This document shows positions 1-59,543 of a stretch of 59,543 bases of DNA, piece by piece. The position numbers and the translations under genes are program-made. The DNA is taken from NCBI GenBank assembly GCA_963805825.1, contig CAWDVO010000027.1:1-59543 (forward strand), in the 5' to 3' direction. Position 1 is the stretch's first letter, and the number at the start of each line of letters is the position of its first letter. The notes under the pieces are model-generated. The model saw nothing but the letters and a program-made list of their open reading frames with translations. It was not told the DNA's origin and did no database searches. This DNA comes from Candidatus Brocadiaceae bacterium. GTDB taxonomy: Bacteria; Planctomycetota; Brocadiia; SM23-32.

Positions 1-4
1 CCTT

Positions 5-790
5 TCACAGTCGCCACAGCGCCTGCTCGACGCTGTCCGCCGTCACCTCGTAGGTCCGCCCGTCGATGACCTTCACGTAGGGCTTCTCGCCGTGGATCGG
101 CAGGCGGCCGCGGGAGACGCGCTCCAGGCGGGCGACCACCGGCGGCTCGAGGCGGTAGGGCTCGATCTTGCCGATGAGCTGCAGGCACTCGGCGCTGCGG
201 TCGGCGATGAGGCGGTGGGCCACGTCGGCCGAGAGCAGCCGGCCGCCCTCGACGCCCAGGTCCTGCTTGACGCGGGCGGTCAGGATGCCGGGGATGAAGT
301 CCTCCGCCTCCGCGCACGCCTTCGCGCCGCCGGTGCAGAGGACGGTGGGCACGCCGTGCTCGCCGGCTATGGCGGCCTCGACGCCGATCTCGCCCATCCG
401 CCGCCCGTTGATCCAGAAGTTCTGCCACGCCTGCGAACTCATCGTGTGCTCCAGGATGGCGTCCGGCGTGCCGGCCATCGCGTGGAAGCCGAGCAGCACG
501 AGGGCGTCGCAGTCGCCGATGCCGGCCAGCCGCTCGCGGCCGGTCTCGCCCATGATGTACTCGGCGCGCGGGTCGAGTTCCTCGTAGACGAAGTTGGCCC
601 CGCGCCCGCCGTGGGCGTCCTTGACGACCACCTCGGTGGCGCCGCCGGCGAAGAGGCCCTCCACGCAGGCGTTGACGTCCTGCGTGAGCATGCGCCGTCC
701 GGCCTGATAGAGGGGGGCGCTGTCCATCACGTGATCCCGCAGGCAGACGCCGCTGGCGCCTTCCATGTCCGTCATGACGAAGATGCGCAT
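5..790 (-). CDS. D-aminopeptidase DppA-like (peptidase M55 family)
   Basis: 261-aa ORF. N-terminus MRIFVMTDMEGASGV and overall pattern are typical of M55 D-aminopeptidases. Confidence 0.6.
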   Translation of the reverse strand: MRIFVMTDMEGASGVCLRDHVMDSAPLYQAGRRMLTQDVNACVEGLFAGGATEVVVKDAHGGRGANFVYEELDPRAEYIMGETGRERLAGIGDCDALVLLGFHAMAGTPDAILEHTMSSQAWQNFWINGRRMGEIGVEAAIAGEHGVPTVLCTGGAKACAEAEDFIPGILTARVKQDLGVEGGRLLSADVAHRLIADRSAECLQLIGKIEPYRLEPPVVARLERVSRGRLPIHGEKPYVKVIDGRTYEVTADSVEQALWRL

Positions 791-835
791 GGTGTGTCTC
801 CTGGTCAGTTAGAGCGCCCGAGGGCGCTGCAGGGC

Positions 836-940
836 TTGTCATCCCGAGCGGCGACTGGCCGCGAGGGATCTCAATGCTGAGATCGCCGAGGCTCGTGCGA
901 TTGAGATTCCTCGGTCGTCCTGAGGCGACCTCGAAATGAC
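836..940. repeat. MITE/REP-like palindromic repeat element, copy A
   Basis: Terminal inverted repeats TGTCATCCCGAG...CTCGAAATGACA enclose the core GAGGGATCTCAATGC...CGATTGAGATTCCTCGG, which has an internal inverted repeat ATCTCAAT/ATTGAGAT. A second copy lies at 23069-23178. Confidence 0.6.
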
Positions 941-994
941 AGTCTGTCGCGCGCGACAGTCCCGCCGCCGGAGAGAGCATACGCCGCCCGCGCG

Positions 995-1020
995 TGCGTT
1001 TCAAACGCGTTCCAAACGCA
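995..1020. promoter_or_regulatory. 26-bp imperfect palindrome TGCGTTTCAAACGCGTTCCAAACGCA (candidate operator) upstream of the fusA-like promoter
   Basis: Contains the perfect 13-bp palindrome GCGTTTCAAACGC. The whole 26-mer is near self-complementary around CGCG. Confidence 0.35.
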
Positions 1021-1028
1021 AACTGGCC

Positions 1029-1057
1029 TTGCGTTCGGCCCCCGTTCCGTGTATACT
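1029..1057 (+). promoter_or_regulatory. sigma70-like promoter: -35 TTGCGT, 17-bp spacer, -10 TATACT
   Basis: The -10 is at 1052-1057 and the -35 at 1029-1034, about 160 bp upstream of the EF-G start. Confidence 0.35.
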
Positions 1058-1217
1058 ATAGTCTTCTTCGGGCGATTCCCCCCACGTTTTGCCTTCCTGG
1101 CAGCGGGGCATCTTCTCTCGCCGATACTCTGCGGGAACCGTGCACGTTCGGTTCGGCCGGATGGGCACGGAAGGGGAGCGTCCGTTCGTTTATGGGAACC
1201 AACCCAAGAGAATACCG

Positions 1218-3329
1218 ATGAGCGTCTTGGAAGTGGCGGAAAAGCACGATACCGAGCTGAGCAGGCTGCGCAATATGGGCATCATGGCCCATATTGACGC
1301 GGGCAAGACCACCGTGGCCGAGCGCGTCCTCTACTACACCGGTCGCACCCATCGCATGGGCGACGTGGACGACGGCAACACGACCATGGACTGGATGGAC
1401 CAGGAGCAGGAGCGCGGCATCACCATCGTGAGCGCCGCGACCACGACCTCCTGGCGCAACCACCGGATCAACCTGATCGACACGCCCGGGCACGTCGACT
1501 TCACCGTCGAGGTGGAGCGTTCCCTGCGCGTGCTGGACGGCGTGGTGGCGGTCTTCTGCGGCGTGGGCGGCGTGGAGGCGCAGTCGGAGGTCGTCTGGCG
1601 CCAGGCGGCCAAGTACGGCGTGCCGGCCATCGCCTTCGTCAACAAGATGGACCGCGTCGGCGCGGACTTCGAGCGCGTGCTCACCGAGATCAACGAGCGC
1701 CTCGGCGCGCAGCCGGTCGCGGTGACCGTGCCCGTCTTCGAGGGCGGCGCCTTCGTCGGCATCCTGGACCTGGTCGCCCGCAAGGCCGTCTACTACAACG
1801 ACGAGGACCTGGGCGCCACCTTCCGCGAGATCGACATCCCCGAGTCCCTCTCCGCCGAGTTCGAGCGCTGGCACCACAAGCTCATCCACGACGTGAGCGA
1901 GGCGGACGAGGTGCTCTTCGAGAAGTACTGCCTGGACGAGCCGATCACCGAAGAGGAGCTGCGGCGCGCCCTGCGCCGGGCCACCGTCAGCGGCCAGCTC
2001 GTGCCCGTGCTCTGCGGCTCCGCCCTGAAGAACAAGGGCGTGCAGAGGCTGCTGGACAGCGTGGTGGACTACCTGCCCTCGCCGCTGGACCTGCCGCCGG
2101 TGAAGGCGCACCGCCCGGACGGCGAGGCCGTCCAGCGCCGCCACAGCGTGGAAGAGCCCCTCACGGCGCTCGCCTTCAAGGTCGTGACCGACCGCCACAG
2201 CGGCGCCCTGACCTACATCCGCGTCTACTCCGGCCGGCTCGAGGTCGGAAGCTACGTCTACAACGCCACCAAGGGCAAGCGCCAGCGCATCAGCCGCCTG
2301 ATGCTGATGCACGCCGACCGCCGGGAGCCGTGCGAGGCGCTCTGCGCCGGCGAGATCGGCGTGGCCGTCGGCCTGGCGGACACCGTTACCGGCGACACCC
2401 TCTGCGACGAGGGCGAGCCGGTGCTGCTGGAGGCCATCACCTTCCCGACGCCCGTCCTGTCCGTGAGCATCAAGCCGGGCTCCAGCAGCGAAAAGGACCG
2501 CCTGGGCACCGCGCTGGCCTGCCTGGCGGCCGAGGACCCGACCTTCACGGTGGGCTTCGACGTGGAGACCAGCGAGACCATCGTCAGCGGCATGGGCGAG
2601 CTGCACCTGGAGGTGTTCGTCGAGCGCCTGCGCCGCGAGTTCAACCTGAAGCCGGAGGTCAGCCCGCCCCGCGTGGCCTACCGCGAGACCATCCGCAAGC
2701 CGGCCCAGATCGTCCACAAGCACGTCAAGCAGACGGGCGGCCACGGGCAGTATGCCCACGTGGTGCTGGAGGTCCGGCCTCTGGAGCCGGGGAGCGGCTT
2801 CGAGTTCACCGACGAGGTCAAGGGCGGCAACGTGCCGAGGGAGTACATCCCGGCCGTCGAGCGCGGCGTGCGCGACGCCCTGGCCGAGGGCGTGCTGACC
2901 GGCTCGCCGGTCGTGGACGTGGGCGTGACCCTGGTCGACGGCAGCTACCACGAGGTGGACTCCTCGGACCTGGCCTTCCGCACCTGCGGGCGCGACGCCT
3001 TCAAGCGCGGCTTCCTGGAGGGCAAGCCGGTGCTGCTGGAGCCGGTCTTCTCGCTGAACGTGGTGGCGCCGGAGGAGTTCAGCGGCGCCGTCACCGGCAG
3101 CATCTGCCAGCGCCGCGGCCGCATCCTGGCCGTGGAGCCGCGCGGCAACACCGGCGCCCAGATCATCAAGGGCATGGTGCCGCTGGCGGAGACCTTCGGC
3201 TACGCCACCGAGGTGCGCAGCATCACGGGCGGCCGGGCGGGCTTCGACATGCGTTTCGAGCGCTACGAGCCGGTGCCGGGCAACCTGGCCGAGGAGATCA
3301 TCAAGGCGCGCCGGGCGGAAAAGGCATAA
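1218..3329 (+). CDS. fusA: elongation factor G (stand-alone copy, EF-G2-like)
   Basis: AHIDAGKTT G1 motif, DTPGHVDF, NKMDR and a full EF-G domain pattern (703 aa from M at 1218). It is not adjacent to rpsL/rpsG/tuf, so it is probably a paralog. The antisense 922-aa ORF is a GC shadow. Confidence 0.9.
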   Translation: MSVLEVAEKHDTELSRLRNMGIMAHIDAGKTTVAERVLYYTGRTHRMGDVDDGNTTMDWMDQEQERGITIVSAATTTSWRNHRINLIDTPGHVDFTVEVERSLRVLDGVVAVFCGVGGVEAQSEVVWRQAAKYGVPAIAFVNKMDRVGADFERVLTEINERLGAQPVAVTVPVFEGGAFVGILDLVARKAVYYNDEDLGATFREIDIPESLSAEFERWHHKLIHDVSEADEVLFEKYCLDEPITEEELRRALRRATVSGQLVPVLCGSALKNKGVQRLLDSVVDYLPSPLDLPPVKAHRPDGEAVQRRHSVEEPLTALAFKVVTDRHSGALTYIRVYSGRLEVGSYVYNATKGKRQRISRLMLMHADRREPCEALCAGEIGVAVGLADTVTGDTLCDEGEPVLLEAITFPTPVLSVSIKPGSSSEKDRLGTALACLAAEDPTFTVGFDVETSETIVSGMGELHLEVFVERLRREFNLKPEVSPPRVAYRETIRKPAQIVHKHVKQTGGHGQYAHVVLEVRPLEPGSGFEFTDEVKGGNVPREYIPAVERGVRDALAEGVLTGSPVVDVGVTLVDGSYHEVDSSDLAFRTCGRDAFKRGFLEGKPVLLEPVFSLNVVAPEEFSGAVTGSICQRRGRILAVEPRGNTGAQIIKGMVPLAETFGYATEVRSITGGRAGFDMRFERYEPVPGNLAEEIIKARRAEKA

Positions 3330-3330
3330 A

Positions 3331-3353
3331 GAGGCCCGCCGGGGCCTTTTTTC
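3331..3353 (+). terminator. rho-independent terminator (AGGCCCGCCGGGGCCTTTTTT)
   Basis: GC hairpin followed by a T6 run immediately after the fusA stop. Confidence 0.7.
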
Positions 3354-3382
3354 CCCTGCTTCGGTAGGTATAATGAAGTAGG

Positions 3383-3843
3383 ATGATCGCGGGGGAGGAC
3401 TATGCCATGAGGGAGCACCACGTGCGTCAGCGGTTGCGCAAGCACGTCTCGGACCTGGCGGACACCGTCGAAGCGGTGGCGCGCAAGGTGCCGTGTGTGT
3501 GCCGCATATCGGGCGCCGCGCGGCCGCGCGTGAACGTCTACGAGGCGCCGGACGCCCTGGTCGTGCGGGCGGAGGTGCCGGGCGTCTCCAGGGAGAACCT
3601 GGAGGTGCGCCTCGTCGGCGGCAAGCTCCAGATCCGCTGTCGGCCGGACGCCGGCCAGTATGAGACGTATACCTGCCTGGTGCGCGAGAGCGATCTGGCG
3701 AGTATTCCCGCGAGGTCGCCCTGCCCATCGCCATCGACGAGGAGGCCGACATGACGGCCGTCCTGACCGACGGCGTTCTCACGGTGAGGCTCAGCAGGCT
3801 CCCGCTGCACCGGGGGAAGTCCATAAACGTGGAGGCGCGCTGA
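3383..3843 (+). CDS. Hsp20/alpha-crystallin small heat shock protein with apparent frameshift near 3660
   Basis: The N-terminal part is in frame 2 (PRVNVYEAPDALVVRAEVPGVSRENLEVRL). The C-terminal part is in frame 1 (RERSGEYSREVALPIAIDEEADMTAVLTDGVLTVRLSRLP), matching Hsp20 C-terminal consensus. Either an indel error or a pseudogene. Confidence 0.6.
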
Positions 3844-3889
3844 GGGCGGCGCGCTTGCGCCGACCGCGCCAGCGAGAAAGGAAAGCCTA

Positions 3890-4117
3890 ATGGTCAGTAA
3901 GGAAGACGTTGCCCGAGTGATCGAGGATATCCGCGGATCGCTGCAGTCCCACGGCGGCGACATCCAGCTTATCGACGTGACCGAGGACGGCACGGTCAAG
4001 GTCCAGCTCCAGGGCGCCTGCAAGGGCTGCCCGATGGCCACCATGACCATCTCCCGCGGCGTCGAGGCCAGGCTCAAGAAGGAACTCCCCGAGGTCAAGG
4101 AGGTCGTCCCCGTCTAA
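3890..4117 (+). CDS. NifU-like (Nfu-type) Fe-S cluster assembly domain protein
   Basis: 75 aa. GGDIQLIDV...CKGCPM motif, typical of the NifU C-terminal/Nfu domain. Confidence 0.75.
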   Translation: MVSKEDVARVIEDIRGSLQSHGGDIQLIDVTEDGTVKVQLQGACKGCPMATMTISRGVEARLKKELPEVKEVVPV

Positions 4118-4158
4118 GACGGGGAGCCCGTCTGAGACGGGGCAACCGTCTGAGGCGG
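4108..4158. repeat. three tandem copies of the palindromic motif CCGTCT-N-AGACGG overlapping the nifU-like stop
   Basis: CCCCGTCTAAGACGGGG / CCCGTCTGAGACGGGG / CCGTCTGAGGCGG. A fourth copy lies inside the following terminator stem. Confidence 0.5.
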
Positions 4159-4182
4159 CCCGGACCACGGTAGTGCATTGCG

Positions 4183-4227
4183 CAGGAGACGGCGGGCAGG
4201 TATGCTCTCCGTCTCCTGCCTTTTTGT
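4183..4227 (+). terminator. rho-independent terminator (stem GCAGGAGACGG...CCGTCTCCTGC + TTTTT)
   Basis: 11-bp stem, 15-nt loop and a T5 run, downstream of the nifU-like gene. Confidence 0.7.
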
Positions 4228-4254
4228 ACCTCGACCCCGACGGAGGCGACGCGC

Positions 4255-5937
4255 GTGAGGCGGCCGATCTCGATCTACTGCGACTGGGCGATGCACGACG
4301 AGCTGGGCGACACCGTGCAACTGACCGAAGAGCTGACCATGCGGGCGCTCGATGCGCTCGAACGCTGGGCCGCGCTCGGCGTCTCCTTCGACTACTACCT
4401 CTTCGACTGTTTCTGGTTCGAGTCGCCCGGGGACTACACGAGTTTCAAGGCGGACGCCTGGCCGGAGGGCCCCGGCCGCGCCCTTGACCGCATCCGCGCC
4501 CTCGGCATGCTGCCCGGTCTCTGGCTGGACACCACGGGCGGCCGGGTCAGCGGGCACGGGCCGTGGAAGGAGAGCCTGAACGTCCACGACAACTGGTCCT
4601 ACTGCCTCTTCGACGGTCCGTACGGACAGGGCCTGCAGGACGGCATGCTCCACGCCTGCGCGGAGTGGGGCGTGCGGATGTTCAAGTTCGACTTCGCCAA
4701 CTTCTACGCCGTCAGCCCGCGCTTCGCCCGCATGGACGCCGGCGAGGCCTACGCCCGCAACGTGGAAGCCTTCCGTGCCATCCTGCACCGCGTGCGGGCG
4801 CAGTACCCGGACGTGGTCATACTGGCCTACAACGGCTTCGCCTACGGCCGCGACTACCTGGGCGACACGACGCAGGCCGTCGTCCCCGGCATCGAGGACC
4901 ACTGGCTGGACGTCATCGACTACATCTACAGCGGCGACCCGCGACCGGCCGACGTGCCCTGCACCTCGCTGCGCCGCGCGGTGGACATGTACCAGGACCA
5001 CATGGTCTGCAAGTTCCTCCGCAGCGGCATCCCGGCCGGCCGCATCGACGACCACGGCTGCATGGTCGGCACGACGAACACGATCTACTACATGGGCAGG
5101 CAGGGCGTGCGCCGAACCTGGGTCCAGTCCCTGGGCAGGGGAGGGCGCAAGGCGCACTTCTACGGCGACCCGACGCTGCTGGACGACGGGGACGCGCGCT
5201 TCCTCGGCGCCGCGCGGGCGCTGTTCTTCGACCTGTTCGAAGGGGAGGCCGTAACGCGACCGGTGGGCGGTGTGCCCAGCCAGTCGCCGTGGCACGGCTT
5301 CCAGACCGGCAGCGTGCAGGACGGCCTGCTGGTGCTGGTCAACAGCACGGCCGAGCGGCAGGAGGCCCGGCTGCAGGCGAGGGACCTGGCGGAGGCGCGC
5401 GTGCTCTTCCACGACGAGGGCTTCGAGCCGGAGTGCGCTGTCGAGGCCGGCGGCCTGACCGTGACGCTCGCGCCGGAGCAGATGGCGCTGGTCGGGCTCG
5501 GGCGGAAGGCGGCGGAGGAGTGCGTGCTGGGGACGAACGTTGGCGGGGACACTGTCAGCGCCGCCTCGCGCCGCATCGATCTGGCGTTTGAGGCCGGGCT
5601 ATGTAGGGTAGCCGGCGCGGAGTTGGCGCGTGCCGCCGAGGGCTTCGATGCCCTGCGGCTCTCGTTCCGCTTGCGCCGCAAGGGGACGGCCGTGCGCACG
5701 GCTGCACCGCGGGACATTCCCGTCTGCGAGTCGCTCCGCATCGAGGTCGAGGCCGACGGCCGCCCGGTCGCCGCGCGGCGGATGGTGCCGGACGTGAAGG
5801 TCTGGTCCGGCAGCTCCTGGGTGACCGGCCTGTATGCGCTGGAGGACCTGCGCGGCGCGGGGGAGGCAGTGGTGCGCTTCACCTGTCCCGATACGGACGC
5901 GACTGTCATGCCCGAGGCGTGGGCTCAGTCGCTCTGA
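4255..5937 (+). CDS. hypothetical protein, possible clan GH-D-like glycoside hydrolase (alpha-galactosidase-like TIM barrel)
   Basis: 560-aa ORF with GTG start and GGAGG RBS. The motif GVRMFKFDFANF resembles the KxD catalytic region of GH27/36-type enzymes. The assignment is weak. Confidence 0.3.
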   Translation: MRRPISIYCDWAMHDELGDTVQLTEELTMRALDALERWAALGVSFDYYLFDCFWFESPGDYTSFKADAWPEGPGRALDRIRALGMLPGLWLDTTGGRVSGHGPWKESLNVHDNWSYCLFDGPYGQGLQDGMLHACAEWGVRMFKFDFANFYAVSPRFARMDAGEAYARNVEAFRAILHRVRAQYPDVVILAYNGFAYGRDYLGDTTQAVVPGIEDHWLDVIDYIYSGDPRPADVPCTSLRRAVDMYQDHMVCKFLRSGIPAGRIDDHGCMVGTTNTIYYMGRQGVRRTWVQSLGRGGRKAHFYGDPTLLDDGDARFLGAARALFFDLFEGEAVTRPVGGVPSQSPWHGFQTGSVQDGLLVLVNSTAERQEARLQARDLAEARVLFHDEGFEPECAVEAGGLTVTLAPEQMALVGLGRKAAEECVLGTNVGGDTVSAASRRIDLAFEAGLCRVAGAELARAAEGFDALRLSFRLRRKGTAVRTAAPRDIPVCESLRIEVEADGRPVAARRMVPDVKVWSGSSWVTGLYALEDLRGAGEAVVRFTCPDTDATVMPEAWAQSL

Positions 5938-5961
5938 GTGGCGCGGGCGTTGCCGTTGGGC

Positions 5962-6090
5962 CTTTTCTTACTCTTTCTCTTACTCTTGCTCTTTCTCTGC
6001 CGTTGCCGTACGCCTTGCCCAAGCAGCGGAGAACGGCCCAATGCGAAGGGCAGAGCAAGAGTAAGAGAAAGAGTAAGAGCAAGAAAAGAA
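5962..6090. repeat. long imperfect inverted repeat of CT-rich / GA-rich tracts (mirror hairpin) between convergent genes
   Basis: The arm CTTTTCTTACTCTTTCTCTTACTCTTGCTCTTTCTCTG pairs with GCAGAGCAAGAGTAAGAGAAAGAGTAAGAGCAAGAAAAG. Locally low GC (~45%). The small ORFs inside are symmetric artefacts. Confidence 0.55.
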
Positions 6091-6142
6091 GGAGCCGGAC
6101 GCCTGGCGCCCGGCCCCTTGACTGCCTCTACCCGCTCTGGCG

Positions 6143-7460
6143 TCACTTGCCCTTGATGTAGGGCGACTTCTTGACGGCCGTGGGGACCTTGACCGTCTTG
6201 TAGCGCATCGTGGAGTAGTGGGGGATCGCCACCGGACCGCCGATGGTGGAGATGAACTCGTCCACGAACTCCTGCGTCGGCCCCATCAGGCCGTTGATGT
6301 ACTTCGTCGGCACGCCGCGGTCCTTCGCGGCGATGTTCTCCAGGTTCGTCAGGGCCGTGGTGGTCACGCCGCCCTTGCGCTCCAGGACGACCGACTTCTT
6401 CGTCTCGCCGCCGACCATCGCCCGCACGGCGTCGAAGCCGACGCGGTACGCCTCGGAGGCGTCCGACTCGGACATCATGCAGCTACGCTGGATGTGCTGC
6501 GGGTTGAGGACGACCTCCTTGACCTTGCCCGGGATGGCGTCGACCTTCAGCTCGCTGGTGGCCAGCTCGGCCAGGAAGACGGCCGGCGAGAAGGACGCCG
6601 GCGCGCCCGTGCTGGATGTTGCCGTGGGCGTCGTAGACCACGTCGGTCCCGTAGACCTCGGCGATGCTCTTCTTGGCCTGCTTGTCGGTCAGGTCCTCCT
6701 GCACGACGACGACGCAGTGGCCGATGCGCGTGAGCACGTCGTCCATGGCGTCCAGGAAGGCCTGCTTGTCGAAGAGGACCTCTTTGCACAGGATGATGTG
6801 CGGGGCGCGGTCGGCGACCATGTCGCCCTTCGGGTCGACGCGGGCGAAGGCGGTGCCCTGCGCGAGCCAGCCGGCCTTGCGGCCCATCACCTGGTAGATG
6901 ATGGCGGGCGCGGTGCTGAGGCCCTGGACGCGCTTGCGGCCGACCTGGAAGTTGCCCATCACGGCGTAGGAGCCGAAGTCGTTGGTGACGTTCTTGATGG
7001 CCGTGGCGTTGTAGAGCGCGGCGCTGCCGAAGCCGGGGCAGTGGTGGGTGGCGGGCAGGTCGTTGTCGACCGTCTTGATGGCGTGGATGCCGGCGATGCC
7101 GGCGACCTTGGTCAGGCCCAGGAGCTGGTCGGCGCTGTCGTTGCCGCCGATGTAGACGACGCCGTCGATGCCGAACGCCTTCAGGTTCTCGGCGATCTTG
7201 GCGTACTCGGCCTCCTTCGGCTTGATGCGCGTGGTGCGCAGGCCGGCGCCGGGGCCGTTGAAGACGAACGACATCGGGTCCATCTCGGTCAGGTCGACGA
7301 CGTTGCCGGCGATGTTGGCGTTCAGCAGGCCCTCCAGGCCGTTGATCATGCCGTAGACCTGGATGCCGGCCTTCTGGGCGGCGTCGATGATGCCGGCCAC
7401 TTCCCAGTCGATGACGGGCGTCGGCCCGCCCGACTCGCCCACGATGATGCGGGTAACCAT
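6143..7460 (-). CDS. pfp: pyrophosphate-dependent 6-phosphofructokinase (PFK-A family, PPi-type) with apparent frameshift near 6598
   Basis: N-terminus MVTRIIVGESGGPTPVIDWEVAGI, then GGNDSAD and TVDNDL motifs. The C-terminal 111 aa (MMSESDASEAYRVGFDAVRAMVGG...) lies in a -1 frame after GNIQ. Confidence 0.8.
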
Positions 7461-7541
7461 CTGAGGAACCCTCCGCCTAAGAGTGTGGATTGCGCCCCGG
7501 GAAAGATGCGGCCGCGGTGGCAGTCCTGCGGCCGTCCCTAC

Positions 7542-7547
7542 TATAAT
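7542..7547 (+). promoter_or_regulatory. perfect -10 TATAAT upstream of hgcA (weak -35)
   Basis: The sequence CCCTACTATAATCCAAC lies about 58 bp upstream of the hgcA ATG, in the divergent region shared with pfp. Confidence 0.3.
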
Positions 7548-7604
7548 CCAACGCATGGCGACCCGCAAATGTCCATCGGATACACCCCGATCAGGTAGGC
7601 GGCG

Positions 7605-8633
7605 ATGACTGAGGAAGCCTCCAAACAAGGCGGACCGGCGGCCGTTGTGACCGGTGTCTGGACGGTCCGAGACCGGCTTGGCGCCGCGCTGGCGCGCTGC
7701 GCGGTGGGGCGCATGCACTACGCCGTGGCGCCCGGCCTCTACGCCATCGGCCGGCCGACGCCGGACTCACCCGTCTTCGTCTCCGCCAACTACAAGCTCA
7801 GCTTCGACCACCTGCGCCGCGCGCTCGCCGGCCGCGACGGCTGGATACTGGTGCTTGACACGAAGGGCATCAACGTCTGGTGCGCGGCGGGGAAGGGGAC
7901 GTTCGGCACCGAGGAGGTGGTGGCACGCGTCGAGGCGGTGGGGCTGGGCGACGTCGTCTCGCACCGCAAGCTGATCCTGCCGCAGCTCGGCGCGCCGGGC
8001 GTGAGCGCGCCGGAGGTGCGGAAACGGACGGGCTTCCACGTCGTCTACGGCCCCGTGCGGGCGGCCGACCTGCCCGCGTTCCTGGACGCGGAGATGCAGG
8101 CGACGCCCGAGATGCGGCGCGTGCGGTTCGGGCTGCGCGACCGGCTGGTGCTGGTGCCGGTGGAGGCGGTGCTGGGCGGGCGTTCGGCGCTGCTCGTCGC
8201 GCTCGGGTTCCTCGTGCTCGGCGGGCTGGGGCCGGGCGTGTGGGCGGTGGGGCGGATGCTAAGCGACGGCCTGCGCAGCGCGGTCCTCTTCCTCATCGCG
8301 TTCCTGGCCTCGGTGGTGCTCACCCCGGCGCTGCTGCCGTGGCTGCCGGGGCGGGCGTTCGCGCTGAAGGGCGCGTGGATCGGTGCGGCGCTCGACGCGG
8401 GGTTGGTCCTCTTCACCCGTGCGCACCCGGGCTACTTCGGCGGCCAAGTGTCGCTGGCCGGCTGGCTGCTCATCATCCCCGCGCTGGCCAGCTTCCTGGG
8501 CATGAACTTCACCGGCTCGTCCACCTACACCTCGCTCTCCGGCGTGCAGAAGGAGATGCGGACGGCCGTGCCGCTGCAGGCGGCCTGCGCGCTGGGCGGC
8601 GTCGCGTTCTGGTTGGTCGGGCGGTTTGTGTGA
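7605..8633 (+). CDS. hgcA: mercury methylation corrinoid protein HgcA
   Basis: The cap-helix signature GINVWCAAGKGTF (N(V/I)WCA(A/G)GK) is present. Flanking motifs GRMHYAVAPGLYAIGRP, SPVFVSANYKLSFD, ILVLDTKG, LILPQLGAPGV, YGPVRAADLP and a C-terminal multi-helix transmembrane domain all match HgcA. Confidence 0.9.
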   Translation: MTEEASKQGGPAAVVTGVWTVRDRLGAALARCAVGRMHYAVAPGLYAIGRPTPDSPVFVSANYKLSFDHLRRALAGRDGWILVLDTKGINVWCAAGKGTFGTEEVVARVEAVGLGDVVSHRKLILPQLGAPGVSAPEVRKRTGFHVVYGPVRAADLPAFLDAEMQATPEMRRVRFGLRDRLVLVPVEAVLGGRSALLVALGFLVLGGLGPGVWAVGRMLSDGLRSAVLFLIAFLASVVLTPALLPWLPGRAFALKGAWIGAALDAGLVLFTRAHPGYFGGQVSLAGWLLIIPALASFLGMNFTGSSTYTSLSGVQKEMRTAVPLQAACALGGVAFWLVGRFV

Positions 8634-8675
8634 CGCCGCCCGTTCGGGCATAATGGGGGTGGAGGAGATGAGACG

Positions 8676-17960: not shown

Positions 17961-18378
17961 CGCTGCGCCCAGCGGAGAGGCGAGGTGCGTGCCGGCCTTT
18001 ACGGACCTGCGCGCCATCCGCGGCCTGATGGGCAAGAGCCAGAGCCAGATGGCCCGCCTGATGGGCATCTCGACCCGCGCCGTCCAGAGCTACGAGCAGG
18101 GCTGGCGCGGCGCCCCGCCGGCCGTGCAGAAGCACGCCATGCTGCTGCTCTACCTGCACCGCCGCCGCTCGGGCATCCCGGCCCGGCCGTGCTGGGAGGT
18201 CTGCGAGTGCGGCGAGGAGGTGCGCCGGGACTGCCCGGCCTATCTGCTCCAGGAAGGCCACCTCTGCTGGCTGGCGACGGGCAACCGCCTGCCCGGCACG
18301 AAGGGGCGCGCCTCGTGGCCGGCGAAGGCCAGGCAGTGCGAGAAGTGCCCGGCCATGCGGGAGAGGCTGAGGCTCTGA
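17953..18378 (+). CDS. XRE-family HTH regulator with novel Cys-rich C-terminal domain (paralog 2)
   Basis: GTG start overlapping the paralog-1 stop by 8 nt. MGISTRAVQSYEQGWRGAPP HTH, then PCWEVCECGEEVRRDCPAYLLQEGHLCWLATG...QCEKCP. Confidence 0.6.
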   Translation: MADAAPSGEARCVPAFTDLRAIRGLMGKSQSQMARLMGISTRAVQSYEQGWRGAPPAVQKHAMLLLYLHRRRSGIPARPCWEVCECGEEVRRDCPAYLLQEGHLCWLATGNRLPGTKGRASWPAKARQCEKCPAMRERLRL

Positions 18379-18972
18379 GGGGGAAAGGCCTCTAACGCGG
18401 ATGGGCGCGGGCCAATCGTCCTCGTCCTCGTAATCGGCCTCCAAGGTGTTGGCGTGAACTTTGTGGATAGAGTGGACTTGACGCTACTGTGTCACATCTT
18501 CAGTCACCGCGTGGCGCGTTCGGCCGGCACTGCCGAAGCTGCGAAGCAGCGGAAGAATAAAGCCTGGGGTGCAGGACGCCGTCGGCGGCCACACCCCAGG
18601 TAAGCATCGTAGGACTTTCCGCGCCCTGAAGGGGCGCAACCCCCTCGCCCTGAGTTTCGGAACTTGCTATGGGGTCGCGCCCCTTCAGGGCGCGTCGCGC
18701 TCTCGCACGGTTACCTGGGGTTTGTCCGTCCCCCTACGGCGGGCCGGCCGGCACCCCGGGCTCTATCCTCACCCGCCTTCGGCGGGAAGGCAGCGACACC
18801 GCACTCGGACATGATAGAGCAGCATGAACCACCACATCGCGACGGGCACCACGTAAGGCCATGTCCTGGTTGGCGCACTGCTCGTCGTGCCGTTGTGGTG
18901 AAGCGTTTCGCCTTTCTGCGCGTCTCCGGCGTTCCTCTGCGATCTCCGCGTTGAAAGGTCTTGCCGAGCCGC
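18379..18972. other. ~590-bp ORF-free intergenic region with strong hairpins and a DnaA-box-like motif; candidate ncRNA/regulatory region
   Basis: Hairpin CCTGGGGTG...CACCCCAGG (18563-18600). Two copies of the self-palindrome GCGCCCTGAAGGGGCGC (18621-18637 and 18677-18693). TTGTGGATAGAGTGGAC at 18461-18477 (reverse complement TATCCACAA). Confidence 0.35.
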
Positions 18973-19779
18973 TCAGCGCGCCTCGCGCGTGGCGGCCGAC
19001 ATCGTCCGGATGAAGTCCAGCGCCGCCTCCGCAGCATCCCCTCCACCCTCGGCAGCGGCCGCCATGCGGCGCACGATGGCGCTGCCCACGATCACGCCCT
19101 CCGCAGCGCGGGCCACCGCGCGGGCGTGCTCCGGCTCGGATATGCCGAACCCCACGGCGATCGGCACGTCCGTCGCCTTCCGCAGCTCCGCGATGTGGTC
19201 CACCAGGTCCGGCGGCAGCTCGGTGCGGGCGCCCGTGATGCCGCGCACGGAGATGTAGTAGATGAACCCGCGCGCGTGCTCGGCGACCAGGGCGCGGCGC
19301 TTGGGTGTGGTGGCCGGCGTGGCGAAGCAGATCAGGCGGAAGCCGCGCTCATTGGCCAGGCCGAACATCGGCTCGGCCTCCTCGATGGGCAGGTCGGGTA
19401 TGGTGGCCCCGTCGATGCCGCAGTCCAGGGCGCGGTCCAGGAACGCCTCGAACCCCATCCGGAAGACGATGCTGTAGCTGACCATAGCCACGATGGGCAG
19501 GGGGCAGGTCTGCCGCGCCGCCCGCACCATGTCGAAGACGGCCGCCGCCCGCTGCCCGCGCTCCAGCACGCGCGTGTAGGACGCCTGGATGGTCGGCCCG
19601 TCCGCCACCGGATCGGAGAAGGGGAACCCCAGCTCGATCAGCGCGGCCCCCGCCTCCTCGGCGCCCTGCAGTACGCGCAGCGTGGCGTCCAGGTCCGGGT
19701 CGCCGGCGGTGAGGAAGGGGATGAAGGCGGCCTGGCCGAGGCCCTTGAGGCGGTCGAACTGGGCGTCTATCCGGTTCAT
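18973..19779 (-). CDS. trpA: tryptophan synthase alpha subunit
   Basis: 268 aa. [12 protein letters not shown]...IPFLTAGDP...[16 protein letters not shown]...GFGIS motifs. The start overlaps the trpB stop (ATGA). Confidence 0.9.
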
Positions 19780-21002
19780 CGCGCGCCCTCCGTGCCCGCG
19801 CCGCCTACGGCGTCGAGCCCCAGGATGCCGCAGACCTCGAAGACGTCCTTGTCCCCGCGGCCGGAGAGGCAGACGACGGCGATCCGGTCCTCGGGCAGGC
19901 GGTTCTCCTTCTGCATCAGGTAGGCCAGGGCGTGGGCGCTCTCCAGGGCGGGGATGATGCCCTCCGTCTTCGAGAGGAACATGAAAGCTTCCAGCGCCTG
20001 CTTGTCCGTGGCGGAGACGTAGCGCACGCGGCCGGTCTCCTTCAGGAAGCTGTGCTCCGGACCGACGCCGGGGTAGTCGAGCCCGGCGGAGACGGAGTGG
20101 ACGATGCTCGTCTGGCCGTCCTCGTCCTGCAGCACGTAGCTGCGCGCGCCGTGCAGCACGCCGGGCGCGCCGCGGCCGAGCGTGGCGGCGTGGTTGCCGG
20201 GAGAATCGCCCCGGCCGCCGGCCTCGACGCCGACCATCGCGACCGACTCGTCGTCCAGGAACGCCTCGAACAGCCCGATGGAGTTGCTGCCGCCGCCGAC
20301 GCAGGCGACCAGCACGTCCGGCAGCCGGCCCTCCTTCTCCAGCACCTGCGCGCGCGCCTCGCGGCCGATGACGGACTGGAAGTCCCGCACCATGGCGGGG
20401 AAGGGGTGCGGCCCGCCGACGGTGCCCAGCACGTAATGCGTGTCCTCGAAAGACGCCATCCAGTCGCGCAGCGCCTCGTTCAGCGCGTCCTTCAGCGTGC
20501 GCGAGCCGCTGGCGACGGGCACGACGCGCGTGCCGAGGATCTCCATGCGCAGCACGTTCGGCCGCTGGCGGCGGATGTCCTCCTCGCCCATGTAGACGTC
20601 GCACTCCAGCCCGAACATGGCGGCGACGGTGGCGGTGGCGACGCCGTGCTGACCGGCGCCGGTCTCGGCGATCAGGCGCTTCTTGCCCATGCGGACGGCC
20701 AGCAGGGCCTGGCCGATGGTGTTGTTGATCTTGTGCGCGCCGGTGTGGTTCAGGTCCTCGCGCTTCAGGTAGACTTTGCCGCAGCCGAGCGCCTCGCTGA
20801 AGCGGGCGGCCAGGTACAGCGGGTTCGGCCGGCCGACGTAATCGCGCAGGTAGTACTCGAACTCGCGCTGGAACGCCTCGTCGGCGCGGGCCTCCTCGTA
20901 GGCGGCCGTAAGCTGCTCGAGTGCCGGCATCAGCGTCTCGGGGACGTAGCGTCCCCCGAAGGGTCCGAAGTAACCGCGCGGGTCGGGTAGTGGCGTTTTC
21001 AT
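19776..21002 (-). CDS. trpB: tryptophan synthase beta subunit (start uncertain: 21002 or 21014)
   Basis: [22 protein letters not shown] (PLP lysine) and GGGSN motifs are present. Long ORFs 18973..21762 and 19776..21095 over-extend 5'. Confidence 0.9.
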
Positions 21003-21033
21003 AGTGCGGGCCATAGGGAATGGGGAAGGGGTC

Positions 21034-21062
21034 ATCGTATGCGGGCGGGGGCGGCGTGTCAA
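21034..21062 (-). promoter_or_regulatory. candidate trpBA promoter: -35 TTGACA, 17-bp spacer, -10 TACGAT (minus strand)
   Basis: The minus-strand sequence TTGACACGCCGCCCCCGCCCGCATACGAT lies ~15-20 nt upstream of the trpB start candidates. Confidence 0.3.
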
Positions 21063-21086
21063 CGGCAGGGGGTGTTGCCGAGGCCT

Positions 21087-21186
21087 GTGTAGCACAGCCG
21101 CCCCGGCTGTGGATGCCTTGCACTGCCTTCCAAGGATTCCTTAGAGTCGGTACGACTTCCACAGCCGGGGGCGGCTGTGCCACACC
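21087..21186. promoter_or_regulatory. pair of near-identical ~22-bp self-palindromes (GCACAGCCG-CCCC-GGCTGTGC) spaced ~72 bp, upstream of the trpBA promoter
   Basis: Arm 21087-21112 and arm 21159-21186. Each arm is itself palindromic (CACAGCCG/CGGCTGTG). No adjacent T-run, so these are unlikely to be terminators. Confidence 0.4.
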
Positions 21187-21261
21187 GGCAGCGCCGACAA
21201 GGGCAAAGGCTCCGCCCCTGAAACTGGAACTCCGCATGCCCTGCCTGTAGACTCTGACGCC

Positions 21262-21507
21262 ATGAATGCCACAGACTTCATCCGCAAATGGAGCCCGGCG
21301 TCGCTGTCCGAACGTGCCGGCTCGCAATCGCACTTCAATGACCTGTGCGACCTGCTCGGCATACAGAAGCCGGCGGACGCCGACCCGGCGGGGGAGTGGT
21401 TCACCTTTGAGAAGCGGGTGGCCAAGCAGGGCGGAGGCGGGGGCTGGGCGGACGTCTGGAGGAAGGACTGCTTCGCCTGGGAATACCAGGGCCGCCTTCT
21501 TGACTGA
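21262..21507 (+). pseudogene. truncated N-terminal fragment (81 aa) of an MmeI-like type IIG restriction-modification enzyme
   Basis: FIRKWSPASLSERAGSQSHFNDLCDLLGI...WADVWRKDCFAWEYQGR resembles the N-terminal domain of MmeI-family enzymes (FSKRW...SQAKPFLIDFFEVFGI...VDLFWPGILLIEMKSRG). It stops after 81 aa with no continuation. Confidence 0.5.
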
Positions 21508-21768
21508 GGTCAGTAGTTGAGTTCCCCATCCTCTTTGCCAAGCGCAATGGCCAAGGCAAGGGCATTCCGCAGCATGAAGGAACCGTACTGGGTGGCAAGC
21601 GCAACGATTGCCTGCGCCCCTGCCGGGGTCCAGTCGTGATCCGATGAAAGGCGCCTTACGATGCCGTCCGCTTTTACTTCGCCGGTGCGGCCTCGCTCTG
21701 CAGACGCAAGCATCTCCCGGGTACTCCGAGACCCTCGGCCTAAGAAGTTGGACCTCGTTCATCGCAGC

Positions 21769-22542
21769 TCACCCCCTGAATCGATTCTCTATGTGCCACT
21801 GAAGGCGTTCCCTGCACGGCAAGAAGCGACATGGCTTCCTCACTGGTCGCCCATCGTATTGCGCGAGCAACTGACGGGTCACCGATTGCCTCGAGTCTAT
21901 GATGGCCCTTGACAGGCGAACCACAAGGTCGGCAGTCACAGTCATCAGGCCGGAATCGAAGAGCTTGTCAAATGTGGCGCTCAGACACAGACCATTCGTT
22001 GGGTCCGTTCGAAAACGCTCATCCTCGCTCCATGGCACGATGTGGCTTGCCACCAAGCACTCCGTGACAGCAAGGCCCGTAACGCAACACGTGGCATCAT
22101 AGCTTGCTAACACGGCATCGCGAAAGAAACTCTGGTGGATCCTCTGCATGGTCTGGCGCCGGACCTCAGTGGGGCCTTCAGGCTGCCGCAACTCAGGCTC
22201 CCCAAACGAAGGCCGCCCAAGCCTTCCCCTCAACTCGTTCGCTTCGCATACGAGACCATTCCAGTCCGCGTGGAATTCATCCCAGATCGCACGGTCTTGC
22301 TTGCTTGTATGCGTCAGGCCGCGTATGGCGACCTCTCTCAGGGCGGGATCGAAGGCCCCGAAATTCCCTAACTTCCTTGCCACAGCAGCGGGTGTTCGCA
22401 GAAGGTGGCTCGCCAGCTCTACCACGTCAGGGTTGGTGGCTTTCGTCTTCTGGAACGGGATGCGGCAATAGAGCTCAAATGCTAAGACCAATTCGTCCCT
22501 GCTCCAGGGAAGGCCGTACCGGGAACCTGCTATGTTCGACAT
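21769..22542 (-). CDS. HNH (His-Me finger) endonuclease family protein
   Basis: 258 aa from MSNIAGSRYGLPWSRDELVLAFELY. The CCVTG...HIVPW region is typical of HNH nucleases. Local GC (~55%) is lower than the flanks. Confidence 0.55.
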   Translation of the reverse strand: MSNIAGSRYGLPWSRDELVLAFELYCRIPFQKTKATNPDVVELASHLLRTPAAVARKLGNFGAFDPALREVAIRGLTHTSKQDRAIWDEFHADWNGLVCEANELRGRLGRPSFGEPELRQPEGPTEVRRQTMQRIHQSFFRDAVLASYDATCCVTGLAVTECLVASHIVPWSEDERFRTDPTNGLCLSATFDKLFDSGLMTVTADLVVRLSRAIIDSRQSVTRQLLAQYDGRPVRKPCRFLPCRERLQWHIENRFRG

Positions 22543-23068
22543 GGCTCTACAGTGTGCCTTGCTCGTGTCCCGGAAGTCTATGGCCCGGTCCGGATGGTGG
22601 CGAGGCAACTCCCCCCCGCCACAGCCTGGGTCCACTGCGCACCCGCAGACTTGCCGTCTTGGTCCGCCTCCAGGCGTCCCTCTGACGCAGGGCCACTGCA
22701 GGGACGTCACGCGCCTCTGTAGGTCGCTTGCCCTGTACCCTCGACCGGTCTCCGGACGAGAGCAGGTATTGTAGCACGGTAGCGGATACAGTCCAGCCGG
22801 CAATGCAAGCGGTTCGCCCGTCTTCTCGCCGCCTGTTGGCCCACCTGGTCGGCTGCGTTCGGCTCGATCTGTCGGCGTCCGAACATGGAGGACGAGGAGA
22901 TACTGGAAAAGCTCCTCGCGCTGAACCTGCGGCGGGCGAAGGGGTGATCCTACCGGCAAGACCACGGAAGACGGGGAAAGCGCTGGAGGTGGGGGAGATG
23001 CTCGGTGCCCCCCGGACACGGTTCCCCACGGGCCGGGTATCCACCTATTGAGTCGGGGGGAGCTGATG

Positions 23069-23178
23069 CTGTCATTCCGAGGCCGCCTCGGGGCGGCCGA
23101 GAGATCTCAATGCCACGATCGCCGACGTCCGCACGATTGAGATTCCTCGGCGCCAGGGAATTGCGCCTCGGAATGACA
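23069..23178. repeat. MITE/REP-like palindromic repeat element, copy B
   Basis: Perfect terminal inverted repeats TGTCATTCCGAGGC / GCCTCGGAATGACA. The core GAGAGATCTCAATGCCACGATCGCCGACGTCCGCACGATTGAGATTCCTCGG is ~85% identical to the core of copy A (865-922). Confidence 0.65.
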
Positions 23179-23814
23179 TGCCTGCGGGAGTGAGGCATCA
23201 CATCGACGGGCCGCAGCAGCATCCGAACGGTGTTCGGACAACACCGCCCAACCCGGACAGCCGAGCGCCCGCCGTTCGGCGCGTCCTCCGCGTTTGCTCG
23301 CCCTCGCTCGCCGTTGCTCGCCTATTGCGGGCCGCCCGTTCGCCCACCTGCTCGCCCACAAGGGCGGTTCCATTTCGCCGCCGTACGGCGGACCCATTGC
23401 AGGCAAGTCTGGTGGCCAGAGTCCGTGCCGTTCTCGGCGTGCCCGGCGAACTCGGCGGTCAGGGCCTCCTCCTTTTCCTGGACAGTAGCGGACAACGCGG
23501 ACACGTGTTCCCCGAGGACCGTGTACAATGGGGGACAGTTATGAACGCTGAATTATGGATTATGGATGGGGCTGCTAAGGCGGTGGCGGCTGACCGTGCG
23601 CCGGCGTTGCGTGCGCGGTCCCAGGCAGTAAGCCTTCACCAGGCAGCCCCGCCGCACCCCTCTCAGGCCCTTCTTCGTGCCCTTCGTGCGCTTCGTGGTG
23701 AAAGACGTCTTTCTGCGAAACGAATCGAAAGGCCGGCTAACGCCATGACCTGGAGCATGTTACGGCAAGATGGCCCGGACGCGGGACCGCGACGCAAACG
23801 CCTGCGTTGCCGTC

Positions 23815-23842
23815 TTGACACCGCCCGGACGCGGTCTATACT
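23815..23842 (+). promoter_or_regulatory. sigma70 promoter: -35 TTGACA, 16-bp spacer, -10 TATACT
   Basis: CGTCTTGACACCGCCCGGACGCGGTCTATACTGG lies ~20 bp upstream of the Slp-like lipoprotein gene. Confidence 0.55.
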
Positions 23843-23860
23843 GGATTCCCGGGGAACTTC

Positions 23861-24505
23861 TTGGGGGCTATGGCCATGATGCACCGTCGCGCGGGGGCGT
23901 TGAGCGTGTTGGGGGCGTTCGTGTTGCTGGGCACCGTCGGCTGCCGCTATCCCATCGCCCGCCAGTACCGGGAGGCGGCCCGCATGGGCCTGACCGTCCC
24001 GATGGTGCAGGCGGACGCGGCGGCCTACAAGGGGGACATCGTCATCTGGGGCGGCAAGATCCTCGACATAGCCAACCACGAGGGCGCCACCGAGGTCACC
24101 GTCCTCTCCTCGCCGCTCGACTCCGGTGAGGAGCCGCTCAGCGACGCCCACTCGGACGGACGCTTCATCGCCCTGACGGACCGCTTCCTGGACCCCGAGG
24201 TCTACGCGCGCGGCCGGCGGGTGACGCTGGCCGGCCAGGTCACCGGGATGGAGCAGCGGCCGGTCGGTGAGACGAAGTACGCCTATCCCGTGGTCGACAT
24301 CAAGCAGATATACGTCTGGGCGGCGTACGGCTACTACGACGACCGCTACTACTACCCCGGCACTTATGGAGGCTACGGCTCCTACGGCTGGTGGGGGCCG
24401 TGGTACGGCTACGGGGGCGGCTTCTACGGCGGCCCGTACTTCTGGGGCGGAGGGGAGGGCGAAGAGCACGAGGAGCACGAGGGCGGCCACGAGCGCGGGC
24501 GGTAG
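23861..24505 (+). CDS. Slp-family outer-membrane lipoprotein with Gly/Tyr/Trp-rich C-terminal tail
   Basis: Lipobox LLGTVGC. Matches Slp features: GDIVIWGGKILDI, DRFLDPEVYARGRRVTLAGQVTG, YAYPVVDIKQIYVW. The C-terminus is YGYYDDRYYYPGTYGGYGSYGWWGPWYGYGGGFYGGPYFWGGGEGEEHEEHEGGHERGR. Confidence 0.75.
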   Translation: MGAMAMMHRRAGALSVLGAFVLLGTVGCRYPIARQYREAARMGLTVPMVQADAAAYKGDIVIWGGKILDIANHEGATEVTVLSSPLDSGEEPLSDAHSDGRFIALTDRFLDPEVYARGRRVTLAGQVTGMEQRPVGETKYAYPVVDIKQIYVWAAYGYYDDRYYYPGTYGGYGSYGWWGPWYGYGGGFYGGPYFWGGGEGEEHEEHEGGHERGR

Positions 24506-24519
24506 CCGGCAGCCCTGCC

Positions 24520-26157
24520 TCAGCGCGTCCAGTTCTGGGCGACCGGCAGACGACGGCCGGGGCCGAAGGCCTTGTGCGTGACCCGCAGCGTGATGGGAGC
24601 CTGGCGGCGCTTGAACTCCGCGCGGTCCACCATCTTGAGAACGCGCCGCACAAGCTCCGGGTCGAAGCCTTCCTGCACGATCTCGCCGAACTCCATCACC
24701 TCCTCGATGTAGAGGTTCAGTATGGCGTCCAGCACCTCGTAGGGTGGCAGGACGTCCTGGTCGGTCTGGTCGGGCTTCAGCTCGGCTGTGGGTGCCTTCT
24801 CGAGCACGGAGCGCGTGATGGCCTCGCCGTTGCGGTTGGCGTAGCGGGCCAGCTCGTAGACGAGGGTCTTGGGCACGTCGCCGATGAGGGCCAGGCCGCC
24901 GACCATGTCGCCGTAGAGGGTGCAGTAGCCGACGGCCAGCTCGCTCTTGTTGCCGGTGGCCAGCGGCAGGATGTTGAACTTGTTGGCCATCGCCATCACC
25001 AGGTTGCCGCGGATGCGGGCCTGGACGTTCTCCTCGGCGATGCCGGGCTCCGTGCCCTCGAAGACGGGCGCCAGGGCCGCCTCGAAGGCGCGGTGGACGC
25101 CGTCGATGGGCAGCACCTTGAAGTCGACGCCCAGGTTGCGGGCGACGGCCTCGGCGTCGGTGCGGCTGAGCTGGCTGGAGACGCGGCTGGGCATGAAGAG
25201 GGCGATGACGTTCTGCGGCCCGAGCGCCTCGGCGGCGATGGCGGCCGTGAGGGCGGAGTCCACGCCGCCGCTCATGCCGAAGACGACCTGGCGGAATCCG
25301 CACTTGCGGCAGTAGTCGTGCAGGCCGAGCACGAGGGCGCGCCAGACGTCCTCGACCGTGTGCGGCTCCGCCGGGGGCACAGGCGAGCCGGCCTGCTCGG
25401 TATCCACGATCATCAGGTCCTCGCAGAACGCGGCGGCCTCGGCGGTGACGTGGCCGGTGGCGTCCACGAACAGGCTGCGTCCCTCGAAGATGAGCTGGTC
25501 GTTGCCGCCCACGAGGTTCTGGTAGGCGACGGGCACGGCGTGGCCTCCGGCCATGGTGCCCAGCATGCGGCGGCGCAGCGTCTGGCGGCCGGCGGCGTAG
25601 GGGCTGGCCGCGATGTTGACGATGAGGCGGGCGCCGGCCCGGACGAGTTCGGCCACCGGGTCACGCTCGTAGAGGCGCTGGGGCCAGAAACGCTCGTCGT
25701 TCCAGGCGTCCTCGCAGATGGTCAGGCCGATGGGCACGCCGTCCAGGTCGAAGGGGGCGTTCTCCTCGGCGGGCTGGAAGTAGCGCATCTCGTCGAAGAC
25801 GTCGTAGTTCGGCAGCAGCATCTTGTCGCGGCGGTGGACGATGCTGCCGTTCTGGAGCACCGAGGCGGAGTTGGCGGCCCGCCGGCCGTTGGGGGAGGAG
25901 GTGCGGGAGAGGTGGCCGACGATGACGGCGATGCCGTCGGCACAGGCGGCCAGCTCGCGGACGGCCTCCTCATTGGCGCGCAGGAAGGCGGGGCGTTCGG
26001 CGAGGTCCTGGGGGGGATAGCCGCTGAGGGTCAGCTCGGGCAGCAGGACCAGGTCGGCCCCGCGCGCGGCGGCCTCGCGGACGGCGTGCTGGGCCCGGCG
26101 CAGATTCCCTTGAATGTCGCCGACGGTCGTGTTAACTTGAGCGAACGCGACTTTCAT
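24520..26157 (-). CDS. nadE: glutamine-dependent NAD+ synthetase (N-terminal CN-hydrolase domain + NadE domain)
   Basis: 545 aa. Nitrilase-like N-terminus (LPELTLSGY...CEDAW) and NAD-synthetase PP-loop SGGVDS. Confidence 0.9.
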   Translation of the reverse strand: MKVAFAQVNTTVGDIQGNLRRAQHAVREAAARGADLVLLPELTLSGYPPQDLAERPAFLRANEEAVRELAACADGIAVIVGHLSRTSSPNGRRAANSASVLQNGSIVHRRDKMLLPNYDVFDEMRYFQPAEENAPFDLDGVPIGLTICEDAWNDERFWPQRLYERDPVAELVRAGARLIVNIAASPYAAGRQTLRRRMLGTMAGGHAVPVAYQNLVGGNDQLIFEGRSLFVDATGHVTAEAAAFCEDLMIVDTEQAGSPVPPAEPHTVEDVWRALVLGLHDYCRKCGFRQVVFGMSGGVDSALTAAIAAEALGPQNVIALFMPSRVSSQLSRTDAEAVARNLGVDFKVLPIDGVHRAFEAALAPVFEGTEPGIAEENVQARIRGNLVMAMANKFNILPLATGNKSELAVGYCTLYGDMVGGLALIGDVPKTLVYELARYANRNGEAITRSVLEKAPTAELKPDQTDQDVLPPYEVLDAILNLYIEEVMEFGEIVQEGFDPELVRRVLKMVDRAEFKRRQAPITLRVTHKAFGPGRRLPVAQNWTR

Positions 26158-26347
26158 GCTCCCCTCTTCCTGACATGCGGAGTTGCTGCGGGCGCGCAGG
26201 CGCGGCCCGCTCGGGCTGGACGGCGTCCACCGGCCATTGTATAAGCTGACGGACGGAAATCCAGCGCGCGCGTGGCGGAATCCTGCGGGCCGGGCAGGTC
26301 CGAAAGGGGGAGTATGCGCCGTGAGGGCCGAGAATTCCTGCCTTCGC

Positions 26348-26375
26348 TTGACTTGCGCTAAGCTTTTGTTAGAAT
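26348..26375 (+). promoter_or_regulatory. S10-operon promoter: -35 TTGACT, 16-bp spacer, -10 TAGAAT
   Basis: GCTTGACTTGCGCTAAGCTTTTGTTAGAATAGCG lies ~95 nt upstream of rpsJ. Confidence 0.55.
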
Positions 26376-26468
26376 AGCGCTATTGTTTCGCCGAGAGCTG
26401 CCGAAGCCGAGGCAGGCCGGCAGCGACGGATATCCACGCACTGTCCCGCGTTTCGCTGGAGACCCCGA

Positions 26469-26777
26469 GTGGCTGGAGAGAAGATACGCATTCGTATGGA
26501 GGCTTACGACCACCGCGTGCTTGACCGTTCGGCCAAGAAGATCGTGGAGACCGCGATCCGTACGGGGGCGAAGGTCAGCGGGCCGGTCCTACTGCCTACC
26601 CACATCGAGCGCTATACGGTGCTGCGCTCGCCACACGTGGACAAGCGTTCGCGCGAGCAGTTCGAGATTCGCACGCACAAGCGGCTGATTGACATTACGG
26701 ATCCGACTGTCCACACCGTCGATGCACTGAATAATCTGAAGGTGCCGGCGGGCGTGGAGATCAAGATCAAGGTCTGA
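26469..26777 (+). CDS. rpsJ: 30S ribosomal protein S10
   Basis: GTG start. [19 protein letters not shown]... is the S10 consensus. Confidence 0.95.
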
Positions 26778-26779
26778 AG

Positions 26780-27099
26780 ACCGGCCGTCAGCGGCCACAG
26801 GGCGGTCTGTCGAGTCAGGGCAAGGGGCCCCGGCGGGACGACAGGCAGAGCCAGGGCACCCACGGTTAGTGCTCCCCGGGCGGACGCCAAGGGGGCGGCT
26901 GCACGGGTTCGCTGACGCCGGCGTAGTGATTTTCCCCTTTCGAACCATATCCCGCGGGGCGCATGTTCGAATGCGCCCGGACCCTTGTACCCACCGGTGC
27001 GCTGTAGGGGTACTGTTCGCCGTCCGTCCCGTGGGCGGATTGTGTTAAGTGCATTGTCGGCACCGTCACTGAGACGGGCAGCATCTTGAGGAAACTTCG
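26780..27099. other. unusually long (320-bp) ORF-free spacer between rpsJ and rplC with a stable hairpin GGGCGCATgttcgaATGCGCCC (26957-26978)
   Basis: rpsJ-rplC spacers are normally tens of bp. No plausible ORF on either strand. Confidence 0.4.
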
Positions 27100-27744
27100 A
27101 TGGTCAAGGCGCTGATTGGTAAGAAGATCGGCATGACGCAGATTTTCGACGAGGCCGGCCGCCGCATCCCGGTCACCGTCCTGCAGGTGGGCCCCTGCGC
27201 GGTCACGCAGGTCAAGAGCGCCGAGACCGACCGCGTGGCGGCCGTGCAGCTCGGGTTCGACGAGCGCAAGCGCAAGAACACGCCCAAGCCGCTGCTGGGC
27301 CACCTGGAGCGGGCCGGCGGGGGCCTCAAGCGCGTGCTGCGCGACGTGGCCCCGGACGGTGAGGAGATGCCCGAGCTGGGCCAGCAACTCACCGTGGGCC
27401 TGTTCGCGGAGGTCAAGCAGGTCGACGTGATCGGCGTGAGCAAGGGCCGCGGCTTTGCCGGCCTGGTCAGGCGGCACGGCTTCAGCGGCTCCCCGGAGAC
27501 GCACGGCGGACGCTTCGGCCGCGGGCCGGGCTCGATCGGCAGCAACTCCAGCCCGGGCCGCGTCGTGAAGGGCCGGAAGATGGCCGGCCACATGGGCGCC
27601 GCGCCGGTGACGGTGCGCAACCTGGAGGTGGTCGAGGTGGACGACGAGCGGGACCTGATGCTGGTGAGGGGCGGCGTGCCCGGCCCCAACGGCGGTTACG
27701 TCATGGTGCGCAAGGCCGTGCTGACGGCCGCGATGAAGAAATGA
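27100..27744 (+). CDS. rplC: 50S ribosomal protein L3
   Basis: [20 protein letters not shown]... full-length L3. Confidence 0.95.
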
Positions 27745-27781
27745 CAGCGCGTTCGAGCTTGAGCTGAGGTCGCAGATAGCA

Positions 27782-28471
27782 ATGGAAATCCCGGTATACA
27801 GCATCGCAGGTCAGGTCATAGACCACCTGGCGATCGACGAGGCCGCCCTCGGCGGCAGGCCGAACATGGAGCTGATCCGCCAGGCGGTGCTGATGTACGA
27901 GGCGAACCAGCGCGTGGGCACCGCCCGGGCGAAGTCCCGCGGCGAGGTCTCCGGCTCCAGCAGCAAGCCCTGGCCGCAGAAGCACACCGGCCGCGCCCGC
28001 CAGGGCGACCGCAAGAGCCCCGTCTGGGTGGGCGGCGGCGTCGCCTTCCCGCCGCGCCCGCGCGACTACCGCCAGAAGATGAACAAGAAGGCTCGCCGCA
28101 AGGCGCTGGACTCCGCCTTCCTGGCCAAGGCGCTCGACGGCGAGGTGATGGTGCTGGACCGCCTGGAGCTGCCCCAGATGAAGACGACGGCCATGGCCGC
28201 CGTGTTGAAGGCGCTCGACGTGCAGCGCACCTGCCTCGTCGTGCTGCCGCAGCACGACGCGGAGCTGTGGCGCTGCACCAGGAACATCCGCGGCGCCGCC
28301 ATGATGCCATGCTCCGACCTGAACGCATACGACATGATCCGCCCCCAGCGGGTCATTTTTACTTTGGAGGCCGTGCAGCAGTTCCTGAGCACGAGCGCGC
28401 CCGACGCCGCCGATCAGGCCGACATGACCGACGCGGCCGAGGAGAACGTGGGGGTGAGCGAGAATGGATAA
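27782..28471 (+). CDS. rplD: 50S ribosomal protein L4 (with C-terminal acidic extension)
   Basis: L4 consensus [28 protein letters not shown]. Confidence 0.95.
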
Positions 28472-28748
28472 TCACGAGATCATCATCCGGCCCCTGCACA
28501 CCGAGAAGAGCGTGGACGACATCCGCGACAACGGCGCCTACCACTTTCAGATACACCCGCAGGCGACTAAGACGCAGGTGCGGCACGCCATCGAGCTGAT
28601 GTTCCCCGGCCGCAACGTGGCGGACGTGCGCACCCTCTGGGTGAAGGGCAAGGAGAAGCGCGTGGGCCCGCGCATCCGCCAGACGCCGGGCTGGAAGAAG
28701 GCCATCGTGAAGCTGCGGGCCGGCGAGACCATAGACATCGGATACTGA
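28464..28748 (+). CDS. rplW: 50S ribosomal protein L23
   Basis: [11 protein letters not shown]... L23 consensus. Overlaps the rplD stop by 8 nt. Confidence 0.95.
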
Positions 28749-28782
28749 TAGGGCGCCGCACCGCTACGCCAAGGAGCTAACC

Positions 28783-29613
28783 GTGCCGATCAAGCCATAC
28801 AAACCGACAACGCCCGGCCGGCGCAACATGACCACGGCGGACTTCTCCATGATCACGCGCAGCAAGCCGGAGAAGTCCCTGCTGGCGCCGATCAAGAGCA
28901 AGGGCGGCCGCAACAACCACGGCCACACCACCAGCCGGTTCCGCGGGGGTGGACACAAGCGCCGCTACCGCATCATCGACTTCAAGCGGGACAAGGACGA
29001 GGACGCCCAGGTCGTCAGCATCGAGTACGACCCGAACCGCACGGCCCGCATCGCCCTGCTGGAGTACGCGGACGGCGAGAAGCGCTACATCCTGGCCCCC
29101 GACGGGCTGCAGGTCGGCCAGACGGTGCAGAACGGCGAGGGCGCCGAGCCGAAGGTGGGCAACTGCCTGCCGCTGGAGAAGGTGCCGCTGGGCCTGTTCG
29201 TGCACAACATCGAGATACAGCCGGGCCGCGGCGGCCAGATGATCCGCAGCGCCGGCAGCGCCGCGCAGGTGAGCGCCCGCGAGGGCGGCTACGTCCACCT
29301 GCTGATGCCGAGCGGCGAGATCCGCCGCGCGCTGGGCCGCTGCCGCGCCACCATCGGCCACGTGGGCAACCCGGAGCACCAGAACGTGAAGTGGGGCAAG
29401 GCCGGCCGCATGCGCTGGAAGGGCCGCCGCCCCCATAACCGCGGCACAAGCCAGAACCCCGTCGCCCACCCCATGGGCGGTGGCGAGGGGCGCCGCCACG
29501 GCGGCCGTCACCCCTGCAGCCCCACCGGCGTGCTGGCGAAGGGCGGCAGGACGCGGCGAACGAAGAAACACAGCGACCGGCTGATCGTGCGAAGCCGAAA
29601 GAGGAGGAAATAA
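28783..29613 (+). CDS. rplB: 50S ribosomal protein L2
   Basis: 276 aa. [14 protein letters not shown] and GRNNHG motifs. Confidence 0.95.
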
Positions 29614-29619
29614 GCCCCC

Positions 29620-29890
29620 GTGAGCAGGTCACTGAAAAAAGGTCCGTACGTTGACGAGAAGCTGTTGCGCAAGGTGCTGAAGCAGAAGGACCTGGGTGGC
29701 CACGAGCCGATCCAGACCTGGGCCGCGCGCCTGCACCATCATCCCGGACTTCGTCGGCCACACCTTCTCGGTGCACAACGGCAGGTCCTTCGACAAGGTG
29801 TTCGTGACCGAGGACATGGTGGGGCACAAGCTGGGCGAGTTCGCCCTGACGCGCACCTTCCGCGGCCACGCAGGGCGTAAGGCGCGCTGA
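29620..29890 (+). CDS. rpsS: 30S ribosomal protein S19 with apparent 1-nt frameshift near 29725
   Basis: [19 protein letters not shown]...PIQTW in frame 1, then [46 protein letters not shown] in frame 3. Confidence 0.85.
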
Positions 29891-29945
29891 GGGCGCACGG
29901 CAGGGATAAGGGCATCTGCGAGCGACGAATAGGAAAGACAGACCG

Positions 29946-30281
29946 ATGGAATTCACGGCAAGCCATAGAGGCGCGCCCATGTCCGCCCGTAAGGCGAGGC
30001 TGGTGGTGGACCTGATACGGGGCAAGCACGTCAACGACGCCCTGCAGGCCCTGCGGGCCACGCCGAAGAGGGCCTCCTACTACGTGGACAAGGTGCTGCG
30101 CTCGGCCATGGCCAACGCGGACCAGAGCCTGGAGGCCGAGATGGACCAGCTTCGCGTGGCGCGCACCTGGGTGGACGAGGGCCGCACGACCAAGAAGGGC
30201 CAGGCGCGGGCGCGCGGCCGCGGCGTCATCGTGCGCGGGCGCACCTGTCATATAAACATCGTCCTGGACGACGGACGGTAA
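29946..30281 (+). CDS. rplV: 50S ribosomal protein L22
   Basis: SARKARLVVDLIRGKHVNDALQAL L22 consensus. Confidence 0.9.
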   Translation: MEFTASHRGAPMSARKARLVVDLIRGKHVNDALQALRATPKRASYYVDKVLRSAMANADQSLEAEMDQLRVARTWVDEGRTTKKGQARARGRGVIVRGRTCHINIVLDDGR

Positions 30282-30292
30282 CGGGAGGCTTC

Positions 30293-30972
30293 ATGGGACA
30301 CAAAGTTTGCCCGACATCATTGCGGATGGGCATCACGGAGACGTGGCGCTCGCACTGGGTGGCCGATAAAAGACGGTTCGGCCAGTATCTGGTCGAGGAC
30401 CAGCGGATCCGCAAGTTCATCAAGCGTCAGTACCGGCTTCGCCGGTATCGCGCGCATCGAGATACAGCGCACCCGCGACAACGTACACGTGACCGTCTTC
30501 GCGGCCCGGCCGGGCCTGGTGATCGGCCGGCGCGGCGTCGAGGTCGAGCGCCTCAAGAACGACCTGGCCGAGCTGACCGGGCACGACGTCGAGATCAGCA
30601 TCGAGGAGGTGCGCGACGCGCAGCTCGACCCCCAGCTCGTGGCCGAGGACGTCGCCCAGCAACTGGAGCGGCGCACGTCCTTCCGGCGCGCCATCCGGCG
30701 CTCGGCGGAGATGACGATGGCGTCCGGCGCGGACGGCGTGAAGATCCAGGTCAGCGGGCGGCTGGGCGGCTCCGAGATGGCCCGCCGGGAGAAGATCATC
30801 CTGGGCGGCCTGCCGCTGCAGACGCTGCGCAGCAAGATCCAGTACGGGCTTCGCCGAGGCGTCCACCAAGTACGGCAACATCGGCGTGAAGGTATGGGTA
30901 AACCGCGGCATGCTGGCGCCCGGCGAGAGAATAGGCGACCTGGAGGAGCAGCAAAATGCCCCTAATGCCTAA
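30293..30972 (+). CDS. rpsC: 30S ribosomal protein S3 with two apparent 1-nt frameshifts (~30435 and ~30848)
   Basis: Three in-frame segments: [24 protein letters not shown]...KRQY, then [33 protein letters not shown]...LRSKIQYG, then [20 protein letters not shown]. Both shifts occur in a YxGGCTTCGCCG sequence context. Confidence 0.85.
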
Positions 30973-31375
30973 GAGAGTAAAGCACCGCAAGTTCCAGCGG
31001 GGCATGATGAAGGGCAAGGCCACGCGCGGCAACCGGGTCGCGTACGGCGAGTTCGGCCTGCAGGCGCTCGAACGGGCCTGGATCACGGCCGAGCAGCTCG
31101 AGGCCGGCCGCCTGGCCGTCATGCACTACCTGCACCGCGAGGGCAGGCTGATCACGCGCGTGTTCCCGCACAAGAGCATAACGGGCAAGCCGGCCGAGAC
31201 CCGCATGGGCAAGGGCAAGGGCGAGATAGCCCACTGGGTGGCCGAGGTGAAGCCGGGCACGATCCTGTTCGAGCTGAGCGGCGTGCCCGAGGAGCTGGCC
31301 AAGAGCGCGTTCGCCCGCGTTGCGCACAAGATGCCGATCAAGACCCGACTGGCGCACCGGAGGGTGACGATATGA
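30956..31375 (+). CDS. rplP: 50S ribosomal protein L16
   Basis: [27 protein letters not shown]16 consensus. Confidence 0.95.
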
Positions 31376-31581
31376 AGGCCAACGAGATGCGCGGCCGCGA
31401 GCCGTCCGAACTGCGCCGTGAGATGGAGGCGCTGCAGCGCCAGCTCTTCGAGCTGAAGTTCCGGTGGCAGGCCGAGGAGAACCCGGACACGAACACACCC
31501 AGGAGCCTGAAGAGGGACATCGCGCGCTACAAGACCGTCCTGCGCGAGATGGAGCTGCAGGCCAGCCAGAGCGAGGGCTGA
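31372..31581 (+). CDS. rpmC: 50S ribosomal protein L29
   Basis: 69 aa. [17 protein letters not shown] coiled coil typical of L29. Confidence 0.9.
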
Positions 31582-31588
31582 TACGACG

Positions 31589-31920
31589 ATGAGCGAGGGA
31601 AAAGGAACCAGGAAGCGGGCGCGTGGCATTGTCCAGAGCGACAAGATGGACAAGAGCGTCACCGTCTCCGTCACCACCCTGGTAAAGCATCCGCTTTACG
31701 GCAAGTACATGTACACCGCGTGCAGAAGCACATGGCCCACGACCCCCAGAATAGCTGCCACCGGGGGGACCTGGTGGAGATCGAGTCCACCCGGCCGCTC
31801 TCGGCCCGCAAGCGCTGGCGCGTAGTGCGCATCCTGCGCCGCGGCCAGGAGGCGGACGTGCCCGGCCCCGAGGAACTGGCTGCGCAGGCGCAGGCCGGCG
31901 AGCCCGAAGTGACCGCTTGA
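31589..31920 (+). CDS. rpsQ: 30S ribosomal protein S17 with apparent 1-nt frameshift near 31705
   Basis: RKRARGIVQSDKMDKSVTVSVTTLVKHPLYGKY in one frame, then RVQKHMAHDPQNSCHRGDLVEIESTRPLSARKRWRVVRIL in the next. Confidence 0.85.
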
Positions 31921-31956
31921 GACACTGGCGCTGAGCCAAAGAGAGACACGCCTGCC

Positions 31957-32325
31957 ATGATTAGCGAACAGACGGTACTGGACGTGGCCGACAACACAGG
32001 CGCCCGGGCGGTGCGCTGCTTCAAGATCCTCGTGGGCAGCCACCACGCCTACGCCAAGGTCGGCGACGTGGTCGTCGGCAGCGTCATCAAGGTGCTGCCC
32101 GGCAGCGACGTGCAGCGCGGCGAGGTGGTCAAGGGCGTCATCGTGCGCACCCGCGCCCCCATCCGGCGCGAGGACGGCAGCTTCGTGCGCTTCGACCGCA
32201 ACGCCATCGTGCTGATCCAGCCGGACGGCAACCCCCGCGGCACGCGCATCTTCGGCGCCATCCCGCGCGAGCTGCGATACAAGAACTACATGCGAATCAT
32301 CAGCCTGGCCGCTGAGGTGGTCTGA
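31957..32325 (+). CDS. rplN: 50S ribosomal protein L14
   Basis: MISEQTVLDVADNTGAR...IKVLPGS... L14 consensus. Confidence 0.95.
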   Translation: MISEQTVLDVADNTGARAVRCFKILVGSHHAYAKVGDVVVGSVIKVLPGSDVQRGEVVKGVIVRTRAPIRREDGSFVRFDRNAIVLIQPDGNPRGTRIFGAIPRELRYKNYMRIISLAAEVV

Positions 32326-32342
32326 GGCACGGGGCGAACGAC

Positions 32343-32696
32343 ATGAGCATGAGACCGAAACTTCACGTAAGGCGCGGCGACACGGTCGAGGTGGTCACCG
32401 GCAACAACCGGGGCTCGCGCGGCCGCATCCTGCGCACCATGCCCTCCAAGGGCAAGGTCGTTATCGAAGGCATCAACGTGCGCTGGAAGCACCTGCGCAA
32501 GACCGCACAGCACCCGGCCGGCGGCCGCGTCGAGATCGAGGCGCCCGTCGACGCCTCCAACGTGATGCTCGTATGCGGCAACCGGGAGTGCGGGAAGTTC
32601 GACAAGCCCGTGCGCACGCGCATCGTCCTGGACAAGAACAACAAGCGTCGGCGCGCGTGCTGCAAGTGCGGCACGGAGATACAGAGGGCGGAATAA
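32343..32696 (+). CDS. rplX: 50S ribosomal protein L24 with C-terminal Cys4 (zinc-ribbon-like) extension
   Basis: KLHVRRGDTVEVVTGNNRGSRGRIL KOW motif. C-terminal CGNRECGKF...CCKCGTE. Confidence 0.9.
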   Translation: MSMRPKLHVRRGDTVEVVTGNNRGSRGRILRTMPSKGKVVIEGINVRWKHLRKTAQHPAGGRVEIEAPVDASNVMLVCGNRECGKFDKPVRTRIVLDKNNKRRRACCKCGTEIQRAE

Positions 32697-32702
32697 CCGA
32701 CC

Positions 32703-33282
32703 ATGAGTGATACAGCACAGACAACCGCGGACGAGACCTACGTGCCGCGCCTCAAGCGGCAGTACGAGCAGGACATCGTGCCGCGCCTGATGGAACGCTT
32801 CGGGTGACACGAACCCGATGGCCGCCCCGCGCCTGAAGAAGGTCAGTCTGAACATCGGCGTCGGAGAGGCCATCAACGACGCCGCCGCGCTGACGGACGC
32901 GCTGGCCATCCTGCGCACCATCAGCGGCCAGCAGCCGGCCGTCACCAAGGCGCGCCGCAGCGTGGCCGGCTTCCACCTGCGGGAGGGCGTGGCCATCGGC
33001 ACCCGCGTGACGCTGCGCGGGACGCGGATGTACGAGTTCCTGGACCGCCTGATCGCAGTGGCGCTGCCCCGCGTGCGCGACTTCCGCGGGCTCTCGCCGG
33101 ACTCCTTCGACGGCAGCGGCAACTACAACCTGGGCGTCCAGGAGGCCGTTGTCTTTCCGGAGCTGGACCTGGACTCTCTGAAGAGCATGTTCGGTCTGGA
33201 CATCGCCATCGTGACCTCGGCGCGGACCGACCAGGAAGCATTCGAACTCCTGCGGCTGCTGGGCATGCCGTTTCGCCAGTAG
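32703..33282 (+). CDS. rplE: 50S ribosomal protein L5 with apparent 1-nt frameshift (G-run) near 32812
   Basis: [34 protein letters not shown] is followed by a stop. The next frame continues [22 protein letters not shown]...[26 protein letters not shown]. Confidence 0.85.
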
Positions 33283-33336
33283 CCGTTACAGAACGGCCAG
33301 TAAGAGCGACTGAACAGAAGGAAGATACGGGTCGAT

Positions 33337-33522
33337 ATGGCAAGGAAATGCCTGGTTCAGAAGTCAAACGCTAAGCCGAAGTTCACCGTGCGCCACCGCA
33401 ACCGCTGCCAGCTCTGCGGCCGGCCGCGCGGCTACCTGCGCAAGTTCAGCGTCTGCCGCATCTGCTTCCGCAACCTGGCCAGCGCGGGCATGGTGCCCGG
33501 CGTGGTCAAGGCAAGCTGGTAG
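33337..33522 (+). CDS. rpsN: 30S ribosomal protein S14 type Z (zinc-binding)
   Basis: 61 aa. [22 protein letters not shown]xxC...CxxC motif. Confidence 0.95.
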
Positions 33523-33590
33523 AGCGACGGCGACGAAACTTCGGCCGATAGAGCATCCGCCCCGAGCGGACCATAGGAGAGGCGAAAAAG

Positions 33591-33986
33591 ATGATGACGG
33601 ACCCCATCGCGGACATGCTCACGCGCGTTCGCAACGCCCTGATGGTGAACAAAGAGACCGTGGACATGCCGCACTCCAACATGAAGGAGGGCGTGGCCCG
33701 GGTGCTGCGCAATGAGGGCTTCATCGAGGACTGCCGCGTCGCCGGCGAGCCGCCCCACAAGGTGCTGCGCATCTACCTGAAGTACGGGCCCCTGGGCGAG
33801 GAGGTCATCCGCGAGATACAGCGCATCTCCTCGCCGGGCCGCCGCACCTACAGGCCGGTCGCCGAACTGCGCAGCTTCCGCAACGGGCTGGGCATCTACG
33901 TCGTCTCCACCAACAAGGGCATCATGAGCGATCGCGAGTGCCGCCAGCAGCACGTCGGCGGCGAAGTGATCTGCTCCGTCTTCTGA
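33591..33986 (+). CDS. rpsH: 30S ribosomal protein S8
   Basis: DPIADMLTRVRNA...NGLGIYVVSTNKGIMSDRECR S8 consensus. Confidence 0.95.
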   Translation: MMTDPIADMLTRVRNALMVNKETVDMPHSNMKEGVARVLRNEGFIEDCRVAGEPPHKVLRIYLKYGPLGEEVIREIQRISSPGRRTYRPVAELRSFRNGLGIYVVSTNKGIMSDRECRQQHVGGEVICSVF

Positions 33987-34009
33987 CATCGCGGGGAAGG
34001 TATAGAGCC

Positions 34010-34586
34010 ATGTCGCGTATCGGCAAACAACCGGTCGCCGTGCCGAAGGGCGTGGAGGTCACCGTCAGCGGCACGCACATGAAGTTCAAGGGCCCGATGG
34101 GCGAGCTGGAGCACGACGTCTGGGACGGCCTGACCGTCGAGTACCAGGCCGCCGAGCGCCATGATCCAGATCGAGCGCAAGCGGAGACGACAAGAACTCG
34201 CGCGCCATGCACGGCCTGCACCGCTCCCTGATCGCCAACAAGGTGCAGGGCGTGGCCGAGGGCTTCAGCAAGCGGCTGGAACTCTACGGCATGGGCTACA
34301 GCGTCGACCTGAGGGGCAAGTCGCTGGTGCTCCAGATCGGGTTCTGCCACGAGGTGGTCTTCGAGCATGCCCGCCGGCATCTAGCGTGGACGTCGAGCAG
34401 AAGAACGCGCAGAACGAAGTGCCGGCGAAGTTCGTCATCAAGGGCATCGACAAGGAAGTGGTCGGCCAGTTCGCCGCCACGGTGCGGGCGGTGCGCCCGC
34501 CGGAGCCCTACAAGGGCAAGGGCCTGCGCTACGAGGGCGAGTACGTGCGCCGCAAGGAAGGCAAGGCGTTCGCCGGGCTGGGTTGA
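34010..34586 (+). CDS. rplF: 50S ribosomal protein L6 with multiple apparent frameshifts (~34165, ~34190, ~34380)
   Basis: Segments span three frames: [180 protein letters not shown]. Confidence 0.8.
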
Positions 34587-34633
34587 TAAGCGCGCACTGC
34601 ACGGTGCGACACTGATCTGAGACCGAGACAGCA

Positions 34634-35017
34634 ATGGACATAAACAAGCGAAAAGTAGTGCAGCGCCACAGGCGCCACCGCAGCGTGCGCGCCCGCATCG
34701 AGGGCACGTCCGAGCGGCCCCGCCTGTGCGTCTACCGCAGCAACAAGCAGATATACGCCCAGGTCATCGACGACTGGAGCCGGCAGACCCTTGCCAGCGC
34801 ATCCTCCATGAGCCCCGAGCTGAAGGGCGGGCCGGCGGACGGCGCCAACCTGCAGGGCGCGGCGAAGGTGGGGGAGCTGATCGGCAAGAAATGCCTGGAG
34901 AAGGGCATCACCACGGTGGTCTTCGACCGGGGCGGCTACCGCTACCAGGGGCGCATCAAGGCCCTGGCGGACGCGGCGCGCAAACAATTCCAGGACGCCG
35001 GCGCGGCGGGCTTCTGA
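34634..35017 (+). CDS. rplR: 50S ribosomal protein L18
   Basis: [20 protein letters not shown]...[23 protein letters not shown]18 consensus. Confidence 0.95.
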
Positions 35018-35064
35018 AGACCCGCACGCGCCCCGCACACTAAAGGGACACGGCCGGAGGCTAC

Positions 35065-35754
35065 ATGGCACGAAGAGAACAGGAAAGCGGGGTCCTCGAG
35101 GAGGTCATCGCCATCCGCTTTCACACCAAGGTCACCAAGGGCGGCCGCAAGCTGAGCGTTGCGGCCCTGGTGGCCGTGGGCGACGGCAACGGGAAGGTCG
35201 GTCTGGGCTACGGCAAGGCCAGCGGCGTTCCCCAGGCCATCGAGAAGGCTAACAAGGAAGCCCGCGCCAGCATGATCAAGGTCCACCTCGTCGGCGACAC
35301 CATCGCCCAGGAGGTGCTGGGTCGCCACGGCGCGGCGCGCGTGCTGCTCATCCCGGCCAGCCCCGGAACGGGCGTCAAGGCCGGCGGCACCGTGCGGGCC
35401 ATCCTGCAGGTGCTCGGCGTCCACAACGTGCTGAGCAAGGTCTTCGGCAACACCAATCCGGTCAACGTCGCCAAGGCCACCATGACGGCCCTGGCGGAGA
35501 TGCAGTCGGTGGCCCAGGTGGAGCGGCTGCGCGGCGTCAAGCTGCACATGTTCCACCCGCAGTTCGGCAAGCCGGAGGAGGCGAAGGCCGCTCCGGTAGC
35601 CGCAGCGGCGACGGCCGTAGCTGAGGCCGAGGAGGCCCCCCAGGCTGTCGAGACGCCCGAGGTTGTCGAGGCGGCCGAAGCGCCGACAGCCGAGGCGCCG
35701 GCGGCGGAAGAGGCACCCCAGACGGACGCAGAAGCCGCTGATTCCGAGCAATAG
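35065..35754 (+). CDS. rpsE: 30S ribosomal protein S5 with ~60-aa Ala/Glu-rich C-terminal extension
   Basis: VTKGGRKLSVAALVAVGDGNGKVGLGYGKA... S5 core, then a PEEAKAAPVAAAATAVAEAEEAP... tail. Confidence 0.9.
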   Translation: MARREQESGVLEEVIAIRFHTKVTKGGRKLSVAALVAVGDGNGKVGLGYGKASGVPQAIEKANKEARASMIKVHLVGDTIAQEVLGRHGAARVLLIPASPGTGVKAGGTVRAILQVLGVHNVLSKVFGNTNPVNVAKATMTALAEMQSVAQVERLRGVKLHMFHPQFGKPEEAKAAPVAAAATAVAEAEEAPQAVETPEVVEAAEAPTAEAPAAEEAPQTDAEAADSEQ

Positions 35755-35780
35755 GCAAACACCCGAAGGACGTCGATACA

Positions 35781-36287
35781 ATGGATATTGGAAGAGCTAA
35801 GAAGCTGACCCGGCCGCGCGCGACCAAGAAGCGCGTCGGCCGCGGCACCGGCAGCCGACGGGGCAAGCTGAGCGGCCGCGGCCGCGACGGCGCCGCCTCC
35901 CGCGCCGGCTGGTCGGAGCGCGGCATCAGCGGCAACATGCCCCTGTGGCGCCGGCTGCCCAAGGTGGGCTTCAGCAACGAGCCGTTCAAGACGGAATACC
36001 TGGCCGTGAACGTGAGCCGGCTGAACGCCTTCCCGGACGGCGCGGTCGTCACCCCCGAGGAGCTGCGCAAGGCCGGCATGGCCAAGCAGGCCCCGGACGG
36101 CGGCGTGAAGATACTGGGCCAGGGCGAGCTGAGCAAGGCCCTGACCGTGAAGGCGAACGCCTTCAGCGCCAGCGCCGTCAGCAAGATCGAGGCGGCCGGC
36201 GGCAAGGCCGAGGTGCTGCCGGGGCCCAAGCCGCCCGTGCGGCGGAAGATGGGCAGCGCTGACGCACAGCGCAAGCAGTCCAGGTAA
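35781..36287 (+). CDS. rplO: 50S ribosomal protein L15
   Basis: KRVGRGTGSRRGKLSGRGRDG...KILGQGEL L15 consensus. No rpmD (L30) lies between rpsE and rplO. Confidence 0.9.
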   Translation: MDIGRAKKLTRPRATKKRVGRGTGSRRGKLSGRGRDGAASRAGWSERGISGNMPLWRRLPKVGFSNEPFKTEYLAVNVSRLNAFPDGAVVTPEELRKAGMAKQAPDGGVKILGQGELSKALTVKANAFSASAVSKIEAAGGKAEVLPGPKPPVRRKMGSADAQRKQSR

Positions 36288-36317
36288 AGGGACCCCGAGC
36301 GAGCGGAAGAGGGCTGC

Positions 36318-37722
36318 ATGAGCCTGTTCGAGCAACTGGGGAACGTCTGGCGCATACGCGACCTGCGTCGCAAGATTCTGATCACGCTGGGCCTGCTGGC
36401 GCTCTGTCGCGTCGGCGTCTACATCCCCGTGCCCGGCGTGAACACGAAGGCGCTGGCGGACCTGCTGAAGTCGATGAGCAGCACGGCCGGTGGCCAGCTT
36501 CTGGGCATCGTCAACCTGTTCAGCGGCGGTGCCTTCACGCGCGGGGCCATCTTCGGCCTCGGCGTCATGCCCTACATCAGCGCGTCCATCATCTTCACCC
36601 TCCTGGCCAACGTCATTCCCAGCCTGGAGGCCCTGAAGAAGGAGGGCGCCGCCGGGCAGAAGAAGCTCAACCAGTACACCCGCATCGCCACCGTCTTCAT
36701 CTGCTTCTTCCAGGGCGCCATCGTCGTGCGCGGCCTGTTCTTCAGCTTCCCCGGCGTCATCCCGGACTACGTAGCGCAGAGCTTCATCCTGCGCACCGTG
36801 TTCATGCTCAGCAGCGGCTTCCTCATGATGGTGGGCACGCTCTTCCTGATGTGGATGGGCGAGCAGATCGACGAGCACGGCATCGGCAACGGCATCTCGA
36901 TGATCATCATGATCGGCATCGTCGCCCGTCTGCCGCAGGCCTACCTTGACCTGGCCACCCGCATATCCGGCGCCGAAAGCCAGCAGAACGCCATCCTCAA
37001 GATCGTCCTGCTGCTCGTCCTCTTCCTGGCCATCATTGTGGGCATCGTCTACATCACCCGCGGCGAACGCCGCATCCCGGTGCAGCAGCAGAAGCACGTT
37101 CGCGGGCCGAAGATATACGGCGGCCAAAAGCACTACCTGCCGCTGCGTGTCAACCAGGCCGGCGTCATGCCCATCATCTTCGCCCAGGCGCTGCTGTCCT
37201 TCCCGGCCATCATCGCCGTCTCGCTGGCCAAGGCCTTAGAGCCGTCGCACGGCTTCTGGTACGGCTTCTTCAACGCCATCGGCGACGCCATCAGCCGGCA
37301 GAGCGACCTGACGTTCACCTACGTCATCCTCTACGGGCTGCTGCTGTTCTTCTTCACGTACCTTCTGGACGGCCGTGATGTTCAACCCCAAGGAGATGAG
37401 CGAGAACCTGCAGAACTACGGCAGCTTCATCCCCGGCATCCGGCCCGGCAAGCGCACCGCCGACTACCTGGAAGGCATAATGAACCGCGTCACGCTGGCG
37501 GGCAGCGCCTTCCTGCTGGGCATCGCCCTCATGCCGCTGTTCGTCATGGACCGTTTCGGCGTCGGCTGGGGCGTGGCAGGCTTCTATGGCGGCACCAGCA
37601 TCCTGATCGTCGTCGGTGTCTCTCTGGACCTGGTCAGGCGCATCAACGACCACCTGGAGATGCGGCGTTACAGCGGCTTCACCGCCGGCGCAGGCGGACG
37701 CCGCAGAAGCCGGCGCCGCTGA
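36318..37722 (+). CDS. secY: preprotein translocase SecY with apparent 1-nt frameshift near 37368
   Basis: Ten-TM SecY pattern (GVMPYISASIIF, FQGAIV...). After ...LLFFFTY the frame shifts; the C-terminal 115 aa continue in the +1 frame (FWTAVMFNPKEMSENLQNYGSFIPGIRPGKRTADYLE...). Confidence 0.85.
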
Positions 37723-37768
37723 GGCGGCCGGCAGCACGGCATTCTGTGGACATTGAAGAGGTGAAACG

Positions 37769-38419
37769 GTGAGACTCGTCTTCCTCGGACCTCCCGGCGC
37801 GGGCAAGGGCACGCAGGCGGACCGCATAGCGGGCCGCTACGAGCTGGCCCATGCCAGCACGGGCGACATCTTCCGCAAGGCCATCGCGGAGGGCGCCGAG
37901 CTGGGCCGCACCGTGAAGGACTACCTGGACGGCGGCAAGCTGGTGCCGGACGAGCTGACCTCGCGCGTCGTCGAGGAGATGGTCATCGACAAGGAGCAGA
38001 GCTACCTGCTGGACGGCTATCCGCGCACGCTCGGGCAGGCCAGGGACCTGGCCGCCATGCTGCAGAAGCGCGGGCAGGTGCTCGACTGCGTCGTCTACTT
38101 CGGCCTGGACGACGAGGCGGCCGTCAAGCGCCTGACCGGCCGGATGGTCTGCAGCCAGTGCGGCGCCAACTACCATCGCGACTTCATGCCGCCGAAGGTT
38201 GAGGGCAAGTGCGACCAGTGCGGCGGCGCCCTGAAGGTGCGCAGCGACAGCGCCGAGGACGTCGTGCGCCGGCGCCTGGCCGAGTACCATGAGAAGACCC
38301 AGCCGCTCGTCAAGTTCTACGAGGAACTGGGGCTGCTGAAGCGCGTGGACGCCTCGGCGGCTCCCGACGAGGTGACGCGCGCCACGGAGGCCGTTCTGGA
38401 CCAGTGCGCCGCCGGCTGA
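37769..38419 (+). CDS. adk: adenylate kinase (zinc-lid type)
   Basis: MRLVFLGPPGAGKGTQA P-loop. CSQCGANYH...CDQCGG lid. Confidence 0.95.
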   Translation: MRLVFLGPPGAGKGTQADRIAGRYELAHASTGDIFRKAIAEGAELGRTVKDYLDGGKLVPDELTSRVVEEMVIDKEQSYLLDGYPRTLGQARDLAAMLQKRGQVLDCVVYFGLDDEAAVKRLTGRMVCSQCGANYHRDFMPPKVEGKCDQCGGALKVRSDSAEDVVRRRLAEYHEKTQPLVKFYEELGLLKRVDASAAPDEVTRATEAVLDQCAAG

Positions 38420-38449
38420 CACCCCGCACACAGGCCGCAAGGAGCAGGC

Positions 38450-39211
38450 ATGGGCGGGATCGAGCGCAAGACGCCGGTGGAGCTGGCCAGGATGCGGCAG
38501 GCAGGCCGGCTGGTGGCGGGGGCGCTGAAGTTGCTCAGTGACATTGCGGAGCCGGGCCTGACGACGGAGCAGCTCGACCGCGCGGCCGGCGATTACATAC
38601 TTAAGCGCGACGGGATACCCGCCTTCAAGGGCTACAGGGGCTTCCCGTGCAACATATGCGCCAGCGTCAATGAAGAGATAGTTCACGGCATTCCCGGCCC
38701 GCGCAAGCTGCGGGAAGGGGACCTGCTGAAGATCGACATCGGCGCCATCTGGGAGGGCTACTACGGCGACGCCGCCGTGACGGTGCCCATCGGAGAGGTG
38801 TCCGACGAGGCGCGGGAGCTGATGCAGCTCACGCGCGAGTCGCTGAACGTGGGCATTGCGGCCATCCGGGCCGGCGCCCGCATAAGCGACGTGGCCCGAC
38901 CCATCCAGCAGATGGTGGAGAAGAAGGGCTACAGCGTCGTGCGCGACTACTCGGGGCACGGCATAGGCCGGGCGCTGCACGAGGACCCGCGCGTGCCCAA
39001 CTACGTGGAGCGCCGCGTGCTGGGCCGCGACCCGGTGCTGCCGGAAGGGGCCGTGATCGCCCTGGAGCCGATGGTCAACGCCGGACGGCCGCAGACGGAG
39101 CTTTTGGACAACGGCTGGACGGTGGTGACGCGTGATCGCAAGCTCTCGGCGCACTTCGAGCACACGGTGGCGGTGGGCGCCGACGGGCCGGTGATACTGA
39201 CGTTGCCGTAA
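38450..39211 (+). CDS. map: type I methionine aminopeptidase
   Basis: 253 aa. Pita-bread fold motifs ([47 protein letters not shown]). Confidence 0.95.
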
Positions 39212-39266
39212 GGTGTTTGCAGACCAGCCTATGGGCTGCTATAATTGGAGTGTTTGGGCTTACGAA

Positions 39267-39482
39267 ATGGCAAAAGAAGAACCGATCCGCATACAGGGCA
39301 GGGTGACCGAGGCGTTGCCGAACGCCATGTTCCGCGTGGAACTGGAGGACGGCCACGAGATCCTGGCCCACGTCTCCGGCAAGATGCGCATGAGATTCAT
39401 CCGCATCCTGCCCGGGGACACGGTGACTTTGGAGTTGTCCCCCTACGACTTGACGAAGGGCCGCATCGTCTGGCGCGACTGA
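39267..39482 (+). CDS. infA: translation initiation factor IF-1
   Basis: [51 protein letters not shown] (S1-like OB fold). The upstream 18 codons of the listed ORF are probably not translated. Confidence 0.9.
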
Positions 39483-39517
39483 AGGGAGCGCCGGGGGATG
39501 GCGGTAGAGGTAGAGCG

Positions 39518-39631
39518 ATGAAAGTGCGAGCCGCCGTGAAGAGGATGTGCGAGGACTGCAAAATCGTGCGCCGCAAGGGCGTGCTGAGGGTTGTCTGTCG
39601 CAACCCCAAGCACAAGCAGCGCCAGGGCTGA
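39518..39631 (+). CDS. rpmJ: 50S ribosomal protein L36
   Basis: [37 protein letters not shown] (37 aa, Zn ribbon). GAGG RBS. Confidence 0.95.
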
Positions 39632-39664
39632 TGCCATATAGAGCAGCGAGGAGGACGCCATAAC

Positions 39665-40051
39665 ATGCCGCGCGTTGTCGGTGTCGACATACCGAACGAG
39701 AAGCGAACGGTCATCGCGTTGACCTACATCCACGGGATCGGCCGGACCTCCGCCGAGGGCATCTGCGAGATCCTGGCCATCGACCCGGAGAAGCGGGCCC
39801 ACGAGCTGACCGAGGACGAGCTGAGCCGCATCGCCAGCTATATCGACAAGAACTTCCTCATCGAGGGCGAGCTGAAGCGGCTGGAGGCGGCCAACATCAC
39901 CCGCCTGCGCCAGATCAACTGCTACCGCGGCGTGCGCCACCGCCGCGGGCTGCCCGTGCGCGGACAGCGCACGCGCACCAACGCCCGCACCCGCAAGGGT
40001 AAGAAGCGGACCGTTGCCGGCAAGAAGGGCGTCAAGGAACTCGGCCACTAA
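39665..40051 (+). CDS. rpsM: 30S ribosomal protein S13
   Basis: [32 protein letters not shown]13 consensus. Confidence 0.95.
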
Positions 40052-40073
40052 GCCGTAGCCGCCCCGAACGGAA

Positions 40074-40898
40074 TTGACGAACGAAGACGGACTGCTCAGC
40101 TTTCTGGAGAGCAAGCCCGACCTGCTCAAGGCGATCGAGCTGCTCGGCCCTCGTGGCCAGAGCGACACGCGCCGGTCCAAGAAGCTGCAGGAGGTGGCGG
40201 GCTTCGGCGAGGTGATCCGCCGCTACGTGCGCCAGGTGCTGGCGAAGAAGGACGCGATCCGGCTGGCCGACTTCTCATGCGGCAAGAGTTACCTGGGCAT
40301 CGCCATGGCGCTGGCGCTGCCGGCCCTGGAAGGCAAGCGGGTGGCGCTGGTGGGCGTGGACGTGAACGCGGGCCTGATCGAGAAGTGCCGCCGCGTGGCG
40401 CAGGAGGCCGGTTTGGCGGACGCGCGCTTCGAGGCCGGGCGCACGATGGCGTTCGAGAGCGACGAGCACTTTGACGTGGTCGTCGCCCTGCACGCGTGCG
40501 ACACGGCCACGGACGAGGCGATCGCGAAGGGCATCCAGTTGGGCGCGGAGCTGATCCTGGCCGTCCCGTGCTGCCAGAACCAGATACGCGGCCAGATAAC
40601 GGACGGCCACGGGCTGACGGCCATGACGGAGTTCGGGCCGATCCGCTACCGGCTGGCCAACATGCTGACCGACGCGCTGCGGGCGCAGTTTCTGCGCAGC
40701 GCGGGCTATTTCGTCGAGCTGACGGAGATCGGCTCGCCGCGCCTGACGCCGAAGAACCTGTGCATCTGCGCGCGCAAGGTGAAGCGCAGCAGCGCACGGC
40801 GGCGCGACGAGGGCTACCGGGCGTTGAAGAGGTTTTTTGACGTCAAGCCCAAGGTGGAGCAGTTCTGCCCGGGCATAATCGAAGACGAGAGCGACTGA
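40074..40898 (+). CDS. class I SAM-dependent methyltransferase (unknown specificity) inserted between rpsM and rpsK; start codon uncertain (TTG at 40074)
   Basis: Rossmann-type motifs: [11 protein letters not shown] (motif I-like), VGVDVN, and [13 protein letters not shown]. 274 aa. Confidence 0.55.
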
Positions 40899-40945
40899 GG
40901 CGCGGCGCCAGGCCGAGCCGAGTGGATTTAGGAGAGAGCGACAGG

Positions 40946-41323
40946 ATGGCGAAGAAGAAGGTTACGACACGGCGGGTGGGCTCCCGGGCGATCGCCCACA
41001 TACAGGCGACCTTCAACAACACCCGCATCAGCATTACGGACCTGAAGGGGGACGTGCTCTGCTTCGACACGGCGGGCTCCTGCGGGTTCAAGAACACCCG
41101 TAAGAGCACGCCGTTCGCCGCGCAGCGCACGGCGGAGCGGATTGCCGACAAGGCCAAGCGCATGGGCATCACGGAGCTGGAGGTGAAGGTCAAGGGCCCC
41201 GGCTCCGGCCGTGAGGCGGCCGTCACCGCCCTTGAGGCCGCCGGCCTGAACATACAGTCCATCGAGGACGTCACGCCCCTGCCGCACAACGGCTGCCGTC
41301 CGCCCAAGCGGCGGCGCGTCTAA
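40946..41323 (+). CDS. rpsK: 30S ribosomal protein S11
   Basis: [33 protein letters not shown]11 consensus. AGGAGAG RBS. Confidence 0.95.
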
Positions 41324-41375
41324 GGGCCACCCGAGAAGAGCCACACGAGAACACCACCAGGAAGCTGAAGAGAAT

Positions 41376-41999
41376 ATGGCCAGGTATCACGGACCAAAAT
41401 GCAGGCTCTGCCGGCGCGAAGGGCTGAAGCTCTTCCTGAAGGGCATCAAGTGCAACACCGCCAAGTGCCCCATTGAGAAGCGCAGCAAGCCGCCGGGAAT
41501 GCACGGCTGGCACCGCGGGCGCCCCAGTGACTACGGCATCCGCCTGCGCGAGAAGCAGAAGTTGAAGAGGTATTACGGCGTGCTGGAGCAGCAGTTCCGC
41601 CGCTACTTCGAGAAGGCCCGCAAGCGCGTCGGCAACACCGGCGAGAGCCTGCTGGTCATGCTGGAGCGGCGGCTGGACAACGCGCTGACGGTCAGCGGGT
41701 TCTGCGTCTCCCGCGCCCAGGCGCGCCAGCTCGTTGCGCACGGCCACATCCAGGTGAACGGCCGCAAGGTCGACGTGCCCAACTACCAGGTGAGGGAAGG
41801 CGACGTGATCCGGCCCGAGCCGGTCGACAGCATCCTGGAGGAGGTGCGCCTGCACCGCGAGGAGACCGCCCACCCCCAGCCGTCCTGGCTGGAGGTCAAC
41901 GAGGCGGACCTGACGGCCCGCGTCATCCGCATGCCCGTTCGGGAAGACATCTCGGTCGAGGTCGAAGAGGGCCTGGTCGTCGAACTCTGCTCCCGGTAA
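41376..41999 (+). CDS. rpsD: 30S ribosomal protein S4 (zinc-finger type)
   Basis: MARYHGPKCRLCRREGLKLFLKGIKCNTAKC... S4 consensus. Confidence 0.95.
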   Translation: MARYHGPKCRLCRREGLKLFLKGIKCNTAKCPIEKRSKPPGMHGWHRGRPSDYGIRLREKQKLKRYYGVLEQQFRRYFEKARKRVGNTGESLLVMLERRLDNALTVSGFCVSRAQARQLVAHGHIQVNGRKVDVPNYQVREGDVIRPEPVDSILEEVRLHREETAHPQPSWLEVNEADLTARVIRMPVREDISVEVEEGLVVELCSR

Positions 42000-42045
42000 G
42001 GGAGTGCCCTTGCCCTATCTTCTGAGAACCACTGGAGATACATAG

Positions 42046-43053
42046 ATGGCTATGCGAGTGAGATGGCGGGGGCTGGAACTGCCCGTCCAGGTGCGGGTCA
42101 ACCGGGACACGCTGACGGACACCTATGGCGAGTTCATCGCCGAGCCCTTCGAGCGCGGCTTCGGCCACAGCATCGGCAACAGCCTGCGCCGCGTGCTGCT
42201 GTCCTCCATCGAGGGCTCCGCCGTCGTGGCCGTGAAGATCCAGGGCGTCCAGCAGGAACTCAGCGCCGTCGACGGCGTGCTGGAGGACGTGCCCGAGATC
42301 GTGCTGAACATCAAGGAACTCGTCCTGCGCCTGCACCCCGACGAGGAGAAGCACCTGCGTATCGAGGCCAGTGAGCCCGGCCCGGTCACGGCCGCCAATA
42401 TCGTGCCCGACCCGGACGTGGATGTCGTGCGCCCGGAGCAGGTCATCTGCACCCTCACGGACAAGACCGATTTCGTCTGCGACCTGGTCGTCCGCAAGGG
42501 CAGGGGCTACGTGCCCAGCGAGGAGCTGGAGGGCCTGCCGACCGAGATCGGCACCATCCCCGTGGACGCCCTCTTCTCGCCCGTGCAGCGCGTCAGCTAC
42601 CGCGTGGAGGACACGCGCGTCGGCCGCAAGACGAACTACGACCGGCTGATCATGCAGGTCTACACCAACGGCGTGGTCGGGCCGGAGATGGCGCTGGTCG
42701 AGGCGTCCAAGATCATGCGCAAGCACCTGAACCCGTTCGTCGAGTACTTCGAGCTGGGTCGCCAGCTCCCGCAGGAGGAGCCGGAGCCCCTGGCCGAGAT
42801 GAAGCACCTGGGCGGGGCGGAGATACCGGAGTCGAAGCTTTCGATGCCGCTCTCGGCCCTCGGGCTGAGCACCCGCGCGGCCCACTGCCTGGAGTCCGAA
42901 GGCATCCACACCGTCAAGGAGCTGCTCCAGAAGAGCGAGAGGGAGCTGCTTAGCATGCGCAACTTCGGCCAGGTCTCGCTGGACGAGGTGGCCGAGGAGC
43001 TGAAGAAGCACGGTTTGGAGGTCGGGCTGCTGGCCCCCGCAGAGGAGGCCTGA
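42046..43053 (+). CDS. rpoA: DNA-directed RNA polymerase alpha subunit
   Basis: 335 aa. N-terminal domain FIAEPFERGFGHSIGNSLRRVLLSSIEGSAV and a C-terminal HhH domain. Confidence 0.95.
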   Translation: MAMRVRWRGLELPVQVRVNRDTLTDTYGEFIAEPFERGFGHSIGNSLRRVLLSSIEGSAVVAVKIQGVQQELSAVDGVLEDVPEIVLNIKELVLRLHPDEEKHLRIEASEPGPVTAANIVPDPDVDVVRPEQVICTLTDKTDFVCDLVVRKGRGYVPSEELEGLPTEIGTIPVDALFSPVQRVSYRVEDTRVGRKTNYDRLIMQVYTNGVVGPEMALVEASKIMRKHLNPFVEYFELGRQLPQEEPEPLAEMKHLGGAEIPESKLSMPLSALGLSTRAAHCLESEGIHTVKELLQKSERELLSMRNFGQVSLDEVAEELKKHGLEVGLLAPAEEA

Positions 43054-43107
43054 GGCGGCGCGCCGCGCTCAAGCAAGAACCCCATTTTGCCAACGAAGTG
43101 AGCTATC

Positions 43108-43713
43108 ATGAGGCACAGGAAGAAAGGTCGTAAGCTCAGCAGGGGCGCCACCCACCGCCAGGCGATGAGCCGCAACCTGGCCTGCGCGCTGCTGATGCGC
43201 GAGCGCGTCGTGACCACCCCGGCCAAGGCCAAGCAGGTCCGCCCCTTCGTCGAGCGGCTCATCACGCTGGCCCGCCGCGCCCTGCCGTTCAAGGACGGCG
43301 ACAAGGCCGCTCGCGCCCGCTACGTGCACTACTACCGCCTGGCCCTCCAGCGCCTTCAGGACAAGGAAGCCGTCCAGAAGCTGTTCGGAGAGGGCGATTG
43401 GCGCGAGGGGGAGTCCCTGGCCCAGCGTTACGCGGACCGCGACGGCGGCTACACCCGCATCATACGCCTAAGCGGCAGCCGGCTCGGCGTGCCGATCGGC
43501 GACGCCGTCAGCGCCGTGCCCGTCCTGGACTACCAGATGGCCGGCGTCGAGCGTACGCTGCGCCTGACCGGCAACCGCCTGGGCGACAACGCCCCGCAGG
43601 TCATCTTCGAGCTGGTCGAGAAGGCCGGTGCCGTCGAGGAAGGGGAGGAGGTCGCCCCGACCGTCTCCGTCTCCGAGCCGGCCGCCAAGGCCGAGCAGGA
43701 GGCCGACGAGTAA
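43108..43713 (+). CDS. rplQ: 50S ribosomal protein L17 (with C-terminal extension)
   Basis: MRHRKKGRKLSRGATHRQAMSRNLACALLMRERVVTTPAKAK L17 consensus. Confidence 0.95.
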   Translation: MRHRKKGRKLSRGATHRQAMSRNLACALLMRERVVTTPAKAKQVRPFVERLITLARRALPFKDGDKAARARYVHYYRLALQRLQDKEAVQKLFGEGDWREGESLAQRYADRDGGYTRIIRLSGSRLGVPIGDAVSAVPVLDYQMAGVERTLRLTGNRLGDNAPQVIFELVEKAGAVEEGEEVAPTVSVSEPAAKAEQEADE

Positions 43714-43727
43714 GGGCCGTGCCAACG

Positions 43728-43768
43728 AGAAAGAAAAGGGCGGACCCATCGCGGGCCCGCCCTTATTA
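43728..43768. terminator. bidirectional rho-independent terminator between rplQ (+) and trxA (-)
   Basis: Hairpin GGGCGGACCCATCGCGGGCCCGCCC flanked by AAAGAAAAG on one side and TTATTA on the other. On the minus strand it reads hairpin + TTTTCTTTCT. Confidence 0.6.
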
Positions 43769-43789
43769 CGTACGTCCTGTGCGCCGTGC

Positions 43790-44125
43790 CTACGCGGCGG
43801 CAACCTGGTCGATGGCCTTCTGGTACTGGCCCTTCGGCTGCACGCCGATCATCCGCAGGTCCTGGACCTCCTTGCCGCCCTTGAAGAACAGGACGCTCGG
43901 GATGGCCGTGATGCCGTACTTGCTGGCGGTCTGCGGGTTGTCGTCCACGTTGAGCTTGTAGACCTTGATGGCGCCGGCGTTGCCGGAGGCCAGCTCCTCG
44001 ATGACGGGGCCCACCATGCGGCAGGGGCCGCACCAGGGCGCCCACATGTCCACCATGACGGGCACGTCCGCCTTCAGCACCTGTTCCTCGAACTCCTGAT
44101 CCGACACATCGGGTACGTTCGACAT
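43790..44125 (-). CDS. trxA: thioredoxin
   Basis: 111 aa. WAPWCGPCR active site. The listed 232-aa ORF over-extends 5' into another gene's frame. Confidence 0.95.
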   Translation of the reverse strand: MSNVPDVSDQEFEEQVLKADVPVMVDMWAPWCGPCRMVGPVIEELASGNAGAIKVYKLNVDDNPQTASKYGITAIPSVLFFKGGKEVQDLRMIGVQPKGQYQKAIDQVAAA

Positions 44126-44160
44126 GGGGCCGTCCTTTCGGGATTGCTCGCAAGGGCCGT

Positions 44161-44708
44161 CTATGAGGCCGGCAGGTTGTCCCTGAGGTACGTCGTCTTC
44201 GCGATCAAGTTCTCCATCAGGCTCTTCGCGCCGCGCTCGTCGCCCTTGGGCTTGATCCAGGGGTGCTCCTGGCTGTAGACGTCGGTCACCTGGGTGGCGT
44301 CGTAGGGCGTGATCGTGATGCTGTTGTTGGCGGTCTGAAGCTCCGTCAGCAGGGACTCTGCGGCCGCGCGGGCCTGGGCAGTACTGGCCGGCGTCGGCCA
44401 TCTGGCGCACGTGAGCGAACTTCTCCAGCAGGGGCTGGAACATGTCGGGCTTCTCAGCCAGCACCTTCTCCATGCGGTGCTGGTACATCGTAGCCCGCGA
44501 AGATGCACAGGCCTACGGCCAGCATGATGCCGATGTAGAGGCCGCCGGTGTAGATCTCCTTGTGCTTGGCCTTGCCCCTGGCGCGCTTCACCTGCGCCTC
44601 GAAGCTCTCGCCGCTCTTCAGGTTCACGCCGCAGTGGGGGCACTTGATCTCCCCGACCGTGACCATTCCGTGACAGCTCGGACACTCCAGTGTCTGCTCT
44701 TTGCCCAT
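44161..44708 (-). CDS. hypothetical membrane-anchored zinc-ribbon protein with two apparent frameshifts (~44490, ~44395)
   Basis: Three in-frame segments: MGKEQTLECPSCHGMVTVGEIKCPHCGVNLKSGE...TM helix GLYIGIMLAVGLCIFAGY; MYQHRMEKVLAEKPDMFQPLLEKFAHVRQMADAGQY; TAQARAAAESLLTELQTANNSITITPYDATQVTDVYSQEHPWIKPKGDERGAKSLMENLIAKTTYLRDNLPAS. Confidence 0.5.
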
Positions 44709-44879
44709 GGCTTCGCCTCGCATGTCCAGAGTCCCAGGACCCTGCGTCTACCATCTATATTCTATCCAAGGGGGTGGCAGTGTCAAACGCACGGTGCCTC
44801 GGTCCGAGCCGTTGCGGCCGGCCGGCCGGTTCTGGTATCGTGGCCGCGATGGACCGAGATGCAGCCTGACCGTGCAGCC

Positions 44880-46054
44880 TCCCTCCGCCGCGACCTGGCC
44901 GCCCTGTGCCGGCGTGACGGCCGGACGCGGTGCGCATCGTCCGCAGCCCCTACAGGGTCTGCCCGCTCGGAGCGCACGTGGACCACCAGGAGCGGCTGCG
45001 TCACCGGCATGGCGCTGGACCGGGCACTGCTGCTGGCGTTCGCGCCGCGCTCGGACGGCGTGGTGGCGCTCCACAGCCGGCAGTTCCCGGGCAAGGTCGA
45101 GTTCCGCCTGGACGGTGTGCCCCCGACGCCGGCCGGCGACTGGGCGGATTACGCCCGCGGGGCGGCTGTCGCGCTGCGGCGCCGCGGGGGCCTGGAGCGC
45201 GGCATGACGGCCCTCGTGGACGGCTACGACAACGTCGGCGGCCTCAGCTCGTCGGCCGCCGTCGGCGTGGCCTACCTGCTCGCCCTGGAGGCCGTCAACG
45301 GCCTGCGGGCCGGTCCGGAGGAGAACATCGAACTCGACCGCCACATCGAGAACGACTACATCGGCCTGCGCAACGGCATCCTCGACCAGTCGACCATCCT
45401 GCTCAGCCGACGCCGGCAACTCATGCACCTGGACTGCCGGGACGGCTCCTGGAGCCTGGTGCCGTTCGGCGGCGGGGACTTCGTCGTAGCCGTGCTCTTC
45501 AGCGGGCTGCGCACGCCGCTCGCACAGACGGACTACAACCGCCGCGTCGGCGAGTGCCGGCGCGGCGACGGAGCTGCTCCTGCAGGCGGCGGGCCTGCCC
45601 GTTCCGGACCCGCCCGTGCTGCGCGGCGTGCCGGAGGACGTCTTCGAGCGCTACGGCGCCTCCCTGCCTGCCCGAGCTGCGCCGGCGGGCGGCCCACTTC
45701 TTCGGCGAGCAGGAGCGCGTGCGGCGCGGTCTGGAACTGTGGCGGGCGGGGGACATGGCCGGCTTCGGCCGCCTGGTCACCGAGTCCGGCCGCAGCTCGG
45801 TCGAGAACTACGAGTGCGGGAACCCCTACCTGCGCAGCGCCTTCGACGCGCTGCGCGACTGCCCGGGCGTCTACGGCGCACGGTTCAGCGGCGCCGGGTT
45901 CCGGGGCTGCTGCATCGGCCTGGCCGAGCCCGGGCGCTGAGCGGAGATAGCGGAGAGGGCGCTGCGGGCCTACCTGCGCGCCCACCCGGACATGGAAGGG
46001 CGGGCGGAGGTCTACTTCTGCAGGTCGGCGGACGGCGCCGGCCTCGTCGAGTGA
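44880..46054 (+). pseudogene. galactokinase-like GHMP kinase, disrupted by >=4 frameshifts and one in-frame TGA (45938-45940)
   Basis: GHMP motifs are spread over three frames: RSPYRVCPLGAHVDHQ (PGRVNLIGEHTDY-like), GLSSSAAVGVAYLLAL, and the C-terminal GARFSGAGFRGCCIGLAEPGR*AEIAERALRAYL...YFCRSADGAGLVE. Confidence 0.6.
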
Positions 46055-46067
46055 GGACGGCGGGCGG

Positions 46068-47219
46068 ATGAGGTGGCTCAGGTCGATGATGGGGGACGTG
46101 AACCTGCGGCGGGTGCCGTGGTACCTGCTGCTGGGGGCGCTCGCCCTGACGGCCGTGGGGGCCATGTTCATCTGGAGCGCGCAACTCCGCCTCCTTCGCC
46201 GCAAGCACCTGGTCTTCGCCGCCATCGGCTGCGCGGCGTTCGTCGCGGTCGCGCTGTTCGACTACCGCCGCCTTGCCGGCGCCACGCTGCCGCTCTACGT
46301 GCTCGGCCTCATCTCGTTGCTCGGTCTGCTCACGCCGCTCGCGCACGAGGCGAACAACGCCCGGCGCTGGTACGACCTCGGCTTCCTGATGGCCCAGCCC
46401 TCGGAGGTGGTCAAGCTCATCCTCGTCGTCGTGCTGGCGGACTACTTCCGCTTCTCGCACCGGCTCGACCGCCTGCGCGACCTCGTCCTGCCGCTCGGCC
46501 TGACGGGCGTGCCGATGGCCCTTATCGCCAAGGAGCCGGACCTCGGCACCTCCCTCATCTTCATGCCCGTCTTCTTCGCGATGGCCTTCCTGGCTGGCGC
46601 GCGCGTGCGGAACCTGGCCCTCATCGTGGTGGCCGGTTGCGTGCTTGCGGCGGCGGCATGGTTCTCGCCGGTGGGGGGCCTGAAGGACTACCAGAAGCAG
46701 CGCGTGCTCGCCTTCCTGGACCCCTCCGCCAGTCAGACGAAGGGGCAGGTCGAGACCCCGGCGGCCTACAACTCCCGCCAGGCAATGAACGCCATCATGT
46801 CCGGCGGCCTGGAGGGGCAGGGCTGGGGCAAGGGCATGCTGAACCGCCTCAAGCGCGTGCCCGAGCGGCACACGGACTTCATCTTCCCCGTCATCGCCGA
46901 GGAGTGGGGCTTCGCTCGCACGGCGCCCTTCATCGCCTGCTACCTGGTGATAGCGGCCATCCTGGCCGTGCTGGCGGCGCTGGAGCGGGACCCGTTCGGC
47001 CGGCTAATCATCGGCGGCATCATGGTGCTGTTCGCCTTCCAGGGCCTGCTGCACATGGCCATCTCCCTGCGGCTGACGCCCATCACCGGCCTGACGCTGC
47101 CGCTGGTCAGCTACGGCGGCTCCTCGCTGGTCAGCACGTTCGCCGCGTTCGGCCTGGTCGCCAGCGTGCGGATGCACGAGCCGGACGACCTGTTCCTGGA
47201 CGCCGCGAGCGCGCGTTGA
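46068..47219 (+). CDS. SEDS-family peptidoglycan glycosyltransferase (FtsW/RodA/SpoVE)
   Basis: 383 aa. Multi-TM protein with a PSEVVKLILVVVLADYF-type motif and C-terminal GGSSLVSTF. Confidence 0.85.
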   Translation: MRWLRSMMGDVNLRRVPWYLLLGALALTAVGAMFIWSAQLRLLRRKHLVFAAIGCAAFVAVALFDYRRLAGATLPLYVLGLISLLGLLTPLAHEANNARRWYDLGFLMAQPSEVVKLILVVVLADYFRFSHRLDRLRDLVLPLGLTGVPMALIAKEPDLGTSLIFMPVFFAMAFLAGARVRNLALIVVAGCVLAAAAWFSPVGGLKDYQKQRVLAFLDPSASQTKGQVETPAAYNSRQAMNAIMSGGLEGQGWGKGMLNRLKRVPERHTDFIFPVIAEEWGFARTAPFIACYLVIAAILAVLAALERDPFGRLIIGGIMVLFAFQGLLHMAISLRLTPITGLTLPLVSYGGSSLVSTFAAFGLVASVRMHEPDDLFLDAASAR

Positions 47220-47298
47220 AAGGGCGGCCCGGCCGCTCTACAATAGCCTATCGCGCCGCTCCGGCGCGTTCCGCCATCGCAACCCGTGGAGAGAGACC

Positions 47299-48635
47299 AT
47301 GCTGCAGCGCATTATCCTGCCCCAGCTCGGCCAGACGATGGAAGAAGGCACCATCGAGAAATGGCACAAGAAGGAGGGCGATCCCGTCAAGAAGGGCGAG
47401 ATACTCTACGACCTCGGCACCGACAAGGCCACGCTCGAGGTGGAGTCTTTCGCCGAGGGAACGCTCCGCAAGGTGCTGGCGGCCGATGGGGATACAGTGC
47501 CCGTCAACACGTTGATCGCCATCATCGGCGCGCCGGGCGAGGAGATCCCGGAGTCCATGCTGCAGGAAGGCGCCGCGCCCGCCCCGAAGGCCGCGGCGGC
47601 CGAGGAGCAGGCGCCGGAGGCTGCGGTCGCTGCGCCGGAGCCGGAGGTCGCGGCCGCACCGGGCGCACCGGCGGGACGGACGTTCGCCTCCCCGCGCGCG
47701 CGCAAGGTGGCCGATGAGCGCAAGGTGCCGGTCCGGGCGCTGCGCGGCAGCGGCCCGGGCGGCCGCATCGTCGAGCGCGACGTGGAGGCCTACCTGGAGA
47801 AGCTGTCGGCAGTGCCGCACACGCCTACGGCACGCGAGGTCGCCTTCGAGAAGGGTGTCAGCCTGCTGGACGTCGCCCGACGGGTGGGGGGGCGGCGGAT
47901 CGAGAAGGCGGACGTCGAGGCTGCGGCCGAGGCCGGTGTCGGGCAGGTGGCGGCGGCCGGTGAGCGCCTGGCGCTGTCGCACATGCGGCGCACCATCGCC
48001 GCGCGCATGACGCAGTCCAAGCAGACCGTCCCGCACTTCTACCTGGTGGGGGACGTGCTGATGGGGGCCGCCATGGCCTACGTGAAGGAGTTGAGCGCCG
48101 CGAGCGGCACCAAGGTCACGCTGACGCCGCTGCTGGTGAAGGCCGTCGGCGTGGCGCTGCGGCAGAACCCGCGCATGAACGCCCGCTTCGCCGGGGACGC
48201 CATCGTGCTGAACGCCGACTGCAACGTGGGCGTCGCCGTGGCGGTGGACGACGGCCTGTTCGTGCCGGTCGTCCGCCAGGCGGACGCCAAGGGGCTGACC
48301 GAGATCTCGTCCGAGCTGCGCTCGCTGGCGGAGGCGGCCCGCGAGGGCAGGCTGATCCCCGAGCAGGTACCGAGGGCGGCTCGATCACCATCAGCAACCT
48401 GGGCATGTTCGGCGTGCAGGCGTTCCTGCCCATCATCAACCCGCCGGAGAGCTGCATCATCGGCGTGGGGTCGGTGACCGAGCAGGCCATCGTGATGCAC
48501 GGCGGCATCCGCATCGAGCCGGTGATGACGGTCTCCGTGAGCGCCGACCACCGCGTGGCCGACGGCGTGGTGGCCGCGCAGTTCTTCAGCACGCTCAAGT
48601 CCGTGCTGGAGAAGCCGGAGGACCTGGGCGGCTGA
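47299..48635 (+). CDS. dihydrolipoamide acyltransferase E2 component (lipoyl domain + E3-binding + catalytic domain) with apparent frameshift near 48372
   Basis: Lipoyl motif EILYDLGTDKATLEVES. PSBD region ASPRARKVADERKV. Catalytic region SHMRRTIAARMTQSK...VPHFY...; the C-terminus TISNLGMFGVQAFLPIINPPESCIIGVGS...DHRVADG is in a shifted frame. Confidence 0.85.
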
Positions 48636-48747
48636 GGCGGCTGCCGGGTCCGTGCAGGGGCAGGTGCGGAAGGTGCGGGAGGGCACGGCCGGGCAAGCCG
48701 GCCGTGGCACTCTCACGCAATGCGTAACCTGGGTGGAAGAGGTCGGC

Positions 48748-49620
48748 TCAGAGCACCACCTTGTTGAGCGGGTACTCGATGATGCCCTCGGCGCCGGCGC
48801 GCTTGAGCTGCGGGATCAGGTCGCGGGCGACCTTCTCGTCCAGCACAGTCTCCACCGCGTAGCCGGCCCCGTTGGTCAGGTTGTTGATGGTGGGGTTGCG
48901 CAGGGCGGGCAGCAGCGCCAGCACCTTCTCCAGCGCGCCGTTCGCCACGTTCATCTTGAGCCCCACCTTGCTCTGGCTCAGCACGGCGCCGGTCAGCAGC
49001 ATGGCCAGGTTCTCGATCTTCGTGCGCTTCCACTCGTCTTCCCACGCCGCGTGGTTGGCGATGAGCTGCGTGGTGCTGGTCATCACCGTGTCGATGATGC
49101 GCAGCCGGTTGGCCCGCAGGCTGGCGCCGGTCTCGGTCAGGTCCACGATGGCGTCAACGAGGTCGGGCACCTTCGTCTCGGTGGCGCCGTGGCTGAACTC
49201 GACCTCTGCCTCGACGCCGCGCTCGGCCAGGAACTTCTTCGTCACGTTCACCAGCTCGCTGCTGATGCGCTTGCCCTGCAGGTCCTCGACGGTCCGGTAG
49301 GGGGAGTCCTCGCCAACGGCCAGCACCCAGCGCACGGGCACCAGCTCCTGCTTGGCGTAGACGAGGTCGGCGACGGCCCGCACGTCGCTGTCGTTCTCGG
49401 CCACCCAGTCCGCGCCCGTCAGGCCGGCGTCGAGGGAGCCCTTCTCGACGAAGCGCGACATGTCCTGCGGCCGGATCAGGCGGGCCTGGATCTCGTCGTC
49501 GTCGATGGCGGGGTAGTAGGAGCGGGACCGCACCTGCACGCGATAGCCGGCCTTGAGCAGCAACTGAAGCGTCGATTTCTGGAGGCTGCCCTTGGGTATT
49601 CCGAAGATGAGCTGTTTCAT
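48748..49620 (-). CDS. hisG: ATP phosphoribosyltransferase (long form)
   Basis: 290 aa from [21 protein letters not shown] with a GGAG RBS. The listed ORF over-extends 5' by 87 codons. Confidence 0.9.
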
Positions 49621-49685
49621 GGTGTACTCCGATGGTTGCTCGGTGGCAGAGGGGTAGCAGGTCCGTTCAGGGCGCCCGGCGGGAC

Positions 49686-50351
49686 TTATCCGGACGCCTT
49701 GCAATGGCTCGTCAGCGGGCACTGCTTGCAGACCGGCTCTTCCGCCTCGCAGAGCCTCTCGGCGAAGTCGCAGAAGAACATGTGCAGGCTGGCGTAGCAG
49801 TCCGGATCGAGCAGCCGGGAGAGCGCGCGCTGGTTCTTCAGGGTCGGGCGGTCGCTCTCGATGAGGCCGAGGCGGAAGCACATGCGGGCCACCGAGGGGG
49901 AGAGCGGCAGGACGGGCACGTCCAGGCTCATCAACAGCACCTCGTCCGCCATGTCGCGCTGGACGGCGGGCAGGCTCTGCAGGCAGCTACGGGCCTGGGT
50001 GGGCGTCAGGTCGCCCAGGAAGTCCAGGTCCGTGCAGCTATAGCGCTCGTAGAGGTCGCGCAGCAGCCAGACGAGCTGCTCGGCGCCGACGCGTGCCCAC
50101 TGCGTGGACGGCAGGCCGTTGCACAGCTCGGCCGGATGGCTCACCCGCACCTCGTTCCAGTCCACAAAGGTGCGCTTCAGCTCGCGCAGGGCGCGGGTGG
50201 CCTGGCCCACGCTGGTGCGCCGGCAGAAGAGGCTCATGATGAGCTGCTCCAGCGGGGGGCGCGGCTTGCGGTTCTTCATCTCGCCGTGCTTCTGGACGGC
50301 GGACCGCTGCAGTCGTTCGGCCTGCTTTTTCAGTTCCTTCTGCGGGAGCAT
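49686..50351 (-). CDS. endonuclease III-like HhH-GPD base-excision repair protein with [4Fe-4S] cluster loop
   Basis: C-terminal [17 protein letters not shown] matches the C-x6-C-x2-C-x5-C FCL motif of Nth/MutY. Confidence 0.6.
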
Positions 50352-50386
50352 AGAGCGCGTCCCTTCCTTACGTATATGCCGGGCCC

Positions 50387-50749
50387 TCAGGCCCTGAACT
50401 CCTGGTCGTCCTTGCGCGCCTCGTCGATAAGCTGCTCCAGGCGGCGCGCCTTCAGGATGTCCTCATCCTCCTCGAAGGTCAGCACCGGCGTGTAGCGCAG
50501 GTCCAGGCTCTCGGCGATGCGGTGCTGCAGGAAGCCGCGCGCCCGCGTGAGCACGTGGATGGTCTCCTGTATGTCCCGCTCCTCGCCGCGCACCGTGATG
50601 CGCACCTTGGCGGAGCGCTGGTCCTCGCTCAGCTCGACCCCGGTGACACTGATGAAGCCCGTGCGGGGGTCGTTCATCTGGTAGAGGATGGTGCTGCTCA
50701 GCTCTCGCCGGAGCAGCTCCTCGATCTTGCGTTTCTTGCGCGGGTTCAT
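50387..50749 (-). CDS. rbfA: ribosome-binding factor A
   Basis: 120 aa. RVITVRGEERD... KH-like RbfA pattern. Lies downstream of infB. Confidence 0.85.
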   Translation of the reverse strand: MNPRKKRKIEELLRRELSSTILYQMNDPRTGFISVTGVELSEDQRSAKVRITVRGEERDIQETIHVLTRARGFLQHRIAESLDLRYTPVLTFEEDEDILKARRLEQLIDEARKDDQEFRA

Positions 50750-50770
50750 GGGCGGGGCCGGGGCGGCGCG

Positions 50771-51052
50771 TCAGGCGATCTCGATCCTGTAGTCGACCAG
50801 TCGCGTGGCCGGGAAGTGTTTGACCATCTCCACCAGCGTGGTCAGCGAACTGTCCAGGTAGCGGCTGTCGTTGGCCACCTGGGCCACGCCAAGCGTGGCG
50901 CTCTGCACGAAGTCCAGCCCGTCCACCTCCGCCACGCTCACGTTGAACTTGTTGCGGATGCGGTCCTTCAGGCTGGAGATGACGCGCCTCTTGTCCTTCA
51001 GATTGCGCGCACCCGCCACTGAGAGGCGCAGTTCGACGGTTCCCACTATCAT
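50771..51052 (-). CDS. DUF503 (YlxP-like) protein
   Basis: 93 aa, between infB and rbfA as in many bacteria. ELRLSVAGARNLKDKRRVISSLKDRIRNKFNVSVAEVDGLDFVQ. Confidence 0.7.
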   Translation of the reverse strand: MIVGTVELRLSVAGARNLKDKRRVISSLKDRIRNKFNVSVAEVDGLDFVQSATLGVAQVANDSRYLDSSLTTLVEMVKHFPATRLVDYRIEIA

Positions 51053-51078
51053 CGTTTTTCAAGTCCGCCGGCAGGCCG

Positions 51079-53373
51079 TCAGTTCGGCCGGGATTCCCCG
51101 GCGCCGCTCGGCGTCAGGGTCCGCTTGACGGCCACCACGTTGAAGCATTCGATTATGTCGCCTGCCTGCAGGTCGTTGAATCCCTCGACGTTGATGCCGC
51201 ACTCGCGGCCGGCGTCCACCTCGCGCGCGTCGTTCTTGCCCTGGCGCAGGGAGACCATGGAGCCCTCGTGGAGCGTCTTGCCGTCCCTGATCACGCGCAC
51301 GCGGCAGTTACGGCGCATGGAGCCCTCGGTCACGTAGCAGCCCGCGATGGTGCCCAGGCGGCTGATGTAGAAGAGCTGGCGCACCTCGGCTCGGCCGACG
51401 CGCTCCTCCCGCTTCTCCGGCTCCAGCAGGCCTTCCAGGGCCGCGCGGATGTGGTCCGTCACGTCGTAGATCACGTCGTAGTGCAGCACCTCCACGCCGT
51501 GCGCCAGCGCCATCTCGCGCACCTTCTCGTCCTCGCGCACGCGGAAGGCCAGGATGATGGCGTCCGACGCCTCGGCCAGCACGATGTCGCTGCTGCTCAC
51601 GTTGCCGACGGCGCTGTGGATGATCTTGAGGGCGGCTTCCTGGGTGGCGATCTCGCTGATGGTCTTCACCAGCGGGTCCAGCGTGCCCTGCACGTCCGCC
51701 TTGATGATGACGTTGAGCTGCTTGGCCTCGCCGCGCTCGATGCTCTCGTAGAGGTTCTCCAGCGTCACGCGCTGGCGGCCCTTCAGGCGCTGCTTGCGCA
51801 ACTGGGCCTCGCGCTCCTGGGCGACCTTGCGGGCCGTGTCGAGCTGGTCCACCACGATGAACGGGTCGCCGGCGTCGGGCACCTGGTTGAGGCCGCTGAT
51901 CGAGACCGGCTGGCCGGGGCCGCACTGCTCCACCTCGCGGCCGCGGTCGTCGTAGAGGGCGCGCACCGTGCCGTAGGCGCTGCCGCAGACGAGCAGGTCG
52001 CCCTTGTGCAGCGTGCCGTTCTGGACGATCACGTCCGTCACGGCGCCCAGGCCCGGCTCCATCCTGGCCTCCAGGACGGCTCCGGTGGCGGGGCGGTTCG
52101 GGTTGGCCTTCACCTCCAGCAGCTCGGCCTCCAGCGTGATGCGCTCCAGCAGGTCGTCGATGCCGTCGCCGGTGATGGCGCTGACGTCCACGTAGCCGGT
52201 CTCGCCGCCCCATTCCTCGGGGTTCAGCCCGTAGCCGGCAAGCTGCTGGCGCACGCGCATGGGGTTCGCGTCCGGCTTGTCGATCTTGTTGACGGCCACC
52301 ACGATCGGCACCTCGGCCGCCTTCGCGTGGTCGATGGCCTCCATCGTCTGCGGCATGACGCCGTCGTCGGCGGCCACGACCAGCACCACGATGTCCGTCA
52401 CCTGCGCCCCGCGGGCGCGCATGGCGGTGAATGCCTCATGGCCGGGCGTATCGACGAAGGTCAGACGGTGCCCGGCGGACTCGACCTGCCAGGCGGCGGT
52501 GTCCTGCGTGATTCCGCCGGCCTCGCCCTCGGCCACGTTCGTGTTGCGGATGCGATCGAGGATGGACGTCTTGCCGTGGTCGACGTGGCCCAGCATGGCG
52601 ACCACCGGCGGCCGCGACTCCAGTTCCTCCTCCTTGTCCTCCGGCAGGGACTCCAGCAGCAGGTCCTCGGCCGAGCGGGGCTCCTTGAGCACCACCTCGA
52701 CGCCGTGGTTCAGGCCGATGAGCTGCGCCATCTCGTCCTCGAGCGTGGCGTTGATGTTGGCGCGCATGCCGTGCTCGAACATCAGCTCCTTGATGATCTC
52801 GTTGGCCGGGATGCCGAGGCGCGTGGAGAGGTCCCGCACGGTGACGGGGGACTCCATCTCGACGCGCTCCTCCTTGCGCTTCTTGGGCACCTGGCCGACG
52901 CGCTTGAAGACGATGGTGCGCTTCGTGATGTCCTCTTCGGTCTCGGCGGCGGCCTTACGCCTGCGCGGTCGTCCGGCCCTGGGCGGCGGCGGGGCCACGA
53001 TGTCTTCCTCTTCCGCGACATCCTCGGCGACCAGGGGCCGGCGGCTGCCCTTCGGCGCGGGCGGCGGCACGGGCTTGACGTCGCGGGTGGAGGGGATGGC
53101 GGGCTTCTCCGGCTGCGGCTTGGCGGCGGCCTTCGGGGGAGCGGCCTTCTGCGGCGCCGGGGCGGCCGGCTTGCGGATGGTCGGCTGCTTGGGCTTGTAG
53201 AGCTTGATGGCCGTCTTGCGCAGCTCGTCCGCCTGCTCGGGGGACACGGCGTTCGAGTGATGCGTGATTTCCTTGAAGCCGGCCCGCTGGCAGATCTCCA
53301 CCATCTCGGTGCTGGAGATGCCGAGGGACTTGGCGATTTCGTATATCTTTACTTTACCTGGCACCTGCACCAC
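51079..53373 (-). CDS. infB: translation initiation factor IF-2
   Basis: 764 aa. G-domain [23 protein letters not shown] and NKIDK motifs, with a Pro/Ala-rich N-terminal linker. Confidence 0.95.
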
Positions 53374-53473
53374 CCATCCAATCGCAAGAACCGTTCAAAC
53401 GTCTCGGGGACACACACGTGCCCGCTGCCCGTCCGGGGCCTGTATCCGTTCGGCGTCGGCGGGAGGGCGCCCG

Positions 53474-54649
53474 CTACTCCGTCTCCTGGGGCTCCTGGGC
53501 GAGCGCCTCCGGGCCGGGGGTCTCCTCGGCCTCGGGCTCCTCGTCGCCCACGGGCTCCAACTCCGCCGCGTCTGCTGCTTCCGCTGCCGTGTCCGCTTCC
53601 TCCGGCGCAACGCCCGCCGCTTCGGCAGCGCCCGCTGCCTCGTCAGCGCCCGCTGCCTCCGCTGCTGCTGCCTCAGCCGCCTCGGCGGCCGCCGCCTTCT
53701 CCTCGGGGGTGGGTTCGGGCGGCACGATGTCGATGTCCCAACCCGTCATCTTGACGGCCAGGCGCACGTTCTGGCCCTTCCAGCCGATGGCCAGGGATAG
53801 CTGGTCCTCGGGCACGACCACCGTGGCCCGCTTGGTGTGCGGCCCTTCCTCCAGCGTTATCTGGTGTATCTCGGCCGGCTTGAGGCTGGAGGCCAGCAGC
53901 GTCTCCGGCGCCTCGCTCCAGGGGATGATGTCGATCTTCTCGCCCTTGACCTCGTCGATGATGCTCTTGATGCGGGTGCCGCGCACGCCCACGCAGGCGC
54001 CGATGCAGTCCACACGCGGGTCCAGGCTCTCGACGGCCACCTTGGTGCGCAGGCCGGGGTCGCGGGCCAGCTTGCGTATCTGCACCACGCCCTCGGCCAC
54101 CTCGGGCACCTCCAGCTCGAAGAGGCGCTTGATGAACTCGGGGCTGGTGCGCGAGAGGAATATCTTCACCAGGTTGTTGGCCTTGCGCACGTCCATGATG
54201 ATGGCGCGGATGCGCTCGCCGGCCTGGTAGTGTTCGCCCGGTATCTGCTCGGAGCGGGGGAGGATGGCCTCCGCGCGCTCGATGTTGACGATGATGGCCC
54301 CGCCCTCGAAGCGCTGAACGCTGCCGGTGACGAGGCTGCCCACCTTGTCGATGTACTCGGCGTAGATGGTCTCGCTCTCGGCCTCGCGGATGCCCTGGAT
54401 GAAGATCTGCTTGGCGGTCTGGGCGGCTATGCGGCCGAGCATCTCGGGTTCGATGCGCTCGGAGCCGCGCACCGCCGCCACCTCGCCCGTCTCGCGGTCG
54501 ATGGTGACGGTGACCTCGTCCTCCTGGCCGAAGTGCTTGCGGGCCGCCGACTCCAGTGCCCTCTCGATGGCCTGGAAGATGGTCTCCTCCTCGATCTCCT
54601 TGTTACGATGGAGGCTGTCGACCAGGCGTAGCAGTTCTTTGCCCTGCAT
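53474..54649 (-). CDS. nusA: transcription termination/antitermination factor NusA with acidic Ala/Glu-rich C-terminal tail
   Basis: S1 and KH domains ([43 protein letters not shown]). No rimP upstream. Confidence 0.95.
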
Positions 54650-54878
54650 GTCGGCTCACCCGAAACAAAAAAAGGTGTTCCGCCCCATCCTGCCGAGCGG
54701 AGCGGATACATCCCTCCGCGCACACTTACGGGCAGCACACCAGAGTTCATGATGCCGCGACGCACCTCAACCGTCCCCGACCGTCCCGGGCCGGCCAGTG
54801 CGTCTAACTCAGAACACCCGCTTCAATACCATTGTATCGGACCAAGGGGCAAACTGTCAAGGCTGCCGGACGGAAAGG

Positions 54879-54960
54879 AGTGGACGAAGTGGACTTTGTG
54901 GACTCCATGGACCGCTTTGGACCGGTTTCCCATGTCCACAAAGCCCACAATGTCCACGTC
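54879..54960. promoter_or_regulatory. cluster of five GTGGAC/GTCCAC (DnaA-box-like TGTCCACA) motifs, ~230-310 bp upstream of nusA
   Basis: GAGTGGACGAAGTGGACTTTGTGGACTCCATGGACCGCTTTGGACCGGTTTCCCATGTCCACAAAGCCCACAATGTCCACGTC. Three motifs lie in one orientation (9-bp spacing) and two in the other. Confidence 0.4.
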
Positions 54961-55028
54961 GGCCGGTAGGTGTCGGTTGCCCTGGACACGGCCCTGGAGT
55001 CCTCCAGCGGCCTGCCATGCTATCCATG

Positions 55029-55580
55029 TCACGCAGCATTCGGCGCACGCCGGTGCAGGAAGCCGACTAGGAAGGACCAGGAGAGAGCCGTCATGGCGAG
55101 CGTGGTCCAGAACAGGGCTGCCGGTCCCCACGGCGCGGCCTGCCCGAACGCGCGCAGCACGAGGACGACGTAGCCCAACTCGATGACGCCGACCTGCAGG
55201 GCGAACTTGGCCTTGCCCATCCAGTTGGCGCCCTCGACGTGGGTGGGGGTGGTGCGCGCGTGGCGGGCGGCCGTGACCAGGAACTCCCGCGCCACGTTCA
55301 GCAGCACCAGCCAAAGCGGCAGCAGGCGGAGGTCAACCAGGACGAGCAGGGCGCACAGGACGACGATCTTATCCACGACGGGGTCCAGCAGCGTGCCCAG
55401 GCGGCTGACGGCGCCGCTGCGCCGGGCCAGGTAGCCGTCGAGCCAGTCGCTGGCGGCGGCGAGATTGAAGAGGACACCGGCCGCGACGAGGCCGGCTGGG
55501 GCCGAGGAGTAGGTCAGGTACAGGAAGACCGGAAGCAGGGCGAGCCGAAGGAGCGTGATGAGGTTGGGCAAGGTGACCAA
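55029..55580 (-). CDS. pgsA: CDP-diacylglycerol--glycerol-3-phosphate 3-phosphatidyltransferase (CDP-alcohol phosphatidyltransferase family)
   Basis: 183 aa. ASDWLDGYLARRSGAVSRLGTLLDPVVDKI matches D-G-x2-AR-x8-G-x3-D-x3-D. Confidence 0.85.
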   Translation of the reverse strand: MVTLPNLITLLRLALLPVFLYLTYSSAPAGLVAAGVLFNLAAASDWLDGYLARRSGAVSRLGTLLDPVVDKIVVLCALLVLVDLRLLPLWLVLLNVAREFLVTAARHARTTPTHVEGANWMGKAKFALQVGVIELGYVVLVLRAFGQAAPWGPAALFWTTLAMTALSWSFLVGFLHRRAPNAA

Positions 55581-55611
55581 GCCTGCCTCCCGGCCGCTGC
55601 CTCGCCCGGCG

Positions 55612-56301
55612 CTATGAGCCGCCGCCCGGTCCCGACGTGACCGCCGGCAGGTCGCTGGGGTCGAGGTCCGAATAGTGCTCGTAGCTCCAGAGCCAGCCGT
55701 GGTCCCACCGTCCGTTGCGGTTCACGTCGGTGAAGGCCGTCATCTTGCCGCTGGCGTCCACCTCGCACGGCTCGTTGTTCAGCAGAAAGTCCGTGTTGCC
55801 CGGCATGCGGCCGCAAGCGAAGCCGTAGAACTTGAGCATGGCGGCGCCGGTGTCCAGCGTGCCCAGCTTGGCGTTGATGCGGCCCTGGTCCCCGGGGATG
55901 AACTTGGGGAAGGGCAGCAGGGACCAGAAGACCAGCAGTGAGCCGGTGAAGATGACGGCGGTCAGCAGGCCCACGAGCGGGCCGGCCGTGCGGTCCACGA
56001 TGATGGGGCAGCCGGCGCCGGGGTCGGTGTACTGGACCTTCAGCAGCCGGCCCACGATCAGGACGAGGCCGAATATGAGGAGGAAGGCGATCGCCCGCAG
56101 GTATTGGGGCGCCGGCGGTGTCGTGCTGATGATGCTGGAGAGAATCTCGCCGACGGGGCCGCAGAACGTCATGGCCAAGAAGAAGCCGATCAGGTTGCGG
56201 GCCATGGTGTAGGTGGCCGTGTAGAGGCCGTCCCGGTAGCCCGCGAAGGCCATCGCGATCAAGAGCGCCACCACTGCCAGCAGAACGAGTACGGGTATCA
56301 T
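55612..56301 (-). CDS. CvpA-family membrane protein with ~90-aa soluble C-terminal extension
   Basis: N-terminus MIPVLVLLAVVALLIAMAFAGYRDGLY (CvpA-like) and three further TM segments. Its start overlaps the stop of the upstream gene (ATGA). Confidence 0.5.
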   Translation of the reverse strand: MIPVLVLLAVVALLIAMAFAGYRDGLYTATYTMARNLIGFFLAMTFCGPVGEILSSIISTTPPAPQYLRAIAFLLIFGLVLIVGRLLKVQYTDPGAGCPIIVDRTAGPLVGLLTAVIFTGSLLVFWSLLPFPKFIPGDQGRINAKLGTLDTGAAMLKFYGFACGRMPGNTDFLLNNEPCEVDASGKMTAFTDVNRNGRWDHGWLWSYEHYSDLDPSDLPAVTSGPGGGS

Positions 56302-58145
56302 TGGCCCTCTCCTGTCTTCTTGGCGGCCTTGCCGACCGGTTGCGTCAAGACGCGGCGGATTTCCTCGAGCGTGGTGATGCCGGCCGTCACCTTGGTCAGG
56401 CCGTCCTGATACATGCTGCGCAGCGCGCCCTCACCGGCCGCCTTACGGATGTCGGTGGGGGAGGCGCTGCCGGTCGCCAGCGCCCTGGCCACCGGCTCGG
56501 TGATGATGAGCATCTCGTAGATGCCTATCTGGCCGCGGAAGCCCGAGTTCAGGCAGGCGCCGCAGCCCACGGGGCTGTACCACTGCCCCGGAGCGGCCGG
56601 GTCCAGCTTCAGCTTGGCGATCAGCGTCGGGTTCGGCTCCACCATCTCCCGGCAGTTCGTGCAGAGCCTGCGCGCCAGCCGCTGGGAGATGACGCAACTG
56701 ACCGCGCGGCTGACCAGCTTCGGGTCGCTCGTCATCTTGGCCAGGCCGATCAGGGAGCCGGCGGCGTCCGCCGCCCGCATCGTGGTCAGCACCAGGCCCT
56801 CGTCGCTGGCGAAGTGCAGCAGGTGGGACGCCTGATCGGGCTCGGTGATCTCCCCCCACATCAGGACGTTGGGCCCTTCGCGCAACAGCTCGGCGAAGAC
56901 CTGAGCGGTCGGCTTCTGCTCATCGATGGGCCAGTGCCGGATGCTTACCAACTCCACCTCCGGGTTCTTCTCCACGGCTATCACGTCCGTGGTGAAGATG
57001 TCGATGAGGCTGGAGATGCCGTAGAGGGTGGTCGTCTTGCCGGAGCCCGGCGGGCCGCAGACGATGACGGCGCCCTTGGACTGCGTGGCGGCTGTCTGGA
57101 GGCGCTTCAACACGGCGCCGTGGACGCCGAGGGACTCGAGACCCTTCTTGTAGAGTTCGGCATTCCAGTTCGGGAAGTCGAGCACGAGCGCGGGCTTGCC
57201 GTCAATGGCCGCTATCTCGGCGGCGATCTCGGTGATCTGTCCGCCCGCCATCTCGGCCTTGATCTTGCCTTTGCCCTGCCGCACGCGGCCCTCGGCCGCC
57301 AGACCCAGGAAGACCGAGGCGCAGGCCAGCACCTGCTGGCCCACCTCCGGCTCGAAGGTCTCCACGTTGTGAACCACGCCGTCCATCAGGAACTGGGCCA
57401 CGTAGCGGTCGCCGGCGTAGACCATGCGCACCTTGCGCGTCTGGGTGGTGCCGGCGCGGACGACGAAGTCGCCCAGTATGGCGCCGGCCTGGGCGAAGGT
57501 CTCCTGCTGCGTCATCAGCGCGCTCAGGCTCTCCCCCTTGGCGTTGGTCAGAGGCACGGCCAGCCGCTCCACCTCGCCCTTGTCGCCCATCATGACCAGC
57601 TTGTTGAGCACGGGCACGTTGCCGAACATCTGCTGCATCCGGTATGAGCCGAAGATCCTGTGCTGCGTCGGCACGACGGCGTCGCGTTTGGTGATGTAGA
57701 CGATGATGGCTACGAGCATCATCAGGAGCAGCACGAAGCCCAGGGCGGCGTGGATGAGCACCATGAGCAGGAAGCCCAGCCAGCCGACGCCGAGGATGAT
57801 GGCCGTCACCACGGGGTAGTCCATGCCGACGCCGCGAGAGTCGAGGCTGGCCCACGAGGAGGCGTAGAGCCAGGCGCTGGTGCTGACGATGAAGAGAAGC
57901 AGCCAGAGCGGGTTCATGTAGAATTGGGTGAGCGGGTCGCGCTCCTTCTGCCTGGCGGCGGGCTGCTCGGCGGCCGGCGCTCCGTCGGCCGGGGCTGCGG
58001 CGGCCTGCCCTCCGGCGGCGGGGGCTGCGGCGTCCGTCTGGGCGGCCGTCAGGCCGGCACCCAGCCAGCAGAGGAAGAGGGCGGCCAGGAGCGCCGTCAC
58101 GACCGGCCTTCGCGTGCAACCGGCAACAGCCTCTGTGCGGATCAT
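56298..58145 (-). CDS. GspE/PilB-family secretion ATPase with unusual N-terminal signal/transmembrane domain
   Basis: Walker A VIVCGPPGSGKTTTLYG. GspE core (WGEITEPDQA, TTMRAADAAGSLIGL) and C-terminal CTNC...CGAC tetracysteine. The N-terminal ~170 aa contain a signal-like segment plus 2-3 predicted TM helices instead of a GspE N1 domain. Confidence 0.75.
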   Translation of the reverse strand: MIRTEAVAGCTRRPVVTALLAALFLCWLGAGLTAAQTDAAAPAAGGQAAAAPADGAPAAEQPAARQKERDPLTQFYMNPLWLLLFIVSTSAWLYASSWASLDSRGVGMDYPVVTAIILGVGWLGFLLMVLIHAALGFVLLLMMLVAIIVYITKRDAVVPTQHRIFGSYRMQQMFGNVPVLNKLVMMGDKGEVERLAVPLTNAKGESLSALMTQQETFAQAGAILGDFVVRAGTTQTRKVRMVYAGDRYVAQFLMDGVVHNVETFEPEVGQQVLACASVFLGLAAEGRVRQGKGKIKAEMAGGQITEIAAEIAAIDGKPALVLDFPNWNAELYKKGLESLGVHGAVLKRLQTAATQSKGAVIVCGPPGSGKTTTLYGISSLIDIFTTDVIAVEKNPEVELVSIRHWPIDEQKPTAQVFAELLREGPNVLMWGEITEPDQASHLLHFASDEGLVLTTMRAADAAGSLIGLAKMTSDPKLVSRAVSCVISQRLARRLCTNCREMVEPNPTLIAKLKLDPAAPGQWYSPVGCGACLNSGFRGQIGIYEMLIITEPVARALATGSASPTDIRKAAGEGALRSMYQDGLTKVTAGITTLEEIRRVLTQPVGKAAKKTGEGQ

Positions 58146-58164
58146 GCTGGGGGTCCGTTCCGTT

Positions 58165-59265
58165 TTAGCCGATGGTGGGTTGAGCGATGTCTATGCCCTT
58201 CAGCGCCATCTCCAGGGCGTCCCGGTTGGGCGCGAACTCACGGGCCACCTTCTTCTCGATGTAGCCGTCGCGGATCATCTGGACGAACGACTGCGTCCAG
58301 CTCATCATGCCCTCCTCGCGGCCCACGCCGATCAGGTCCGCGATGCGTCCGTCCTGGCCCTCCTCGATGGCCTTGCGGATGGAGGGGTTGACGAACATCA
58401 GCTCCACCACGGGCACCACGCTGAAGCCCTTCGACGAAGGAGGGGATGAGCTTCTGGCAGAGGACGACTTTGAGGTTGAAGCCGAGGCTCTCGCGGATCA
58501 GCTTGTGCTTGTCCGGCGGGAACAGGTCGAGGATGCGGGAGATGGTGCCGGCGGCGCTGGAGGTGTGCAGCGTGCCGAAGACGAGGTGGCCCGTCTCGGC
58601 GGCGATCAGGCCGGCCTGGAAGGTCTCCTCGTCACGCATCTCGCCCACCAGGATGACGTCCGGGTCCTCGCGCACCGCCGCGCGCAACGCATCGGCCCAG
58701 TCGCGGGCGTCCAGGCCGATCTCGCGCTGGTTCACGATGCTCTTGGCGTCGTGGTGGAGGTATTCGATCGGGTCCTCGATCGTCAGGATGTGGGCACGGC
58801 GGCGGCGGTTGACCATGTGCAGCAGGCTGGCCAGCGTGGTGGACTTGCCGGAGCCGGTGATCCCGCAGACCAGCATCAGGCCCTGCTGAAGGTCGCAGCA
58901 GCGCTCCAGAACGTGCGGCAGGTGCAGGTCCTCCAGGGACGGGATGTTCTCCACGATCAGACGGGCGGCCATGCTGATGTAGCCCTTCTGCATGAAGACA
59001 TTGATCCTGACGCGCCCCTTCTCGAAGTCGTGCCCAGGTCCACGCTGCCCCTGTCGTGCAGCTCGGTCATCCTCTCGCGCCCCAGAAGCTCTTCCACCAG
59101 GGCCACCATCTGCCGCTCGGTGAGCGGCTCGTTCTTGGTGCGGCGGGTCACCGTCGATGCGGAACATCGGGACTCGTCGACCTTCAGGTGCAGGTCGGTC
59201 GCGTGCAGGTCCGGCATCTGGTTGAACAGCACGTCCATCCGGATCGACTTCGCTTGCTCGCTCAT
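58165..59265 (-). CDS. pilT: twitching-motility ATPase PilT with two apparent frameshifts (~59040, ~58420)
   Basis: N-terminus MSEQAKSIRMDVLFNQMPDLHATDLHL with an AAAGGGGAA RBS. Core RVRINVFMQKGY...LVCGITGSGKSTTLASL...DPIEYLH...VGEMRD...TLHTSSAAGTISR. The C-terminus VVELMFVNPSIRKAIEEGQDGRIADLI is in a third frame. Confidence 0.85.
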
Positions 59266-59543
59266 CAGCGTTCCCCTTTACGCACGGGTCGAGCCGGATC
59301 GCCGAGCGGGCCGGCGGTGCAGCGGTGAGGCGTCTCAGTTTGTACGCCAGTCCGGCGGGTGACCGGGGGTCCGAGAGCCGCCTCTCCACGCTCACCCGAA
59401 GAACTCGCCACAGGCCGGAGCACTCGGGCGTCTCGTCCAGACCTTGGTGGCCGCGTTGACGACGACCTGTAGCCCGGCCGCGCCATCCTGTCCAGCGGAC
59501 GGCGGGCGGGGCCGGACGGCATGCCCAAGTAGCTGCATCAGGG

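Follow-up and report, generated by a model that had tools for sequence, protein, structure and literature searches.

The window analysed here, a complete 59,543-bp contig with a GC content of about 68%, carries two copies of a palindromic repeat, each made of two smaller, tagged palindromic units in inverted orientation. Together with units in a sibling genome, they belong to a dispersed family of dimers and singletons that turns over between relatives. The family is probably best read as a non-coding, DNA-level palindromic repeat of the REP/REPIN type that is restricted to its lineage. REP/REPIN-type palindromic repeats are well known in Proteobacteria and poorly charted in Planctomycetota and in uncultured lineages. 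The closest named homologues come from MAGs with the labels Brocadiia, Phycisphaerae or Planctomycetota. Repeats of this kind are ordinary in bacteria; from this lineage none had been described before.

The two copies and their genomic setting

Sequence reading and alignment of both regions place the two elements on the + strand at 837–941 (copy A, 105 nt) and 23070–23178 (copy B, 109 nt). The original prediction had named at least two copies, at 836–940 and 23069–23178, and these coordinates hold with an offset within 1 nt. A 48-nt pattern derived from the positions that both cores share has two exact matches in the window, compared to 0.00 expected from 100 dinucleotide-preserving shuffles. 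By direct count the core differs at 9 positions of about 53 nt (83% identity), close to the predicted core of about 52 bp at about 85%, while over their full length the elements agree in 85 of 113 columns (75%). The outer repeat TGTCATYCCGAG/CTCGRAATGACA, allowing at most one mismatch over 12 nt, is confined to the ends of the two elements (4 matches, 0.5 expected). It gives terminal inverted repeats of 12–13 bp with TGTCATYCCGAG(G) ends, which, as predicted, are perfect in copy B (13 bp); those of copy A have mismatches. The inner inverted repeat that had been proposed, ATCTCAAT/ATTGAGAT, is present as well. Chance likeness of the two sequences can be practically dismissed, since the 48-nt core pattern appears in 0 of 100 shuffles and related units are found in the sibling genome. 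The original prediction had linked chance similarity to a lack of copies in relatives, and that case is ruled out by the units in this sibling, which is about 95% identical.

Covariance models of the whole element (R1) and of the half-unit (R2), searched without filters, reveal no third copy anywhere in the 59.5 kb of the window. The parts of the two copies, with their model scores, are as follows.

837..941, + strand: copy A, full element, head-to-head dimer; strand named from the asymmetric spacer; R1 118.9 bits
837..869, + strand: copy A left unit; TGTC tag (837–840), ATCCC, GA, stem GCGGC / loop GACTG / stem GCCGC, GA, GGGAT; R2 49 bits; alignment A5
870..905, + strand: copy A spacer, 36 nt; CTCAATGC-TGA-GATCGCCGA-GGCTCGTGCG-ATTGAG; complementary ends CTCAAT/ATTGAG
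906..941, − strand: copy A right unit; tag-first TGTC, ATTTC, GA, stem GGTCGCC / loop TCAG / stem GACGACC, GA, GGAAT; R2 56.3 bits
23070..23178, + strand: copy B, full element, head-to-head dimer; R1 130.1 bits
23070..23105, + strand: copy B left unit; TGTC, ATTCC, GA, stem GGCCGCC / loop TCGG / stem GGCGGCC, GA, GAGAT; R2 57.9 bits; alignment A5
23106..23141, + strand: copy B spacer, 36 nt; CTCAATGC-CAC-GATCGCCGA-CGTCCGCACG-ATTGAG
23142..23178, − strand: copy B right unit; tag-first TGTC, ATTCC, GA, stem GGCGC / loop AATTCCCTG / stem GCGCC, GA, GGAAT; R2 54.4 bits; alignment A5

The element has no coding capacity, and gene calls bear out that both copies are intergenic. Rfam gives no family match at the gathering score in the window, nor at E≤10 around either copy. 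The larger open reading frames of the window are all housekeeping genes, and no transposase of any kind was found in the window or among the called genes of about 140 kb of related loci.

Copy A lies between two divergent genes, which encode an M55 D-aminopeptidase (5–790, −) and a paralog of EF-G (~1218–3329, +), and is 46 nt upstream of the peptidase start codon. A sigma-70-like promoter at 1004–976 (−), conserved in relatives, is found upstream of copy A. Because copy A is downstream of this minus-strand promoter, it is probably transcribed within the 5′ UTR of the peptidase gene. The copy sits in a 162-nt lineage-specific segment, of which 802–836 and 942–963 are the flanks. Two small perfect hairpins, AGCGCCC-GAG-GGCGCT (~812–828) and CTGTCGCGCGCGACAG (944–959), stand beside it and are missing in the relatives of about 89% identity. 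Further on, about 220 nt upstream of the EF-G paralog (1000–1217) are strongly conserved where the proteins are only 84–93% identical (alignment A2). At 99.5%, its identity to the sibling exceeds that of the flanking genes (96–97%). This region could be a conserved leader or regulatory RNA, and it has no Rfam match at the gathering score.

Copy B lies in a non-coding stretch of 1.3 kb that extends from an HNH restriction-type gene (21769–~22560, −) to the gene of an Slp lipoprotein (23861–24505, +). It lies 122 nt past the old stop codon of a restriction-gene remnant, and a strong promoter-like site for Slp (23815–23842) is downstream of it. It had been predicted that copy B marks the edge of a low-GC islet. 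The low-GC trough itself is present (21700–22600), but its edge was drawn too loosely: given this trough and the break in homology with the sibling at 22873/22874, copy B lies 200–450 nt outside the islet. To the right of copy B, the heptamer GCTCGCC occurs about five times at 23296–23350 in the same non-coding stretch.

The neighbouring segment (window 21220–22948, compared to L055 12063–15054 in the sibling) has undergone a defence-gene swap. At this place the sibling has a type IIG restriction-methyltransferase of about 1000 amino acids, called as fragments (PADLOC REase_MTase_IIG). The window keeps the first ~90 codons of the methyltransferase (21220–21489, 86% identical) and its last 25 codons (22874–22947), and between them has a lower-GC segment of 1.4 kb with the HNH restriction-type gene (PADLOC HNH 5e-80). 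On the other side, the ~89% relatives have different neighbours upstream of Slp (BNR/sortilin-like, NIF3), which places a synteny break at about window position 23812. These relatives also have a gene with a hemerythrin domain between NadE and Slp (L052 11652–12373), which is missing in the window (24503–24520).

Anatomy and covariation of the unit

The left and right halves of each copy are reverse complements of one another at 71–78% identity. Alignment A5 brings together seven units, namely the four halves in the window and three units from sibling locus L055, over a module of about 45 nt. Read from the outside in, the unit of about 35 nt consists of an unpaired TGTC, then AT-YCC, GA, and a G followed by a variable GC stem of 4–6 bp, then the loop, the returning stem with its C, a second GA, and GRR-AT. 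ATYCC pairs with GRRAT, and the two GA dinucleotides face each other in a 2×2 internal loop. The stem is made of 5 bp, the 2×2 internal loop and another 5–7 bp, and the loops measure 4–9 nt.

Some parts of this unit do not vary while others vary in a paired manner. AGAT, TCG, CTC and ATGACA are invariant in A5, and all seven units end in ATGACA, which reads TGTCAT when the tag is placed first, with TGTC unpaired and AT opening the stem. The tag, the opening A-T and T-A pairs, the GA/GA internal loop and the CGAG/CTCG positions are likewise the same in every unit, and pairs 14-46 (A-U) and 15-45 (U-A) are invariant in 7/7. The inner GC stem and the loop are free in sequence, with their pairing kept. 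Over the eight scored pairs, 94.6% of cells are in standard pairs, compared to at most 48% when the partner is slid by 1–3 columns as a control. In four of these eight pairs both partners have changed (T-A to C-G, C-G to T-A, G-C to C-G, and C-G/G-C/U-A). The non-Watson-Crick cells comprise two that are wobble-compatible on one strand and two that are so on the other. This even split gives no sign of selection for one transcribed strand, and a DNA element fits it better than an RNA made from one strand.

The full element consists of two such units, with their tags on the outside, flanking a conserved spacer. The spacers of copies A and B have the same length of 36 nt and agree at 28 of 36 positions, and they share the pattern CTCAATGC-NNN-GATCGCCGA-...-CGATTGAG with complementary ends. 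The tail that follows the palindrome is CTC(AAT) in the four dimer units and other bases in the singletons. Since the units are placed head to head and the spacer ends are complementary, one strand can fold either as a long hairpin or as a four-way junction. RNA folding, which had been named as a check alongside the original prediction, gives z-scores of −5.2 for copy A and −5.4 for copy B against shuffles, and folding with DNA parameters gives −4.4 and −4.8. Copy A is predicted to form the four-way junction or the long hairpin at −57 kcal/mol as RNA and −29 as DNA. RNA folding of copy B favours the long hairpin (−59.7 kcal/mol) over the junction (−49.4), while DNA parameters predict the four-way junction for both copies.

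Presence and absence among relatives

Loci from relatives were obtained via protein clusters at 90% identity. The closest is a sibling genome (ENA ERZ25039500 contig_21826; loci L054, L055 and L056), which is about 95% identical to the window and collinear with it, and other relatives (L048, L049, L051, L052 and L053) are about 84–91% identical. The assemblies of the ~89% relatives are ERZ25039549 and GCA_964390035.1. Copy A has an ortholog in the sibling (L054 9848–9956, 120.6 bits) that differs by 1 nt: A934 is G there, and a C-G pair is thereby restored. In L048 and L049, relatives of about 89% identity, copy A is missing, and 26 nt stand in place of 162 nt in the window (802–963), with the promoter, the ribosome-binding site and the gene order all kept. 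Copy B is missing in the sibling, where 54 nt (L055 12008–12061) correspond to 265 nt of the window (22949–23213).

The sibling in turn has three units in segments without a counterpart in the window. These are L055 15357–15406, which is part of a degenerate full-length copy at 15315–15406, together with L055 15528–15578 and L055 17912–17961. All three are intergenic, upstream of trpB or downstream of trpA. The observed density is low, with two dimers per 59.5 kb in the window, and one dimer with three single or degenerate units per 62 kb in the sibling. No unit turned up in the 20.7 kb of sibling locus L056, nor in about 80 kb from the ~89% relatives and about 270 kb of unrelated loci. Presence or absence differs among close relatives at all five sites examined. 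Therefore, the family is real and, as far as sampled, lineage-restricted, and its copies are gained and lost on the timescale that separates genomes of 89–95% identity.

The sites themselves have been altered by more than the element. There is no clean empty site for A or B; the flanks differ as well, and the replaced segments of 162 and 265 nt leave no clean footprint of insertion or excision. A consistent target duplication was not found at these two independent sites, where TGC stands on both sides of copy B and copy A is flanked by GCT and GTC. At the "empty" site B of the sibling (L055 12008–12061, reverse strand), TGTCGACACCGAGGATC directly follows the stop codon and resembles the element end TGTCATTCCGAGG; it could be the remnant of a deleted copy or a preferred target. 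Upstream of the sibling trpB, a family member is adjoined by a segment of about 180 nt (L055 15130–15312) that is bounded by a 21-nt inverted repeat, CTAAGAGCCTCTAACAGAATG / CATTCTGTTGGAGGCTCTAAG. This block is missing in the window.

Public collections yielded no further members. Among GTDB species genomes, the exact pattern GATCTCAATGCN{15,30}CGATTGAGAT has four matches, all of them chance matches and none with the rest of the element. In JGI metagenomes, GATCTCAATGCNNNGATCGCCGA, in hindsight an ill-chosen pattern, has 42 matches, and in none of them is the remainder of the element present; the majority resemble coding sequence that in frame would give D-L-N-A-x-I-A-D/E. These two scans are weak negatives, because exact patterns miss diverged copies and the sibling units would not match them either. 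One chance match to CGATTGAGATTCCTCGG was found in viral contigs, blastn against a plasmid collection gave no match, and a string search of the literature with the terminal 12-mers returned only unrelated primer sequences.

Classification and rival explanations

In architecture, the element is best read as closest to the head-to-head dimers of CGTC/TGTC-tagged REPs, although its stem-loop is longer. The CGTC-tagged REP superfamily was described by Di Nocera et al. 2013 (PMC3733652). Its members have an unpaired terminal tetranucleotide at one end of the stem-loop, CGTC or the variants TGTC (common) or CCTC, a stem of 8–9 bp that opens with A-T pairs at positions 1 and 2, a loop of 4–5 nt, and an unpaired 3-nt tail with the consensus CCA (PMC3733652). 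Some stand alone, but most form head-to-head dimers around a conserved spacer of 20–100 bp whose ends can pair; they are intergenic, number tens to thousands of copies per genome, covary in their stems between copies, and have no known dedicated transposase (PMC3733652). The class was not reported from Planctomycetes in that work (PMC3733652).

The present units share with these REPs (PMC3733652) the TGTC tag, the stem opened by A-T pairs, the intergenic location and the covarying stems. Copies A and B, like the L054 ortholog, are dimers whose tags face outward and whose spacers have an equal length of 36 nt and complementary ends. They differ in the composite stem (5 bp, the 2×2 GA/GA loop and 5–7 bp, instead of 8–9 bp), in loops of 4–9 nt instead of 4–5, and in the tail CTC(AAT) instead of CCA (PMC3733652). 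Because of the longer composite stem, the variable loops and the other tail, they are filed as a separate new family and not under CGTC-1 to CGTC-4. There is also a likeness to the REPINs mobilised by RAYTs (Bertels & Rainey 2011, PMC3116915), in which two inverted REP units and a spacer form a hairpin of about 100 nt, singletons resemble decayed doublets, and presence varies between related genomes. In the REPIN/RAYT system, GTAG adjoins the REP hairpin and a single-copy RAYT gene, which encodes a Y1 HUH transposase, is flanked by the REPs. Here, no unit has GTAG at either end, and no RAYT gene is found in the window or among the called genes of the related loci.

Other known systems were considered and rejected. 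An integron attC site does not fit by reading, as GTTRRRY/RYYYAAC cores and an integrase are both missing and the limits of the adjacent gene swap are homology breaks, not the element. A HEARO/omega RNA linked to the nearby HNH gene was rejected as well, given that there is no Rfam match and that the HNH protein is of restriction type (PADLOC HNH / type II REase) and not IscB. The Correia/NEMIS MITEs of Neisseria are non-coding elements of about 100–150 bp with terminal inverted repeats, which are intergenic, can sit in 5′ UTRs and alter transcripts. The present element is similar in size, in being non-coding and intergenic, and in its terminal inverted repeats. Unlike Correia/NEMIS, it has no consistent target duplication, each arm is an autonomous tagged hairpin, and half-elements exist.

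Three rival explanations of the family, as a MITE, a host-kept site or a structured RNA, each fit fewer observations than the REP/REPIN type. The original prediction had proposed a MITE or a REP/BIME-type family, and this broad class is supported by further members at intergenic sites of the sibling, by variable presence, and by non-coding sequence with no Rfam match. The build from two inverted copies of a small tagged palindrome agrees better with REP/REPIN than with a classical MITE that has terminal inverted repeats (TIR) and target duplication. In such a MITE, the 12–13-bp TGTCATYCCGAG(G) ends would be the binding sites of a DDE transposase, encoded by a parent insertion sequence at another place in the genome, and insertion would proceed by cut-and-paste or copy-and-paste with a short target duplication. 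Many DDE elements have ends of the form 5′-TG...CA-3′, and so does this one; its size and non-coding nature also fit, and copy B has a terminal repeat free of mismatches over 13 bp and TGC on both of its flanks. A 3-bp match at one site is weak evidence, however, with the flanks of copy A being different (GCT vs GTC), and clean empty sites were not found at A or B. In addition, the sibling has single units with only one "end", and each half is a tagged palindrome with covarying stems, which binding at a TIR does not need. We therefore regard the classical MITE as unlikely.

It is quite unlikely that the copies are non-mobile repeats kept by the host as sites for a nucleoid or topology protein, as transcription terminators or as mRNA-stabilising hairpins. 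Roles of this sort are documented for REPs in other bacteria (PMC3733652), and the invariant tag and CGAG/GA-GA motifs with covarying stems suggest recognition of sequence plus shape. The intergenic region of copy A is also 99.5% identical between window and sibling, compared to 96–97% for the flanking genes; as evidence for selective conservation of copy A this was rejected, because the entire region and not the element alone has this identity. Against a host role, the elements are missing at orthologous sites of close relatives, and their neighbours are unrelated (the peptidase and EF-G paralog; the restriction-gene remnant and Slp; trpBA). The hairpins are not followed by a T-run, and a place between divergent genes, such as that of copy A, is not the position of a terminator. 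A structured RNA transcribed from one strand, either a cis-regulatory leader or a small RNA gene, is very unlikely, even though the predicted structure is strong (z of about −5), compensatory changes are present, and the promoter at 1004–976 (−) would make copy A part of the 5′ UTR of the M55 peptidase. The element is nearly symmetric, its wobble pairs in A5 show no strand bias, its gene contexts are unrelated, and it has no Rfam match. Moreover, it is missing from orthologous leaders that keep the same promoter and ribosome-binding site, and the Slp promoter lies downstream of copy B.

If the family is of the REP/REPIN type, copies would arise or vanish at intergenic sites through an enzyme that acts in trans on single-stranded DNA. 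This enzyme would recognise the hairpin together with the invariant tag and CGAG motifs, and may be a HUH tyrosine transposase of the RAYT/IS200-IS605 type encoded elsewhere in the genome, or another enzyme. Alternatively, the copies may be relics that such activity left behind and that are now decaying. With only 75% overall identity between the copies, recent transposition is not demonstrated. A copy that lies inside a transcription unit would enter the transcript as a stable hairpin, with possible side effects on mRNA stability or translation. A more far-reaching proposal, with a small chance of being correct, is that this is an active, previously undescribed family of TGTC-tagged REP doublets in uncultured Planctomycetota, in which the tag, CGAG and the tandem GA-GA loop would be the recognition and cleavage signals of a single-strand DNA enzyme. 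If true, it would offer a way into the question of how CGTC-class REPs, "orphans" with no known transposase, are generated and mobilised.

The family offers a clean example of a composite unit, in which a tag and an unchanging GA/GA internal loop are joined to a stem that covaries freely, and its gain and loss are visible between genomes of 89–95% identity. Its practical value is limited, and the family alone opens no new question. Its copies point to variable intergenic places, one of which adjoins a restriction-gene swap; such repeats can confuse assembly and gene calling; and the unit model could serve for family counts and for a search for the enzyme in complete genomes. The window also contains a second, unrelated small palindromic repeat at 18600–18790, GCGCCCTGAAGGGGCGC ... 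GCGCCCCTTCAGGGCGC, which has blastn matches of 75–86% at non-syntenic places in the relatives (L052/L053 18320–18433 and L054 12400–12456).

Follow-up and report, generated by a model that had tools for sequence, protein, structure and literature searches.

Here we describe a conserved unit of three genes, encoding in this order a PilT-family ATPase, a membrane-anchored PilB-like protein and a CvpA-like protein, in a 59,543-nucleotide stretch of DNA from a Candidatus Brocadiaceae bacterium (the window) and in related loci. Since the PilB-like gene sits between the PilT and CvpA-like genes in related lineages with degenerate catalytic motifs as well, the data point to an undescribed three-gene machine, distinct from ordinary pili and secretion systems. 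We found no description in the literature of a machine composed of PilT, a membrane-anchored pseudo-ATPase and a CvpA-like protein. An earlier note, made from the letters of the window alone, had singled out this region; its observation is partly confirmed and its interpretation partly supported by the results below.

The membrane-anchored PilB/GspE-like protein

The central gene (positions 56298..58145, minus strand) encodes a 615-amino-acid PilB/GspE-like protein, which matches PF00437 over residues 238 to 598 with 153 bits and is a probable pseudo-ATPase with degenerate catalytic motifs. Residues 1 to 35 (58041..58145) form a signal-peptide-like segment with an RR n-region, a hydrophobic core evident from hydropathy and a conserved AxA followed by Q36, which is near-invariant; in the AF2 model, residues 12 to 35 are helical. 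An Ala/Pro-rich low-complexity linker follows (residues 36 to 75, 57921..58040), which has pLDDT values below 50, varies across the clade and would be periplasmic. The next element is a three-TM module (residues 79 to 157, 57675..57911), supported by clade alignments and modeled at a pLDDT of 80 to 90, with W81, W92, D102, G121, H132, Y150 and R154 as invariant residues and no relative in Pfam or the PDB. While the earlier note had proposed two or three TM helices alongside the signal segment instead of the N1 domain, hydropathy, AF2 and clade conservation agree on three, at residues 79 to 106, 110 to 130 and 133 to 157, and the AF2 model has four N-terminal helices (signal segment plus three TM helices) with a pLDDT of ~80 to 90. 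The usual N1E domain is replaced by a cytoplasmic connector (residues 158 to 237, 57435..57674), modeled as two short helices, a strand and two further helices, and the protein has no PF05157 match. We infer a topology with an extracytoplasmic N terminus and a cytoplasmic T2SSE core. This N-out start of the module agrees with that in a natural fusion protein (P0199, see below), which explains why the unfused protein would need a signal peptide.

The three-TM module defines the family, and a profile built on it matched 333 representative clusters at an E value of ≤1e-3. All 59 of the 59 full-length profile matches analyzed could be aligned to the T2SSE core. Among the full-length relatives, the membrane N terminus is conserved across ~25 close clusters with 44 to 80% identity. 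The neighbor-joining tree computed for these comparisons is crude.

The T2SSE core itself (N2 plus C-terminal ATPase domain, 56352..57434) was delineated with PF00437 and alignments, and motif roles were assigned after PMC5424180. The core had previously been described as canonical, and the Walker A motif (GPPGSGKTT, residues 364 to 372, 57030-57056) and the tetracysteine CxxC...CxxC site (residues 495 to 498 and 528 to 531, 56652-56663 and 56553-56564) are indeed present, as is, by motif inspection, a GE with the Glu that follows Walker B (56841-56867). However, both arginine fingers are lost from their region (RVRQGKGK, 57264-57287), the Asp-box position reads EKNPE (56952-56978) and lacks its Asp, and the aligned His box reads EGLVLTTMRAAD (56766-56804), with both histidines gone. 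The fold is closest to that of PilB, PilF and GspE, with PilF, PilB and EpsE matched by Foldseek at a probability of 1.0 and structure 4pht also among the matches. The best sequence match is to Geobacter PilB (134 bits), and the scores of 184 bits for GspE (cut-off, 630) and 165 bits for PilB (cut-off, 676) are far below the equivalog cut-offs. Among relatives in the window's clade, R, V or T can stand at the position of the Walker A Lys, and the catalytic Glu can change to Q or D or be lost; the motifs are fully canonical in ~10 of 80 members of the family.

The degeneracy of its catalytic motifs makes it unlikely that the 615-amino-acid protein works as an ATPase. It may nevertheless bind a nucleotide and even hydrolyze it slowly, as it keeps Walker A, the Glu that follows Walker B and the E-x-x-x-E spacing at the Asp-box position. 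The retained Walker A and post-Walker B Glu, together with the PilB/GspE fold and its Zn tetracysteine site, are also what one would expect of a working, membrane-tethered PilB-type assembly ATPase paired with PilT for retraction. In such a system, the TM module would just take the place of both the N1 domain and a GspL/PilM tether, and the pilins, platform and secretin of a type IV pilus or T2SS-like filament would be encoded elsewhere. We consider this rather unlikely, as neither the Walker A Lys nor the catalytic Glu is constant within the clade and as arginine fingers and the His box have been lost. Like the Asp box, these residues are invariant or highly conserved among PilT-like ATPases, in which their mutation abolishes activity (PMC5424180).

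The conserved triad and its neighborhood

All four genes of the cluster, for PilT, the T2SSE protein, the CvpA-like protein and PgsA, lie on the minus strand in the same direction, and the gene order and the tight junctions proposed from the sequence were both borne out. The junction between pilT and the ATPase gene is 19 nt, the ATPase and cvpA-like genes overlap by 4 nt (ATGA), with the start of the latter on the stop codon of the former, as they do in the gene coordinates of the related loci L002 and L004, and 31 nt separate the cvpA-like gene from pgsA. The CvpA-like protein (55612..56301) has four TM helices by hydropathy and a Colicin_V domain (55900-56280) that scores 52.4 bits with PF02674 against a cut-off of 29.3. 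As noted before, it has a C-terminal extension, which measures 95 amino acids (55615-55899) and is conserved in the clade with DxNxNG-type repeats; to call it unusual was not justified, as a variable periplasmic C terminus is normal for CvpA proteins (bioRxiv 10.1101/2020.09.25.314492).

In the window's clade, a PilT gene was found in 13 of the 13 loci whose sequence continues past the ATPase gene on the upstream side, and a CvpA-like gene was found in 15 of 15 loci. Four distant degenerate lineages (L085, L087, L091 and L092) have the same order of PilT, TM-T2SSE and CvpA-like genes with unrelated flanks, so that, with the window's clade, the triad is present in five of the five independent degenerate lineages examined, with 0 to 85 nt between the first two genes. 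The linkage to CvpA is specific: a CvpA-like open reading frame lay within 4 kb in 0 of 79 soluble-PilB control loci, whereas a PilT-like gene was nearby in 15 of these 79. Furthermore, a 3.2-kb metagenomic contig encodes a natural single-chain fusion of CvpA, module and T2SSE (P0199), an order unlike the gene order. The absence of the constant CvpA-like partner from ordinary PilB loci speaks against the assembly ATPase considered above, although a PilB beside a PilT is common in type IV pilus loci, as the 15 controls illustrate. Also in favor of an assembly ATPase, members with canonical motifs exist, and L094 combines a canonical TM-ATPase with an upstream PilT and the CvpA-like gene. A CvpA-like gene is downstream of three of the four canonical members examined (L090, L093 and L094), which counts in favor of the module. 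PilT is adjacent in five of five degenerate lineages but in only one of four canonical ones (L094). With canonical members in existence, one of them next to PilT, the substitution of PilT for lost catalysis is not a clean correlation.

The three canonical members that lack an adjacent PilT, two of which still have a CvpA-like gene, would fit a different role, in which the 615-amino-acid protein would bind nucleotide and serve the CvpA-like protein as a sensor or regulator, for instance in envelope-stress gating or signaling, with PilT only loosely associated. Retention of Walker A with loss of the hydrolysis residues suits such a binding switch. Moreover, genetics connects E. coli CvpA with the sigma-E envelope stress response, and by HHpred and Phyre2 it is structurally similar to the mechanosensitive channels MscS and MscL (bioRxiv 10.1101/2020.09.25.314492). 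However, PilT is directly upstream, across the short gaps given above, in every degenerate lineage examined, and the loss of the Walker A Lys in several members means that nucleotide binding is not universally kept; we therefore regard this role as quite improbable.

The earlier note had treated all four genes as the operon, and the gene order holds, but only the triad is the conserved unit. The pgsA gene, for CDP-diacylglycerol--glycerol-3-phosphate 3-phosphatidyltransferase (55029..55580; TIGR00560, 117.1 bits against a cut-off of 109.1), follows the triad in 9 of 15 clade loci, with some of the others ending soon after the CvpA-like gene, and was absent from every distant locus examined, so that among the loci examined its linkage is confined to the window's own clade. 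No pilin, platform or secretin gene had been seen next to the cluster, and indeed neither a pilin motif nor a member of the PilC, secretin or PilM families is present among the window's large open reading frames. Likewise, genes for PilC/GspF, pilin, PilMNOPQ or secretin are absent from the 4 to 10 kb seen on each side of the triad in ~9 lineages, and this, too, counts against an assembly ATPase; pilus genes could be located elsewhere in the same genomes, outside these 4- to 10-kb flanks. The suggestion that they might lie just past the end of the window was not upheld. The final 280 bp encode the DapA C terminus (residues ~281 to 349, 59339..59541, minus strand), identified by tblastn with the L002 DapA and split over two frames in the assembly. 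It marks the upstream side of the cluster, and of the related loci long enough to include this position, most have dapA immediately before pilT.

A pilT gene is present, as had been proposed (~58165..59265), but its reading frame is not intact, being interrupted by four indels that had been missed. DNA alignment to L001 and L002 located these as −1 at 59174/59173, −2 at 59146/59145, −1 at 59033/59032 and +1 (an extra C) at 58420. Three open reading frame pieces match TIGR01420 positions 3 to 72, 76 to 270 and 277 to 341, and the catalytic motifs of this PilT/PilU-family hexameric ATPase are all canonical. The orthologues in related loci are intact, with 367 amino acids and a score of 375 bits (cut-off, 319). 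Codon differences are 29 synonymous versus 14 nonsynonymous, and 10 versus 1 past a shared indel, indicating selection on pilT in a conserved frame. Indel density rises toward the contig end, and other genes in the window, including housekeeping ones, are also frameshifted (dapA, E2, GHMP kinase and sulfatase). Taken together, the pilT frameshifts are best explained as sequencing or assembly errors and not as signs of a pseudogene.

So indel-rich an assembly, and a frameshifted stretch within the ATPase gene of the close relative P0002, could raise the suspicion that the 615-amino-acid protein is itself a lost-stop fusion of a small membrane protein to GspE or that the region is decaying. The latter is opposed by the codon differences and intact orthologues of pilT. 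A lost stop, a question raised by the earlier note, is effectively refuted, as dozens of independent assemblies (JGI, NCBI, ENA and Logan), most of them from short reads, show the same full-length architecture; the membrane-integrated PilB/GspE-like architecture is thus real. GC3 is, moreover, 0.93 in a single phase over the whole open reading frame. We consider artefact or decay extremely improbable.

Comparison with known systems

The 615-amino-acid protein shares with PilB/GspE-type ATPases the fold of the N2 and C-terminal domains, the Walker A motif and a Zn site with four cysteines. It differs from them in its signal peptide and three-TM module, in lacking an N1E domain, arginine fingers, the Asp-box Asp and the His box, and in having a CvpA-like protein as its constant neighbor instead of PilC/GspF, pilin or secretin. 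In the GspE-GspL and PilB-PilM/N systems, a bitopic or polytopic membrane partner holds the T2SSE hexamer at the inner membrane. A T2SSE protein is held there in our case as well, but the tether is within the same polypeptide and the putative partner is of the CvpA family, not GspL/GspM or PilM/N/O. The archaellum motor FlaI-FlaH-FlaJ combines, much as proposed here, an active T2SSE-family ATPase with a poorly hydrolyzing RecA-type nucleotide binder on a polytopic membrane platform. FlaH is KaiC-like and soluble and FlaJ is PilC-like, whereas here the degenerate partner is a membrane-embedded PilB/GspE paralogue and the putative platform includes a CvpA-like protein. E. coli cvpA is located in the purF operon, and no ATPase partner of its product is known. 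The CvpA-like protein described here exceeds the Pfam cut-off and shares the predicted four-TM layout and variable periplasmic C terminus of CvpA but differs from the E. coli protein in being translationally coupled, and once fused, to a T2SSE protein and in its C-terminal DxNxNG-type repeats. PilT and PilU are also T2SSE paralogues encoded side by side, one dependent on the other (PMC6762196). PilU, however, is a soluble and catalytically active member of the PilT clade, while the protein described here is membrane anchored, degenerate and of the PilB/GspE clade.

A possible PilT-driven membrane platform

Our preferred reading, which we hold tentatively and at somewhat less than an even chance, is that the pseudo-ATPase and the CvpA-like protein form a membrane platform driven by PilT. 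What we observed directly is how the protein is built, which motifs it has lost, that the triad is conserved, that one natural fusion exists and that the linkage to CvpA is specific. Gene order and the single fusion (P0199) link the triad proteins; loss of catalysis, a physical complex, PilT as its energy source and a cellular role are what we infer. The 615-amino-acid protein would insert into the cytoplasmic membrane via its cleavable signal peptide and three-helix module, would lack residues that a PilT-like hexamer requires to hydrolyze ATP and, with the translationally coupled four-TM CvpA-family protein and its periplasmic C terminus, would constitute an inner-membrane platform. The soluble, catalytically intact PilT-family hexamer would dock on this platform and provide ATP hydrolysis, and the membrane module would relay its movements to the periplasmic face. 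Such a machine would consist of type IV pilus motor parts encoded away from pilin, PilC/GspF and secretin genes. Since the triad is located in housekeeping neighborhoods, its most likely role in these Planctomycetota is one in the envelope or membrane and not in a classical pilus or type II secretion system.

Gene cluster and the broken pilT frame

The 615-aa protein is encoded in a cluster of four genes, all on the minus strand of a window with a GC content of ~67%: pgsA (55029-55580; TIGR00560 equivalog, 117.1 bits against a cut-off of 109.1), a CvpA-family gene (55612-56301; PF02674, 52.4 against a gathering score of 29.3, residues 8-134), the T2SSE-family gene for the 615-aa protein (56298-58145; PF00437, 152.9 bits against a gathering score of 24.9, residues 238-598), and pilT (~58165-59265; TIGR01420 match in three frame-shifted pieces). 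The earlier note described overlapping or short junctions; they measure 31 nt between pgsA and the CvpA-like gene, a 4-nt ATGA overlap between the CvpA-like and ATPase genes, and 19 nt between the ATPase gene and pilT. The suggestion that pilus genes could lie past the contig end did not hold for the region directly beyond it, as the last ~200 bp encode the C terminus of DapA (59339-59541, minus strand, split over two frames), and dapA is syntenic in the clade. At the other end, the 380-bp spacer between pgsA and nusA has a lower GC content and contains a near-consensus sigma-70-like site (TTGACA-18-TACAAT, 11/12; 54860-54831, minus strand) upstream of nusA-infB. This is presumably the nusA-infB promoter, and the four-gene cluster would therefore be a separate unit.

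Within the window, no tRNA genes or Rfam families were found, and a PADLOC search for defence systems gave only P-loop-level matches (E above 1e-4). A 560-aa ORF without a Pfam match (4255-5937, plus strand) has a strong coding signal (GC3 of 0.93), an ORF with an HNH_2 endonuclease domain (21769-23019, minus strand) adjoins trpA and trpB, and a series of small co-directional ORFs (29900-43700, plus strand) fits the large ribosomal-protein operon.

The frame breaks in pilT are almost certainly an assembly error. The TIGR01420 (PilT/PilU) matches alternate between two reading frames, and alignment to L001, the locus of a 95%-identical relative, and to L002, which has an intact orthologue, placed the indels at 59174/59173 (-1, poly-C), 59146/59145 (-2), and 59033/59032 (-1), with an extra C at 58420. 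Indel density climbs toward the contig end, and the dapA tail has ~8 indels relative to L001. At related loci extending upstream of the ATPase gene, pilT is in a single frame, L001 being the exception, and it is a called 367-aa gene at L002, L003, and L004. The codon differences between the window and L001 comprise 29 synonymous and 14 non-synonymous changes (10 and 1, respectively, after the shared extra C), and this excess of synonymous changes shows the conserved frame to be under selection, which is clearly purifying in the codons after the extra C. That pilT is a pseudogene was rejected on the basis of this dN/dS signal and the rise in errors as the end of the contig nears. The extra C at 58420 (CAG-C-GTG), at pilT codon ~283, lies outside a homopolymer and recurs at ~9487 in L001; it represents either a systematic error common to both contigs or a genuine feature.

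Similar irregularities were seen elsewhere. The frame of an E2 gene (2-oxoacid dehydrogenase; 47299-48632, plus strand) is split at ~48368, a GHMP kinase (~44442-45950, plus strand) has its N and C domains in separate frames, and the N-terminal third of a sulfatase (15866-17386, minus strand) is missing, with GC3 changing phase near 17000. Repeated GC3 phase switches in the 2.3 kb after the small-ORF series (43770-46050) suggest several further frameshifts. The contig has the look of an assembly prone to indels, probably one made from long reads. The closest relative, L001 (ERZ25039500 contig_21826), has frameshifts of its own in the ATPase gene, pilT (two sites), dapA, gltX, and infB; residues ~384-455 of its ATPase protein (P0002) are garbled. 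L001 also has hemE inserted between pgsA and nusA; this gene is absent from the window.

A membrane module joined to a degenerate ATPase core

The earlier note had described an ATPase with a signal-peptide-like N terminus and transmembrane (TM) helices, and both hydropathy and the AF2 model agree. A signal-peptide-like helix (residues 12-35) with an RR n-region and a clade-conserved AxA|Q site is followed by an Ala/Pro-rich disordered linker and by three helices at residues 79-106, 110-130, and 133-157 (AF2 pLDDT of 80 to 90). A signal peptide followed by three TM passes would leave the T2SSE core on the cytoplasmic side, and the basic stretch that follows the third pass (KRDAVVPTQHR) is consistent with this. 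No match to the N1E domain (PF05157) was detected; its usual place is taken by the signal peptide and linker, the 3-TM module, and the connector. The whole architecture is common to ~25 protein clusters with 44 to 80% identity; the ORF is therefore genuine, and a fusion caused by a lost stop, as considered in the earlier note, is excluded. More generally, artefact or decay, which the frame breaks in pilT might bring to mind, is effectively excluded as an explanation of the locus.

The membrane-anchored, PilB/GspE-like proteins that carry the module make up a family of considerable size, as yet without a name. Among 1.84 billion representatives, a module-only profile matched 333 representative clusters at an E value of ≤1e-3 and 96 at ≤1e-10; all 59 full-length matches analysed align over the T2SSE core, and all six family members scanned match PF00437. 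A homologue search with the N-terminal module profile alone, limited by the word index, returned only 6 short fragments, and ordinary PilB made up most of what was recovered with a broad full-length alignment of the family. No module relatives were found in Pfam or the PDB, where a profile search gave chance matches (E above 0.1). Within the GTDB species set, only ~12 MAGs, carrying the labels Planctomycetota, Brocadiia, or Brocadiaceae, have close relatives. The next-best database matches after the module family are proteins of ~1000 aa from outside the window (P0025-P0028, P0031, and P0032), which have two complete T2SSE ATPase cores in tandem.

The fold of the 615-aa protein is PilB/PilF/GspE-like (Foldseek probability of 1.0), and its best sequence match is Geobacter PilB. 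Its equivalog scores are nevertheless below the cut-offs for both GspE (TIGR02533, 183.6 versus 630) and PilB (TIGR02538, 165.4 versus 676), and in each case the match covers no more than the C-terminal two-thirds of the model. The GspE core was initially called canonical, and this stands for the Walker A motif and the tetracysteine site but not for the arginine fingers, the Asp-box Asp, or the His-box His residues, all of which are lost. Judged by its sequence motifs, the ATPase core is degenerate. Walker A (GxxGxGK[ST]) is kept as GPPGSGKTT at residues 364-372; several clade members have R, V, or T in place of the Lys. The arginine fingers of the N2 domain (R-x-P-Q-D-G-R ... R) are absent, the sequence being RVRQGKGK...EIAAE with Lys at the first and Ala at the second finger position, neither of which is clade-conserved. 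The Asp box (E-D-P-x-E), which in PilT-like ATPases includes the Mg-coordinating Glu, reads VEKNPEVE, without the Asp, and its positions vary across the clade; the E-x-x-x-E spacing is retained in a MAFFT alignment but not in a HMMER alignment. The Glu after the atypical Walker B motif is kept in the window protein (MWGE, E432), and in relatives this catalytic Glu is replaced by Q, D, S, or N or is lost. The His box (T-G-H ... H) is replaced by DEGLVLTTMRAAD, with both His residues missing in 19/19 clade members, and the zinc-binding tetracysteine site (C495, C498, C528, and C531) is invariant. According to McCallum et al., conservation of these catalytic residues among PilT-like ATPases is complete or high, complete in the case of the arginine fingers, and their mutation abolishes activity and function (PMC5424180). 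Approximately 10 of the 80 membrane-anchored sequences tabulated keep all motifs; apart from one nested group, their position in a crude NJ tree is basal.

Conservation of the PilT, membrane-anchored T2SSE, and CvpA-like triad

The conserved unit is the triad of PilT, TM-T2SSE, and CvpA-like genes. Synteny within the window's clade extends over dapA, pilT, the TM-T2SSE gene, and the CvpA-like gene, and pgsA comes next in 9 of 15 loci. At four loci of distant, degenerate members (L085, L087, L091, and L092), the flanks differ (ruvAB, hisF, and others), and a T2SSE gene of 381 to 397 aa lies directly upstream and a CvpA-like gene directly downstream of the TM-T2SSE gene. The upstream protein was PilT-family in both distant degenerate lineages tested (384 to 394 bits versus 319). 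Among members with canonical motifs, L094 has a complete triad, L090 and L093 have the CvpA-like gene without PilT, and L089 has neither. A rule that canonical motifs go with the absence of a PilT neighbour is true of three of these four, L094 breaking it, and is a tendency only. A locus scan of metagenomes with the canonical-member alignment yielded one family member and 79 ordinary soluble-PilB loci; the latter served as a negative control, and none had a CvpA-like ORF within 4 kb.

The link to CvpA is also seen within a single chain. P0199, a database protein of 757 aa from a 3.2-kb JGI contig, is a natural fusion of CvpA (residues 7-133), the module (218-339), and a degenerate T2SSE core (372-753). 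Because CvpA is at the N terminus, unlike the gene order, this protein is not a read-through artefact. Its CvpA C terminus leads directly into the N-out start of the module, in agreement with the proposed topology. P0199 was the only such fusion among 11 candidates scanned, and matches with the module far from the N terminus yielded no further CvpA fusions. The window's CvpA-like protein has four hydrophobic segments, consistent with a 4-TM layout, and from the positive-inside rule and previous work on CvpA (bioRxiv 10.1101/2020.09.25.314492), its C terminus is predicted to be periplasmic. The C-terminal extension noted earlier is clade-conserved and has DxNxNG-type repeats. Across CvpA-like partners, which are usually 210 to 242 aa, the C-terminal length is highly variable; those at L085 (9675-10898) and L094 (6395-7693) reach ~400 aa and carry long extensions that are Lys-rich or beta-rich. 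CvpA itself is conserved across bacterial phyla and functionally obscure (bioRxiv 10.1101/2020.09.25.314492). With catalytic motifs lost and a CvpA-like gene retained as neighbour, a sensor or regulator role of the 615-aa protein toward this partner is conceivable; the recurrence of PilT in the same unit is less readily accommodated, and we regard such a role as distinctly improbable.

Proposed function and significance

Genes for PilC/GspF, pilins, prepilin peptidase, PilMNOPQ, or a secretin are absent among the window's large ORFs, where no pilin motif was found either, and none of them occurs within 4 to 10 kb on either side in the annotated relatives of any lineage. Intact PilT orthologues score 375 to 394 bits against a TIGR01420 subfamily cut-off of 319, and their Walker A, Asp box, Walker B, and His box are all canonical. 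Our leading reading, to which we would give slightly less than an even chance, is that the degenerate, membrane-embedded PilB paralogue and the CvpA-like protein would form an inner-membrane platform on which an intact PilT hexamer docks and provides ATP hydrolysis. Such a machine would act apart from classical pilus or secretion genes, probably in an envelope or membrane role, for which the pgsA link in the window's clade is a weak hint. The main rival is an active, membrane-tethered PilB that, with PilT, drives pili encoded elsewhere. The retained Walker A motif and E432 and the members with all motifs are compatible with it, the missing arginine fingers and His box are not easily so, and we consider it rather unlikely. 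Going beyond the PilT-powered platform, the triad could be an offshoot of the type IV filament motor that constitutes a hitherto unrecognised class of machine in the inner membrane, pilin-free, with a CvpA-family protein in place of PilC/GspF, a catalytically dead, membrane-embedded PilB paralogue as stator or adaptor, and PilT as the sole engine; we think this somewhat unlikely.

To our knowledge, every PilB/GspE/PilT-type motor characterised so far is a soluble hexamer, contacts the membrane via separate partners, and acts on a PilC/GspF-type platform to move pilins. In contrast, the motor-type protein of the triad is itself a membrane protein, appears from its motifs to have mostly lost catalysis, and is wired to a CvpA-family protein rather than a PilC-type platform. 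No description of a membrane-anchored GspE/PilB protein or of a PilT-CvpA link was found in the searchable literature. The domain family itself is already known; its membrane module, its systematic loss of catalysis, and its partnership with CvpA are new. The module family, with its 333 representative clusters, is not rare in metagenomes. If the proposed arrangement is correct, it would widen the known roles of type IV filament motor parts and provide a natural pair of active and inactive paralogues inside the PilB/PilT-type ATPase family. CvpA would gain a concrete partner and hence a testable function, and, should the pilin-free machine prove real, it would offer a first mechanistic handle on the CvpA family.
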